From contig BQFW01000015.1 of assembly GCA_020891255.1 (NCBI GenBank), positions 310,001 through 374,000 on the forward strand: a stretch of 64,000 nt of DNA. The letters are read 5' to 3'. The stretch is from Entomortierella parvispora E1425 (lineage: Eukaryota > Fungi > Mortierellomycota). Below are positions 1 to 64,000 of this stretch, in pieces; position 1 is the first letter of the stretch; each line of letters begins with the position of its first letter. The position numbers were made by a program, and so were the translations under genes. The notes beneath the pieces were generated by a model that saw nothing but the letters and a program-made list of their open reading frames with translations, was not told the DNA's origin and searched no databases.

Positions 1-808
1 CATTCGAGAAGATCGTATCCGAGGAAGCTCCTACAAGAACCTGCAGATGTTTGAAAAGCTCTGTGGTCAAGGCGCACTCCAGAACGTCGTCATGTTGACC
101 AACAGATGGGGGTTGATTGACGAATCCGAAGCCATTATGAAAGAAAGCGAACTCAAGAAAGATTACTGGAACATGTACATCAAGGCAGGTTGCAAAGTCG
201 ATCGATACAGGGACAGGCGCGATCTTACTCGAATCTTTGAAGGGTTCCTCAGTTATGATACAACGGTCCTCGAGATCCAGCACGAGATGGTGGATCAACA
301 CATGCCACTCTGCGAAACCGCCGCCGGTGAGGCAGTGAACATTGAACTGGCGAGGCAACAAAAGGAACACAGACAGAAACTGGCAGAGATCGCCGCCGAC
401 TATGATAGGCAAACCCAAGAAATGAAGGCCATCATGGACGAGGAGCGATTGAAGTTGGAGAATGGACTGCAGCAACTTGAGGTTGACAAAGCGATGATGA
501 TGACAGAACAACGACGCGCCGAGGAGGCAGCCAAGGCTGGAATGGAGGAGGGGCTCCTCAAGTTGGCCCAGGAACAACAGAGGATGGAAGAGGAGTTCCA
601 GACGAAAATGAAGGAGATTGGGGCAGAAAAAAATGCAGTTGCGCAGGAGCTGGCCAAGCTTGCTGCCATTAGGGAGCATCAAGAACAGAGAATGAGGATG
701 AGAAATGATGACGGCGGGTTCTTTGGCTTTTTCAAAAATATGCTTGGTGGTACTCTTGGAGTCCTCGGGGGAGGCGCGGTCACTAAACTTCTTTCAAAGC
801 TTTTTTAA
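1..808 (+). CDS. 3' part of a fungal P-loop GTPase (AIG1/septin-like G domain) with long coiled coil and Gly-rich hydrophobic C-terminal tail; 5' end lies outside the window
   Basis: The frame from base 2 reads IREDRIRGSSYKNLQMFEKLCGQGALQNVVMLTNRWG, matching the recurrent fungal G-domain segment R(M/I)xGSxx(K/R)NLxMFxKLCGxxALxNVVxxTxxW. An E/Q/K-rich heptad region follows, then the C-terminus GGFFGFFKNMLGGTLGVLGGGAVTKLLSKLF. The P-loop itself is not visible. Confidence 0.7.
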   Translation, partial: IREDRIRGSSYKNLQMFEKLCGQGALQNVVMLTNRWGLIDESEAIMKESELKKDYWNMYIKAGCKVDRYRDRRDLTRIFEGFLSYDTTVLEIQHEMVDQHMPLCETAAGEAVNIELARQQKEHRQKLAEIAADYDRQTQEMKAIMDEERLKLENGLQQLEVDKAMMMTEQRRAEEAAKAGMEEGLLKLAQEQQRMEEEFQTKMKEIGAEKNAVAQELAKLAAIREHQEQRMRMRNDDGGFFGFFKNMLGGTLGVLGGGAVTKLLSKLF

Positions 809-948
809 AGCGAGTGTCCAAGTCAAAACAAAACCAGAACAATAAACTTCTTAACTTACTATAATACCATCTGCTTTTCTGTTTTTGATGTGCATGGAGT
901 AAAGTGCCAAGTTGATGAAAATGTGGGTTTTATTTTTACTATTTGAAA

Positions 949-3900
949 TCAAAAGCCCAGAACGGACATGATACCATATCCAATTGTTACGACGCAGAGA
1001 GTGGCCATGATCGACAATGGGACACCGCTCTTCAAGAAGTCCATCGTCTTTAGGTACGGTTGACCCATTTCGTCTTCTTGTGCAACTGCGTTCATATTTG
1101 GAAAGCCCGAGACTGGCAATCCCATGGCGGCTGAGCAGACTAGCCCCGTGCCCATGACCAAGATTCTGGGGTGAGGATCGGCAAACGACATTCCAACTTG
1201 CTGTACAATTGGCAGGATGATCACAGCGGCGACAGTATGGGAGACAAAAGTAGCAAAGACCAAGGTCAGCGCACTAAAGATGATCAGGACCAGCCACATG
1301 GACATGCCGCTGACAGCGCCCTGAATCTGATGGGCAATGGTGTCCAACAAGCCCGAGGAATTCACGGCGCCTCCAAGAGCGATTCCACCCATTGCCAACA
1401 TAATGACGGTCCACAAGAAGTTGTTGAAGTCCTCCTTGTTCAATAGCCCGGTACCGAAGAACGCAACGAGAGGCAGGATGGCAATCACACCCATATTTCC
1501 GAATTGAGCCTGGAACGTATTTTCGATACACCAGAGAATGATGGTTCCAACTGTCACGACACAGATAAAGACCTGGGCCATCGTAATTGGTTCCTTGGCT
1601 GCACGAATTTGGGGGATCGTGGGCGTGTCGCGCTGTGGACGCCAAAGAAGCATGAGCCATGCCCAGATGATCAGATCTATGACTATACAAAGTGGAATCG
1701 AGACTGCGAACCAATTGCCCCAGGAAGGCGCGGGGTTCATGTTCTGGATCGTGATGATGTTTTGTGGCGAGGAGATAGGAGAAGCCATACCGCCGACGTT
1801 GGAGGCGAGAGCGATGCCCATGATCAGACTCGGTGCAAAAGCCGATTTGTGTGGGAGCGTGCGGAGGATAGACTGATTCGAGAATGAAGAGACAAAGTTA
1901 GAGGTGCTTCTTATCATGCTTTAAAGAAGGCAATGTAAAAAAAAAAAAAAAGGAAACACACGGTACCTGGATCAGAGAGAAGCAAAGGACGGGTGCAGCG
2001 ACATTACTGATGAACATGGACGCGACTGTGGCTACAAACATGTTGGCGAGCAAGACCCACTTTGGATCCGTTCCAGCCTTACTCAGAACCGAACTGGCGA
2101 TCGATTTGGCGATACCATATTTTGACAGTGCAGATGCGATCGTAAATCCGCCGAGGAGCAACATGATCGTAGGCGAGAACATGGATGCAAAGACCGCCGT
2201 TGTCGCGTCTGCGGTGGACAGCGTCGCATTTGTAACCGGATCTCTCATAACTTGACACAAGACTGTCAACAATGGCACAAGAAGAGCCGTTGCGTATAAA
2301 GGGAAGACTTCAGTCGCCCAAAAGTATGCAACCGTGATCAGGATGGCAAAGCACCGATTTTGCTCCCTTGTATCAAAAATCTGGACTGACATCAAGACAG
2401 CAAACAGCCCACATCCAATCAACCCCAGCAACAAGTGCCTCGCATTTTTTGCTGTGATGAACCGGATCGGGTATCCAAATAGGATCCATGGCTCTTGTTC
2501 CTTGGGATCAATGGCCCTTGCTCCTTCCGCTTTTCGTTCTTGTCCAACCATGTCTCGCCAAATGGTGTTTCGCTCCCAAACAATGTACTCTCTCAGATGA
2601 GAGCGCAGTTCTTTGGCTGCTTGGGACATGTTCCCTTTGGTACATGTCCTGGCGTAAATGGCCTGGAGCCTCAGGATCTGATCATCTAGCTGTTTCCTGG
2701 ACTCTGATTGAAAAGGAGGGGCCACGTCGACGACCGTGGACATGTAGGTGTTCAGTGTGTGGCTTCTTGCAAGCTTGTCATGCTTCTTGACAATCTTTTG
2801 GAAGCCGAGGTAGTTCAAGGCCACGTAGGACTTGAGCTCTGAAAGGAGCACAAAGGTGTCAATCAAGCGACGACGCAGGAGGGCTTCGGTCGTGAGTGGG
2901 CCATAGACCGATGGCTTTTGGTTAGGATTTTCACGAATGTTGGTGCCGGCGACCATTTCTCTGACGGCTGAGAAGGACCGACGAGGGTCCAACATGAGGG
3001 ATGACTTGCGCCTGTGGTGTTGTGACTGACTACGCTTCAGATCAGTTGTGGCCGACTGTGGATGCAGGTTGTCGAGGCTTTGGTGACGGGATCCTGGACG
3101 GTAGGTAGAGGTTTGGTCATAGTGGACTTCGCTTTGACTATGCAAAACAACATTGTCACCCGTTTCCCCCATTTGAGGATTCTCAAAAGGATGAACCAAC
3201 TCTGCGCTGGACCTCTTCTTCTTCTTCTTCTTCTTCTTCTCGCCCTTCTCCTCATCGTCGGACTCGATCATGTTTTCGCGTCGCCAAATGATCTCTGTCA
3301 GGTCGCCAGCAGAACTCTGTCGTCCATGCAATCGAGTTCCGTGCTCGCTGCCGTCGACATCTGAGAAAACAATTGAGGTTCGGGGCACCTTCACGCTCGA
3401 AACACCGTCGCCTTGGTGGACACTATCACCGCCTACTGTTGAACCGTTGACAGTTGTAGGTCTTGCACCATCGTCTGCAAGGCTGCGTACATTCTCGGAG
3501 CTGCCGTTCATGTCAATGACAGTGTCGGCCTCGTGATCAACCAGTCCATCGCGATCCCACCCCATCATCCTCTTCAACTGCTTCTGCTCCACGTTTGTAA
3601 AATGTCGCTCGTCATCAATGTTCATGCTCTTGCGTCTCTCCATCTCAACAGCAGGGACCAGTGATCCCTGTTCGCCTCGTTCTTGTTGTTGTTTGATCTC
3701 TTCCAGCTGCCACTGACGATCGATCGCATCGAGTTCAGCATAAATCTCTCTTTCCTTCCTAGTGTAGAAGGCCGTGATCTTGCTCAACTCTTTGGCCAAT
3801 CCCTGTTCAAAAGCCGCACTCTCAGGAGGGAAGATGGCGTTGTGGCCCATACCTCCTTCAAGGGCTTCTTGGGCTGCCCTGGCGACCGCGGATTCTTTCT

Positions 3901-4407
3901 TGTGCTTGCCTCTTAAGCCCAGGAATGCACCAAAACCACCGCCGGCACCTGGAGTAGGGGGTTGCTTTTCATTCTCGGTCACGGTAGTGGAAGAAAAACC
4001 GGAGATAAAGCCCTTTTCGGCGTCTGAGGGCCGCGGTGTAGTGGGCGTGATGCCATCAATGGCGTTTTGGACCTGGTACTTCTCGATGGCATAGAGAGTT
4101 TTCTTGAGATTCGTATAGGCGATATATTCGTTGGCCCAGTCAGGGACTATTAATTGAAACAGAAGGGAGAGAAACAGAAGGAACAGAAAGATGTGGGGTT
4201 AGATCCCTTGGGTTAACCAAAGATGTTTGCAGCAGTGACACCACTGTAGATCACAGAGTCCATGACTCTTCGAAGGAGTGTGCATGTCAATTCTTTTTTT
4301 TTTGGGGGGGGGGGTTGTTTGGGGAGGTCTGTTGCGCAATTCCCCTTGCGGCATGCTATAGTTGTTTTACCTGCGTTAAATTGCAAACTGTGGCTGAACT
4401 TGACCAT
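949..4407 (-). CDS. SPX-domain low-affinity phosphate transporter (Pho87/Pho90/Pho91 family, SLC13/DASS-type membrane domain), about 1046 aa
   Basis: Exons 4407-4371, 4146-1967 and 1872-949 with GT-AG introns, frame-consistent. The N-terminus MVKFSHSLQFNAVPDWANEYIAYTNLKK is an SPX start, and LKSYVALNYLGFQKIVKKHDK is an SPX C-terminal motif. Membrane repeats include FISNVAAPVLCFS and GLPVSGFPNMNA. Confidence 0.93.
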
Positions 4408-5050
4408 GATGTTACCCTGGTGTGGGGGAGAACAGGGGTTGTGGGGGTAACTTGTTGGATATAGGTCAGTGACTAGGGGATATAAGAAACTGAGGGGACA
4501 AAGGGACAAAGGGACAAGGTGGTAAACAGAATGAATGTCTAGGGAGAGAGAGAGAGAGAAAGGGAGAAAGAGAGGAGAGAGAGAGAGAGAGAGAAAGAAG
4601 GAAACGAATAGAGGAAAAAAACTTCCTTCCGGTGTGCACGACCCTCGACACGACAGGCAGATACCAAATTGGAGGTACCCGCAGGCAGTTGACCCGGTCT
4701 TTCAACGAACCTGCAGCCAGACGGACAGCGGCGCGTTATTGCCATCTGGCCTGTGTGGCTGAGTTTCATTTCGATCAAGCACGGTCACATGACCCAACTC
4801 GAGTGACTGTCTCCTTTGTCGGTCTGGCCCAGACTCTTCATCGAAGCATCAATGCCTGATCAGCGCAGGCACATTCTCTTCCATTAATCAAACCGGATCA
4901 AACGCGGGACAGGACAGGAATCCAGCGAGACAAGGAACGGGCGCTCGGAAGCATCGAACAACCGACGGGATTTTGAAGGAACACTTGTGCAGAAATATCG
5001 TGTAAAAAAGGAATTTCCGTACCTATCTGGACGACTTAAACATTCTCAAC

Positions 5051-6754
5051 ATGGGCAACACACTCCAAAAGCTCTCGGGCTCGCCTGGCGCGAGCTTCTC
5101 CGCCTCTTCTCAGTCCTCAAAGATGGCTATCGTTGCAGCCATCGCGTCAATTACGACTGCCGCCATGATTCTCGGATACCAAGGCTCGCAGCGGAAACAA
5201 CGCGTTCGTCATCTGAAGGGCATGGCTCCACCTCCTGCCCGCAGCCCCCATACACACGGAGTCGGAATGAACAGAGGTGGCGACTCTGGCAAACCAGATC
5301 TTGACTCGGAGCAAAGACAACAACTGTATCAGGAACAACAAGCCCAAAACGACAAGCCCATGCCCTTTGATGAAGAGCTGATTCAGGAGCAATTGGCTCG
5401 CAACATCGCGTTCCTGGGAGAGGAAGGTGTCGACAAGTTGCGCAAGTCTTTCGTCATCATCGTTGGAGCGGGTGGAGTTGGAAGCTGGGCTGCCAGCATG
5501 CTGATCAAGAGTGGAGTGGGCAAGGTCAGGATTATTGACTTTGATCAATTGGAGCTCTCAGAGTTGAACCAGCATGCAACGGCGAGCAGAGCAGATATTG
5601 GAATCCCCAAGGCTGTCGCCATGAAGAATGCGTTCAAAAAGATTGCACCGTGGGCCCAGGTTGAGGCCCGAGTCGAGCGGCTACAGGAGGACTCGGCAGA
5701 GTTTCTACTTTCCGGTATGTTTCATTCGAGAAATTGATCGCCATACATTTCTATGACGAGGATCAAAAAAAAAACTAATCTTTTGAAATTGCTATTCCAA
5801 TTCAAGGTAATCCCGACTATGTTGTGGACGCCATCGGGGATTTGACCTCAAAGGTGGCATTGCTCAAGTACTGCTATGACAACAAGATTCCAGTGATGAG
5901 CTCATTGAGCGCAGGAGCCAAGGCAGATCCTTCCAGGGTTCAAATTAGCGATATCTCGGAAACCTTTGGTAATTGGTCTTTCGTTTTGTTCGTCCATTGC
6001 ATTATGGATTGACTATTTGCTAATCTCCTTACCACATTTGCTTCCGATAGAGGACCCTCTTGCTAGAGCTGTACGTCGTCGACTTCGAAAGGCTGGTATT
6101 GATACAGGAATTGATGTGGTCTTCTCTACAGAGAAGCCCTACAGGGCTCAGGACCGTGGATCAGGATCATCTCAGCAAGGAAACGGTGACAGCGACGATG
6201 ACGATCAGGAGGTCTTTACTCCTCTTCCCAACTTCAAAAGAGGCTCTGGATCATTGCCTGTCTTAGTCCCCCTTCCAGCCATGTTTGGTATGAGCATGGC
6301 AACCTATATCACCTGCAAGATTGCAGGATGGGCATTGGAACCTTTGCCCATCAAGTTCCGGGAAGCTTTATACCAGCGGCTGCACAGGGATTTAAAGCTG
6401 CAGGAAGAAAGTCTTTATGGATCAGGCCCCCTTCAAATAGGAACTACGACTACATCAAGCCAGGTTGACGACAAAGACTTCCCATTGGACAGACGGGATA
6501 TCGGCTACCTTGTCGAAGAGATGTTCCGGGGCAAGAGTGCAGTATCCAAGAGCATGGATCGGATTGTGGTCTGCCGGTGGAAGAACTCTGAACCTTTGAG
6601 TCTACTGAATGCAGTCGTATTGACACAGCAGGAGATGGAGAAGCATATTTCGTTGCCAGTGGGTACGGATCTTGTGTCCGTCTATGGCAAGGACGTTGTA
6701 GACTATGTTGACGCACAGTTCGATGAGGAGCAGCAAATCTCCCGCCTGCGGTGA
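5051..6754 (+). CDS. ThiF/E1-like tRNA threonylcarbamoyladenosine dehydratase-like protein (TcdA/Tcd1/Tcd2 family), about 509 aa, with N-terminal membrane anchor
   Basis: Exons 5051-5714, 5807-5968 and 6051-6754. Motifs: EELIQEQLARNIAFLGEEG, GAGGVGSW, IIDFDQ, SSLSAGAKADPSRVQISDISETFEDPLARAVRRRLRK, VVFSTEKP, PAMFG. Hydrophobic segment MAIVAAIASITTAAMILGY. Confidence 0.88.
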
Positions 6755-6798
6755 AAATAAAGAAAAGTTTATGTCACCTGACTCAGGGCAAATGGTTC

Positions 6799-6830
<32 letters not shown>

Positions 6831-6856
6831 GGAACAGGGGCAGGAGGGGAAACTTT

Positions 6857-7984
6857 TTGCATCTCTCAAATCCGAACATGGAGCAGGAATGGCAATCGCT
6901 GGACTATGGTCATGGAGAGGAGGAGGACGATGATGACATGACCCTCGTCGACAGTGATTCAGATTTTGAGAACCAGCAAGCCGTGTCTCTCACGTCAAAC
7001 ACACACCAAACTCTTGGCCTAGTTGACCTAGGCTCCGCGTCCTCCTGGTCCGACACCTCTTTTTCCTCTTCCTCCTCTTCCTCGTCGTCTTTGACAGCCT
7101 CGTCTTTCTCAGCGCCTCCTACCGTGGAGTCTAACCTCAGAAAGCGTAAACAGCGTTCAGGGGATTGGGAAGAACTGGGTCAGTCCACTCATTACAGTCT
7201 AGAAGAAACCGAAGAGCAATACTTGGTTCAATCTTCTCGGAGAGACGCGCGTAACAAAGAAGCATACAGGGATCGTCCGAGGCGAGCCGACGAGCGATTC
7301 GAGGAGATGAGGAGCCAAGCAGAGGAGCAAAGCGAGGAACTGCTGAGGCGAGCGCAAGAACGACGTGATGTACGTTTGAGGCAGGCTGAAGAACAACGCC
7401 ACGAACGCCTAAAGCGGGCTAAAGAGCTACGCGACAAGCAGTCGAGGCGAGCAGAGGAGGCACGCTATAGATTGGCGAGGCGAGACGAAGAGAGACGTCT
7501 TGAGCAGGCCAGGCGAGCTGAGGAGATACGCTTCGAATTGGCTGGGCGAGCTGATGAGAGGCGCCTTGAATTGGCAAGACGAGCTGAGGATACACGCCTC
7601 GAATGGGAGAGGCGAGCTGAGGAGAGACGTTGCGAGCTCGAGTGGCAATCTGAGGAGAACGGCCGCGAAATTTTGAGGCAAGCTGAGAAAAGGCGTCTTG
7701 AACTGTTGAAGCAAGCCAAAGAGAGACACAAGGAACTGAAGCTATCTTCTGGGGGACATGTTCAGCAAGTCGAGGAATTGCAGCAGGAGTTCCTACGACA
7801 GAGCTGGGAAATAGAACGACTACAGAGGTCACACGCACTGCATCAGACAGGCTTCAGGCCAGCTTGGTGGTTACAGCAAGAACGTTTAAGGCAGGCTGAA
7901 AGACAGCGTCATGAACATTCGAAGAGGATTCTAAAAGTAGGACAACTTTCAAGTCGGACCGATCGACATGTGCGACATACATAA
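6857..7984 (+). CDS. Hypothetical 375-aa protein: acidic/Ser-rich N-terminus, then an E/R-rich helical region with 11-aa repeats
   Basis: Intronless ORF. The repeat RRAEERRLELA occurs in variants. AATAAA-like 3' context is not clear and there is no recognisable domain. Confidence 0.6.
   Translation: MHLSNPNMEQEWQSLDYGHGEEEDDDDMTLVDSDSDFENQQAVSLTSNTHQTLGLVDLGSASSWSDTSFSSSSSSSSSLTASSFSAPPTVESNLRKRKQRSGDWEELGQSTHYSLEETEEQYLVQSSRRDARNKEAYRDRPRRADERFEEMRSQAEEQSEELLRRAQERRDVRLRQAEEQRHERLKRAKELRDKQSRRAEEARYRLARRDEERRLEQARRAEEIRFELAGRADERRLELARRAEDTRLEWERRAEERRCELEWQSEENGREILRQAEKRRLELLKQAKERHKELKLSSGGHVQQVEELQQEFLRQSWEIERLQRSHALHQTGFRPAWWLQQERLRQAERQRHEHSKRILKVGQLSSRTDRHVRHT
7444..7641 (+). repeat. 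Coding 33-bp tandem repeat, about 6 clear units plus degenerate flanking units
   Basis: Units such as gaggcgagcagaggaggcacgctatagattggc / caggcgagctgaggagatacgcttcgaattggc / tgggcgagctgatgagaggcgccttgaattggc. Confidence 0.85.
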
Positions 7985-8285
7985 CAGGTTAAGGGAATGG
8001 CGTGAGGATCATTAGTTCACGACCACAAGATACAGAACAGGGCAGTTGCCAAAAGTGGCTCCTCGATGTCTCACGCAACGACACAGGAACATTCTCAATA
8101 CCAAGAAGAACAACACTGCATCCATCATGGATCGAAAGATCTGAACTCCAAATAAGTTAAATGAATGTTTATTTTTGCAATCTATGGTTGTATTATCAGC
8201 TCATTACAAATGCATTGGGAGCCATCCCATAGTGATAGGAAAGAGACAAAGGAGTGGGGTATCTATGCTCGAAGTTTTTGTTTTT

Positions 8286-11020
8286 TTAAGCGATGGTGAC
8301 GGGCTTCATCTTGAAGATCTCAAAGTCCTTGGGGTACTCGCCCTTGGAGAACTTGTGTTGCTGGGCAAAGACGACAGTGTAAGTGCCAGCGGGGACGGTG
8401 ATGGCAGGTGCGGTGGCGTTCTGGGTGGTCTGGACCTGACCGTTCCAGATGTACTCGTTCAAGACGGGGTTGCCGTTCTCATCGGCCAAGGGCTGACGGC
8501 CAGACTCGCCAAAGGAAATGTATCCAACAAGCTTGTCCTTGCTGTCGAGAACACGGACCTCGGCGTTGGGGGTGTGGGAACCGAAGCGAGAGATGAAGGC
8601 AGGGAAGTTCTTGACCAAGTCATAGGTGTAAGGGTTGGCAGGGGCATCGTCAATGATGGAGGTAGCGTTGGCCAGGGCAGCCTGAGGGAAGCCATGGTCG
8701 GTATCCATGATGGGGACCTTGCGGATGTCGCCCTTGACACCAGTGTAAGGAACGTGAACAGCGACGGCGCCCTTGGTCTTGGGGGTGGCAACGACGAAAC
8801 CAGAGTACATGGGGAACAAGGTGTTGGTCTTGGGCTCTTTGAAGTGAAGGGTGATCTTGGCAGACTTGCCACCGGGGATCTTGACCTTCTCCTGGGAGAA
8901 GGTAACAGAGGCAGAGGTAGCCTCGATGACGGGGTTAGCCAAGGGCCAGGTGTTGTTGCCCTGATAGGAGATGAGACCATCGGCGGGGACGTTCTTGAGA
9001 GTGAAGGTCTCGGTGTGCTTGCCAGTGTTCTTCAAGGTGATCTGAACGGTCTTGTGGAAGTTGACAGAGTCCAAGAGGTCAATGTGGTCAGGGGTGATCG
9101 AGGCCTCGGCCAAGACAGCGTTAAGAACGTTGACCAAACCAGCACCCTGCTTGGCAGCAGAGGTGAAAGTCTTGGACTTGTAGTTCTTGGAGATGGTAGC
9201 GGTGTTCTTCAATGCCTGGCGGATAACATCACCGTGGGGCTTGGCATGCTTGGCCTGCATGTACAAGGCGTGGGAACCAGTAATATAGGGGGTGGCCATG
9301 GAGGTACCAGACATCAAGGTGTAACCACCGAGGGCAAGAGGGTAGGTCGACAAGATGTTTCCACCGGGAGCTCCGATATCGGGCTTGGAGCGGAGATCAC
9401 CGTCCAAACCGAAGGATGAGAAATCAGAAGGGGCGCCAGAGTTGTCAATGATGAAGGGACCCTGATCCTTGGACCAGGAAACAGCATTCTTCTTGTTCTT
9501 GGCATAGGTAGCCAACATGGTCATACCATCAGCATTCGAGATAGAGGCCATGGGCAAACCAGCAACACCTCCCAAGGAATCGATTCCAGCGTCGTCGGAG
9601 ACAACGATCATACCGGTGGCACCGGCGTTCTGGGCGTTGGCACCACGTCCGCCAGACTTGCAGTTAGTAACATCACCAAGAGCAACGACAATCTTGTTCT
9701 TGAGGCTGCCGACGGCAGTGTACTGAGCAGGGTCACATCCGTCCAAAAGGCTACCCTTGGCGTCCAAAAGAGGAACAATGGGCAAAGTGTTGGGAAGGGT
9801 GATAGGCTTGGCATAGGCCTCAGAAACCGAGAAAGGCATCTTGACACCTCCATAGGTGATGTAGTTGTAGTAGTCGTACATGTTGTCGAAAGAGGCGACA
9901 GATGTGGCATGGTCACCGAGACCAGTGTCGGAGACCATCCAGACACCGTTGGCACCGTCGTTACCGGCAGCGCCGGACAAGGCCATACCCTTGGAGATCA
10001 AGGTCTCGGCCAAGGCAGCGGTCGGGTTGTCCTTGTAGGCAGATCCTCCTCCAAGGGACATGTTGATGATCTAAGGGGGTAGGGTCACACAGCAAAAATT
10101 ATCAGATTTGGATATTTGTGGCCATGATCCGTTGGGATGACCTATCAGGCGAAATGAAGGGGCGAGAGCAATTGGACCATGTGAAGAAAAGGTGATAGAG
10201 GCGCGAGACTTACATCCATGCCGTCGTTGAAGGCCAGCTCCATAGCAGCGAGAATAACATCCTCACCAGAGCCACCAGTGCAGCCAAAGATACGGTAAGC
10301 ACCATAGGTGACCTCGGGGGCGACACCAACAAAGGGCTGTGGGGGCTTGGGGTTGACCTTGATGTCCAAGGCATTACCACCAATGATACCGGCAACGTGA
10401 GAGCCGTGACCTGCGCAATCCATGGGATCACCATCGGGCTTGGGGGTGTTGCCACCGTTGTAAGCATCACCGACAAAGTCCCAACCGTGGGCGATACGGC
10501 AGTTCTTTCCGTTGCGGGCAAAGCATCCCTTGGTGGCACCCTTGGCAGCGAAGGCAGGGTGGTTGTAATCAATACCGGTATCAATGACACCGACCTTGAC
10601 ACCCTTGCCGGTCAACTTGTACTTCTCGTGAAGGACATCGACACCGGTCATGTGGTGGTCCGAGATGGCAAGAGGATCGGTCTTCTTAGCAGTGACCTTC
10701 TGGGTCTTGGGCATGTCGTAGATCGAAACGTGCCAGACGTTCTTGACACCAGGAACACTGGCCAAGGCGTGTCCGTCGTGCTCAGAGTTAACAGTGATGG
10801 AGGCACCGTTGAAAATCTTGTACTCGTTGCGGACCTTGTAGTCAACAGCGTGGGTCTTGAGACCGTTGTGGGCATCAGCGTGGCTGACTCCCTCATGGTA
10901 CTCAATGATATAGGCATTGGGGACAATGTTGGTCTTGCCGTGCTTAACCTGGTGGAACTTGCCAGCAGACACCAAAGAGGCCGCAGCGAGGATCGAGAGG
11001 ATAGTGGAGGTGATCTTCAT
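8286..11020 (-). CDS. Secreted S8A subtilase copy A (signal peptide, I9-like prodomain, S8 catalytic domain with PA insertion, Fn3-like/DUF1034 domain; Vpr/Pr1C-like), about 863 aa
   Basis: Exons 11020-10214 and 10070-8286; phase-0 intron 10213-10071 between AFNDGMD and IINMSLG. Triad motifs VIDTGID, HGSHVAG and SGTSMATP; oxyanion motif AAGNDG; KPDIGAPGG; QGAGLVNV. Confidence 0.95.
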
Positions 11021-11159
11021 TGTGATATATGAGATTTGTGAAGGAGGGTCTGTTAAGACGTGTGAGGGAGATGAGTGGGGGGAGGGAGTGAAGTGAGGAA
11101 GGGACGGGAGGAAGGGAAGGAGAGAAGAGCGAGGAGGGTGGAGGTAGGGGATGTCAGAA

Positions 11160-11213
11160 GAGTCTTGGGATGGCTGAAGAGAAAAAGAAAAAGGGGAGGA
11201 AGGAGTATTTATA
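11160..11213 (-). promoter_or_regulatory. Core promoter of subtilase A: TATAAATA plus downstream pyrimidine tract and CAGCCATCCCAAGACTC motif
   Basis: TATAAATA at 11213-11206 and motif at 11176-11160. The same arrangement is seen upstream of all five subtilases. Confidence 0.6.
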
Positions 11214-12388
11214 TTCTACAGGGGCGACTGGATGCTATCGCTGGCGCAGCGTAGCGTCGTTTTTTGATCATGGCCTGGGTTAGAAATGACTCTCCACCAG
11301 CAGGACCGAGGGTTCACACGCGATGAATATGTGGATACGCCCCAAACCCAAGGGAACATGAGCTGGCAAGGGAACACAGAGCAAATTGTATCTGACCAAT
11401 GCAATTGCACGAAAAATACGCTCAAGGGAAACGAGACCTTTATCCAATCTTGTTCCTGAATTGGAACTCGGGTGTCCGCCAGACCTGCCCCTGAAGCTCA
11501 CATAGGGTGCGATGGTCCCGTAAAAAGCAAAAGGAGGGAAAAGATGACCGATACCATCGGCTGTGTGGCGTCGATGTTGATGGGTGCTGCGAAGCTCCCT
11601 GGCTGTTCATTTCAATTGCACTCACTATTGAAATCGGATAAACTGTCCGCGGCGATGGGAACAAGAGGTTGCTGTGAAGTGTGAGAAAGTGAAAGGAAAA
11701 CAGCAAGATAGATAGCAAGGCTCAACTGTCCACTGTTGCGTATGTATTGTATTGACTTTGGGTCGAGACCGCCGTCCCAGTGGTGAACCCTATCTTCGAA
11801 ATCCCAACAATGCTGAGAGCAGCGATCAATTGAAGACCAAAGAATGCAAGACCTCTTGAGAGCCGATTCTTTGAGAGCACCGACTGGAGGTGAATGGCGA
11901 CAGTTGCGCATGTGGACTACAAAAGCAGCAGGCCAATGAGGTCCAGCTGAACAGAGTTACAGAGGCAAACAGAGAAAGACAAAGGCTCTCATCGATGCTC
12001 GGTTAAAACATGCACATCATGCACGAAACGGGCAAGCACCGTTTGGCCCGAGGAGGGCGAAAACTTGTCCTCCGTTTGCTGCAGGGAACACAAAATAATT
12101 AAATCGCAACGAAAGACTGGCCGAGAGTTGTTGTTTGTCCGTGGGCCATCCAACGGTCTTGTTGCTTGCTCCCCCCCTGTTCTTCTCTCCCCATCTCCTT
12201 TTTGGGGTGAGTGTTATTCGTTTGTTTGGGCCAGTCTTCGTTCGCAGGAACCGCCTCCGAGCTTTCTTGACAACCTTGACCGGTGTCCACAAGAGAGCTC
12301 GCTGGGTGAACTGTGCCTGCATTGTTATCACACTCCAGGTGCTTGGGGAATGACAATTTTCCCTTGGAATCATAGTTGGTGGGCCGAG

Positions 12389-12451
12389 GATAAATACTCT
12401 TGACCTTCCCATGGTTGACCAGTTTCTTTTCTCTTCAGCCATTCAGGACTC
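12389..12451 (+). promoter_or_regulatory. Core promoter of subtilase B: GATAAATA plus CAGCCATTCAGGACTC motif
   Basis: GATAAATA (TATA variant) at 12389-12396 and motif at 12436-12451. Confidence 0.55.
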
Positions 12452-12581
12452 TTTACATCAGCACCTCTCCCACCGCCCTCACACCCTCACACCCTCGTTC
12501 CCGCCCTCCTCTCCCTACGCGCCCCCTCACAGTCTTCTACAGACCCCTTTCTCCCGCCTCCATCAAAACTAGACCTTCACC

Positions 12582-15313
12582 ATGAAGATCACCACCATTC
12601 TCTCGGCCCTTGTCGCCGCAACCCTGGTCTCTGCTGGAAAGTTCCACCAGGTCAAGACTGGAAAGACCAACATTCTGCCTAACGCGTTCATCATCGAGTA
12701 TGAGAAGGGCGTTACCCACGCCGACGCTCACACGGGTCTCCACAGCCACGCTGTCGATTACAAGGTCCGCAACGAGTACAACATCTTCAACGGTGCTTCC
12801 ATCACCGTTAACTCCGGTCATGACGGACATGCATTGGCCAAGATTCCCGGTGTCAAGAATGTCTGGCACGTCTCCCTGTACTCGGCACCCAAGACTGAGA
12901 AGGTCACTGCTAAGAAGACCGATCCTCTTGCTACCTCGGACCACCATATGACCGGTGTCGATGTCCTTCAGGAGAAGTACAAGTTGACCGGTAAGGGTAT
13001 CAAGATCGGTGTCATTGATACCGGTATTGATTACAACCACCCTGCCTTCGCTGCCAAGGGTGCCACCAAGGGATGCTTTGCCCGCAACGGAAAGAACTGC
13101 CGTATCGCCCACGGTTGGGACTTTGTTGGTGATGCCTACACTGGATACAACACCCCTGTCCCTGGTGATGATCCCATGGATTGCTTCGGACACGGAACCC
13201 ACGTTGCCGGTATCATTGGTGGTAATGCCATGGACATCAAGGTCAACCCCAAGCCCCCACGACCCTTTATTGGTGTCGCTCCCGAGGTCACCTACGGTGC
13301 TTACCGTATCTTTGGATGCAACGGTAGCTCTGGTGAAGATGTTATTCTTGCTGCTATGGAGCTGGCCTTCAACGATGGCATGGATGTAAGTCTCGCGCCT
13401 CTATCACCTTTTCTTCACATGGTCCAATTGCTCTCGCCCCTTCATTTCGCCTGATAGGTCATCCCAACGGATCATGGCCACAAATATCCAAATCTGATAA
13501 TTTTTGCTGTGTGACCCTACCCCCTTAGATCATCAACATGTCCCTTGGAGGAGGATCTGCCTACAAGGACAACCCGACCGCTGCCTTGGCCGAGACCTTG
13601 ATCGCCAAGGGTATGGCCTTGTCCGGCGCTGCCGGTAACGACGGTGCCTCTGGTATCTGGATGGTCTCTGACACTGGTCTCGGTGACCATGCCACCTCTG
13701 TCGCCTCTTTCGACAACATGTACGACTACTACAACTACATCACCTATGGAGGTGTCAAGATGCCCTTCACTGTTTCTGAGGCCTATGCCAAGCCTATCAC
13801 CCTTCCCAACACTTTGCCCATTGTTCCTCTTTTGGATGCCAAGGGTAACCTTTTGGACGGATGTGACCCTGCTCAGTACACTGCCGTCGGCAGCCTCAAG
13901 AACAAGATTGTTGTTGCTCTCGGTGATATCACTCGCTGCCTGTCTGGTGGACGTGGTGCCAACGCCCAGAAGGCTGGCGCCACCGGTATGATCATCGTCT
14001 CTGACGATGTTGGAATCGATTCCTTGGGAGGTGTTGCTGGTTTGCCCATGGCCTCTATCTCGAATGCTGATGGTATGACCATGTTGGCCACCTACGCCAA
14101 GAACAAGAAGGACGCTGTTTCCTGGTCCAAGGATCAGGGTCCCTTCATCATTGACAACTCTGGTGCTCCCTCTAGTTTCTCATCCTTCGGTTTGGACGGT
14201 GATCTCCGCTCCAAGCCCGATATCGGAGCTCCCGGTGGAAACATCTTGTCGACCTACCCTCTTGCCCTCGGTGGTTACACTTTGATGTCTGGTACCTCCA
14301 TGGCCACCCCCTACATTGCTGGTTCCCACGCTTTGTACATGCAAGCTAAGCACGCCAAGCCCCTCGGCGGTGCCATCCGCCTGGCCTTGAAGAACACTGC
14401 CACCATCTCCAAGAACTGGCAGTCCAAGACCTTCACCTCTGCCGCCAAACAGGGTGCTGGTTTGGTCAACGTTCTTAACGCTGTCTTGGCCGAAGCCTCG
14501 ATTACCCCTGACCACATTGACCTCTTGGACTCTATCAACTTCCAAAAGACTGTTCACATCACCTTGAAGAATATTGGCAAGCACACCGAGACCTACACTC
14601 TCAAGAACGTTCCCGCTGACGGCCTTATCTCTTACTTGGGCAACAACACCTGGCCCTTGGGTACTCCTGAGATCGAGGCTACCTCTGCCTCTGTTACCTT
14701 CTCCCAGGAGAAGGTCAAGATCCCCGGTGGCAAGTCTGCCAAGATCACCCTTCACTTCAAAGAGCCCAAGACCAACTCCTTGTTCCCCATGTACTCTGGC
14801 TTCGTCGTTGCCACCCCCAAGACCAAGGGCGCCGTTGCCGTCCATGTTCCTTACATTGGTATGAAGGGTGATGTCCGCAAGGTTCCAATCATGGATACCG
14901 ACCACGGCTTCCCCCAGACCGCCCTTGCCAACTCCACTACCGTCCTTGGAAGTGCCCCTGCCAACCCTTACACCTACGATTTGGTCAACAACTTCCCCGC
15001 CTTCATCTCTCGCTTCGGTTCCCACACCCCCAACGCCGAGGTCCGTGTTCTCGACAGCAAGAAGAAGTTTGTTGGATACATTTCCTTTGGCGAGTCTGGC
15101 CGTCAGCCTTTGACTGATGAGAACGGCAACCCCGTCTTGAACGAGTACATCTGGAACGGTCAGGTCCAGACCATCCAAAACGCCACTGCTCCTGCCATCA
15201 CCGTTCCCGCTGGCACCTACACTATTGTCTTTGCCCAGCAACACAAGTTCTCCAAGGGCGAGTACCCCAAGGACTTTGAGATCTTCACCATGGACCCCGT
15301 TACCATTGCTTAA
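12582..15313 (+). CDS. Secreted S8A subtilase copy B, about 862 aa
   Basis: Exons 12582-13385 and 13529-15313. Motifs DTGID, HGTHVAG and GTSMATP intact; same intron position as A. Confidence 0.95.
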
Positions 15314-15987
15314 GCTCGATACATTTCCCCTTAATCGCATCCTCCATCCCATCCTCCTCCACAAAATACACTCTTTGATGCCCCCCCCCCCCATTGCCCT
15401 TTCCCTCAGATAGATGACTTTTAGAACCATTTTTTCAGATCCTAAAGAAACGCGTCTTTGAGAGAAACAACTATGGAAGTACCAAGGACTGAGTGGAGAG
15501 CCCGTATCTCAACTGTCGTACATCTCTTGACCTAGGCCCAGGTACTATCCTAGAATGGAAGTCCATGTTCAAGCCAGCCCCAAGGACCAACACGGGTTGA
15601 AAGCAGGACCAGATTGAAATATGTACTTGTTCAATGTTGAAAGAGCACTTGACGAGGGCGCAAAAAAGAAGAGGCATTTTACAGGTAAAATGATGAGGGC
15701 TCACAATCCGCTTGCCCTCGGATTTCTTGAAAGAATACAAATGTCCAGCTGGCTTCTATTCAGTGGATATAGCAATTTCTCGTTGGTGAGGGTGTGCAGC
15801 TGTGCCTTCGAACCCCTCGGGTTCACATCCGTGGTAAACCTTGGTCTGCTGGGAACCGCCGTCCTGATTGGAAAATGGGGGATGCAGGGCGCAATCCAGG
15901 GTCGGGGATAGCGGACTCACCGAGGCTGTAGTGGATTGCCAATCCACGAGATCCAGGAAAACCAGGTACGCACGAGTGCCAAAATTG

Positions 15988-16053
15988 TATAAATACCCCA
16001 CCACGTCTTCTTTTCTACCTTTTTTTTTCTGTTTCTTCAGCCATCCAGGACTC
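15988..16053 (+). promoter_or_regulatory. Core promoter of subtilase C: TATAAATA plus CAGCCATCCAGGACTC motif
   Basis: TATAAATA at 15988-15995 and motif at 16038-16053. Confidence 0.6.
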
Positions 16054-16190
16054 TTTCCACATCCCTACCTCCTCCCGCCCTTCCTAACCTTTGTCACCTC
16101 ACCCACCTCATTTTCCCCCCCTTCCCTCCCTTCCGACCCTAATCCCCACACGTCTGTTCAGACCCTCACTCCTGTCTCTCATATACCACC

Positions 16191-18886
16191 ATGAAGATCA
16201 CCTCCACCATCCTCTCTATCCTCGCTGCGGCCTCTTTGGTCTCTGCTGGCAAATTCCACCAGGTTAAGCCCGGCAAGACCAACATTGTTCCCAACGCCTA
16301 CATCATTGAGTACCACGAGGGATTCACCCATGCTGATGCCCACAACGGTCTCAAGACCCACGCTGTTGACTACAAGGTCCGCAATGAGTACAAGATTTTC
16401 AACGGTGCCTCCATCACCGTTCACTCTGAGCACGATGGACATGCTTTGGCTAACGTCCCTGGTGTGAAGAACGTCTGGCACGTCTCAGTCTACGACATGC
16501 CCAAGTCGCAGAAGGTCACTGCCAAGGCCACTGACCCAGCATCCATTTCTGATCACCACATGACCGGAGTGAATGTCCTTCATGACAAGTACAAGCTGAC
16601 CGGTAAGGGTATCAAGGTCGGTGTCATTGATACCGGTATTGATTACAACCACCCTGCCTTTGCGGCCAAGGGGGCCAACAAGGGCTGCTTTGCTCGCTAT
16701 GGTAAGAACTGCCGTATCGCCCACGGTTGGGACTTTGTCGGTGATGATTACAACGGTGGTAACACTCCCAAGGCTGACGCCGATCCCATGGATTGCGCTG
16801 GTCACGGTTCCCACGTCGCTGGTATCATTGGTGGCAATGCCTTGGACATCAAGGTCTCGCCCAAGCCCCCACAGCCCTTTGTTGGTGTCGCCCCCGAGGT
16901 CACCTTCGGAGCCTACCGTATCTTTGGATGCAAGGGTGGTACTGGAGACGATGTTATTCTTGCTGCCATGGAGCTGGCCTTCAACGACGGCATGGATGTA
17001 AGTGGTCGCGTTTTTTTTCCCATCTGTCCCTGAAGATTTTTCTTTTTTCCATGTTTCCTCGCATGCTAATAGTCGCTTTTCTCTGATCACAACCATAGGT
17101 CATCAACATGTCTCTCGGTGGCGGCTCTGCTTATAAGGAAAACCCCACTGCCGCCTTGGCCGAGACTCTGATCGCCCGCGGTATGTCGTTGGCTGCTGCC
17201 GCCGGTAATGACGGTGCCAACGGTGTCTGGATGGTCTCTGACTCTGGTCTCGGTGACCATGCTACTTCTGTTGCCTCGTTCGATAACCTGTATGTCTGGT
17301 ACCAAACTCTCGGCTACGGTGGCAAGCAGATGCCTTTCTCTGTTTCGGACACGTGGGGAAAGCAGATCCACCTGGACAACACCCTCCCCTTGGTACCCCT
17401 GTTGGACAAGTCTGGCAAGATCCTTGATGGATGCGACCCTGCCCAATACACCGCCAACGGTTCAGTCAAGGGAAAGATTGTCGTTGCTCTCGGTGATGTC
17501 ACTCGCTGCAAGTCTGGTGGACGTGGTGCCAACGCCCAGAAAGCCGGTGCTGCCGCTATGGTCGTCATCTCTGACGATGCCGGTATTGACGCCTTGGGTG
17601 GTGTTCCTGGTTTGCCTATGGCCTCTATCTCGAATGCTGATGGTTTGGCCCTTTTGGCTGCATACGCCAAGAACCCCAAGGCACCCGTCACTTGGTCCAA
17701 GGAGCAAATCCCTGTCCAGATTGACAACGCTGGAGCACCTTCTGGCTACTCTTCGTTCGGTTTGGACGGCGATCTCCGCTCCAAGCCCGACGTCGGAGCT
17801 CCCGGTGGAAACATCTTGTCTACCTACCCTCTTGCCCTTGGCGGTTACACCGTCATGTCTGGAACCTCCATGGCCACTCCTTATATTGCTGGTTCTCATG
17901 CTTTGTACATGCAAGCCAAACATGCCAAGCTCAATGGCGCTGTCGTTCGTCAGGCTTTCAAGAACACCGCTACCATCTCCAAGAACTACAAGTCGAAAAC
18001 TTTCACCTCTGCTGCCAAGCAGGGTGCTGGTTTGGTTAACGTTCTTAACGCCGTCTTGGCCGAGGCCTCGATCACTCCTGACCACATTGACCTCTTGGAC
18101 TCTGTCAACTTCCACAAGACCGTTCAGATCACCTTGAAGAACACTGGCAAGCACACCGAGACCTTCACTCTCAAGAACGTCCCCGCCGATGGTCTCATCT
18201 CCTACCAGGGCAACAACACCTGGCCCTTGGCTAACCCCGTCATCGAGGCTACCTCTGCCTCTGTCACCTTCTCGCAGAACAAGGTCAAGATCCCCGGTGG
18301 CAAGTCTGCCAAGATCACCCTTCACTTCAAAGAGCCCAAGACCAAGTCCTTGTTTCCCATGTACTCTGGCTTCGTCGTTGCCACCCCCAAGACCAAGGGC
18401 GCCGTCGCTGTTCACGTCCCTTACACTGGTATCAAGGGTGACATCCGCAAGGTCCCTATCATGGATACCGACCACGGTTTCCCCATGGCGTTCTTGGCTG
18501 ACAACAACGGTCAGCTCTCGGATGTCCCCAAGGGTGCTTTCACCTATGACCTCGTCAAATCTTTCCCTGCCTACGCCGCACGCTTTGGCTCCCACACCCC
18601 TAATGCCGAGATCCGTGTCCACAACGCCAAGGATGATTCCTTGGTTGGCTTCTTGAACTGGGGCCCCAACGGCCGTATGCCCTTGGCGGACGAGGACGGT
18701 AACCCCGTCTTGATCCAGTTCCCATGGAACGGAAAGGTTCAAGCTTCCATGAACGCCACTGCACCTTCGGTCACTGTCCCCGCTGGCACCTACACTGTCG
18801 TCTTTGCCCAGCAGCACAAGTTCTCCAAGGGCGTGTACCCCCACGACTTTGAGATCTTCAAGATGAAGCCCGTTACTATCGCCTAA
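16191..18886 (+). CDS. Secreted S8A subtilase copy C, about 864 aa
   Basis: Exons 16191-16997 and 17099-18886; intron 16998-17098. Catalytic triad motifs intact. Confidence 0.95.
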
Positions 18887-19202
18887 ATGGTTTTTAATGA
18901 ATGACTCGAAAACCTATACCCCTCCACCCAGTTCGTTTCCATCCACTCTATTCAGTCTAGAAATAAAATGAAGAAAATGTAGAGCATGCACGCGTTCCAT
19001 TTTCCTGTCTTCGATTGATGAGGTCGTGTGCCTGAGTCCACCCCACATTGACCCCACAAGAATCAGGAAAAAAAAAGGAAAACGTATGATTGATGTTTGT
19101 CTCCAGGACCTTTATCTTTAATATATGGGGGCTAATGAAAGACGTTAATGGGTGTGTGGGTGGGGGGTATGTTGTGAGGGGTTGTTGTTTTTCTCTAATC
19201 GT

Positions 19203-21934
19203 TTAAACAATGGTGATAGTGCCAACCTCGTAGACCTCATAGTCAGCGGGGAAGCTTCCCTTGGTGAACTTGCGCTGGGCAGCCACATCCAAGGTGTAGA
19301 CACCGGCGGGGACGACGGTGGGGGTCAAGGTCAAGTCCTCGTTGGCATAGACGGTACCATCCCAGACCCAAAGAGAGTTGGCCTTCTCACCAGTGTCCTC
19401 GTCAATGTTGGAGTCACGTCCACGGTAACCGAAACCGGCACCGAGGTTGATGGTGTTGATGAAACCGACAAACTTGTGCTTGGCATCCCGAACACGGATC
19501 GTAAAGTCGGGCGAGTGGGATCCAATACGGGTCACGATCGTAGGGAGGTACTTGTTGAGGTCAAACTTGAAGTTCTTGGGGAGATTGTACAAGTCGCCGC
19601 TCTCAATCTCGTACACAGCGGGGAAGGGAGTGTTCTCGGTGTCGATAATGGGGACCTTGGAGATGTCACCCTTGACACCGACGTAGGGAACATGGACAGC
19701 AACACCGTTCTTAGACTTGGGGGTAGCAACCACAAAGCCAGAGTAGATGGGCCACTGGGAAGCCTTGCCCTTGGAAGGCTCGGTGAAGTGAACGCTCACC
19801 TTGACAGTCTTGCCAGCAGCAATCTTGACAGTCTTGGAAGAGAAAGAGACCCCGGCATAGTCGGCCTCAATGACGGGGATAGGGTTAGGGAAGGAGTTGT
19901 TCGAGCTGTACGAGTTGTAGGCATCAGCGGTCTCATGGGAGAGAGTATAAGTCTCGGTGTGTTTACCCTCGTTCTTGATCGAGATGGTGGCCTTCTTGAT
20001 GAAGTGCCTGGTATCCAAGAGATCAATGTGGTCGGGGGTAATGGAGGTTGTAGTCGTGATGGCGTTCAAGACGTTGATCAAACCAGCACCCTGCTTGGCA
20101 GCAGAGGTGAAGGTCTTGGAGCCGTAGTTCTTGGAGATGGTGGCGGTGTTCTTGAAGACCTTGCGGATTACATCACCATGGGGCTTGGCGTGCTTAGCCT
20201 GCATGTACAAAGCGTGAGCACCAGCGACGTAGGGGGTAGCCATGGAGGTACCCGACATCAAGGTGTAGCCACCGAGGGCAAGAGGGTAGGTTGACAAGAT
20301 GTTTCCACCGGGAGCACCGAGATCGGGCTTGGAGCGGAGCTCACCGTCAATACCTATAGAGGAGAAGTCAGAAGGAGCTCCACCACCCTCGACGGCAAAG
20401 AGGGCCTCACCCTTGTTCCAGGTAAAGGTAGCCTTGGGGTTCTTCTTGTAGGTGGCAAGGAGGTCCAAACCAGCCTGGAACTCGATGGAGCCCATAGGGA
20501 CACCAGCGAGACCTCCAATGGCAGCAATACCGAAAGGAGTGGTCTGGATCAAGATGGCTCCAGCACCGGCATCCTTGGCGACGCCAGCACGTCCACCAGA
20601 CTTGCAGCGAGTGACATCACCGAGGACAAGGACGACCTTGCCCTTGACATTCACGCCAGCGTAGCGGGCGGGGTCGCATCCGTCAGAGAGGGAGCCATCC
20701 TTCTCGTAGATGGGGACCAAGGTCGCGGAGGCTGGGACAGCGGGCGACGCAATGGGCTTGCCATAAGCATCAGCAATTCCGTATGGGTGGGCAATCTTGT
20801 CACCGTAGGTGAAAGAGTTGTAGCTGACATACTGGTTATCGAAGGAGGCAACTGAGGTGGCCTTGTCGCCGAGACCGGTGTCAGAGACCATCCACACGCC
20901 CTCAGAACCATCGTTACCAGCAGCACCAGCCAAGGCCATACCGCGAGAAATGAGCTTCTCGGCCAAGACGGCAGTGGGGTTGTACTTGTAGGCAGAGCCA
21001 CCACCGAGGGACATGTTGATGATCTAAAAAAAAAATGAGTCAATGGGACATTAGTCAAAAGTGCAAGTGGGCCCGCGCGCGACACATCTGTGCAACATTA
21101 GAGATGGTAGGAAATGATTCTTACATCCATGCCATCGTTGAAGGCTAGCTCCATGGCAGCAAGAATAACATCATCACCAGCGCTACCCTTGCATCCAAAG
21201 ACACGGTAGGCTCCGAAAGTGACCTCGGGGGCGACACCAACAAAGGGCTGTGGGGGCTTGGGCGAGACCTTGATGTCCAAGGCATTGCCACCAATGATAC
21301 CGGCAACGTGAGAGCCGTGACCAGCGCAATCCATGGGATCGCCATCGGGCTTGGGGGTGTTTGAACCAGTGTAGTCATCACCGACAAAGTCCCAGCCGTG
21401 CGCAATACGGCAGTTCTTGCCATAGCGAGCAAAGCAGCCCTTGTTGGCGCCCTTGGCGGCGAAAGCAGGGTGGTTGTAATCAATACCGGTATCAATGACA
21501 CCGACCTTGACACCCTTACCGGTCAACTTGTACTTCTTGTGAACAACATCGACACCAGTCATATGGTGATCAGAGGTCACCTCGGGGTCCGTGGCTTTCT
21601 TCTTGGACTTTTCAGTCTTGGGCAACTCATGCTTGGAGACATGCCAAACATTCTTGACACCGGGGACCTTGGCCAAGGAGGCACCGCCGTGGTTGGACTT
21701 GACGGTCAAGGAGGCACCGTTGAAGATGTTGTACTCTGTGCGGACCTTGTAATCGATCTTGCGAGAGTTGATCGCGTTCTGAATATCCCTGTGGTTCGCA
21801 CCAGTCTCATACTCGATGATGAAGGCGTTGGGGATAATCTGGTGCTCTTTGCCCTCCATGTGCTGGTGGAACTTGCCGGCAGAGACCAAAGAAGCTGCGG
21901 CCAAGGCCGACAGGATGGTAGCAGTGATTTTCAT
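19203..21934 (-). CDS. Secreted S8A subtilase copy D, about 876 aa (more divergent C-terminal domain)
   Basis: Exons 21934-21125 and 21023-19203; intron 21124-21024. Triad motifs intact. Confidence 0.95.
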
Positions 21935-22069
21935 TTAGAGGAGTGTGCTTTGACGCGATTAGAGAAGAGGGTAGAAGGGGATACGTCTGTAGAAGACTGT
22001 GAGGGAGGTTTGCGGTGAGAGAGGAGGAGGAGGAGTGGGCGGAGGATGAAGGGTGTGTATGTAAAAATG

Positions 22070-22127
22070 GAGTCCTGGATGGCTAAAGAAAAAAAGAAAA
22101 AGAAGCCAGCGCATCGGACAATTTATA
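22070..22127 (-). promoter_or_regulatory. Core promoter of subtilase D: TATAAAT plus TAGCCATCCAGGACTC motif
   Basis: TATAAAT at 22127-22121 and motif at 22085-22070. Confidence 0.6.
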
Positions 22128-23556
22128 GTGAAAACGGGGAGGATCTCGAGAATGCCGTCTTTCCCGGTAAAGCAGCATAATTGTGTCCTACAGCAGCGCG
22201 CGCTAGCAGAAGGCAGGTCTCGCCCCTGGCATGGGCTGCTCACCCCGGGTTGAGACCGTTAGGCTGAAAGTCTCCAAGCTTGAATGCATGGCACCATGTG
22301 AGGAGGAGTCACTTGTCGACCCAATCAAGTATGTCCATGCCTGGCTCTCTTTGTTGATGGCAAGGTTCACTAACCTTGTTGAAACAAAAGGACTCTTTCC
22401 CATCGGCCTCGACGCATTCGCAAGAGGTCGAATTTCCTTCTACCCTCAAAGCGGGCTCAAAAGGGACTGACAACAGGTCCTGCACCTTGACTGGGTCCTC
22501 TCTGGCGAAATTCTATTTCTTGAGAGCTTCATTCATTTTTTTTTTCTTTCTGCATGACCATGCAAGAATAGCTTACAGACACGAAGGGAGACGTCAACTT
22601 TGTCGGTTTGCAGTTCATGAGAAGAGATAGTGATAAACTAAGCAGGTCGTCACCTTCGATCGAGATGGCGAATGAGTGCAAAGGGAGATACCCTCTAGTG
22701 TATCTGACTACCAAAGCTGTCTCAGTCTTGGCTTGCCTTCACTCTCGCTCTCTTTCTCTATCTACAAGTTGCAGTTGAGCATCAAGAAAAAGGGGGGAGG
22801 GGAGGGGAGGACAGCATCTTCATTACTGGGCGCACGGAAGATTACTGTTTTTCTCAGGAACACAAACAGGCACAACAACCGTTGTGGTGTGTCCCTCTTC
22901 GACCTTCATTTGGCCAGCACGCAATAAACAAAACGCAGTTCCCACAGACTTAAGTTTGTTGACTCTCTCTCTCTTTCTCTCTCTCCCTTTTAATGTGTTC
23001 CCAGGGAAAGTCCCTAGTCAGTGGTCGTATTTTATCCGGGCTAAAGAGAGAGCATGGACACATCTTGGACCGATAAACAAATAAGAAAAAACCGTGGACT
23101 TTGTTCAATCTGTCTGTCATGGCTCTCATTCTAGAATTCCAGCAGAACTCTCAGAAGGAACAAATTTACCCAGGGTCTGTGGGAGAGTCCCAAGGATTGG
23201 GTCTCTTGCATCTTGTACGACCAACATCGCCCGCGCAGCGCTTGCTGTTCGCGGTGCTTTCTTACCCTTCTACATTCCATACTGGACAACCGATACGTAT
23301 GCATAGCCTTTTTCATCTTGACTTCCCATAAAACGCGCGTGTGAGGCAGCCCATGCCTTCATCGATGGAACAACTTGGATCCTGGGATCTTCTCTTTAAA
23401 GTTAATGCATGGTCTCCACCTTCTCATCCAGCTCTGTGCCACCTTTAGCCCACAGGCTTATCAACCCCCGATCCGTCCTAGGATACGCGACCAATTGTTC
23501 CTCGCGAGGACTCGAGACTCTTACCCGCTGAACATCCAGGCGCGGATGACAGCGGC

Positions 23557-23587
<31 letters not shown>

Positions 23588-23805
23588 CAGGCCTTAGTCA
23601 AGAGAGAATGGTCAATGGTCAAAAATCAGGCAAGCTCGCATCAGTTGCATTCATGGAAACAGAGGTTTGGATTCTAAGAGTGCTCTTCGTGAACTTCTTT
23701 AATTTGTAAAAGGGCATGAGAAGATTTGTAATAGGGGGAGCCAAGGAGGAAGAAAAGGGGGAGGGGATGAAGGAGGGTATATGAAAAAACTCTCATGACA
23801 GTGCT

Positions 23806-26532
23806 TTAAGCAGCAGTCTTGATGGTGACGGTCTTAAGGTCAAAGATCTCGTAGTTCTTGGGGTACTCGTCCTTGGTGAACTTGTACTGGGAGGCGACCT
23901 CGATGCGGTAGGTACCCGAGGGCAAAAGGGTAGGAACGACCTGGGTGGCAGAGGAGACGACTTGACCGACCCAAGGGAAGGACCAGACGTTCTCAGAGCC
24001 GTCCGTGTTGGCCAACTTGTTACGGCCACGGGGTCCAATAGCCGCTTCGCCATCGGAGGCGAGGTAGCCGACAAAGGACTTGTCTGAAGCCTTGTAGACG
24101 CGGATGGTGTAGTTGGGAGTGTGCGAGCCCAACTTGGCAGTGACCTCGAACGAAGGGGTCTTGGGGTTGGTAAAGTCAAGGACTTTGACCTTGGGGTAAG
24201 GGGTAATTTTGGAGACCTCACCCTCCGTGTGGGTGAAGGCGGGCCAGCCGTCCTCAACATCCATGATGGGGATCTTGGACACATCACCCTTCAAACCAGT
24301 GTAAGGCACATGGACGGGGATACCGTTCTTGGAGGTAGGCGTGGCGACAACAAAGCCAGAGTAGATGGGCCAGACCTTGGCGTTGCCCTTCTTGGGCTCC
24401 TCAAAGTGCAAAGTGATCTTGGCAGACTTGCCAGCAGGGATCTTGACCTTCTTCTGGGAAAAGACAACCGAGGCAGAATCCGCCTCGATCTGGGGTGTGG
24501 CCAAGGGGTAGGTGTTGTTGCCGGTGTAGGAAACCAAGGCGCTGGCGGGCAAGTGCGAGAACGAGTAGGTCTCGGACTTCTTGCCAGAGTTCTTGATCGT
24601 GATCTTGACTTTCTTGTTCATGCGGACAGAGTCCAAGAGATCAATGTGATCGGGGGTAATAGAGGAGGTAGTCAAAACAGCGTTCAAGACATTGACAAGA
24701 CCAGAGCCCTGCTTGGCAGCAGAGGTAAGGGTAGAGACACCGATATCCTTGGAGATGGTGGCGGTGTTCTTGAAGGCCTTGCGGATAACGTCTCCATGGG
24801 GCTTGGCATGCTTGGCCTGCATGTACAAAGCATGAGCACCAGCAACATAAGGAGTGGCCATCGAAGTACCCGACAAAACAGCGTACGAACCCTTAGCAGT
24901 AGGGTAGGTCGACAAGATGGCACCGCCAGGGGCTCCAAGATCAGGCTTGGAGCGAAGATCGCCATCCAAACCATAGGAGGAGAAGCCTGAGGGGAATCCA
25001 CCGCCCTCGACCTGGATGCTTTCAACCTTGGTGCTCCAAGTCAGAGTCTGCTTGGAGTCCTTCTTCCAGGCAGCCAAAAGGTCATTACCGGCCTTGTTCT
25101 CAATGGAGGCCATGGGGAAACCAGGGGCACCGCCCAAAGAGGCAATGCCAAAGGGGGTGGTCTGGACGACCATACCAGCTGCCTTGGCACCGACAGCGAC
25201 GGTACCACGTCCACCAGATTTGCAGCGGGTAACATCACCGAGGACAAGGACAATCTTCTTTGTGACATCCAAGCCGGCGTAGCGAGCTGGGTCGCATCCA
25301 TCAGAGAGCGAGCCATCGGCCTCAAAGATAGGCTGGATAGGCATAGCAGGGAGATCGATAACCTTTTTGTAGGCCGAAGCGATTCCGTAAGGGTGCTTGA
25401 CTCCGGCAAACGTGTAGGAAGGCAAGAGCTGGAATGCGTTATCAAATGAAGCCACAGAGCTGGAGAGGTCGCCCAGACCGGTGTCAGAGACCATCCAGAC
25501 ACCATCAGATCCATCATTACCACCAGCAGAAGCCAAGGCCATGCCGCGAGCAATCAATTTGTCACCAAGGACGGCCTCAGGGGCGGTCTTGTAGGCAGAA
25601 CCACCACCGAGAGACATGTTGATGACCTACAGTTGAAAAAGAAAAAAAAAGTCTGTCAGTAAAATGAAGCGGTGCTGAGAACCAGGGACATCGCGTTGAA
25701 CGACGCGCCCTATCAGAAGCCATCTTACATCCATGCCGTCGTTGAAAGCCAACTCCATGGCTTGCATGATGATATCGTTGCCAGTCTCACCATCGCATCC
25801 AAAAACACGGTAGGCACCAAAGGTGACCTCAGGGGCGACACCGACGAAAGCAGCTGGAGGGGCGGGGCCCTGCTTGCCGGGGACGATGTGCAGAGCGTTA
25901 CCACCAATAATACCGGCAACGTGAGTACCATGTCCAAAGCAATCCATGGGGTCCGAGTCAGACTTGGGGGTTGACTTTCCATCGTAATGGTCGCCGACAA
26001 AGTCCCAGCCGTGGGTGACACGGCAGTTCTTGCCGTAACGGGCAAAGCATCCCTTGTCAGCGCCCTTAGCGGCAAAGGCTGGGTGCAAGTAATCGATACC
26101 AGTATCGATGACGCCGACCTTGATACCCTTTCCGGTCAGTTTGTACTTGTCATGAAGGACATCCACGCCAGTCATCTTGTGATCCGAGAGAGGCTCCTTG
26201 TCGGTTTTTTTGTGCTGCTTGACCTTGGGGATGCTGTAACGAGCAATGGGCCAGACATTCTTGACACCAGGCAACTTGGCCAAGTCATTGCCACCGTGCT
26301 CAGAGTTGACAGTGATGGCGGCACCGTTGAAGATGCCGTACTCGGAGCGGACCTTGAAGTCAACCTTGTGGCTTCTCAAAGAGTTTTGGAAATCGCGGTG
26401 GTTGGCGTGATCCTCGTACTCGATAATGTAGCCGCCCGAGACGTGTTCGCGGCCTGCGTTGATGGGATGAACCTTGCCAGCTGAGACCAAGGTCGCTGCG
26501 GCAATGACAGAAAGGATAGCGGTGATCTTCAT
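23806..26532 (-). CDS. Secreted S8A subtilase copy E, about 874 aa (most divergent paralog)
   Basis: Exons 26532-25729 and 25626-23806; intron 25728-25627 at the conserved position. Motifs DTGIDY, HGTHVAG and SGTSMATPYVAG. Confidence 0.95.
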
Positions 26533-26635
26533 GTTGAGAAGTGTGTGGGGTTGTCTGTAAAGACTGGAAGGGGTGAGAGAGAGGGAGGGGAGGGAGGGAG
26601 GAGCGAGTGAAGGAGGAAGATGAGGATGAAAGTGA

Positions 26636-26703
26636 GGTCCTAGTTGGCTAGAGAAACAAGAAAAAAAAAGACTTCAAGAACAGCTTGCGCGAGAGTATTT
26701 ATA
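26636..26703 (-). promoter_or_regulatory. Core promoter of subtilase E: TATAAATA plus TAGCCAACTAGGACC motif
   Basis: TATAAATA at 26703-26696 and degenerate motif at 26650-26636. Confidence 0.55.
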
Positions 26704-28771
26704 TTGAACGACCCTTTAGTCTTGCTTTCTCGCACGATCGATCCTTTAATTCATGGAGATGTCGCTCGAAGGACAGGGTAGTGGGAAGATTAATGACCAA
26801 TGGGTTCATGGCCGTTTACCGGGGGTGAATGGGTGGGGCGAGAGCCACGGTAATAATCATCGCATCAGTGCCCTGTGGACGAGACGCGCTCCCTTGGGAA
26901 CTGCATGAGTTTTATTGTACCCCTGTGCCTGTGGGTGAAATCGCCAAAGAAAGCAATTGTAAACCAAAGTTGCGTCGTACCCAGCAAGGCGATTCGTCGT
27001 CTGACCTGAGCCCTGATTTTTTTTGCCCAAGTGAATCCGAGCATTCTCGGCTCAACTGCCCGTGGTGCGTACCGGGGAGAGACGCATCCAAAGAACCCTG
27101 CTCTCATTGTTGATAGTCATGCCGTTTTGGACAGTGGAGGGCTGACTTGAAAATTCAAATAGAAAAAATCGCTCTTGTTTCTTTAAAGTCGTCCATTCAG
27201 TTGAAGCTGCAATTGAGTGCGTAGGGTTTAAACACAATTGATTTTTAGTTTTCACGAGCGGCAAGGGAGGCGTTGAAGGTTCACCTCTCATTGAAGAGAA
27301 CCTGATCATCTTGTTCACACAACCTTCTTTGTTTATTCTACAGTACAGTATTTTATTTTCAAGAGAAGAAAGCCGTTGGAGATGGCACAAGAGCTCTCAA
27401 TATTTCTTATTCTCGCTTCTAACAGGCCAAGGAGACCCTCTTGTCCTTGTGCTTGTCTTTGAGAGCAAATTGTTCCCTGTCTCTTTGTTGTGACCAACCA
27501 TCGTGAATTAGGGCGGGATTGAGCCCACCCCTGCACCTTGCAGCCGTTGACACATCGCATCAATAATATTTCAAGACCCGTTTTGCTGCTGGAGGGGAAG
27601 GCGAAGTACTGTAGTTCACCGGTTGTAGACCAGACTAGTGCGTCGGTTCTTCGCCTTGGATGCCGGTTTGGCTGCATTCCGGTACCGGGCATGAGTACCT
27701 GCGGAGCAAGGCCGCAGGCAACTTGCACGCGCATGCCTCTCATTTGAGTATCGGCAGTACGGCAGGCATGACTCTGATGAATCAAAGAACACTTGTATGC
27801 TCACTTCCGCGCCTGCAGTCTCACTTGCAGGCCTCTCGCCCTTCCAGGACTTTTCTGCGGACTGGATTCCTCCAAAGAGATGAACCTCGTTCTTCGCCCT
27901 GGCTCACATTGGCAAATGGTCGGTTTGCTCTCCCAGGTCCAGCAAAAACACAAAAAGTACATAGAGGGCGTTTTTTTGGTCTTGATTTTCGTTGCCTCTT
28001 TTGTCCTCCTCTTGGGAAGGTGAGGTGAAAATGGATGAGAGCAACGCCCTCTTCTCTCTTTTATTTCCTCTCCATCTCTCTTTTTATTTGAGTGAGTTGT
28101 GCAGTCAAAAAAGTTCCCACTTGCCCTCTTGGGAACTTTTTTTTTTTTTTTTTTGTCAGAGCTGTAGTTCTAGAAGCCTCGCGCCGCCCTCCTCTTCCTC
28201 CCCATTTTTTTTTTTTTTTTTTTTTTTTTTTGGACATCCTCCAAGCTGCTGGTTTTAATCATTCGCCTTTGTATTAATTACCGTGCTCCAGAGTACAAAT
28301 GTTGCAGTGCCCAGCAGCAGCGGTCCGTGGACATTTTCTTTGCCTGTTTCTGAACGCCCTTGATTCAAAGGCTGCCAGCCGCCGGCTGGCTAATCCGTGT
28401 GTCTCTTCCTGGCGCATCAGGAATTCGAAACCAATCGGGCCAAGGCCTTTTGTCTTCCAAACACACTGTTGCTCACAGCTCAAACACGATAGGCGCTAAT
28501 ATGTAAGCGATAGATTCTATCCCCTCCCCTCAACGACTCCTACAGGTCAACTGCTCGTGTTTGTAAAAGGTGATTTTTTTGGGCGAGACTTCACAACGCG
28601 TCTAAAAAAAAAGATTGCTCAAAGGAACATCACTCATTTCAGACTACACACAATAGGCCACAGAGATATCGTTCTCGAGCAGCGACAGAATAGCCGGCAA
28701 TACTAGGACTGTTGACATTCTAGGTCAATGAGTTGATAATGAACACTTCATTTTATGATAAGTACATCCAG

Positions 28772-30963
28772 CTAGTTGAGCTCGACAGAGGCGTCCTTCA
28801 ACCATTCGCGAATGTTGTCAGACTTGCCCAGCTTGGTTGTCGCGTAGAGGGCGGCCTGGGCCATCAATCCCAAGGCCCTCTTGCTCACATTCTCAAGGGT
28901 ATCACAGCTCTGATGGTAGCAAGGGTCCAATGGCGCGTTGGCAAATCCACCAAAGAGAGTTCGCTGCCTCATGGTCTTCTTCGATCCTGCACCAGTCAGC
29001 AATCCTCCTGATGGGATGCCTTCGAGCAAGAATGGCAAGAAATCACTTCCTCCAGTCATGTCCGTGTACTCGTAACCCTCATGTTCGAAATCAAAGTACT
29101 CGATCAACAGGTTGTCAATCTTGGTCGAGGGTCCCACCAATGCTTCAGGCGCCGTCTTTCCATCGTGAACCTAACATTATCACAGAAATGTTAGACGACA
29201 CTGTAGTCAACAACGAACAATGGAACAAAAGATACAAAAGGTGTGGTTAACTTACATAGGGGACATAGTTGGGACTGGCCAACATGTCAAAGTTCATGTT
29301 CATGGCAATCTGAGCCTTCTTCTTGTCATCCTTGATCAACTCGCGAACATAATGTCTTGAGCCCAAGAGTCCAATCTCTTCAGCTCCCCACCATCCGAAA
29401 ACGATCTTGTTCTCCAAGCGGTAGTTGGCCCGGGCCATAACCAAGGCAATCTCAAGCAAGGAGGATGATCCAGATCCGTTATCGACCATTCCAGGTCCCT
29501 CGGGAACAGAATCCAAATGAGCACCCAAGACAATCGTGTTATCAGCAGATCCAGCCTTGGTTGTGCACAAGACATTGATGGTGCTCTCGACCGTCATGCT
29601 GTTGACAGTCTTCAAGTTCAACACGACATCGTCCTGGTTTTGGATCAAGGTCGAGCCCAACGAGTTGGTGATGGAAAGGACAGGAATCTCAATCAAGGGA
29701 TCACCCTCCTTCCAGGCAGAGATGCGGATCCGCGAGTACAACAAGGCCTTGCGGCTGGGGTTGTTGTAAAAGAGGACTCCGGTGGCTCCAGCCTTCTGAG
29801 CAAGATAAGCAGCATCCCACAGTTCGCAAGGACCTCCCTCCTGAATCACAGCAATCTTGCCCTCAACCTTCTTGTGATCCTTGGGGCTGCATCCATTGTT
29901 ATCGACACTGCGGATAAGCTGCTTCTTGAGGGTCGCTGAGGCACCTCCGTATCTGAAGTCTAGTGCGCCAATATGCAGGGACGGAGAAGGTGACCCACCG
30001 GTTAATTACAAGAGCGGGATTCGAATTGGGAAAAAAAGGGATGGAGTAACTCCATCGGTGCCTGGACTCGCGTGACAGAAAGAGTGTCCAGGGACCGTTT
30101 TTCGGCTATTTCCCACACGAAATTCAGTTTCGTGTTCCCACCCTTATCGGGAGGGCATGGTTGGATTTTCATTCTTTGCTGATCCTTCCAACGAGTCCCT
30201 GTTGGTTTCTGAGTCGTTTCCCTCGTGGGAGCAAGGGAGGACCGCTCAAGAGCAGAGATTGGCTATGTCCTGGTTCAACATGACGAAATGCAGAGAAACT
30301 TACTCTGAAAGTCAACCTTGTTCTGGTACATGATCTGCACTCCCTCGTGACCGATGCCGGAGCTGGTCAACTCCGGTGCCTCCACCTCGGACCACACTGG
30401 GACCTTGAATGTCTGTGTAGAGATGTCGCAGTAATCTGCGGCCACTGTCTTCAGCTGAGTCTGCACATAATCGGCAGAGGCCATGTATCCGTTGGTGACC
30501 GAACGCGAGTTGTTGTGCTTCAACGCGATCGAGTAGAGTTCCTCCAAGTGACCAAAGATAGCAGGCGTGGTCAAGTCGGCTGCCAAAGGTGAGTGCTTGT
30601 TATTTGGTTGATCGTCTAACGTTCAAGTAAAAGCGAACGTTGTCTGGTTAGCAGGCAGAAAAAAAAAGAGGACATCCACGATGCAGTCGAGTCTGGAATA
30701 ATCTTTAACGCCAGTTTGTCGTTACCATGAGGTTTGACAAGATGAATAAGGAGCGCGGCACTGATGCCGATAAAGACAAGGGTCACGATGCCGTATGGAA
30801 GTGCCTTGCGAAGCTTGGATTGCTGGGGGGTATTGGCGTCTAAAGGAACAGAGCGTGGGAGTGTCAGCGGCAGCGACCGTCATTGGTCATTGACCGCGAA
30901 GGAGAATCTTGTCTTACCTCCATTGTTGGAGGGCAACAATGGCTGGGTCTCTCTGTCGGCCAT
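28772..30963 (-). CDS. M28 family aminopeptidase (aminopeptidase Y/Ape3-like, PA domain), type II membrane-anchored, about 524 aa
   Basis: Exons 30963-30918, 30839-30726, 30615-30304, 29959-29256 and 29170-28772. Zn-ligand motifs GAHLDSV, DNGSGS, GAEEIGLLGS, NFDMLASPN and CYHQSCD. N-terminal ETQPLL dileucine motif, then TM segment YGIVTLVFIGISAALLIHLV. Confidence 0.92.
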
Positions 30964-32050
30964 TGTCAATTAGAATGGAGAGTTAGAGTAGAGTGTGGTG
31001 GGTAGGTGGGAGGAGTTCGCGGGTGAATGAATGAGGTGAGGTTACTGAAAGAAAGGAATGAAAGACAATCCTTCTTACCTTCGGCATTCTTTCTTCTCAT
31101 GCCCAACGGCAGACTTAAGGGGCGCTCAGCCCGCATTCCACGCTCTGCACTGCCCCTGAGTTGCTTTAATCCACCTTCGTCTTCGATTCTTCCTCTTTGC
31201 TCCACCTCGCTCCACCTCGTTCCATCGCTACAATAGTCAACATAAACCAACACCACGCTTCAACTATAGGATGACAAAGACATTTACAGGTCTCTCCCTG
31301 CCCTCTCAGTCCTTGCCATCCTCTTTCTGGGCTTGAAGTGCGTTGCCAGCGACAGCGCCATCACTCAGCATTGCTTGAGAACTATAAAGTGCTTTGATGC
31401 GTTCAGAAAATGGAGTCAGGAAGCACACAGCAAGAACCCCGTCACCACTGGCGATAGGGTGGCTAGTTCAGAGCAAAGTGTGGTTCATAGTTGGATTGCA
31501 ATGCATACCACGGTGTGTGAGGGAAGCGCCCGTCGGAGGTGATATCAGTCGTTTGAGAACAGATCTCTAGCAGCCGTAAGAAGTGTGGATCTAGAATGGG
31601 GTCTAGTGTCGTGTGGGGTGTAGATGTGCGAGGTAAAAACATGTACTCTGTCTTTGCATTGTCAACACTTGACTTGGAGTGCGGTGCCGACGTTTCTCAT
31701 GGACACCACCCGCAGTCAGTCCTTTCCTCAGAATTGCAAGATTTAGGCCATTGTGGCGCGTAGAGAAGTGGCGATATCGATGGTCTATGGTCCTGTTACC
31801 AAAAAACCTCGGTAAAGCAAGAAGACTGCAGGCGCAGCATAGAGCCCTTGTCCAGAATAAAAGTTGGGTTCATTGAGAGAGTCTGGAGGCGTAGGATTAC
31901 CGGGTCGAATGTCCGCCTTTCTCCACCGCTATAAAAGAACCATCTTATCCTTCACAATAATCTACATCTCAAGCATCCGCAAGCATCTTCCTTAACAACC
32001 GTCTCATAACTACACTCATCCAAAAAACCACCAGTCAACATCTATTAACA

Positions 32051-32404
32051 ATGGCATCGCTCAAGTCAAGTCTCTTCTTGGTCCTGGTCCTCGCGGGTTT
32101 CCTTTGTCTTTTGCAAACCTCGCAAGCCGTCTGCACCATTGAGCTGCAATCTTCAAGTTCCTCATACCCCGAGGATATCTGCTTTTTCTCCCTGCCCGAC
32201 TGTGGTAGCCTTTTGACGGAGACGGATACCATGGACCCAAAGTATGGATTGCTAGGCATTACGGTCACCCCTATCTCTGTTTCTCGCATGATGTTGAAGG
32301 ATGGGGATACCATGATGGTCAAGGCAGCTCTAGAGCCTTATTTGCAAGGCTGTTATAACATTGCCAAGGGAGCTTTGACTCTCTACGGCAAGGGTAGTGC
32401 ATAG
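32051..32404 (+). CDS. Small secreted 4-Cys protein S1 (117 aa), unknown family
   Basis: Signal peptide ending SQA|VC. TATAAAA at 31930 and AATAAA about 10 bp after the stop. Clear paralogy with S2 and S3. Confidence 0.85.
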   Translation: MASLKSSLFLVLVLAGFLCLLQTSQAVCTIELQSSSSSYPEDICFFSLPDCGSLLTETDTMDPKYGLLGITVTPISVSRMMLKDGDTMMVKAALEPYLQGCYNIAKGALTLYGKGSA

Positions 32405-32740
32405 ACACAAGAAATAAACGGTTTAAGCTCTATTCTCGCCTATCCCCATGCCTCGCATAGGGCTGGGCTGTCGCGGAGGCCAAGGTTGCTATGTGAACCC
32501 TATCCGGGCGGGGTTCAGATATTGCGCCAGAACCCGCTCAGCTCTCAATGTCTTCTTTTGGGCGATGAGAGGCACCTGGACGCAGGCGCAGCTTCACCCG
32601 CTAGAAAGATATAAAAGTACTCCTTCTGCACCGACTTTCTTACAAAAAAACATAGCAATCACCCAGAAACCTTCCATAAACAACCGACCTTGGCTCCATC
32701 TCCGCAAGAAATTCTTCAAGACCACCAAAAAGTTCTCACA

Positions 32741-33127
32741 ATGTCATCTTTCTCGCGTTCTTTCTTCAAGTCTCCTTGGATTGCCTTCTTAGTCGCCGCC
32801 GCGGGATTGTGCATGCTGGCCCAATCGCAAGCTGTCTGTATTATCCAGTCGTCCTATATTCCAAATGGAATGGTTGCTGATACTTGCGCTTACAATCTTC
32901 CGGACTGCTCCACCATCACGAGCGAGACACTCATGTCGAACTACGCCCTCAAAGGTGTCACGGTTCAGGTTGTTACTGTACCAGGAGCAACTGCGTCCCT
33001 TCGCATTGCTATCGCGGGTATGGAGACATACATGGTCAAGGCAGTTCTGGCTCCTCAACTCCTAGGCTGTTATATTAATGGAAAGCCGACCATGACCGTT
33101 TACAACACGAATTCCGCCTCCGCATAA
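32741..33127 (+). CDS. Small secreted 4-Cys protein S2 (128 aa), unknown family
   Basis: ATG at 32741 in acaATG context; signal peptide ending SQA|VC. TATAAAA at 32610 and AATAAA near 33159. Shares LPDC, YxLxGxTV and VKAxLxxxLxGCY with S1. Confidence 0.85.
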   Translation: MSSFSRSFFKSPWIAFLVAAAGLCMLAQSQAVCIIQSSYIPNGMVADTCAYNLPDCSTITSETLMSNYALKGVTVQVVTVPGATASLRIAIAGMETYMVKAVLAPQLLGCYINGKPTMTVYNTNSASA

Positions 33128-33706
33128 AAAAATTGTTCAGTAGTTCAGAACGTCTGCAAATAAACATTCCGTACTCAGCTCAGCTGCTGCAGCCAAAACA
33201 CACTATTGAAATGGGAGGTAACGTCCCTTGCCTCCATTGTCACCCTAGAAGATTCATTACCTTTGCTTTGTCTTTATGGCTGCTTTCTTAGCCATCTACT
33301 CCTTTACATGAGGATAATCCGTGCCAATGCGTCCCCCTTTGAGATTCAGGACGAGAAGGCGAGCAGGAAATTCATAGTTTTTCGATATGTGATTGAGAGG
33401 GTAACCGGCGCGAGAGTTCTTACCAAGGTTCAGTGGAGGCGCGGAAAGTTGACCCCCCTACAAGATGGGAATAGAGTAGAGCACTGGATCCAGGGGGTGC
33501 TGCAGTTCTCTTCTTTGATCGTCACTGAAAGAATGGAGCAAAACGAAAAAAAAAAAAAAAAGAGCCTGGAGGCGTCTTGAGTTGCCTCGACTATAAAAAG
33601 GATCCTGACATTCTTCATGACAAAGTATCATCCTACCCAAGAACATATCAGGTCCTTTCGCCACCACTCAAGCCAACCAACCCACCAGGTCATCAAACTA
33701 TCCACC

Positions 33707-34053
33707 ATGTTTTTTTTCAAGCCAACTCTTTTCTCAGTCTTGGTCCTCCTCGCTGGGTTCCTCTGTCTTCTCCAGTCATCTCAAGCCATCTGCATCATCG
33801 AAACCCAGTGACCTCCGGGGACCTCACCCAGACTTTGGATGACTGTTCCTTCTCCTTCCCAAACTGCAGCAATATCACATCCCAGACTTTGGAAACGACA
33901 TATGGTTTGAGCGGCTTCACGGTTACGCCTGTCCTCCCTTCGCGTGTGACAATCTCGGGCGGAGAGACATTTTTGGTCAAGACGGCGTTGGCCCAATACC
34001 TGTTGGCCTGTTACAACTACAAGGCGGATGCCACAACTATATACGGCCGGTAA
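33707..34053 (+). pseudogene. Small secreted 4-Cys protein S3 with a 1-nt frameshift at about 33804-33808 (pseudogene or homopolymer sequencing error)
   Basis: MFFFKPTLFSVLVLLAGFLCLLQSSQA|ICIIETQ* stops at 33809-33811. Homology continues in another frame (VTSGDLTQTLDDCSFSFPNC...VKTALAQYLLACYNY). One extra C in gaaacccagtg restores the ORF. TATAAAAA at 33592. Confidence 0.82.
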
Positions 34054-35140
34054 AGCACGCGTAGATCCCATCGCGACCTAATAAAACAGGGGTTTAATAC
34101 TACTTCCTTGAAGTTGACAGAAGACCCCAACCAGCGGTGTACATCCATGATGCACGTATTGTTAGCAGGGCGAGCCACGTCCATTCTTCTTTCTTCGTGT
34201 AAAATGGAGACAGCGCCAAACTTGCATCCCATGGTGGTGACCCATCAGGGGTAATTGACCCAAAGAATATAGTCTTGGCAGGAGATTCTGATCGAGCTGG
34301 ACTAGCAATTGCACTTCAACTATACTTGCGGGACTATGTCTAACCTGCAGTCGAACAAACGCTGGTTGTGCCACCAGTTACAATCTTGTTCAGTGAGTCG
34401 TGAAAAAATAATCAGGAGACGCGTCCTCTCTTCTCTCTTCTCTCTTCTTTCTTGATCAAATCATAGGTCTCGACAGAAATTTCCACATCGATGCCTTCTG
34501 CAACCAGCTTACAGTCGTACTGCTATACACTTTCACCTATAGGCCTGGACGAGACCACGATTTACGCCTTCCCAATTTTCAACTTTGCGAGAACTTATCT
34601 CTGTGGGGACTCGAACCTGGCACCCAATGAGCGTGTAGGAGGCATCTTGAATGCAGGTGGTATCGACACCGAGCCCAGCACCCCCCTGTGTCGCCCGTCT
34701 ACATTGCTGCTCTCGATCTGGAGTCCAGTACCTCGTTCGTAAGTCAAGAGCTCCTGCAGCTAAAATTCTTTTTGTTTTCGGTGCTTTCAGCAAGCTGGAA
34801 CGGTCGATCGTCTAGGTGTGATATCCGGCTCAGCCAGCCTATTTGACCCGTGAGAGGAATCCACCGGGGATCAAGAAGGTTCCGAGTTCTCTCTCTCTCC
34901 ACATCCCTGCCCCCGGCTCTCCACTTGTCTGTGCCACACCCGGTCGAGGTGGTGCAATCCATCAGACCTTTCTCTACTGTATTTTTAGGCTCAGAGCTGA
35001 GAGGTGCCACGGGCCACACACCTTCCTTGGAGAAATAATCACGTGATCAACGCACCCTGTGCCATTTGAAGCGCAATCACTCCTTCCATTTCACCACTTC
35101 CCTGCGAACTCACAGTTTTCCGTGTCTGCATTGAGATAAG

Positions 35141-36071
35141 TTATAAGTTGTCATCCTTTTTACTTTTATTGCCGGAAGAGACTTGTTCAAAGTGATGGAG
35201 CACTCTAGACCGATGGGCAATGGGCGTACAGGGGTCCTGTATAAAACGGTTCGTGGATCCATTACCATCACGCCCGCAAGGGAAAGGTCTAGGGCGCGAA
35301 ATTGATGATTTTGCAGCGCCTTCACTGTCCGAAGGGTCTGCCTCCTTGCGCTTGAATTCGAATCGAGTTAAGTCGTGGACCAGCAAGGTGCCATACAAAC
35401 CCAATGCACTTTTTTTTTCGTTTTCTTTTTCTTTTTATCTTTTTTGATATCCGTTCATTGATGTGCTAACATCATATTTTCGATTCAGTATTTCTTTTGA
35501 AGTCGCCACCAACGGCGATGGAGGTAATTCCGTCTGATCGTCATCGTCAGATATCCTATAAGACATCCCAATCCTAGGAGAAGTCGCACCACCCAGCTAC
35601 CTATCTGGGGATCCTGGAGAGAATAGTGGATTCTTTTCGAAATTTCGCCTTATCTTCTTCTTTTCAGATGTCCGTAAAATAGCCTCCATCCTGCTATCAT
35701 TAGAGTCATCCTCATCCTCTGAAGGATTGTCTTCAAGCATTGATGCTCGATACCGCGTTTGACAGAGGGAGAGGATGAAATGGACCCATGAGAGAGTCTG
35801 TGCTAGTAAATATGTAATGGGTTGACTGCTCCAATGTACTTTCTGAGTGTCTGCGGCTTCTCCACCTCCTATTGATCTTCTCCTCCTCATCCACCTCCAC
35901 TTCTACGGCTTCCCTGACAGAGTCTTGTCCATGATCATCAACAAGCCGATCGGAAAGCCGCGTTCCGTCCTTCTCTATCCCTTTGGCATCATACCCGGCT
36001 CGGCCGTTGTCTGAATGGAGAAATAACGCGTTTTTGAAGACAAGCTTTTCCTCAAAAGGCTCTAAGCCCAC
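35141..36071 (-). CDS. Possible fragmented or multi-exon acidic hypothetical protein; gene model unresolved
   Basis: Protein-like acidic stretches lie in different frames (VEVEVDEEEKINRRWR; EDNPSEDEDDSNDSRMEAIL). I could not build a consistent splice model. Confidence 0.25.
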
Positions 36072-36362
36072 TCCATTTGCGCAAAACTAAAAAAAAAAAA
36101 AAAAACTGCGGAAGTTTGCTGGAGTCGGCGCAACGGGATCACACGTCCTTGTAAAAGGAGATTTTTTTTTCTCCTTGTCTTTTCTGTTTTGATGACGACA
36201 ATTGGCCCTGTTTACCTGTTTATGTCCTTCCCGAAGAACATTCATCAAAATAAAAAGGAGTCCAGTTTCTTTCCGAGTCCTCTTTCTTTTCTTCTCTTCT
36301 GACGATTCTGCACCTCACCCCACCATTTTTTTTTCTCAGGAACAACAGGAACAGCAGAAACA

Positions 36363-37321
36363 ATGCCTCTGACCATTACCGGATTCGCAAGCATGGATCG
36401 TTCTTCGGACGAGATCTCGAAAACGCTTCAAAACCTCGACCCTCACAAGGTCCACTACAAACTCGAGTACTTTGATGTCTCGGCTGTCGGTGCCGTTCCA
36501 CGCGACATTCTCGCCTACGGACAGGCCGACTGGGAAGATCTTGTCGTTACCGTAACGAACGCTCTGCTTAGTTGATTTCTTCTTCTAAAATCTCTTATTC
36601 TTTCTTTTGTTTCTTTTCTCACGCGACGTTTACTTTCTCTTTTTCTTTCTCACACTCTCTCTAGAACTGGCCCGAAGAGACGAAAGCACCCTTTGGCTAC
36701 TTTCCTGTCTTGCACATTTACCCTGAAGGAGCTCAAAGCCCAAAAGAAGACTCTCTCCGGATCTGCGAAACCTTTGTGGTGGAACATTTTCTGGCCGAAA
36801 AGTTCAATCTTTTGGGCAAGAACGAGTGGGAAGCGCAACAGATCAAGATGTTCCATTCGTCGTCGTTGTATCTTCGTGAGCGGGTGGCCATGCGGATCAC
36901 CTGGAACTTTAAAGAGGTGATGGACAAGAGCATGGACATTTTCATGTCGACTCAACTGCCCTACTGGATCGAGACCCATTCAAAGTACCTGAGGGACAAT
37001 GGATCCAACGGACATTACATTGGTGATCAAGTACGTACAAAAACAAAAAAAAAAAACGACGCGTTCGTGTCCCACTCACTGTTCCTCTCTCTCTGGTAGC
37101 TCTCCTTGGCGGATCTGCAGACAGCCAACAATCTGGACCATTTTGCAGTGATCAAGGATGGACACAAGATCCTGGACATGGTCAAGAAGAATGGCCCCGA
37201 GATCTGGAAGGTCAAAGAGACGGTGGATCAAGAACCGCGGTTGCAAAAGTGGCGCCAGTCGGAAGGATACAAGGCCCATCTGGCCATGTCACAGATGCGC
37301 TATGCCAGCACGGGAATCTAA
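36363..37321 (+). CDS. Glutathione S-transferase, Tyr-type (sigma-class-like), about 258 aa
   Basis: Exons 36363-36551, 36665-37030 and 37100-37321. Motifs YKLEYFDV...PRDILAYG..WED, KAPFGYFPVL (cis-Pro loop), ETFVVEHFLAEKFNLLGKNEWE and GHYIGDQLSLADL (N-capping box). Confidence 0.9.
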
Positions 37322-37799
37322 AAAGTCTTTTTCATTTCCATCCTTTTGCTCTCTCTGTCTTTTGACCTAGAAAAGAGCAAAGAGCGAGCACCCATCCATG
37401 TCCCATCGATCCTGACACACACGACCAGAAGGCACAGAACACACAAAGTAAAATAAAAAAAGCCAAAAAGTGACCCATCACGGACCAATCACATCTGTGC
37501 AAGCAAGGAAGGAAGGTGGCTGCTGTCCTTCTCCCACGTCTCCCACGTCTCGTCTCTCCCACGGGGACGGGGGGGGGGGGGTGAGTGTGAGATGTGCGTG
37601 CCTGGCAGTGGCCCAGTGGCCCAGTGCAGCAGATTGAGAGCCCTTTTTTCTTTCTTTCTTTCTTCGCCCCTGTTCCTTCATCTAGCTCGTTCCTCCCCCA
37701 TCTCTTTTTTTCTTTTCTTTTCTTTTCATCTCTTTATCACGATCAAGATCAGCCCAACCCCACCACCTCCATTCGACACAACACATCATCCAGTCTACA

Positions 37800-38477
37800 A
37801 TGTCAGGAATCCGTGCAAAGATCTCTTCTTGGGTCCAGTCCCTCGCATCGCCATCCCAGACCCACGCTTCAGGAATGCTCATCCTCATTGGCATCATCGC
37901 CGCCGCCACCACCACCGATGCCCAATCCGTCCATGAGCCCGTCCGTGGTGCCAAGGCTCCATCATCACCCGGCGACGCCACATCAGACCCCCTTTCCGCC
38001 AAGGGAGGTGACGCCGAGGTCAAGGAATACAACAACCAAGATATTCTCTACTATGTCGCCATGGGCATGTTGGTCTCCCAGGGTCTGATCCGTCTCATCA
38101 CCTTCATCTCCGACCGTCGTGCGGCCGCCGCTTTGGCCGCCGCCAAGAAGAACGATGATCTCAACGCCAGTCAAAAGAAGAGCTCACGGAAAAAGAGCGG
38201 TCTGACCATGAACGCCTTTGAGGAACTGGACGAGGAGGCGATCCAGAAGCGCAAGGAACATTTGGCGACCTTGGGCGAGAAGGCGGAGCTCCTGGGCTCG
38301 GATACCGAGGATGAGGACTATGAGGAGGACTCGGAGGAGGAGGAGAGCGAGTCTGAGGAAGAGGAAGAGGAGGATTCTGAGGAGGAGGAGGAGGATATTG
38401 AAGAGTCCGAGTCCGAGTCTGAGATTGAGCGTCGTCGACGTGTTCTTGCCGCTGGTGATGCCCCTATTGAGGAGTAG
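37800..38477 (+). CDS. Hypothetical membrane protein (225 aa) with two hydrophobic segments and a long Glu/Asp-rich tail
   Basis: Intronless ORF with strong C/G third-position codon bias. Hydrophobic stretches MLILIGIIAAA and ILYYVAMGMLVSQGLIRLITFI; poly-E tract. Confidence 0.7.
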   Translation: MSGIRAKISSWVQSLASPSQTHASGMLILIGIIAAATTTDAQSVHEPVRGAKAPSSPGDATSDPLSAKGGDAEVKEYNNQDILYYVAMGMLVSQGLIRLITFISDRRAAAALAAAKKNDDLNASQKKSSRKKSGLTMNAFEELDEEAIQKRKEHLATLGEKAELLGSDTEDEDYEEDSEEEESESEEEEEEDSEEEEEDIEESESESEIERRRRVLAAGDAPIEE

Positions 38478-39275
38478 AAGCTGCAAAAGCTGTCAAGGGC
38501 TGTTACGGTTCCACCCCATTCACCCAGCGTCCTCGTTTATTTTCTCTCTCTACACCTTGGCTGCGACTCCAGTATCCGGGAAAACAGACGAGGAAAAAAA
38601 ACGCGAAAAACGAAAAAAAACAAACAAAAACATCAGAGAGACCAGAGACACCCCGACCAAACAAAAAAGCAAGGCGAAATCCAAAGGACCAGGGGAACCG
38701 CGCTTTTTTTTTCTTTACATTTTGAGAACCCGACAATGAGCGCATTGGAGGCGAACAGCGAACCCTCTGTTTCGGGTTGCCTTGTCTTTCTCTCACTCCT
38801 TCATCCTTCTACTCTTTCCACACACACCCCCATATATTCCAGTAAATATCCCCATACCCAACCAAATACAACTATTTTCCTTTCACACACCTGAACCCCA
38901 GGAGCAAGCAATTTTTTTTTGGCTGGATAGCACCTTTTTTTATTGTTTTGAGATATTCACATTTTTTTTGTTCATTGCAAGCAAAGGGGTCGGGATCGAT
39001 AAACAATCCGCTTGCCCTTTACCATTTTTTTTTTCGTTCAGGCGAAAGGGGGGGAAAGGAAAGGGACATATGGAAGATGGAAGGGGCAAAGTGTTTTACA
39101 AAGATATCATAGGTACAAGAAAAAATATGCAGGCAACAGAAAAGAAAGGCGCAGAGGGGAACGAGGTTGGGGAATATCAAAAAGAGAAACTGGGCTGGCG
39201 TTTCGTGAATCGATAACTGCCAGCACTGCTTCTCCAACGAGTCCAGAAAAAGACGCCGTGAAAAACGGGCCTTCT

Positions 39276-41130
39276 CTAGGTTGACAAAATGCCCTCGGGT
39301 GCAGCTGTCATGGTATTCTGTTGTTGGAGATGATGTTGGCGCTGCTGGATCTCCCGCTCATGCTCCTCTTCCTGCTGGCGACGCAGCAACTGCTGTTCTC
39401 TCATCTGCTGCTCCTTGGCCAAGTTCTCACGGTGCTGTTGCAGATGCTGTTGCAAAAGCAAAGACGTCCTGCGGACCACCTTTTGCGCAGAGGCAGATGC
39501 AGACGAGTAGGCTGAGGGAGATTCGGGTCGAGATGCCGTCGTGTACGCAGATCCAGTGCCACGGCTAGAAATGTAGCTCGATCGGTTGGACAGAGTGGGC
39601 GCATTCACAGTCGAGTACGAGGGAGGGGGCTGCAGCAATGGTGTGACCAAGGATCGGCAAGAGGCCAGACGAGCCTCCAACGACTAAGGTAGGACAGAAG
39701 AAACACAGACCAGGTGAGCTTTCTAGAGTCTAATCGTCAAAAAAGCAAAACAAAACCAGTTCTTCATCATACCTTGACACGACCAACCATGTCCTGGACG
39801 GTCCTGACAGGGTTCTGCGCCGCACCAGCGGCAGTGTTGGTTTCGCCCACGCCTCCAGCGGCAGACGTTGCGTTGAGACGAACAGAAGATCGCTGAAGAG
39901 TGCTGTTCTTGGCCAGGCGAGCTCTCAAAGAGGGCATAGCATCATAGCTTCTTCCAATCGAGGGACGAGTGGAAGTTGTAGCAGCGTCGCCAGTCTCCAC
40001 TGCCCCTGTCGACTGACTTGCCGCTGCTGCTTGAGCACTCTGAGCAGCAGCCGATGCGCCGATAGCCTGGTTCGATTTCATTACGGCCAGTTCTACGTTG
40101 GCGTCTAAAAATGGCAGTAATTCAGATCATTTTCTCAATTAAGACTCGTCTTCCATGTATGGGGTAAATTGGCGGCAATATGCACAGTAACAACGATGAT
40201 TTACCTCGCAGCTCGTCCTTGAGGCGTTGGACCTCTTCTGACAATGCAACCTTGGACGCGACCTCGCCTTCTAAGATCGCAGTCTTCTCCACAGAAGCAT
40301 TGTACTTGATTTCCAATTCTTGAAGCGACCACTTTGCAGCTCTACATTTGAACGTGCGGACGAAATGATTCACAAGTTAGATGATGAAATTTAAACTAGG
40401 GGATTGGTGGATGTCGTACTGAGCATCAACAACTCGACATCTACCTCTCATGTCGCTCCAAGTCATCATTATCCTGCTCAAGTTCGCGTTCCTTCTTGAT
40501 AAACAATTCGGTCTGCTTCTTCAAATCCTCCAGCTGCCGTGTCAATTGGTTGATGTGTGCGTTGGATTCCTTGACAGACTGATGGTATTTGTCCTAATTC
40601 ATTAGTGCATAGAAAACCACTGTCAATACTTGTTTTGGCTGACCATGACTGGGTCGTGCTTAGCCCTATCCACATGTTCACAGACAATGCCCCCCTTTTT
40701 TTTCTTTTATTGATCCTCCCCATGATGATTGCTGATCCTCCCCATGATGACAGAACGTCTGCTTTCTGCTTTCTGATTCCAATGCATGGTTGTGCGAGTG
40801 TGGTTCAGCGCGAGGCAAGCAAAAGAAAAAAAATAGACCATATCTCCAGAGTCTATTTACCTTCCACTCATCGACCTCCTGTCTCATAGATTCATTCCGG
40901 ATCTTCATCTCCTGGCATCGACGTTCAGTCGATTCGATCTCCTTCTCCAGTTCTGCTTCCAGTTCCTTGGACGACTGCTGGAACTCTTCGAGCACATCAC
41001 TGGTTTCCTTCAGAGCCTCTTCATGTTCCTGCGCCAATGCCTTGTAATACTCGAGCTCCTCGGCAACGCTTTGAAAGCTAATTTGTTCCAAGAAAAGAGA
41101 GGGATTTTTAGCTGGACGCACTGGCGACAC
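39276..41130 (-). CDS. nudE: NudE/NDEL1-like dynein regulator, about 431 aa
   Basis: Exons 41130-40861, 40593-40445, 40341-40205, 40104-39773 and 39683-39276. Motifs EEFQQSSKELEAELEKE, RELEQDNDDLERHER, EVQRLKDELRDANVEL and SLEARLASCRSLV. Confidence 0.92.
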
Positions 41131-43218
41131 TTTTTTTCAGCACGGTCTGCACCATAAAAAATAATGGATAGGCGCTCTTCTTCTTTTGGCCCTTTGCTCT
41201 CTTTCCTCCAGCGTTCTCAATTACGACAAGTCCGTGCCAATACTGAGCATCAATTATGGCCGCCCGCGGATGTATGCAGTTACAAATGCAACCTCTCAAC
41301 GGCCCTAGAAACACTTTTTTGAGCCTTGCATCTTTGCAGCTACGCCGAATGAAGTTGGACCGCTATCTTATCTCAGAGACCTTTTTTTCCATTTTTTTTC
41401 TAAAAGCCAAAGAGGATAGCCCCACACCAGATCCTAGATCCTGGATCCGCATCCAGATCTATTCTGGACAAGTCCTTTTGGGTCTGATAGGCGGCCATGT
41501 GTATGACCAACTGTGCGAAACGCGCCATACATGCCGTAATGAACAGTACCACGCTCAAGCCCCTCTGGTCCCCATCGAACTAATCCAGCGTTGACCTGGG
41601 GTTCTCAATGAGCTTCGGGGCACTTTTGCTTGCCCATTAAAACAAAATGAAAGTAGCGTAAGCTCCAGACCCAACAACGGAAAACAGCAAAATTGCACCA
41701 CAAACAAAAAGAAGAGAAATAGGAGAGAGATGTTGTGCGAGGGGGTCAAGAGAGCAAAAAGAGAAAACAAACGAGGCAGACAGAGAGTCAGAGAAAGAGA
41801 GAGAGAGAGAGAGAGATAGAGAGAGTTGGGTGGGTGATGACACCGCCTGAGAGCAGGTTGCAATAAAACAACTGAGAGCTTCCGCGTTTCTCCCCCTCCC
41901 CTCGAGGAAAAAAAGGGTCGAGGAACCCAATGGGTGGCCCGAGTCTGCTCTGCCCAGTCCTGGACAGGTAAGGCACTACGGAAGAACGGCAGTACCTGGA
42001 GCAAGAGCCACCAGAGACCGGCGTGTCTGTGGCGACTGTCGGAGCGGGGGTCATGTTGTGGTTTATTCGCTGTGGAAGGCGGTGGTGAGCTGCGTGGGAT
42101 GCCGTGAAGAGGTAGTTCGAGGGGCAAGAGGGGAGAGAGAGGGGAGAGAGCCAATCGAGCGAAGGGTGAAATGGGCAAGGACTGGTTGCATGTGATGTAA
42201 TGAACAGAAAAAAAAGAACGACCTCTCTTTGTCCGGAAAAAGAGGAAAAAGACACGAGCATGTCTGTCGCCACATTGCAATGGGGTACAAGAACGTCCAT
42301 GCATGCATTGAATTACATGGCAAGGGTCGATTGTCCATTGATAACCTCGTCATTGTGTCCAAGCAAGTCCAACGCAGGTCCAACCCACACATCCATTGTC
42401 CAGCACCATTCATAGACCATTGCGCTTGCTATCCTATTCTCGTTCCTGTGCCCCCTTCTCGAGAGAGAGGACAGCCAAGGCATGTTACCCCGCTGTTCCT
42501 GAGAAAACTTGGGGTACTGTTGCCCTTTGTTACTGGAACAAAGCACCAAAAGACAACAAACACCCGCAAGGAAGAACCACATCATTATCACTTTGTCATC
42601 CACCCTTCATAGACAGTAAACAGCGCTAGCAGAGGGCTGGATGCCCTAGAATGAATGAGTCACACCCTTTGTCCTTGTCTAGGGTCCTCTGGTTCGTTTT
42701 TTTCTCTCTTCCTTTTCAGTGTTGTTACCTAGGAAGATCCTGCTGGGCCATGGTAAACCAAACGAAGTGACTGAAAAGCCGAGGGAAGTGACAAGGGAGG
42801 AGTGAAAAGGAAGAAACAAGAAAGAGGAGGAGACACGGAAGGGGAACCGGAGAGAAGAGAGAGAAGGGTTGGGTTGGAGAGAAAGGGAGAAAGAGAAAGA
42901 GGAGCAACAAAAAACAACAAAAAGAAAAAAAAAGGGAATCCAGACAGACCCCACGCAACCATGCGGCCACGCTAATTTTTTTTTTTTTTTTTTTTGCTCA
43001 ATCAAACAATTTCATTCCCCTCTTTTTTTTTTTGTTGTTTGCCCTTTTTCTCTTTCCCTGTTCAATCGCATGGCCACACAGACGAAACAATAGTGATCAT
43101 TGTGTTTATTGTGGGGTATAGTTTCGAAATCATGATCATAACTGTTACAAAGACCAGTTTCCGCTACAAGGAAGCAAAGCCTGCTCCCTACAAAAATCAA
43201 AAGGCAAGCGACTGTTAT

Positions 43219-44124
43219 TCAATGAGCGTATGCTACCGGGGAATGCGCCTCGGGAGGGGTGCCGTAGCCACCAACTGGCAACACTGGGGACACGGCGACT
43301 GACGCTCCGGGTGAAGGGTACGGCACAATGGGTTGGCCACCTGGCTGAGGCATTGTCGTCACCATCGATCCAGGGGTCTGTGGCAAAGACTGTTGTTGTT
43401 GTTGCTGGTATGGATTTGGTTGTTGTGCCTGCAGATTTTGATGATATTGGTCCTCAAACTTTTGTTGCGCCATCCCATAGGCCGTAAATGATTCTGGCTG
43501 GTTTGGGGGATACCTTCCTGCTGTGGGGGGTGGTTGCTGACCGGGTGGATAGAAACCCGGCTGTTGTGGGTATGGCTGGTAAGGTGACGGCTGCTGCTGC
43601 TGCATCGGTGGCGCATACATGTACGGCATGGGCATGACCGTTTGCGGTGGTACCACCATGACGACCTCCTTGGGTGGCAGGGGGCCATGATCCAGCTTGA
43701 CCGTCAGCGGAATCTCGGCCAGCATCAAGAACCCGCAGATCGCCATCAGGACGTAGGATGACCTCAATGAGGCACAAAGGGGAGGGATAGGGCTTATGCA
43801 GCTAAATTGACCGTTCAACTTGTCAATGGCTGAAAGTGATAGGTAGAGAGCCAAGATGGACAGCAACAGGCACCAGAAAGCCCGAACGCCTTTATGAACG
43901 AGGTTTCTCCGTTTTGACCGAAGGATGGTGTAGAGGTAGGTGATAAAAATGAGTGGTGTGATGGTCAGCCGTGCAGATTGTTCCCAATCCAATAAGTAGC
44001 CGTTGTAGTCGGCGACGCCCCAATAAGAGATCCAGTAGGCTGTAAAAACAATTAAGGCCACGCCAGTTAAGAACGCAAAGAAGGCAACCGCGATCCGCAG
44101 GCGATGGAGGAAAATTACTGACAT
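43219..44124 (-). CDS. Four-TM (MARVEL-like topology) membrane protein with Pro/Gln/Tyr-rich cytoplasmic tail, 301 aa
   Basis: ATG at 44124; four hydrophobic segments, a CxxxxxxxC loop, and a PQY-rich C-terminus. MARVEL is a topology-based guess. Confidence 0.65.
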   Translation of the reverse strand: MSVIFLHRLRIAVAFFAFLTGVALIVFTAYWISYWGVADYNGYLLDWEQSARLTITPLIFITYLYTILRSKRRNLVHKGVRAFWCLLLSILALYLSLSAIDKLNGQFSCISPIPPLCASLRSSYVLMAICGFLMLAEIPLTVKLDHGPLPPKEVVMVVPPQTVMPMPYMYAPPMQQQQPSPYQPYPQQPGFYPPGQQPPPTAGRYPPNQPESFTAYGMAQQKFEDQYHQNLQAQQPNPYQQQQQQSLPQTPGSMVTTMPQPGGQPIVPYPSPGASVAVSPVLPVGGYGTPPEAHSPVAYAH

Positions 44125-44542
44125 GACAATGAGAAGGAATGGATGGTGTGTCGAGAAGATGGGCAAGAGATGAGGAAAAAGAGAACAAGGCGGGAAGGCG
44201 CGACCCTGCAGGAAGATTTGAAAAGCGGCGAAGACCCCCGCGTCTAAAAAAGAAAAGTAGAGAGCAACAGGTGGCAGTGCAGTGCCAAGCTGTGCGAGCA
44301 TTCCTTTCCCCGGTTTTGTAGAGTTTGTTTTCTATAGCACCGACAGCAAAAATAAACGGCAAGATCGACAGGACAGCCGCTCAACAGCCCATGGGGCCTG
44401 GAGAGATAACTATCTGTGCCCTGAATGCTTTGGCCACTTTGACGCCAAAACGCGACCTTCACGCGCAAAAAAAAAAAAAAAAAAAAAAGTAATCGCAAAA
44501 GGATTTATTGATGAAGCTTTCCATAGCAAATGTCAAGACCAA

Positions 44543-46126
44543 TTAGGCAAGGATTCTTGACCCCAGCACAAGGTACCCTGCTAAATCTACGGAAACTCCT
44601 TTAAGGTCTCTCAGTCTGGGCCAGTGTTCGAGTATCCAGTGTGCCTCTGCTTCTGTAAATCTTGTAAAATCGCTGCAAGGTGCTTTAAAAACCTCCAATC
44701 GACGCAGAGTCCTTAATCTGTCCAAACCATGCCCTAGAGTGAGCTTTGGTCCATAAGACTTCATGCTGCCTCTTGCAGGCACAAAGGGGAACCTAGCGTC
44801 GTCGAAGACGTCGAAGACCCCCATGGTCAGATCAAGCGTCAATAAATTCTCGAGGCTTGCAAGTAAATCCAGAACCATGTCCTGTGTTCCTTCCTCGAGA
44901 AGAATTATGGACATTGACAACTTCTTCAGGCCCGTGCAAATCCAACGATCACCGCCCTTCTTGATGTCAATGTCCGTTATATAGCCGGTCGTGAACTCCT
45001 CAAGGCCATGAATCGAGGTCATAATAGCATGGCTTAACTCTCCAGTGTGCTCTGAACTTTTTCCTAGCTTCAACACCTTGAGTGTCTTCAAAAACTGGGG
45101 CGTCTCTATTCCAAGAGTCCTGAAAGTCTCCATGTCCAAAAAGCCATAGGAAACTTCAAATCGTTCCAGTTTCGAGAGTTTTGTGGACAGCATCTGCAGA
45201 TCTTTGTTCTTCAAGTTTGCAAACCACAATACCAGGTGCTGAAGGTGCTGCCCGAACGGTGTCACCTGAGCGATTTTGGCGAGAATGGTAATTATGTCGC
45301 GATGCACGTCCCACTGAAGTCGGGTTAGCTCAAGACTCTTCATTACGAGTAGCACATGGGTCCATTTGACCGTGCGAAGCCTGTGCCCATCACCCAGACG
45401 CAGATCCTTGATGGTTGTTGGCCCTACGTGAGAAAATTCGGTCATGACCTCTGTGACGACATTCTCATTCTCGATCGCGGGCTCGTATTCTTCCCAATAA
45501 AAGGACTCCAGACGGGACCACAGACGTCCGTACCATTTCATCCAGTCTTTTTCAAACACATATTTTCGATAGCGCAGCCTTAGTTTCTCCAGTTTGGGGC
45601 AGCCAGAAAGGGCCTCAAGGACAGGCTCTTTGGTGTCGGAAATGGAGGAAAAGTCTTTTAGGGAAGACTGGTGTCTCTTGATTAATGCAACGATCGACCT
45701 TCCGTTCCTTATAGGCGCCCTTTGTAAGTTGTTGTATTGATGTCGCACGTCTCTGACCACCAGATGGGTTAGGTTTCGGCACTTGATAGCGCTGCATGGC
45801 ATCTTGAAGTTGCCCTCGAAATCGATAGCTATCTTTCGAACCAAGGGCCAGTATTTTTCCCTCTCTGACAAAGGCGGTCCAACACATTTATCCCTGCTCA
45901 AGATTATTTCGAGTTCGGCCCATTGATCAGGAAGAAAAGCCCGGTACCAAAGGCGACTAACACAAAGACAGGAGACAATGTCGCGTTTCCGCATGTACGA
46001 AGCAATAAGCTGTAGCAACTCTGGAATGTCGATAGGATTTGGTCGAGTGAAAGCATCCTGAGAGCTCATCGACTGATCTAGTTGCGATTGCCATTGAATG
46101 CCAGGGCCGGATTGTTGTTCAGACAT
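44543..46126 (-). CDS. F-box / RNI-like LRR protein, 527 aa
   Basis: NPIDIPELLQLIASYMRKRDIVSCLCVSRLWYRAFLPDQW is F-box-like. LxxLxL repeats follow. The ending KLTLGHGLDRLRTLRRLEVF...EAHWILEHWPRLRDL is typical of Mortierellaceae F-box expansions. Confidence 0.85.
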   Translation of the reverse strand: MSEQQSGPGIQWQSQLDQSMSSQDAFTRPNPIDIPELLQLIASYMRKRDIVSCLCVSRLWYRAFLPDQWAELEIILSRDKCVGPPLSEREKYWPLVRKIAIDFEGNFKMPCSAIKCRNLTHLVVRDVRHQYNNLQRAPIRNGRSIVALIKRHQSSLKDFSSISDTKEPVLEALSGCPKLEKLRLRYRKYVFEKDWMKWYGRLWSRLESFYWEEYEPAIENENVVTEVMTEFSHVGPTTIKDLRLGDGHRLRTVKWTHVLLVMKSLELTRLQWDVHRDIITILAKIAQVTPFGQHLQHLVLWFANLKNKDLQMLSTKLSKLERFEVSYGFLDMETFRTLGIETPQFLKTLKVLKLGKSSEHTGELSHAIMTSIHGLEEFTTGYITDIDIKKGGDRWICTGLKKLSMSIILLEEGTQDMVLDLLASLENLLTLDLTMGVFDVFDDARFPFVPARGSMKSYGPKLTLGHGLDRLRTLRRLEVFKAPCSDFTRFTEAEAHWILEHWPRLRDLKGVSVDLAGYLVLGSRILA

Positions 46127-46670
46127 GGTGCTGGAGGTTTGCATGCATGCAGAGGACCTGACATGACTAGAGGTGTCTCTTTTCAAGAAATGAGCAACGA
46201 AAGATGCACAGGGCACATTGTGGAGATTGGGTGGCTTGTGAGCCTCAACGTTCAAGACCATCACCACAAGATTTCAGTTCGAGAAGGGCGACTCTTGATC
46301 CCTCCTTTCCAGAGCACACACACCACGTTGTTACGATCGGTAACCCATGCTGACGAGCCCCAAAGGACAGTCCGAGAATCAAGCAACCCTCTTTTCCTTG
46401 CGCGCGAGAACCGGGCTCTTGCCGATCACTTTCTTTCTTTGCCGTTCCAACAAGCCGACTCGATCACTTTCCCACTCACCCCCACATACCCCACTTACCC
46501 ACACGGCCTCTCCCTCTCTCTCGTTTCTTTGCCCCGATCCTCTTATCAGCTGACAGGTCCCCTCTGCCGGACGTCCAGACGGGCTGACTCGATCCCTTTC
46601 TTCGCTTCCTTCTTTTCCTCTATTATTCTTGGCCACAATCCATTCCCTCCGCCCTTGTTATACAACAACC

Positions 46671-48209
46671 ATGTCCGACAAAAAGGTCGCTTCGACCGCC
46701 GACACCGCCAGACTGGCTAAGGTTTATGCTTCTCCCAGAAATGGCAGCTTCTCCATCCCCGGACTGTCCCTGGGCCAATGGGTCGTCCGCCTGATGCCCG
46801 CCATCGTCTTTGGTCTCTATAGCTACTCCAAGCGTGGTGCCTTCCAGCCCCCCTTCTGCACAGGTCTAGGCATTGGCTGCCCCACAGAGCCCATCCATCT
46901 CTCCGGTCTCTTAGAGCGTCCAGAGTACTATGGTCAGGTAGTCCAGTATTACTCCCAACTCATGACTGAGAATACAGACCTTGGAGGCACGTTCGCGGTT
47001 TTTGTCGAAGGTCAACCTGTGATCGACCTCAATGCAGGCGCCAAGGACCTGGCCCGGACACAGATATACGACAACCGCACCTTGCAGCAGGTCTATTCCT
47101 GCGGAAAGGTCATTGAGGGCATTGTGGTCGCTCGAATGGTCCAGCGGGGCCAATTGAAGTACGAGAGCAAGATCACAGAGTACTGGCCCGAGTTTGGTCA
47201 GAATGGTAAAGAAGAAGTGACCCTTGGGGACCTGGTACGCTACGATTCGGGTGTGCCCGACGTGGAGGACATTGAGGGCCAGGAGCCCTTGTCCTGGTCT
47301 CTCATGCAGAATGAGAAGGCCTTTTCGGACAAGTTGGCGAGACAACGCCACGTATTTGATGGAGAGGACAGGCGTGCGTACCATGCACTCTCGCGCGGTT
47401 GGTACTTGAACGAAATTGTCAAGAGAGCCGACCCGCTCGGCCGAACCATTGGCCAGATTGCTCAAAAGGAACTCATGATCGACTACAAGGATGTTGAACT
47501 CTATTATGGTCCCTTGCCTAATGAATCCGACTGGGAGGAACGACTTTCACCCTGGCACGATTACCCTTTGCTCCGTATCATGGGTCGCTTGATCATTCCC
47601 CATAGACTGCAGACCTCCACACCGTTCGGTAACCCAAAGACCCTTCCCCTGCACCAGATCGTCCTGAATAGCATCTTTGGGACATCCCTCGCGCGTAGTG
47701 TCCTGTCCCCCAAGTTTGCACCAGGCCCTCACTACATGCGCACCAAGGAAGCCCACGCCGTCGAATCGACTTCTTTTTCCTTGAAGACCAACGCCCACTC
47801 ACTTGCAAAGCTAATGTCCATGATGGCCAACAAAGGTCACTCGGTCGAACCTGGTCAGGAACCCGACTTGCTCTCGGACGAAATCTACAACCAGGCCACG
47901 GCCTTTCACTCTGTCAAGAAAGACGAGATCACGGGCGATGTTGCTCCTCTTTCCGTGGGTGGATGGGTCAAGACCCGCTCCTTCTATGGGGATGGGCCAC
48001 TCAAGGGCGTGGAGGTCCAGGGATGGTCCGGCGCCGGTGGCGGGCTAGCTCTCTGGATCGAAGAACTCCAGATCGGGTTCGCCTACGTGACCAATGCCTA
48101 CAACGCCCCCGAGACCCTCCTCGGAGACTTTAGAGGAAATGGTCTCCTGGAACGTGTGGTCTACGCCAGAAAGACTGAACTCGGCCTTTTGCCTGCCAAT
48201 AAGGCGTAA
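46671..48209 (+). CDS. Beta-lactamase-family serine hydrolase (class C/esterase-like), intronless, 512 aa, N-terminal hydrophobic anchor
   Basis: SxxK motif YSCGK at about 47094-47108, YWPEFGQNGKEEVTLGDLVRY, RAYHALSRGWYLNEIV and GWSGAGG. Confidence 0.9.
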   Translation: MSDKKVASTADTARLAKVYASPRNGSFSIPGLSLGQWVVRLMPAIVFGLYSYSKRGAFQPPFCTGLGIGCPTEPIHLSGLLERPEYYGQVVQYYSQLMTENTDLGGTFAVFVEGQPVIDLNAGAKDLARTQIYDNRTLQQVYSCGKVIEGIVVARMVQRGQLKYESKITEYWPEFGQNGKEEVTLGDLVRYDSGVPDVEDIEGQEPLSWSLMQNEKAFSDKLARQRHVFDGEDRRAYHALSRGWYLNEIVKRADPLGRTIGQIAQKELMIDYKDVELYYGPLPNESDWEERLSPWHDYPLLRIMGRLIIPHRLQTSTPFGNPKTLPLHQIVLNSIFGTSLARSVLSPKFAPGPHYMRTKEAHAVESTSFSLKTNAHSLAKLMSMMANKGHSVEPGQEPDLLSDEIYNQATAFHSVKKDEITGDVAPLSVGGWVKTRSFYGDGPLKGVEVQGWSGAGGGLALWIEELQIGFAYVTNAYNAPETLLGDFRGNGLLERVVYARKTELGLLPANKA

Positions 48210-49859
48210 GCAATTGTCACTCCCCCCTCGCTTCAATAAAAATTGCACTTTTTGTAAATGGCTATATACTCCAAAACCAATCCTGACATCAGTTGACATC
48301 ATCCACTCATCTGCCACAGAAGGATTGCGTCCACATCATCTCCAAGTGCTGAGTGTGAAGCTATTTATTCAAATATGGTATATATCTCTCTGGATATGAC
48401 AACTTCAAAGGTCGTGCCCGGCTTCGAAGACTCTTGGAACTTCTAGAACAGCAAGCCGTTAACTCCCAAGGAAGATACAAACCCCAGGAGTCCGGATCCA
48501 TTCCTGCTCCCTATGAAATCACAGGCCTCATTGTACTTCCTTTGCTTCGACGCTGCTACCTCTCCTGCTTATTCCATTGTTTCTCCGCGTGAAATTCTCT
48601 CATTGGACCAATCCTGACGGCTACTTACAAATGCCGTATGAAAAAAAGAAAAAAAAACGCGATTTCAGCCAGAACTCTAAGTCAAAACACGTGCAAAAAG
48701 ACGCGTCTTTCTTTCCTCTTTTACAGACAGCACCTACCCATCCTACAGTCGCGTTCTCCTCTGCCAAGCCTCATCCGAGTCCCGAGTCAAGTTTTTTTTG
48801 TGGCAAACACGTTGTCCTGGCTCGAGAGGCTCGCCATTGGCCGCCTCCAAGCGCAAAGGCCTTCTCCCGAGTCATTTTTTTTTCCTATGTGAGTTTGAAG
48901 ATGCTAGTTATTCGAAGGAATGCATCCAGCCAGGACGTGAATGTAAATGAGCCAGATGATTCCTCTCCTCCGATTGCACTCATTCCACCATTCATCACGC
49001 GTGGCTGCGACCATTCCTCGTCGAGAATCGAAAGAGAGAAGTTGGCTTACAGAGTGCGTCATGGTCGTCATGCTCGGGATTTTTTGCCTTTTTGGGAACG
49101 CCGGGAGGACCTTACAGGCCAACATGGGATTTGTACATGCAAGTGGAAAGAGACAGGGTGTAGAAGGTGGTGGAGGAAGGGAAGGGAACGGAAGGTGAAG
49201 GAAGTAGTTGAGAAAGAAAAAATTTGCATGGGATTTATACGACAGCACCAAAAAAAGGAAAATTGAGCCAGGTCCGTCCCATTTCGTACAAATACGAGCC
49301 CGCGCCCCGTTTCATTTTTTGCTTCTTCATCCAACTCTTCTCTCTCTGCAGAGCACCCTTCACAAGCAAAAGCTTCCTTCACAAGCACAAAGCACCACTG
49401 CAAGGCCCTTCCTCCTCTGCCTGCCTACTTGCCTGCCATGTCGGTCGTCCACTGCCGTCAAGAACTCAAGGCCCCCTGCCTCGGTCCTCATCGCCCTCCT
49501 CGGTGATCAAGCCACTTTCAAGGCCGCCCCTTGCCGCCCCTTGCCTTCAAGACCTCTGGTGCCTTTCATCCTTGGCAACCATGAGCTGCCTTGTCCCTGG
49601 CCTGGCCCTCCTTCTGCGACGACGATTCTTCCTGTCCGTCCGCAAGAACAGCCGCCCTCCATTCGGCTTCATTGGCTCCATTTCGCGTCAAGAACAAAAG
49701 ACATTGGCCCGAGCCCGCCACCAAGAATCTTTCGCGACTGCTCCTCTGCGGTTGCAAGAAAGGAACAAGGTTGTCTACTTGGTCCCTCGGGAGGGTCTAG
49801 AGCTTCTTTGCTGAAGCACTACCCTCTAGATACCATGGGAGTTCCTGGCGTGCTCAAAG

Positions 49860-50740
49860 ATCCCTTTCGGGGGGTCTAGAGCGACTACCTGCGCCTCCTT
49901 TTGCCGTTGCTGACATGGTTCTGTACCTGGTTCCTCGGCGGGTATTGAGCTTCCTCGTTGAAGAACTACCTACATGACACCTTGATGAGTTCCTGGCGTG
50001 CTTCACCTGCGCCTTGCTTCTGCCCTCATTCTTGCTCAGGCCTTCCCTCGTCTGCAAGAACAGCTGGCCCCCTCGGGAGGGTCTTGAGAGACAACCTGTG
50101 CCTCCTTTTGCCGTTGCTGACATGGTTCTGTACCTGGTTCCTCGGCCGGTATTGAGCTTCCTCGTTGAAGAACCACCTGCCTGACACCTTGATGAGTTCC
50201 TGGCGTGCTTCACCTGCGCCTTGCTTCTGCATTCTTGGTCTGGCCTTCCCTCGTTTGCAAGAACAGCTGCCTCCCTCGGGAGGGTCTAGAGCTTCACTAC
50301 CCTCTAGATATATGGAGCGACTACCTGTGCCTCCTTTTGCTGTTGCTGACATGGTTCTGTACCTGGTTCCTCGGCGGGTATTGAGCTTCCTCGTTGAAGA
50401 ACTGCCTGCCTGACACCTTGATGAGTTCCTGGCGTGCTTCACCTGCGCCTTGCTTCTGCATTCTTGGTCTGGCCTTCCCTCGTTTGCAAGAACAGCTGCC
50501 TCCCTCGGGAGGGTCTAGAGCTTCACTACCCTCTAGATATATGGAGCGACTACCTGTGCCTCCTTTTGCTGTTGCTGACATGGTTCTGTACCTGGTTCCT
50601 CGGCGGGTATTGAGCTTCCTCGTTGAAGAACTGCCTGCCTGATACCTTGATGAGTTCCTGGCGTGCTTCACCTGCGCCTTACTTCTGCCTTCGTTCGTGG
50701 TCTGGCCTTCCCTCATCTGCAAGAACAGCTGCCTTCCATT
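49860..50740. repeat. Tandem array of about 4 units (periods 207, 229, 229 bp) with older degenerate homologous flanks
   Basis: cctccttttg(c/t)... anchors at 49894, 50101, 50330 and 50559; units 3 and 4 are nearly identical. Segment 49640-49760 resembles 50720-50840. Confidence 0.93.
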
Positions 50741-51366
50741 CAGCTCATTAGCCTGCCCTCATTCGCGGCCAAGTTCAAGACATTGACCCCGAGCCCTGCC
50801 TTCAAGGAATTTCGCGACTGCTCCACAGCGGTCTGCATGCAGGCCATGGCTCCTTTGTTGGTCGTTCCTCCCTTTCTTTAGTCTAGTAGCATGTGTGGTG
50901 TGTGGGGGGCCGTTTCTGTGGGCGCCAAGGGTATAACGTCTGGTTAGGAGTCAGGGCTCACGCTCTACAGTTGCTTCCTTTGATACCTCACCTTGGGCAA
51001 AGCGCAGAGCGGTGACTAGATAGTTGGGGTTGGGGTTGGATCATTATTCTTCGTCTTTCAAATACACAATGTGTGGCCCTGAAATTAGCTTGTTTGTGCA
51101 GAGCCACGCGAGCTCGAGGTGCATGGTGAACTCATCGCTCATCTCGTTTACATGCGCGCGCATTCCTTTGCATTATTCAACTTTACCCTTCCAATCCTAT
51201 GCAGATGCAGCCTGACCAGACGAGATCAACACTCTCGCTACACTCGAGATTCTCTTCTCCATCGGCCAGTTCCTATCCCGCCATAGTGTGGCCCAGTGTC
51301 TGTTGGTTTGTTACTATTGGCACTTCACGTTAAAATATCACCTCTGGAGAGCAATAGAAGTAACCA

Positions 51367-52166
51367 TGGATAAAAAAACCTCGCCACTGCCTCAAGCTAC
51401 ACAGGCGAATGCTTCCTTTATTTGCAAGCTCACTCTCTGTTATCGAACAGCTTCCGATCCTCAAAAGAAATTTTTTACCCACATCTGGGTGATCTGACCA
51501 TCACAGGTCTTGACCTCGGCGACGAAACTGAGCACAGGGTGTTGACTCTTCACTCGCTGAGTTGATCCAGAGACACGCGGAACGCTCAGGCACGCTCTAT
51601 TGAATACTCGAGTAGGCAAGCCAGTTTTGGAGACTTTGTCTGTCGGATTGTTCGAGATTGGAAAATCTGGTCTTTCCCTCCGCCAGTCTGAACCTTCGAG
51701 TTGACTGGGGTGCATTTTTTCGACCAAAGATCTTGACCTGGGATCTTGACTGCAACCATGGCTGTGGAGTGGTGTCGCACCTTTTCAGGGCCAAATCGGA
51801 TCTGTCATCTCACCGTCGACCCGTCCCATTATGAAAAGGGTGAGCGCCTCCAGGGACTCCGAGCTGGGATAGTGGAAGATTGTCCGATTGATATGGTATC
51901 GCAGAGCTTTCCAAGGACATCGTCCAACGGCGATGCGGAAGCTAGTCAATATCCTCCAGGTCGGCCGGCATTCGAAAGTGGACGACATGAGCATACCTTA
52001 CGACGAATTTGAGGAGGAGGATTTTGGGAACTTGCTAACGTTCATGCGCAGATTGACAGGATTGAATATAAACATGACCAGGTTCGAACCGGCGTGTTGG
52101 GAAATACTGCAGGCGATGCCCTGTCATCTAGGAACGTTGGTGACCTTGGACTTCCACTCCGAATAA
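51367..52166 (+). pseudogene. Degraded F-box/RNI-like gene remnant
   Basis: The terminal fragment FEEEDFGNLLTFMRRLTGLNINMTRFEPACWEILQAMPCHLGTLVTLDF resembles Mortierellaceae RNI-like repeats. Upstream frames are broken by stops. Confidence 0.4.
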
Positions 52167-52466
52167 TAAATAATAAAAAAGACACAGGGCGATGTAGCTT
52201 TTGAGAGTATTATGTACTTTAATAGTGGCCTCTAGGATAATCCTCAAGTCTTGCCTGAAGGAGCCTTCATGTCCTTCTTTTGCAATTTCTCCTGTGGGGA
52301 CTTGATTCCAAGAATTTTGCGAATCTCTTCTGTGCCAACTAGGTCAAACTAGATTTGATATTGCAGCATCCTATTCCGAGTGCTTCGAAGCTCTGTCGGT
52401 CTTTGATAGCTCGCCTCACAGCCGCATCGCTTTAGATGTTGGAACGTGCTGTCGGTTTCTCGGCTG

Positions 52467-53642
52467 CTAGTCTCTTCCTTGTTGTTCACGCGCCGCCTCC
52501 TGAGATTTTTTCTCTGCAAACGCAGCTGCAGTTCGTGCACTGTGTGCTGCCATCCGAGCGTCCCGTTCCTCCAAATCCTGAACCATATAGTGCATGCATA
52601 AAAGATCGAGCAGCTGCAGAATGAATGTGAATAGAGCGCCTGCTGGTGGAACGGATCCTTGTGGGGTAAAGTAGTCGCTGACATCATTGAGAGTAAATAC
52701 AGCCAGCCCTACGCCCTTGACTGTCAAGACGGACCTTAACCTAGGCAGAGCCTGGTGGTAAAGAGCAAAAAGCCCAAACGGGATCGAAATGGCTATGAAC
52801 AGTATCTGAACAATATCCCATGCTAGAGAGAACAATGTCCCATGCTAGAGAGAGGAAAAGAAAGAGGAAGAAATTATTAATACATTAGAGATAATAAAAA
52901 AAAAAAAAAAAACCCTAAAATTAAAGGCAAATGGCAGGTCTTACCGGGTGCGTTGAAAGCATTGGTGTCAAGCCATTGAAAAGATTTGAGGAACATCCAG
53001 GTTTCGAGGATGGCAACGACCATTCTCGGCCAGGATTGGACTCTCGTCAGCTGTCGCCTTTCGTCAGTGGGTATGGATGCAATTGTCTCCTCTGGATTTA
53101 CAGGCGATGGCTGTTGATGGCGTTGTTGCTCCAGAGCCATCTTTTCTTCCAACTTCAACTCGTCCAGAGTCATTTTCAAGCTCCACCCGACAACGATGGG
53201 GCTTAAAAACAAGAGGTTGGCTGGAATTGATCCCCTACCGATCGTGAGTTGATCCTTTTTCGCGAGGTCTGGTCGTGAGCTCATCAGATTCAAGTTGTAG
53301 AACAAGATGGAGCCGTTGAGAAAACATTCCACAAAGAATATCTTGAACGCCCTCTGAGTAGCATTCAATGACTGGTGCACCATCCCTGACGCACGTTGAA
53401 GTCTAATGAGGATAAAGAGCAAATAAAAAAAGGCCGAAATTGCATCTCCTTTTTCGCCTGCTAAAAATCAAAAAAAAAAAAATCAAAAAAAAGGAGAATG
53501 ATTGAATATCACGATATCCTTGAGTGGCATGCCCTTTCATACCCGCAGATCTGACACGCAAAAGAAAGAATTCATGGCCAATTTCTGCCATAGAGATCAA
53601 AACAACGGCCATAGTCGGCCATTGGCGGCGAATTTCTTCCAT
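52467..53642 (-). CDS. Multi-exon hypothetical membrane protein; 5' structure unresolved, possibly a pseudogene
   Basis: Exons 53402-52945 and 52822-52467 join in frame (NAPA|WDIVQILFIAIS) with several hydrophobic segments. An upstream exon (about 53642-53500) could not be joined cleanly. Confidence 0.5.
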
Positions 53643-54713
53643 CTTTTCAGACTTTTGCTATATCGATTATGTTCCTCCCAATGTCGTTCTAATCTATTGC
53701 CCTGGTAGTGATAGCGATGGCGGTGGTCGTAGTAATATGTCGATAACGAGATGAGCACGACACCACAGTGAGGGTCAACGATGCACAAGGCGAGCGAAGG
53801 AGGGAATGGTATGTGGCAAAAGAACGAAAGTGACCATCAGCCCAAGAAAAGGCTCATTTCTAAGCCACAGTCAGAGGCAAATCCAGGGACAAACCAAATT
53901 CATCCGTTGTCCTTCATTACCTGGAAAATGCCGCGAATCCATGTCGACTCATTAGATCTCGGTGCAATTAAACCAGCAACGGACTTTTTTCCACTGGATA
54001 TCTTGTGACGTTAAACCACCATTCAATGGGTTCTGCCCTAAAGCCCGGTCCCGCCATTCGTCCCATCAACGCTGTAAGACACGGACAACTATGGCGAACC
54101 CCTCGATCCTATTCAAATTGGAGGACTGCTCTCACGCAAGCGATATTAAACGTTTGCGGAGACACTATAGGAGAGGCTTCCACCCATTCACGATGGCACG
54201 CGACGTTGCATATCAAATGAAGTTAAGAGTTCTATTGTTGTATTGCGCGATGGAAACGTCAGCACCACAGTGGAGACCATGGACGTCCCTCAGTAATGGC
54301 TTTAATGCCATCTGCCGTTCAAGGAAGGCAGCGACTACAATGAAAGGACGAAGTCAACCACAGAAAACTCGCAGCGCATCATCGTGTCAGCAAATAAATC
54401 GTGCGCCACCAAAACAAAATCAAGATCGTCCAGGCCCTCTTTCAACCACATGTCATATTTGGGAGCTGAGGATGGTCAAGCAACTAAAACAATGCCAAAA
54501 GGTCGGGCTAATTCAATGTGGAGAATCAATATTGAGTTAATTCTCAGAGCTGATTGGCTTCAGGAAGCGGGCCTATTTTGATGGTGGTCCAGAGCCCTCT
54601 TTTTGCCCTCAAATAATCATTCGCTTGCTCTCTCTTTTTTTTTTTTAATTTTGTTTGTTCATCCCCTGCACCCTTCCCTCACCTCCATCCAAATCTCGTA
54701 AGGAAAAATAACA

Positions 54714-56592
54714 ATGTCCTCAGGGGATGGTGCCAGTTTGTCCTCGTTACGATGGAGGGACAAGCCAAGGATCTTCATTGTAGGCGCCGGTCTGGGCGGT
54801 TTGATGATGGCCATCCTGCTCGAGCGAGCAGGGGCCGATTATTACATATATGAACGCCATCATGAATTCCGTGCTATTGGCAGCGCCACGGGCATGTGGA
54901 CCAACATCCTTCCTCTCTTTGAACAGCTTGGATTGTTGGAAAAGCTGATGTCGATTTCTAAGGAACAGATCGACCTTAGCATCTTTGACGGACAAATGAA
55001 CCAGATTGGACACATGGACCTCCGTGACCATATTGACCTGTAAGATGACCCTTGTCTTTGGTCTTGGTTACAATGATTCATAACAGATGCATGGCGATGG
55101 TCGTACCTTATTGATTTTTTGAGTTTTTGCATTCTGGCTTGGGTAGGACAGGCTATCGGCCCCTTTGCATGTACCGAAAAGACCTTCACCAACTTCTCTT
55201 GAATGAGGTTCCAAAGGAGCGGATTCGATTGGGAAGAAAAGTTCTTTCCATCTTGCAAAACCAGGAGGGTGTAATGATCCGCTGCTCCAACAACAAGACC
55301 TACCATGGCGACATCTTGATCGGAGCTGGTAAATGACTAAACAACTGTGCATGGGTGAAGGATGGTCTATCCTCCGTGACAGATGGATGGAGCGATTAAC
55401 CCGGGCGTATGTTTTTTATTTAGATGGGGCATACTCAGGAGTAAGGCAAAGTCTTTTTAAGCAGCTCAAGGAGTCAGGGAAACTCTGTAAAGCCGACGGC
55501 GCACAGCTCAAAGTCCATCACATGAGTATCCTTGGCACAACGGGACCATTGGACCCTATCAAATACCCAAGGGTGCACGAAGAGTATGGTCGTACTGGCA
55601 TTTTCATCGGAGACAACTCCAGGCACACGGTAACACAGACAAGAGACAATCATCCTCACATGTTGCGCACTAGTCAACGTGCATACAACGTCCTAACCCA
55701 TTTCCCAATTCTTCATTTGTGCAAACAGTGGCGGTACTTTGTTATTCCAGATGGAAGGGTATGTTGGAGAATCGATACTCAACTCGAGTCGACTGTCTTT
55801 GAAGAGAGCGAGAGCTTTCGTGTGTCTGACTGGGATGCAGACGCCATCAAAGTCGACTCCGAACTCTGGCAACACTGCATGACGGACCTTGGAGCTTCTA
55901 TCGGGGACTTGATCAATCTCACGCCACCTCAAGCTGTAACCAAAGTCATGCTTGAAGAAAGGCTCTTCGAGACTTGGTTCTATTGCCGCACAGTGTTGAT
56001 CGGCGACTCTTGCCACAAGATGCTCCCCAACGCAGGACGCGGTGCGATCAATGCGATGCAGGATGCCATCTCGCTGGCGAATGCTATTTACGACATGGAG
56101 GACTCGTCACCGGCGAGTATAACAAAGGCCTTCAAGGCCTATCACAACGAGAGATACCCCCATGCTGTCCAGGATTTTGCATCGAGTACGCAAATGGCCA
56201 AGGTTTTGGCTGGTCAGGTAAGCTTTTTAGGTTTTTCTTTTTTGATGGGGCTCTCTGTGGGTCATTGCGGGCTAACTGTCCTCTTCTCTTGGGGGTGACA
56301 CTAAACCGATCTCTACTGTACTTTCTATGCTCACATGCATGCATGACAGAACTGGATAGATTCGGTGACTAGGAAGGTCGTCTTGAATTACATGCCCAAG
56401 TGGCTCAGCAAAAAGACGACCATCAAAAGCATGCGGTACCGCCCTCAGTTGTCATACCTCGCTCAGATTGAGTCCCGGGGGTCTGTTGAAGCGCTGCCAT
56501 TGAAGGTGTCCAAGCGCTATCTGGCAGAACAAGCGGCAAAGTCCCACGCCGCCAGCAAGAGCGCAGAGGTCGAGCCAAAAACAACACAATAA
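54714..56592 (+). CDS. FAD-dependent monooxygenase (group A flavoprotein hydroxylase, salicylate hydroxylase/zeaxanthin epoxidase-like), about 481 aa
   Basis: Exons 54714-55039, 55147-55328, 55424-55629, 55729-56217 and 56350-56592. Motifs GAGLGG, ILIGADGAYSGVR and VLIGDSCHKMLPNAGRGAINAMQDA. Confidence 0.93.
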
Positions 56593-56698
56593 ACAAATGA
56601 CAGTTCACGAGTCTGGGTCCCTATGGTTGCATGAGGACAAGCTTTATGTGAGCCCTTTCATTTCTGGATGGTGAAATGAAGGAATCGGGTGTATCTGT

Positions 56699-56730
<32 letters not shown>

Positions 56731-56944
56731 GGCGAAGTGTTTTTTATTTTGAGCATGATCACTTCCGCCACTGCCGATGGGGCTCATCTGCAACCAGCAC
56801 CCTCGTTTTTTTCATTTCTTGCGCTCTTTCATTTTTTCATTCTTTTCTTCTTTCCCCTCTTTTCTGGCCCTCCCGCTCTCTTCATCTCCCCCCTCTATCA
56901 AGGCGATACCTCAACTGAAAGCAAAACGATCAGGAAAAAATAGT

Positions 56945-58121
56945 ATGGCGTCTTCATCTTCTACACCTAAGGTTCTCATCGCAGGTGCTGGTCTCGGTGG
57001 ACTAGTCCTGGCCATTCTCCTCAATCGAGCTGGGATCCCATACCATGTGTACGAGCGTCAGACAGAGTTCAAGGTTCTCGGGAGTGCGATCGGGTTCTGG
57101 ACGAACATCCTGCCTCTCTTTGAACAACTTGGGTTGCTGGACAAACTCATGGCCATCTCCAAGGAGTCCTTTGTAATCGACATATTTGACGGCGGGGACA
57201 TGAGCCTCATCGGGAGCATCGATGTCACTGATCACAAAGAGATGTAAGAAGCCAAAAAAAAAAAAAAAAAAAAAAAATCATCCTCACAAAAGATCCGCCC
57301 ATCCTGGGGTGGTGCGTTTACGCGAACTAATGATTTGACCCCTTCTTCCTCTCCCCCTTCATTATAAGGTCTGGATATCAACCCTTGTCCATGTATCGAC
57401 GGCAACTCCATCAATTTCTCTTGGATGAAGTTCCTCGTGACAAGATTAGCATGGGCAAGAAGATTGTGGCGGTTGAACAGGATGAAGAGCGGGTTGTTAT
57501 TCAGTGCTCCGATGGTCTGAGTCATGAAGGATCTATCCTCGTCGGTGCAGATGGTGCTTACAGTGGCGTTCGGTCAAGCATGCATGCGCTCTTGCAGCGA
57601 GAAGGCAAGCTCTCGGCCTCTGACGCTGCCCCTTTGAAGGTGCACCATCGAAGCATCCTAGGAACTACGGGACCCTTGGATAAAGCAAAGTTCCCCGGAG
57701 CCCATGACAAGGTTGCATACACTGGCATATTTATTGGCAAAAACTCGACCCACACTGTACGACAAACAACTTGACAGACGAGGAGATCACTGCTCCGACC
57801 TTGTTCCTCACTTTTTGACAAATTTTTTCTTCTTTTATTTGCCAGTGGCGCTATTTTTCGGTTGTCGGCAACAGGATCGCCTGGAGAATTGACACCCAGC
57901 TGGATATGGCTCAGTCAGATGAGGCAGAGTCACGGACTGTCTCTGAATGGGATTCAGAGTTCCAACCGGATGCTGATCTCTGGCGGAAGTATCGTACCAA
58001 CCTAGGCGGCTCTATGGGAGATTTAATCGATCTGACAGATCCGGAGACCATCTCCAAGGTCATGTTGGAGCAAAAGCTGTTTGACACATGGAGTGGAGTG
58101 ATAGAGGTTGGAGTGTGGTGA
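56945..58121 (+). pseudogene. Second FAD monooxygenase paralog, truncated just before the GD motif
   Basis: Exons 56945-57243, 57369-57756 and 57846-. Motifs GAGLGG and LVGADGAYSGVR. Homology to copy 1 ends at KLFDTWSG (about 58096), followed by a stop at 58119-58121. No GD motif or C-terminus was found downstream. Confidence 0.82.
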
Positions 58122-58964
58122 CAGGATCATTGAAGCTGTAGACACGCGTTGCAGCGCTTCTGTTGCAAGTTACACTTTACGCTTATCGAATTGCTGGCTA
58201 TGCTGGGCACCTTCAAGAAAATTACCGTGACATTCACCGAGCCAGAGACCTGGGATCTCAAGGAATGGGCCTTCTATTCTGAATTCATTGTCTCATTACG
58301 AAGGGCAGGTAATGCCAGAGAATCTGTAATGCATATCGCTTTCACGAGAGTCAAAGATGTCTCTAATTCTTCCAATTGTCGATAGCTAGCATGGCTACCC
58401 GAAATCAGCCAAGACTCAAGATGGCTGACCTAACTGTCTAGAGGACATTCCACCCAATTTCATCTTTGATTTAACAAAGGAGAACGCTTCAATATTTCCA
58501 AGGATCGCCGCCCACATCGGATTGCCATCCCCGAATTTGCTCTCAGCGTTTTTGACGATGACACTGGTGAATTCGTTGGATTTCAGAACTACACTGACAA
58601 GGAGAGAAGATACGGTCCACGGGGGCGTGCTCTAAGTGTTGGACGGTTCCCCCATACCCTGACGATAAGCCTATATTGTGGTCGTGGAAAGGACAAATGG
58701 TCCAGGAATGGAGCCATCGGCGCGCTCCCCTCATGCGTAAACCGATTTGTTGCTAAATTCACGAAATGAGACTACCCTACGATGACGAAGAGCTCGATCA
58801 ACTGCAGAAGATTACTCTCAGGAATTAGCAGGAGAGAGGACTTTCAGGAGATTGAGATTCCTTAACCGGCATGTACTCTTTGCCGCGCGACAACAAAGAT
58901 ATCAGCGAAGACTGAGAACGACTTTCTCTTCATTAGACCATGGTCTAACGTCCTTTCTTCATCC

Positions 58965-58995
<31 letters not shown>

Positions 58996-59596
58996 GACTC
59001 CAGGCACAAATGATCCTTGTGAAGATACTCTGGGGCTACGACGGTGACCTGGTAGCTTCGTTGGAGACCGGTCACCTCCTCTCCTCTCTCCATTACTGCT
59101 ATTCAAACGCAAGACTAGCCTGGACACCATTGAACACATTGGTCTAAAACAACAGCATGCTCCTGCCGCCCTCAAGGTCAATTGGGTGGAGTAAAAACAA
59201 TAGATTGGGCCAAAACTGGTGTGCCTCTTTCTGTCCTCAGGGTCTTTCCCCTTTAACCTTTCACTTTGTTTATGTTTGAGCAGGACTTCTTCTTCTTCTT
59301 CTACTCCACTTTTTTGTGGCTGAAGTCCTCCCTTTCCTCCCCACAAGCTTATCTCAAAGGTAGGTCGAGAAAAGGAGGCAATGACATATCTGCAGGTGAA
59401 GTCCGTGCGGGTCGGCCCGATCCCCCACAGGCATCCAAGGCCGTGTGCTTGTGGCACGGGTTTGAGTCCCTTTATTTTGGCACCACCAGACATTCCTCCG
59501 CCCTTTATATAGTTTCTGATCCTCTCTTTCTTTCTCTCTTGTTTCCAACTCTTTGTCAACATTCTTTTCTCCATTGTTTCTTCATAGCAGCATTCG

Positions 59597-62101
59597 ATGG
59601 CAAGGATATTCAGTATTTCACCATCGAGGCTTCACAGCTCTGGAGGTGCTGCTACGCATGTCCCATCACCCGCTCTTTCTACCTCTAGCGACAACGATGA
59701 CGATAACAGTCGAACTTCACCATCCACCCCTGTTTCGTCGACAGATCCTGACAACACCCTCTCCACGCTGACACCCTTGAGTCCGAATCCAGGAAAAGAC
59801 CTCGAGGAGCTTCTCAAGACAAAAGAACAAGAGCAGAAGCAGAAAAGACGCCCATCCGACCTTTCCAAGGAGATCCTCTCGTTTTTCCTCTCCCCCGCCG
59901 GATACTCACTTTTGCGGTTCGATCATTCTAGCCCCAGAAAGAAGAAACGAAGTGGAAACAAGGGTGTGGATATCACCCAGGAGGCGAACCAAGGCCCTGA
60001 CGGTCAGGACGAGAAGGGAGTTCGGTCCTTCGCAGAGAGCAGAGAAAGTCGCCCTCAGGGGGTACTGATCGATCCAGATGACTATCAGCAATGGTTCAAG
60101 TGCGTTTCAGCGACTCTTTTTTTTTTTTTTTTTTTTGTTTTGCCTTTTGCTTTCTTCAGCCCTGATGACTTTATTTCTTGCTGTGCCTCAACGCATTGAC
60201 CTAGTTTCTCACGCTTGCTCCCTTCCCATGGTAGATCCAGAGCCAACTCGCGGTCAGGGTCCAAGTGCCCTCTCTTCTCAACCCACCCAGGCGACCTCTC
60301 TTCTGCAACAAGAACTGGACTCCGTGGATTCATCCTAGGGTTCGTAGCGGGTACAGGAATGGATGTCCTCTTGCCTGCGCTGATGAAACAAAAGTTCAAG
60401 GGTCTGGGGCGAAAGATCATTCTGGACAACGCCTCGGCCTTGTACCTGGGAGCCTCTGCAGGAGGGTTTGCTCTGCTTTATAGGATCCTGTTCTGCCATC
60501 TGTCTTTAACCATGGGCAAGATAATATCAGCCCGTCAGGAGCATCGATCAAAGCTCGCTCAGCGCAGAGACTCGGGCGTGGATCTGGAATCGGATAGCCG
60601 TCGTGAAGGGCAGGAAGAGATCTCGTCGGAGCAAGTGAGGACCAGGCTCATGAAGGGACGGAGGTGGATCCCTGCGGTCTTGGCGGCCTTGTTGGCGTCC
60701 CCAGCGTTTGCATTGATCCCGGATCAGTCGAGACGGTTGACAATGGCGCTTTACTTCCTGACCTATTCTGGAGAGGTGACTTACTCAGCGCTGAAATCGA
60801 AAGGCTGGACTGACTGGATGCCAAACTGGTTCGGGGTCCAGTTGCTGTTCCTACTCAGTGCTAGTCAGACAATTCATACGTTCACTCATCATGGAGACTG
60901 TGCTCCGGTAAGTGTATCAAAAGTCCCCCAAAAAAAGGAGTGATTCAGGAGACACAACAGGGGAAGGGGACTCAGGGTGGATGATTCTCGTTCAAGCCGC
61001 TTTCCCCTTATCTTCTCTGCCATCTAAAGCAGCCCAGTGGATTTTATCGCGTTCATTCACTCATCCAGGCTTCACATGTCTAATCTGCTTTCTCTATCTG
61101 TTCTTCCCTATTTGAATAGGTGGCCTTCAGGAAGACGATCGTGTCTCAGTGCGCCCCCTTCTTGACGCGACCACCTGGGTATAATTCGAAAACACAGGGG
61201 CCCTATCCTCAGTGCACCAGTATCCTTGCAAGCATGAACAACTACATGCGGATGCACGCTTTGAACCCACATGTTGCCGGAAACGACTTCACGCCTCTTG
61301 TCGTCGATGGTCTCACTGCTGCCACCTCCCAGACCTTCTCCTCCATGTCTAATGCAGACACCGCCTTTCTGGTCCCCTCGGCAGTACAGTCGATCCTGAC
61401 AATGACGGAGGGAATGGGACATGCTTCTCCTTCATGCCGACTGTTCCATCCTTCTACGGCCAATTGTACCACCGCAGCAGTGTCGTTAGCAGGAAAAAAC
61501 ATGCTATTCTTCTTGAAGCTGTATAGTTCGCTTGCGTTCTTGACCCTCTTGGTCAAAGGGGGTAGGGTCTTCAACAATGGCATCGGGACCTATTTCAAGG
61601 GAACCATCTTTTCCACAGTGCGGAGCTCGATTGGGACCTGCGGCATGACAGCCACAGCATTTCCTCTGCTTTGCTTCATGGAGCGCTATCTTCCTCCTGA
61701 CTTTTTGCCTACCAGGAGGTAAAAGAAACAACAGTCTGTGGACCTTTAGTTATCAAACGATGGCAAGAAAAAAAAATGGAATAGAATAAGGGATAGACTA
61801 ACGTTGGCTACATCTTGTTCACCATAATAGGCACTATCTGAACGGATTCGTTGGAGGATTGTGGCTCATGGTCGAATCCCCACAACGTCAGTCATCATTG
61901 ACGTTATATTTCGCTCGGTTCATGCTGGAGGGCGTATGGCGTAGATTGGTCAAGGCTGGATGGCTCAAGAACTTTCGACAGGGAGAGACCGTGCTCTTTG
62001 GGTTGTCAATGGCGGTGATTATGGGGATCTTTGAGACGTTGCCGACATTACAACACAAGAGTTTAATCCAAGGAACGTTGACAAAGATCTTTGTCGACTG
62101 A
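59597..62101 (+). CDS. TMEM135-like (peroxisomal/mitochondrial Tim17-related) membrane protein, about 681 aa
   Basis: Exons 59597-60099, 60235-60907, 61120-61718 and 61831-62101. Motifs RTGLRGFILGF, RRLTMALYFLT, CRLFHP, YLNGFVGGLWLMVESPQR and FGLSMAVIMGIFE. The start codon is uncertain; a short upstream exon near 59382 is possible. Confidence 0.8.
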
Positions 62102-62358
62102 GAAGAAAGGAGTTGTCTTGATCTTTTTTTCTTGAACCCAATAAAGCTAGTCGACATCCACGCGTCGCGTCCAAGGTATCTCCAAGCCCAAGGGGAAAAA
62201 AAAAAGAAAAAAAGTGACTGCTTCTTTGAAAGTAAACAGTGGTGTTTTTGAGTGCATGTTCATTCAGTTCATCCATTCACTCTGCTTCTTGTTCTCTACC
62301 CACCATCCATTCCATCCATCTATCCTTCATCACCTTCCCAAGGACCATATAATACACC

Positions 62359-63436
62359 ATGAGACTGAAGCGATCGAAAGACTACAAGCGGTACATGAAC
62401 ATGTACTGCCAAACATTTCATTTCCGCAAGCCATTCCAGGTTCTAGGTGAGACACTTGGACTTGCGCCACTGTACTTTGGAGCAATGACAACAGCAGGCT
62501 TTGAAAGAAAGATTGACCCCTTTAACAAATGCCTTCCCTTCTTTGTTCCCCTTCTTCGTTCTCAGTGGATGCCGACTTTATCCAGGCCGCGTTGGATCAG
62601 AGGATCGATCTCCGTACACAGATCCCCAAGGTCCTGTGCGATGCCTCCAAGCAAAGTAAGCAAAACTTTGAACATGAATCAAAGAGCATTGGCCCTGAAC
62701 AGGCCCCTTCTCTTTCAGGACTAGAAAGACTGACCCCGTACCTTCTTTCTTATTCTCAATAGTGGTTTCGCCCTGTACCATGGCGCTGTTGAAATCTCGC
62801 GGTGAGGACGCCTCGGGCGCGTTCCTGGCCTCGAAACGCTTTGAGAAACGTCGCTGCAAACATCAAACGGCCGTGGACGAGGCCATTTGTCTGGGCCAGA
62901 TCATTGGAAACTCCAACCCTCACAACTATGTCGTCGCTTCCCAGTCCAAGAAGCTGCGTTCCCAATTCGGTCAGATCCCCGGTGTACCGCTGTTGTACAT
63001 CAACCGGTCCAATTTGATTCTGGAGCCCCCTTCAGACGCCAGTATGAACAAATCCAAATCGATCGAGACGGCCAAAACACATGCGTCGACCAGGGAGTTG
63101 CAGACTTTGAAGGCCGTCAAGGTCACAGGAGCAGGCAAGGTCTCGGTGGATACGGGCTTGGTGAAGAAACTGGAAAAGAAACAGGAATCCAAGAAGGAAA
63201 AGAGAGAGCTGTTGAAGGCCAAGATCTTGAAGAAGCGGATGGGTCCCAAGGAACCTAACCCGCTCTCGGTCAAGAAGAAGAAGGTCGTTGCTACCCCCAA
63301 ACCTGCACCCAAGGCTACACCAGCACCATCATCAACAGAAGGAGACGAGTCGACGGAAAAGAAGAAGACGAGGAGGAGTAAAAAGTCAAAGGCTGGAAAG
63401 GCGTCCACAGAAGCAGGCAACGAGTCGTCATCATGA
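62359..63436 (+). CDS. UTP23: rRNA-processing PIN-domain protein Utp23, about 283 aa
   Basis: Exons 62359-62446, 62566-62655 and 62763-63436. Motifs MRLKRSKDYKRYM...FRKPFQVLVDADF, RRCKH, NPHNYVVASQ, IPGVPLLYINRSNLILEPPS and KRMGPKEPNPLSVKKKK. Confidence 0.93.
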
Positions 63437-64000
63437 GAGCTCTGTGCCTCTCCTAGACATAGTAATATACACGCATTCGAAAACACGTATGATCCTTCTT
63501 TCTGGAACGTTGTGGACATAGCATCCACTTTATTGCGCACAAACAACGCGTTTTGTTTTTATGTCTCTCCATTGCCTCTCAAGCGTTTCACAGCCTCTTG
63601 TGCATCTCATCTTTCGAGTCATGTTTTGCAGCTATCTTGAATCTTGTTTCTCGCCTTTTGTCATCGGTAAATGTTTTGCGAGACCTGGCAGCTCCCCTTC
63701 TATAATTTTTCCCATCATAGAGAGTGTCAAGTCAGAATGCCCATTTTCCCTGGCGTACTCCTGGCAATGACGAAGTTTGGCCTTCGGACATCGCCTCAGA
63801 ATTGCTTGTGGTGGTGGTTCGGATGTTGAGTCCACACGACATGGACCTATGGAAGTTTGCCGTCCAGGCATTTGATACCGTTCTTTTCGCAGTATGGTCA
63901 AATAAGAAAAGAGACGGCTTTGTCCAAGTTTTCGTTGTTCCACGTCGGGCAGTGTGAATGCAGTGTAATTGGCTCGAACGCGCGCCTTCATTTCGATCTG

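Follow-up and report, generated by a model that had tools for sequence, protein, structure and literature searches.

The 227-nt tract of perfect identity shared, in inverted orientation, by two neighbouring subtilase genes (A and B) is best read as the result of recent interlocus gene conversion, or of exchange by homologous recombination. We put the probability at about 0.85 that it arose by recent interlocus gene conversion within a cluster of repeatedly exchanging paralogs, i.e., by concerted evolution. The tract is the youngest patch in this cluster, and one among many that have been exchanged there.

The Subtilase Cluster

Five subtilase genes (A to E) of the soil fungus Entomortierella parvispora E1425 were delimited in the 64-kb window, i.e., the whole stretch of DNA that was analysed:

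10214..11020, minus strand: subtilase A (EMPS_10767), exon 1, gene model; signal peptide, prodomain, catalytic Asp147 and His205
10071..10213, minus strand: subtilase A, intron of 143 nt (GT..AG), gene model
8286..10070, minus strand: subtilase A, exon 2; S8 remainder with catalytic Ser526, PA insert, Fn3-like domain and C-terminal region, the domain content being based on Pfam matches to the B counterpart
9996..10222, minus strand: copy of the 227-nt tract in A, exact sequence match
11021..12581, no strand: divergent-promoter spacer between A and B (1.56 kb), with no Pfam-bearing ORF
12582..13385, plus strand: subtilase B (EMPS_10768), exon 1; signal peptide, prodomain, Asp146 and His204
13386..13528, plus strand: subtilase B, intron of 143 nt (GT..AG), RNA-contig joint 13385 to 13529
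13529..15313, plus strand: subtilase B, exon 2; S8 C-terminal half with Ser525, PA domain, Fn3-like domain
13377..13603, plus strand: copy of the 227-nt tract in B, exact sequence match; variant-free in the Illumina contig covering 13377-13911
16191..18886, plus strand: subtilase C (EMPS_10769), second conversion partner of A
19203..21934, minus strand: subtilase D (EMPS_10770), gene model, with an exact run in common with C
23806..26532, minus strand: subtilase E, the furthest-diverged paralog

The translations of the A and B models match the deposited proteins exactly. The B protein gives Pfam matches to PF00082, PF02225 and PF06280 and displays the triad motifs DTG, HG[TS]H and GTSM at positions 146, 204 and 525. 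Judging from their sequences, A and B are predicted to be secreted S8 subtilases with a PA insert and an Fn3-like domain, and they carry the features that define this class. The two genes are transcribed divergently (head-to-head); both are complete, each with its own promoter, and both are transcribed. Indeed, RNA contigs cover the two first exons at similar depth and show that the A/B intron is removed by splicing, while their depth is 0 across 11244-12365 of the spacer. This spacer also contains a 16-nt exact inverted motif (11170-11185 and 12427-12442), located ~150 nt 5' of each ATG.

A Perfect Tract in a Diverged Gene Pair

Positions 13377-13603 of the plus strand are the reverse complement of 9996-10222, with 227 of 227 bases matching. 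The tract consists of 9 nt of exon 1, the entire 143-nt intron and 75 nt of exon 2, and its identity extends to the synonymous sites of the exons on either side of the intron. Its borders are merely the nearest mismatches: on the B side, near-identity runs past a single mismatch at 13604 as far as 13648 (272 nt), and a 563-nt block around the tract holds only 14 mismatches. As a whole, the two inverted arms (8286-11007 and 12592-15313) align ungapped over 2722 nt with 249 mismatches (91% identity). A-B homology ends at the start and stop codons, and the flanks are unrelated bar the short promoter motif.

These observations bear out much of the original prediction, which had pointed to an exact inverted identity including the full intron, to a first exon that differs between A and B (here, 86% protein identity, with a dS of 0.90 over the first 375 nt) and to unrelated introns in C, D and E. 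The latter (101, 101 and 102 nt, respectively) resemble the A/B intron no better than shuffled sequence does. The geometry of a possible inversion was also correctly described, but not its size of ~3.4 kb: the DNA between the tract copies amounts to 3154 nt (10223-13376), or to 3608 nt when both copies are counted.

The length of the tract is well beyond chance expectation. When the 249 A-B mismatches were shuffled in 20000 trials, the longest identical run reached 158 nt and none of the 20000 shuffles exceeded it, against 227 nt observed; the analytic P of such a run, at a uniform A-B divergence of ~9%, is ~9e-8. By an arithmetic estimate, and taking the segment where A-B dS is smallest (0.076), a neutral intron of 143 nt would still have a probability of ~2e-5 of staying unchanged.

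Mosaic Exchange among the Paralogs

The A/B tract is not an isolated case in the cluster. Over successive segments, A-B dS takes values of 0.90, 0.22, 0.076, 0.21, 0.24 and 0.30, i.e., a 12-fold range. Sliding identity places A nearest to C at alignment columns 0-225 and 1725-2100 and nearest to B elsewhere, and C nearest to D at columns 600-750. The C-like portion of A exon 1 covers its first ~225-300 nt, and the 5' end of C, including 47 nt upstream of its ATG, is 88% like that of A. Two further exact runs were found, one of 128 nt in exon 2 (C 18077-18204, reverse complement of A 8965-9092) and one of 83 nt between C and D (C 16821-16903, D 21219-21301). A Sawyer-type permutation of polymorphic sites gave p=0.007 for AB, p=0.0005 for AC and p=0.0005 for CD. 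Subtilase E showed no conversion signal in the comparison of the cluster paralogs. The segment-wise maximum-likelihood trees disagree with each other, grouping successively (A,C) 94/96, (A,B) 100/100, (A,C) 89/91 and (A,B) 99/98. Both sliding identity and segment trees agree with the earlier remark that A resembles C at its 5' end and B at the start of its exon 2. That remark had been offered as a sign of an A/B flip, which it is not: a flip between A and B cannot explain the C-likeness of the A 5' end, so a separate A-C exchange is needed.

Relatives and a Second Strain

Homologues are found by the hundreds in Mortierellaceae and are frequently clustered. Tandem paralogs of Mortierella claussenii have a 344-nt exact run in common, and the subtilase clusters retrieved from M. 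claussenii and Haplosporangium are all tandem, with no inverted arrangement like that of A and B. A segment of ~930 nt recurs, with 0-1 mismatch, in three contigs from peat metagenomes whose downstream flanks are of the A, B and C types; such contigs may be mis-joined over a common repeat, so that the existence of the segment is safe and its linkage across the repeat is not. Among relatives with exon identities of 80-88%, the introns of the family cannot be aligned, and for this reason the identical A/B intron cannot be retained ancestry. With 143 of 143 intron bases identical against this unalignable background, the idea that diverged paralogs with an identical intron must have recombined through their homology very recently, by conversion or crossover, is upheld.

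In the second-strain data, a single contig lies over the tract, at a depth of 115 (105 for single-copy DNA), and the B-like contigs end at the intron borders; these contigs, ~300 nt long around the tract, hint at one copy with a different intron.

How the Tract Could Have Formed

The A/B pair and its neighbours combine an excess of run length, incongruent mosaic segments and homogenised neutral sites next to diverged flanks, as gene conversion leaves them. On this reading, the clustered paralogs repeatedly recombine with one another at non-allelic positions through their homology. Heteroduplex formation or repair synthesis would have begun in conserved coding sequence and extended through the intron, and one gene's intron would in this way have been copied, with the neighbouring exon ends, into the other gene. 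We infer that the exchange was non-reciprocal, i.e., a conversion without crossover, and that it is younger than the split from the second strain. By its footprint, a plain conversion would look no different from a conversion tract tied to a crossover, and hence to an inversion. Given the inverted placement of the two genes, resolving a crossover within the tract would flip the intervening 3.15 kb and produce in-frame chimeric genes; such flipping is a passive by-product of homology and involves no dedicated switch.

Alternative Explanations

This last point leads to the best surviving alternative, though an unlikely one, in which the tract is the footprint of, or still permits, a reciprocal crossover between the inverted A/B arms through unregulated NAHR. 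Populations or lineages would then carry the 3.15-kb segment in both orientations and produce chimeric A1-B2 and B1-A2 proteases. The geometry suits such a process: the segment is flanked by a 2.7-kb inverted repeat with a homogenised core, perfect over 227 nt (272 nt with one mismatch), and the junction is intronic and in frame. As had been foreseen, exon 1 carries D146 and H204, exon 2 carries S525 together with the PA and Fn3-like domains, and the two halves are compatible in frame. However, the opposite orientation was seen in no strain and no read, the 409x Nanopore assembly shows one consensus orientation, and the A-C, C-D and tandem M. claussenii patches require no inversion. The arms are, moreover, merely 91% identical overall, a divergence expected to suppress crossovers by mismatch-repair anti-recombination. 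A fungal precedent is available in a region of S. cerevisiae chromosome XIV, which the published account (PMC9731477) presents as recurrently re-inverted, and also as stable on laboratory timescales. All in all, we consider it improbable that the A/B pair forms a natural flip/flop locus, with both 3.15-kb orientations present in populations or, rarely, within mycelia, and two loci giving four isoforms. If this were true, either prodomain/Asp-His half could pair with either PA/Ser/Fn3 half, the common intron being a seamless recombination joint that conversion renews repeatedly.

Very much less probable is a programmed version of this swap, in which a dedicated mechanism would flip the segment and diversify the secreted proteases. 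The original prediction had raised it as a possibility, under the form of an invertible exon-swap cassette like a shufflon; the geometry alone counts in its favour, and the other evidence goes against it. The ten largest ORFs (>=220 aa) outside the subtilases and their antisense ORFs, a scan that exon-split genes could escape, gave no Pfam match to a recombinase, integrase or transposase, and neither did the ORFs of the A/B spacer. The borders of the segment show no short site-like repeats, the repeat being the whole 2.7-kb coding sequence plus the intron. No silent cassettes were found, A and B being both complete and expressed from their own promoters, and the intron is ordinary in its fold (z = 0.01) and has no Rfam match. 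Finally, exact tracts as long or longer join the tandem paralogs of M. claussenii, which are unable to invert.

An assembly artefact, in which Pilon or Nanopolish placed the intron of one paralog onto the other, is equally hard to credit. The assembly was indeed polished with 2x150 Illumina reads, which are able to multi-map in paralogs (PMC8759367). The same-strain Illumina data, in the form of de Bruijn contigs (k=31) that cannot link sequence across 227 nt, hold one single tract sequence. Over 9000-14600 (5.6 kb), these contigs reveal 8 variant places, none of them within the tract, and all 8/8 correspond to the letters of a paralog. The contig spanning the tract has a depth of 122.9, compared with 73.9 for the single-copy spacer (~1.66x), where ~1.5x is expected of a half-shared contig. 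The original prediction had named a collapse of the two introns during assembly or polishing as something that would remove the observation; in this respect, the tract is sound.

Least credible of all is purifying selection on an element embedded in the intron (snoRNA, enhancer), suggested by its being ~40 nt longer than the introns of C, D and E, as the identity takes in synonymous sites of both neighbouring exons, no Rfam family matches the intron even at E<=1, its fold is no better than that of shuffles, and its sequence has no further occurrence in the 64-kb window and does not significantly resemble introns from relatives.

Significance

Recent gene conversion in this cluster offers a well-dated and clear instance of concerted evolution in early-diverging fungi (Mortierellomycota), where a cluster of secreted proteases both diversifies and homogenises in patches. 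It calls for caution on the part of annotators and phylogeneticists: within this subtilase family, orthology is jumbled from one segment to the next. Should the inverted pair flip as well, exons could be shuffled between paralogs with the intron as a neutral joint, which would be a modest, tidy route to protease variants. On present evidence, the A/B case is ordinary recombination biology, and a programmed shufflon-like swap finds no support.

Comparison with Known Systems

The A/B protein itself is nothing unusual when compared with the S8A subtilases of the pyrolysin, Vpr and C5a-peptidase type, with which it shares the PA insert, fn3_5 (PF06280), the D/H/S triad and an N-terminal signal-like peptide.

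The R64 Rci/sfx shufflon and the phase-variable hsdS inversions rely on a dedicated site-specific recombinase and on short defined sites, and usually on one expressed locus accompanied by silent cassettes. As in these systems, an A/B inversion in coding-region inverted repeats would recombine N-terminal and C-terminal gene parts; unlike them, the A/B pair comes with no recombinase, short sites or silent cassettes that we could find.

The F8 intron-22 inversions recur between inverted int22h copies. Arm-to-arm gene conversion is likewise described for the palindromes of the human Y chromosome (PMC8600007). In both, as could apply to A and B, inverted duplicates exchange within one chromatid and a crossover in inverted or intronic homology flips the intervening DNA. 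Their repeats are, however, very different from A/B, measuring 9.5 kb to Mb with >99.9% identity, and F8 inversions destroy the gene, whereas both products of an A/B inversion would remain intact.

The flip/flop of S. cerevisiae chromosome XIV (Salzberg et al. 2022, PMC9731477) involves 24 kb located between a 4-kb inverted repeat of paralogous gene pairs, and re-inverts repeatedly due to the continual homogenisation of these flanking pairs. The two cases share fungal paralogs arranged as an inverted repeat and homogenised by conversion, with inversion possible without a dedicated recombinase; in yeast, near-identity extends over the 4 kb of the repeat, and each of the two orientations is on record. 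The A/B pair, on the other hand, has arms of 91% identity with a 227-nt perfect core, a 3.15-kb segment cut inside the genes at the intron, and only one orientation, in a consensus assembly.

The human G-gamma and A-gamma globin genes are the textbook case of interlocus conversion, their 5' parts being identical, intron sequence included. Interlocus gene conversion has also been surveyed in Caenorhabditis paralogs (PMC3966223). The A/B case departs from these in that its newest partners are inverted head-to-head, and in its setting, a cluster of fungal secreted subtilases in Mortierellomycota. It resembles them in all other respects compared: identity far above the paralog background, inclusion of the intron, mosaic phylogenies, and confinement to the gene bodies with diverged flanks.

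A Perfectly Identical Tract in a Cluster of Five Subtilase Genes

We found that positions 13377-13603, in subtilase gene B, are the exact reverse complement of positions 9996-10222, in its neighbor A (227 of 227 nt), as the original prediction had claimed. The two genes belong to a group of five paralogous secreted-subtilase genes that lie within the 64-kb window of Entomortierella parvispora E1425:

8286-11020, minus strand: subtilase A (EMPS_10767)
12582-15313, plus strand: subtilase B (EMPS_10768, on a 2.8-Mb contig)
16191-18886, plus strand: subtilase C (EMPS_10769)
19203-21934, minus strand: subtilase D (EMPS_10770)
23806-26532, minus strand: subtilase E

All five genes have two exons, split at the identical codon boundary, and the translations of our models of A to D equal the deposited proteins exactly. 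Exon 1 encodes a signal-like N-terminus, the prodomain, and the catalytic Asp and His; exon 2 encodes the rest of the Peptidase_S8 domain with the catalytic Ser, the PA insert, and an Fn3-like domain. A and B are arranged head to head around a 1.56-kb spacer, and their homology is gap-free from 10 nt past the ATG to the stop codon (249 mismatches over 2722 nt); on both sides, 5' and 3', their flanks show no relationship to each other, a short promoter motif excepted. This exact 16-nt motif, ATGGCTGAAGAGAAAA, and its reverse complement are found about 150 nt upstream of the A and B ATGs (11170-11185 and 12427-12442), with related copies upstream of C (16013-16046) and D, and another in a relative known from a metagenome (L017, 422-463); it is probably a promoter element common to the subtilase cluster.

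The following ORFs neighboring the cluster are ordinary cellular genes, and no mobile-element signature was found around the cluster:

1898-3982 (minus), 5051-5737 (plus), 44543-46267 (minus), 46629-48209 (plus), 55333-56298 (plus): SPX/citrate-transporter-like, ThiF-family E1-like, F-box, beta-lactamase-fold, and FAD-binding monooxygenase

A further ORF of 375 aa (6857-7984, plus) adjoins gene A. It carries a 33-nt (11-residue) periodic repeat, of which six copies, 66-83% identical to the reference copy, were detected between 7339 and 7916. This ORF gave no match in Pfam and may encode a charged coiled-coil or repeat protein.

The identical tract takes in the last 9 nt before the intron, all 143 nt of the intron, and the first 75 nt after it. 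When the mismatches between A and B were shuffled, the longest identical run obtained in 20000 trials was 158 nt, and the analytic probability of a run of 227 nt is about 9e-8. The intron itself is real, since the RNA contigs, evidently from an RNA library of the same sample as the Illumina-derived contigs of this strain, contain the joint 13385->13529 (GT..AG, 143 nt skipped). Both genes are transcribed, as these RNA contigs cover the exon 1 of A and of B at similar depth. As had also been noticed, the introns of C, D, and E (101-102 nt) are unrelated to the A/B intron, their similarity being at the level of shuffled sequences. We rejected several identities for this intron. Nothing marks it as a structured RNA or as a known one (no Rfam family, no unusual fold, z = 0.01). 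The reading as a mobile "introner" was dropped as well: the 64-kb window holds no further copy, the identity reaches into both exons, and an intron is present at the same position in all five paralogs. Homology with the intron of L017 was likewise discarded (local alignment score of 20, versus 16 +/- 2.5 for shuffles).

Short-Read Contigs Speak against a Polishing Artefact

The E1425 assembly was built from Nanopore reads (DRA010776, about 400x) with SMARTdenovo, then polished with Nanopolish and Pilon (PMC8759367), so that over-polishing had to be weighed as the source of the identity. We examined the same-strain Illumina-derived contigs, the RNA contigs, and those of another strain as k=31 contigs, which break at the tract. 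The same-strain contig covering 13377-13911 shows zero differences inside the tract, and its depth, 122.9 versus 73.9 for a unique contig of the spacer, fits a contig about half of which is present twice. Only eight variant places were detected across 5.6 kb, none of them in the tract, and all eight are paralog letters (B on A, A on B, or C/D on A). On this contig evidence, we rejected a polishing artefact. At window position 13604, the same contig has a T, the letter of A, where the assembly has a G in B: either the contig builder popped a SNP bubble, or the identity really extends over 272 nt (13377-13648) and the assembly is one base off the reads.

The Tract Is the Youngest Patch of a Family-Wide Patchwork

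Codon alignment revealed that the nearest relative of A changes along the gene. In the first ~225 columns, A matches C at 91-94% of positions and B at 75-83%; A and B are 95-97% identical near the intron and beyond it; in columns 1725-2100, A and C reach 97-99%, with an exact run of 128 nt (A 8965-9092, C 18077-18204); and at the 3' end, B is again nearest to A. C and D are 93-96% identical in columns 600-750, with an exact run of 83 nt. By segment, the A-B dS is 0.90, 0.22, 0.076, 0.21, 0.24, and 0.30, with an omega of about 0.2 in every segment, hence purifying selection throughout. A Sawyer-type permutation of polymorphic sites was significant for AB (0.007), AC (0.0005), and CD (0.0005), and maximum-likelihood trees by segment switch, with good support, between (A,C) and (A,B). 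The A/B tract is the youngest patch of this patchwork.

In this family, the introns of relatives can no longer be aligned even where the exons retain 80-88% identity, which means that the introns change quickly. With the lowest local A-B dS (0.076), the probability that a neutral 143-nt intron stays unchanged is, by our own arithmetic, about 2e-5; thus, the last event postdates the 563-nt block around it, with its 14 mismatches. In the second strain (~95-97% identical), one contig spans the place of the tract at single-copy depth (115 versus 105), the B-like contigs end at 13385 and 13530, and one of these has 118 extra bases that do not match the intron of the window. These features point, short of proof, to two different introns in A and B of that strain and to a conversion later than the separation of the strains.

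Long Shared Tracts in Related Species

Peat-metagenome contigs of a related species (85-90% identical), from three samples, carry downstream flanks of A-type (L003), B-type (L002), and C-type (L001). In the 3' half of exon 2, they have about 930 nt in common (exon-2 alignment columns 882-1812; 0-1 mismatch). The occurrence of one segment beside three distinct flanks is evidence of homogenisation in its own right, even if the assembler may have chosen the linkage across it; either concerted evolution has acted strongly in this relative of E. parvispora, or the contigs were assembled through a repeat. We did not retain these contigs as outgroups for the linkage of exon 1 to exon 2, their own shared repeat making it unsafe, nor L017, which ends within the intron.

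The Mortierella claussenii cluster is tandem throughout, and L018 (JAABNM010000115.1) contains an exact direct repeat of 344 nt (L018 312-655 and 10361-10704). Its two copies fall in exon 1 of tandem subtilase paralogs whose identity elsewhere is 84-91%. This is a gene-conversion tract longer than that of A and B. The cluster of Haplosporangium sp. Z 27 is tandem too, with shorter exact runs. The exchange partners are inverted in E. parvispora (A-B, A-C, C-D) and also tandem in relatives; hence, long exact tracts are a property of the subtilase family in Mortierellaceae, regardless of gene orientation. The inverted layout of A/B (and C/D) appears specific to the Entomortierella lineage, since both other clusters are single-orientation.

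Gene Conversion, Inversion, and Known Systems

The original prediction read the tract as a possible shufflon-like invertible exon-swap cassette, and its geometry is correct: a crossover in the tract would flip 10223-13376 (3154 nt) and join the promoter and exon 1 of A to exon 2 of B, and vice versa, in frame. The closest real precedent for such an inversion is the flip/flop region of yeast chromosome XIV, where inverted-repeat paralogous genes are described as continually homogenised and re-inversion as occurring on evolutionary, not laboratory, timescales (PMC9731477). By analogy, a passive and rare inversion of this kind would be conceivable at A/B, and we consider it unlikely. The C-like 5' end of A, cited as fitting A/B swapping, is genuine, but it requires an A-C exchange and is therefore uninformative on an A/B flip. 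A programmed switch is highly improbable, and we saw no sign of machinery devoted to it: neither the ORFs of the spacer nor the ten largest ORFs that lie outside the subtilase genes yielded a recombinase or transposase domain, and there are no site-like short repeats at the borders and no silent cassettes. What stands of the original interpretation is a recent homologous exchange, the shufflon-like cassette being without support. In conclusion, the tract is a clean new example of interlocus gene conversion among clustered paralogs, a process that is well known.

Follow-up and report, generated by a model that had tools for sequence, protein, structure and literature searches.

A tandem array of predicted small secreted four-cysteine proteins in Entomortierella parvispora belongs to an orphan family found in Mortierellaceae

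Introduction

Mortierellaceae rank with the most common fungi of the soil; to our knowledge, their secreted proteins are almost unstudied. Fungal genomes hold many orphan families of small secreted proteins. Three co-oriented gene units on the + strand, at positions 32051–34053 of a 64-kb window of the Entomortierella parvispora E1425 genome (the whole stretch of DNA analysed here), raise the question of what such an orphan family is and does. The original prediction took them for a tandem trio of rapidly diverging, small secreted four-cysteine proteins, and suggested that they might be tied to a cluster of secreted proteases just upstream. Here we ask whether the three units are real and intact genes, whether they belong to any known family or fold, how selection has acted on them, and whether the link to the proteases holds.

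Results

Layout of the array

The features of the three units, all on the + strand, are as follows.

31930–31937, + strand: TATA box (TATAAAAG) of gene 1, 121 nt 5′ of the ATG
32051–32404, + strand: gene 1 coding sequence, intact and intronless, a single ORF of 117 residues (predicted protein P0003)
32413–32418, + strand: AATAAA polyadenylation-type signal of gene 1, 9 nt past the stop
32610–32617, + strand: TATA box (TATAAAAG) of gene 2, 131 nt 5′ of the ATG
32741–33127, + strand: gene 2 coding sequence, intact and intronless, a single ORF of 128 residues (predicted protein P0001)
33159–33164, + strand: AATAAA signal of gene 2, 32 nt past the stop
33592–33598, + strand: TATA box (TATAAAA) of gene 3, 115 nt 5′ of the ATG
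33707–33811, + strand: 5′ part of gene 3 in the ATG frame, with the signal peptide (MFFFKPTLFSVLVLLAGFLCLLQSSQA), ICIIETQ and a TGA stop at 33809–33811
33794–33843, + strand: spacer between the first and second cysteines of gene 3, 50 nt long where genes 1 and 2 have 45 nt; the frame is lost here
33796–34053, + strand: 3′ part of gene 3, an open frame of 85 codons with the core from the second to the fourth cysteine
34080–34085, + strand: AATAAA signal of gene 3, 27 nt past the stop of the core frame

The orientation and coordinates of the predicted trio stand, and genes 1 and 2 are each a single open reading frame, but the description of three intronless genes does not extend to the third, whose frame is broken. 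That each unit has its own TATA box is correct: TATAAAA occurs four times in the window, and three of the four occurrences lie on the + strand 115–131 nt before the ATGs of the array. A further promoter motif common to genes 1 and 3, CTGGAGGCGT, occurs in the window at a frequency not above chance. Single-sequence and profile searches of the 38.9-Mb genome return only these three copies of the family. A second run covers only positions 33380–33636 and carries no information on expression.

Genes 1 and 2 encode predicted secreted proteins

Genes 1 and 2 begin with putative signal peptides of 26 and 31 residues, respectively, which we judged by inspection and hydropathy. Both leaders combine a basic residue with a hydrophobic core of 10 residues (mean Kyte–Doolittle value 2.6–3.1) and S-Q-A at positions −3 to −1, and a cut behind this motif gives a mature chain that starts with V-C. 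The mature protein of gene 1 has 91 residues (9.8 kDa, pI 4.4) with cysteines at positions 2, 18, 25 and 75, and that of gene 2 has 97 residues (10.2 kDa, pI 6.2) with cysteines at 2, 18, 25 and 79. Both follow the scaffold C-x15-C-x6-C-x49/53-C. Gene 2 carries a 6-residue insertion in the β3–β4 region, which it shares with its metagenome orthologue P0002. The blocks Y(G/A)LxGxTV and VK(A/T)xL...CY can be aligned between the copies. Genes 1 and 2 unite a leader ending in SQA before VC with the four-cysteine scaffold, as had been proposed for all three; gene 3 splits these two elements over two frames.

The reading frame of gene 3 is broken

The ATG frame of gene 3 holds the signal peptide and the first cysteine only, and the core is read in another frame, which lacks any ATG upstream. 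The DNA of the signal peptide is 70% identical to the gene 1 region (0.51 in the shuffle control), and the core keeps the family invariants DxC, FPxC, YGLxGxTV, VK and CY and matches the family profile with an E value of 1.8e-33.

We considered whether splicing could restore the frame. Six GT..AG intervals of 29–95 nt would do so, and all are implausible as introns because each would cost the gene its ATG, its hydrophobic core or its cleavage site. Alignment of the copies at the DNA level places an intronless layout at their origin. An error of assembly is ruled out, since an independent Logan contig from a public run of the same sample (word depth 77) has 0 differences over 2201 bases, the break included, and since the E1425 assembly was polished with Illumina reads (PMC8759367).

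The core still carries the family invariants while the copies are saturated at silent sites, and the break is therefore recent relative to the duplication. From its sequence, gene 3 is probably a young pseudogene that lost its frame recently, although it could still be expressed through an unusual route. An RNA-seq data set of E1425 is on record (DRA013164; PMC8759367).

A very small family restricted to Mortierellaceae

To find relatives, we searched 5.8 billion proteins with a word index and 1.84 billion cluster representatives exhaustively with an HMM profile. Profile matches among the representatives fall into only 6 clusters, and the set of 5.8 billion proteins contains 8 family proteins, two of which are genes 1 and 2 of the window. 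The other six comprise one protein from Gryganskiella cystojenkinii, two from Lobosporangium transversale and three encoded on environmental contigs. One of the environmental proteins, P0002, is an orthologue of gene 2 with 61% identity over the full length. Four of the eight carry a source name, which in every case is 'hypothetical protein'. A scan of JGI metagenome contigs with the family pattern gave 85 pattern matches, none of which was confirmed, and the family was not found in most sequenced Mortierellaceae protein sets of the databases searched. The profile search thus brings up a few relatives from Mortierellaceae and the environment, and no characterized family among them.

The eight full-length members share the leader, the A–xC cleavage junction and the four cysteines. 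In the leader of all eight, a basic n-region precedes a hydrophobic core, and positions −3 and −1 carry small residues (SQA, TQA, SEA or IQA); the C terminus is not hydrophobic, and inspection and hydropathy reveal no other membrane anchor. The mature proteins are 86–97 residues long, acidic to neutral (pI 4.4–7.8) and mildly hydrophobic (GRAVY up to +0.6). Three cysteines, two leucines, a lysine and a threonine are invariant in the nine-row alignment, which covers all nine mature domains. The first cysteine is conserved in 8/8 full-length members, and an acidic residue stands just before the second. In most relatives an N-I/F-T sequon follows directly after the third cysteine.

Lobosporangium has several copies: one of its genes forms an inverted pair, and a second occurs at two loci. 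Each of these copies is arranged head-to-head with a gene for a secreted eight-cysteine protein with a hydrophobic C-terminal tail. The locus tags of the homologues are not mentioned in papers, and, by title and abstract, the papers found on Mortierellaceae 'small secreted proteins' describe no such family. On these sequence comparisons we regard the family as real: previously unnamed, Mortierellaceae-restricted orphan proteins that are small, four-cysteine and predicted to be secreted.

No known family or fold is matched

Neither the three window proteins nor any of the nine mature domains has a significant match in Pfam (listing threshold E 10; HMMER filters discard most matches above about 0.1). 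What appears below significance is noise, namely Acp26Ab (E 0.19) and STIV_turret_2nd (E 0.07–0.1). A sequence profile search of the PDB gave nothing below E 0.65. We then turned to structure prediction. AlphaFold modelled gene 1 from a 9-sequence alignment with a pLDDT of 82.4 (78–82 over the five models) and a pTM of 0.74, and gene 2 from a 4-sequence alignment with a pLDDT of 73.8. Both models have the same order of elements, β-β-α-β-β-α-β-β.

For these two models, the best Foldseek matches in the PDB have E values of 0.68 and 1.9, and a shape search of the ESM Atlas reached a TM score of at most 0.47. The Atlas search with language-model features returned no usable match, and the Atlas model of P0002 has a pLDDT of 0.38. 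In the wide VIA-align search, the best result lies below what is typically returned for unmatched models. The best structural match of all, the 'split β-α-β' fold of yeast YML108W (PDB 1n6z), is within background. The family is thus unrecognized, as the original prediction held, by sequence in Pfam and the PDB and by structure for both models. The predicted fold may be new, or it may be mispredicted from a shallow alignment.

Several known families of small secreted fungal proteins with disulfides, among them the hydrophobins, cerato-platanin and KP4/KP6, are alike in general type and differ in the number and spacing of their cysteines. Hydrophobins have eight cysteines in the pattern C-CC-C-C-CC-C, whereas the present proteins have four, no adjacent pair and no Pfam match. 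Cerato-platanin is a double-psi β-barrel, in contrast to the predicted α+β domain here; none of the nine members matches it in Pfam, and chains of barwin-like or cerato-platanin type are absent from the fold-search matches of both models. KP4 and KP6 are likewise absent among the listed Foldseek PDB and wide VIA-align matches of the two models, which derive from shallow alignments. A match to a characterized family such as a hydrophobin, cerato-platanin or a known lectin would have removed the novelty of these proteins, and none emerged from the Pfam and fold searches. As far as these tools can tell, hydrophobins, cerato-platanin, known lectins and known inhibitors are excluded.

The closest likeness is to the lineage-specific fungal small secreted (cysteine-containing) proteins, SSPs or SSCPs, also called 'candidate effectors', with which the family shares a predicted signal peptide, a length below 150 residues, at least four cysteines, the lack of a Pfam domain, a narrow range and local duplication. 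In line with the usual definition of that class, the proteins have a putative signal peptide without another anchor, and fewer than 300 residues with at least four mature cysteines. The class is an operational one and not a homologous family, and the present proteins differ from its image of diversifying effectors in having dN/dS below 1.

The copies are old and constrained

We estimated dN/dS for the mature parts by the method of Nei and Gojobori. The ratio is 0.18 between gene 2 and P0002, 0.23 between the Lobosporangium proteins P0007 and P0008, and 0.24–0.50 among the window copies. The underlying dS values exceed 1 or are not computable, and are saturated between the window copies. Outside the coding parts nothing of the duplication is left: promoters, 5′ UTRs and 3′ flanks of the three units are identical only at the level of shuffled sequence, whereas the coding parts retain an identity of 0.56–0.70 against about 0.50 for shuffles. 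With dN/dS below 1 and flanks at background, the units are best explained as old duplicates kept by purifying selection, and on these sequence grounds the three window copies are old paralogues. In the family tree, the sole resolved split separates Lobosporangium from the rest, and the branches leading to genes 1 and 3 are long.

The same data bear on whether the units are genes at all. Chance open reading frames or annotation artefacts would not be expected to keep homologues in three genera with dN/dS below 1 and conserved cysteines and motifs, nor to have promoter and poly(A) signals in the right places and flanks that decayed to background while the coding parts did not. This explanation is already close to refuted, and we give it almost no weight.

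They also bear on the rapid divergence that had been read from the low identity between the conserved blocks. With dS saturated between copies and dN/dS below 1, there is no sign of an arms race, and that part of the original prediction does not survive. The low identity reflects age and loose constraint rather than demonstrated diversifying selection. This matters for a role in antagonism, in which the family would be secreted toxins, killer-type or antimicrobial proteins, or effectors directed against bacteria, nematodes, insects or other fungi. Toxins and effectors are, as a general profile, small secreted proteins with disulfides that occur in multiple copies within a restricted lineage, and the family fits this, down to the tandem copies in the window, the inverted and dispersed duplicates in Lobosporangium and the long branches of genes 1 and 3. 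Yet dN/dS is well below 1 (0.18–0.50) wherever it can be computed, the mature pI of 4.4–7.8 is unlike that of cationic antimicrobial peptides, and neither KP4 and KP6 nor other toxin folds appear in the structural matches. We consider antagonism unlikely, if worth keeping in mind.

The protease neighbourhood is not conserved

The cluster upstream of the array was identified correctly: it consists of five S8 subtilases with PA/Fn3-like domains and an M28 aminopeptidase. The array lies only about 2 kb downstream of it, and this proximity is what speaks for a protease module, in which the small proteins would be co-secreted inhibitors (propeptide-like or other), substrates or chaperones of their S8 and M28 neighbours. 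The size of about 10 kDa and the α+β, sandwich-like order of elements may also loosely recall inhibitors of the I9 propeptide type. These subtilisin propeptide-like inhibitors, which include free-standing fungal forms, resemble the family in their size of about 10 kDa, in alternating β and α elements and in their proximity to S8 proteases.

To see whether the arrangement is kept, we compared the loci of the homologues. The Gryganskiella gene is surrounded by RPE65, Rer1, SNARE and kinase genes, and the Lobosporangium genes by VIT-VWA, oxysterol-binding, Myb and Syja_N genes. Within 10 kb of the homologues in either genus, no protease family has been recorded, and these loci have no synteny with the window and no neighbour in common with it save the family gene itself. 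The proximity seen in the window is therefore not conserved in other genera.

Nor do the proteins resemble propeptides. When hhalign was used to compare the family profile with the five propeptides of the adjacent subtilases, the probability was 0.06%, Inhibitor_I9 is not among the Pfam matches at the listing threshold of E 10, and propeptide or inhibitor chains are absent from the Foldseek and VIA-align matches of both models. In contrast to I9 proteins, the family model has two extra N-terminal strands and two putative disulfides. The units of the array also have TATA promoters of their own and are predicted to be transcribed independently. A functional connection with the proteases, as had been suggested, is thus not supported: the homologues in other genera lack protease neighbours, and the propeptide comparison shows no similarity. 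Because there is no conserved neighbourhood, a propeptide score near zero and no inhibitor structure, we hold a protease module to be quite improbable.

Discussion

We propose, as a reading that is reasonably probable, that the locus is a Mortierellaceae-restricted tandem array of two intact copies and one broken copy, and that it encodes a non-enzymatic, disulfide-stabilized extracellular protein without a tie to the subtilases. The signal peptide would direct the nascent chain co-translationally into the ER and be cleaved after S-Q-A, leaving a mature protein of 9–10 kDa that starts with (V/I)-C. The four invariant cysteines could then form two disulfides that lock the compact predicted α+β domain, and in most relatives the sequon would be N-glycosylated. 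Released outside the hypha, the mature protein may act as a non-catalytic extracellular binding or surface protein.

Such a binding or surface role is, from the sequences, most likely, rather than a role as an enzyme or as a cationic peptide acting on membranes. Conservation falls on Cys, Leu, Lys, Thr and Asp, which form no catalytic-type constellation; by an argument from absence, this points to a non-enzymatic role. The acidic-to-neutral, mildly hydrophobic character of the mature proteins argues against a cationic membrane-active peptide.

Besides antagonism, the main rival to this proposal is that the proteins serve the fungus itself, as a component of the cell wall or spore surface or in development; to each of the two we assign a similarly small probability. 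Purifying selection, the moderate hydrophobicity of the mature domain (GRAVY up to +0.6) and the conserved sequon would suit a self-directed role, as would the head-to-head pairing of the Lobosporangium copies with the secreted eight-cysteine, hydrophobic-tailed protein. Absence from most of the sequenced Mortierellaceae protein sets searched, however, would be odd for a core structural part, and the family has no GPI-type tail of its own.

A more novel reading may be imagined, although we think it improbable at present: the domain would be a new fold of a few Mortierellaceae genera, a secreted two-disulfide module used in a lineage-specific interaction, and gene 3 would be a trace of ongoing birth-and-death turnover of the array. 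If true, its interaction partners might be, for example, endohyphal or soil bacteria, or soil animals.

Relative to the original prediction, the picture changes in three respects: gene 3 has lost its frame, the duplicates are old and under constraint, and relatives do not bear out the protease link. What is left is a genuine orphan family, if a rather ordinary one; its general type is well known, its fold possibly new and its interest modest. It is clean and very small, numbering eight proteins among about 15 billion, and has a defined leader, a four-cysteine scaffold and a confident model without a structural neighbour. These properties make the family a tractable subject for determining a structure and for the question of which proteins early-diverging fungi release into the soil.

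Flanks of the array

The protease cluster upstream of the array, at window 8286-29849, was confirmed as five S8 subtilases and an M28/PA aminopeptidase. Each subtilase has two exons and carries PA and Fn3-like domains, and their first-exon products are 68-90% identical. Downstream of the array, the TATAAAA heptamer occurs once more in the window besides its copies at genes 1-3, and neither a family member nor an obvious secreted ORF was found after it. ORF pieces also lie on this side and, judged by eye, look like an intron-split glutathione-S-transferase-type protein.

35240-35246 (+), fourth TATAAAA
36363-37099 (+), ORF pieces

Family loci in Lobosporangium transversale

In Lobosporangium transversale, each family gene stands head-to-head with a gene for a secreted protein of 152/157 aa, which has eight cysteines and a hydrophobic, GPI-anchor-like C-terminal tail. 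The partner gene at locus L010 appears to be frame-disrupted or intron-containing. No counterpart of this eight-cysteine protein was found in the E. parvispora window. The gene for family protein P0007 is present at L010 as two copies with identical profile scores, inverted relative to each other and separated by about 2.3 kb, and that for family protein P0008 occupies two separate loci.

L010:7421-7741 (-), P0007 copy
L010:10001-10321 (+), P0007 copy
L010:8944-9650 (-), partner gene
L012:8615-9073 (-), partner gene
L013:8615-9073 (-), partner gene

Promoter flank and signal-peptide DNA of gene 3

A run of about 15 A (33548-33563) closely precedes the promoter of gene 3; the read-based comparison of the array left out 33535-33566 as repeat. 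Between genes 1 and 3, DNA identity is higher in the signal-peptide part (0.70; 32051-32128 against 33707-33787, only about 80 nt) than in the mature cores (0.57). Signal-peptide DNA that is more alike than the mature core is known from some diversifying secreted families.
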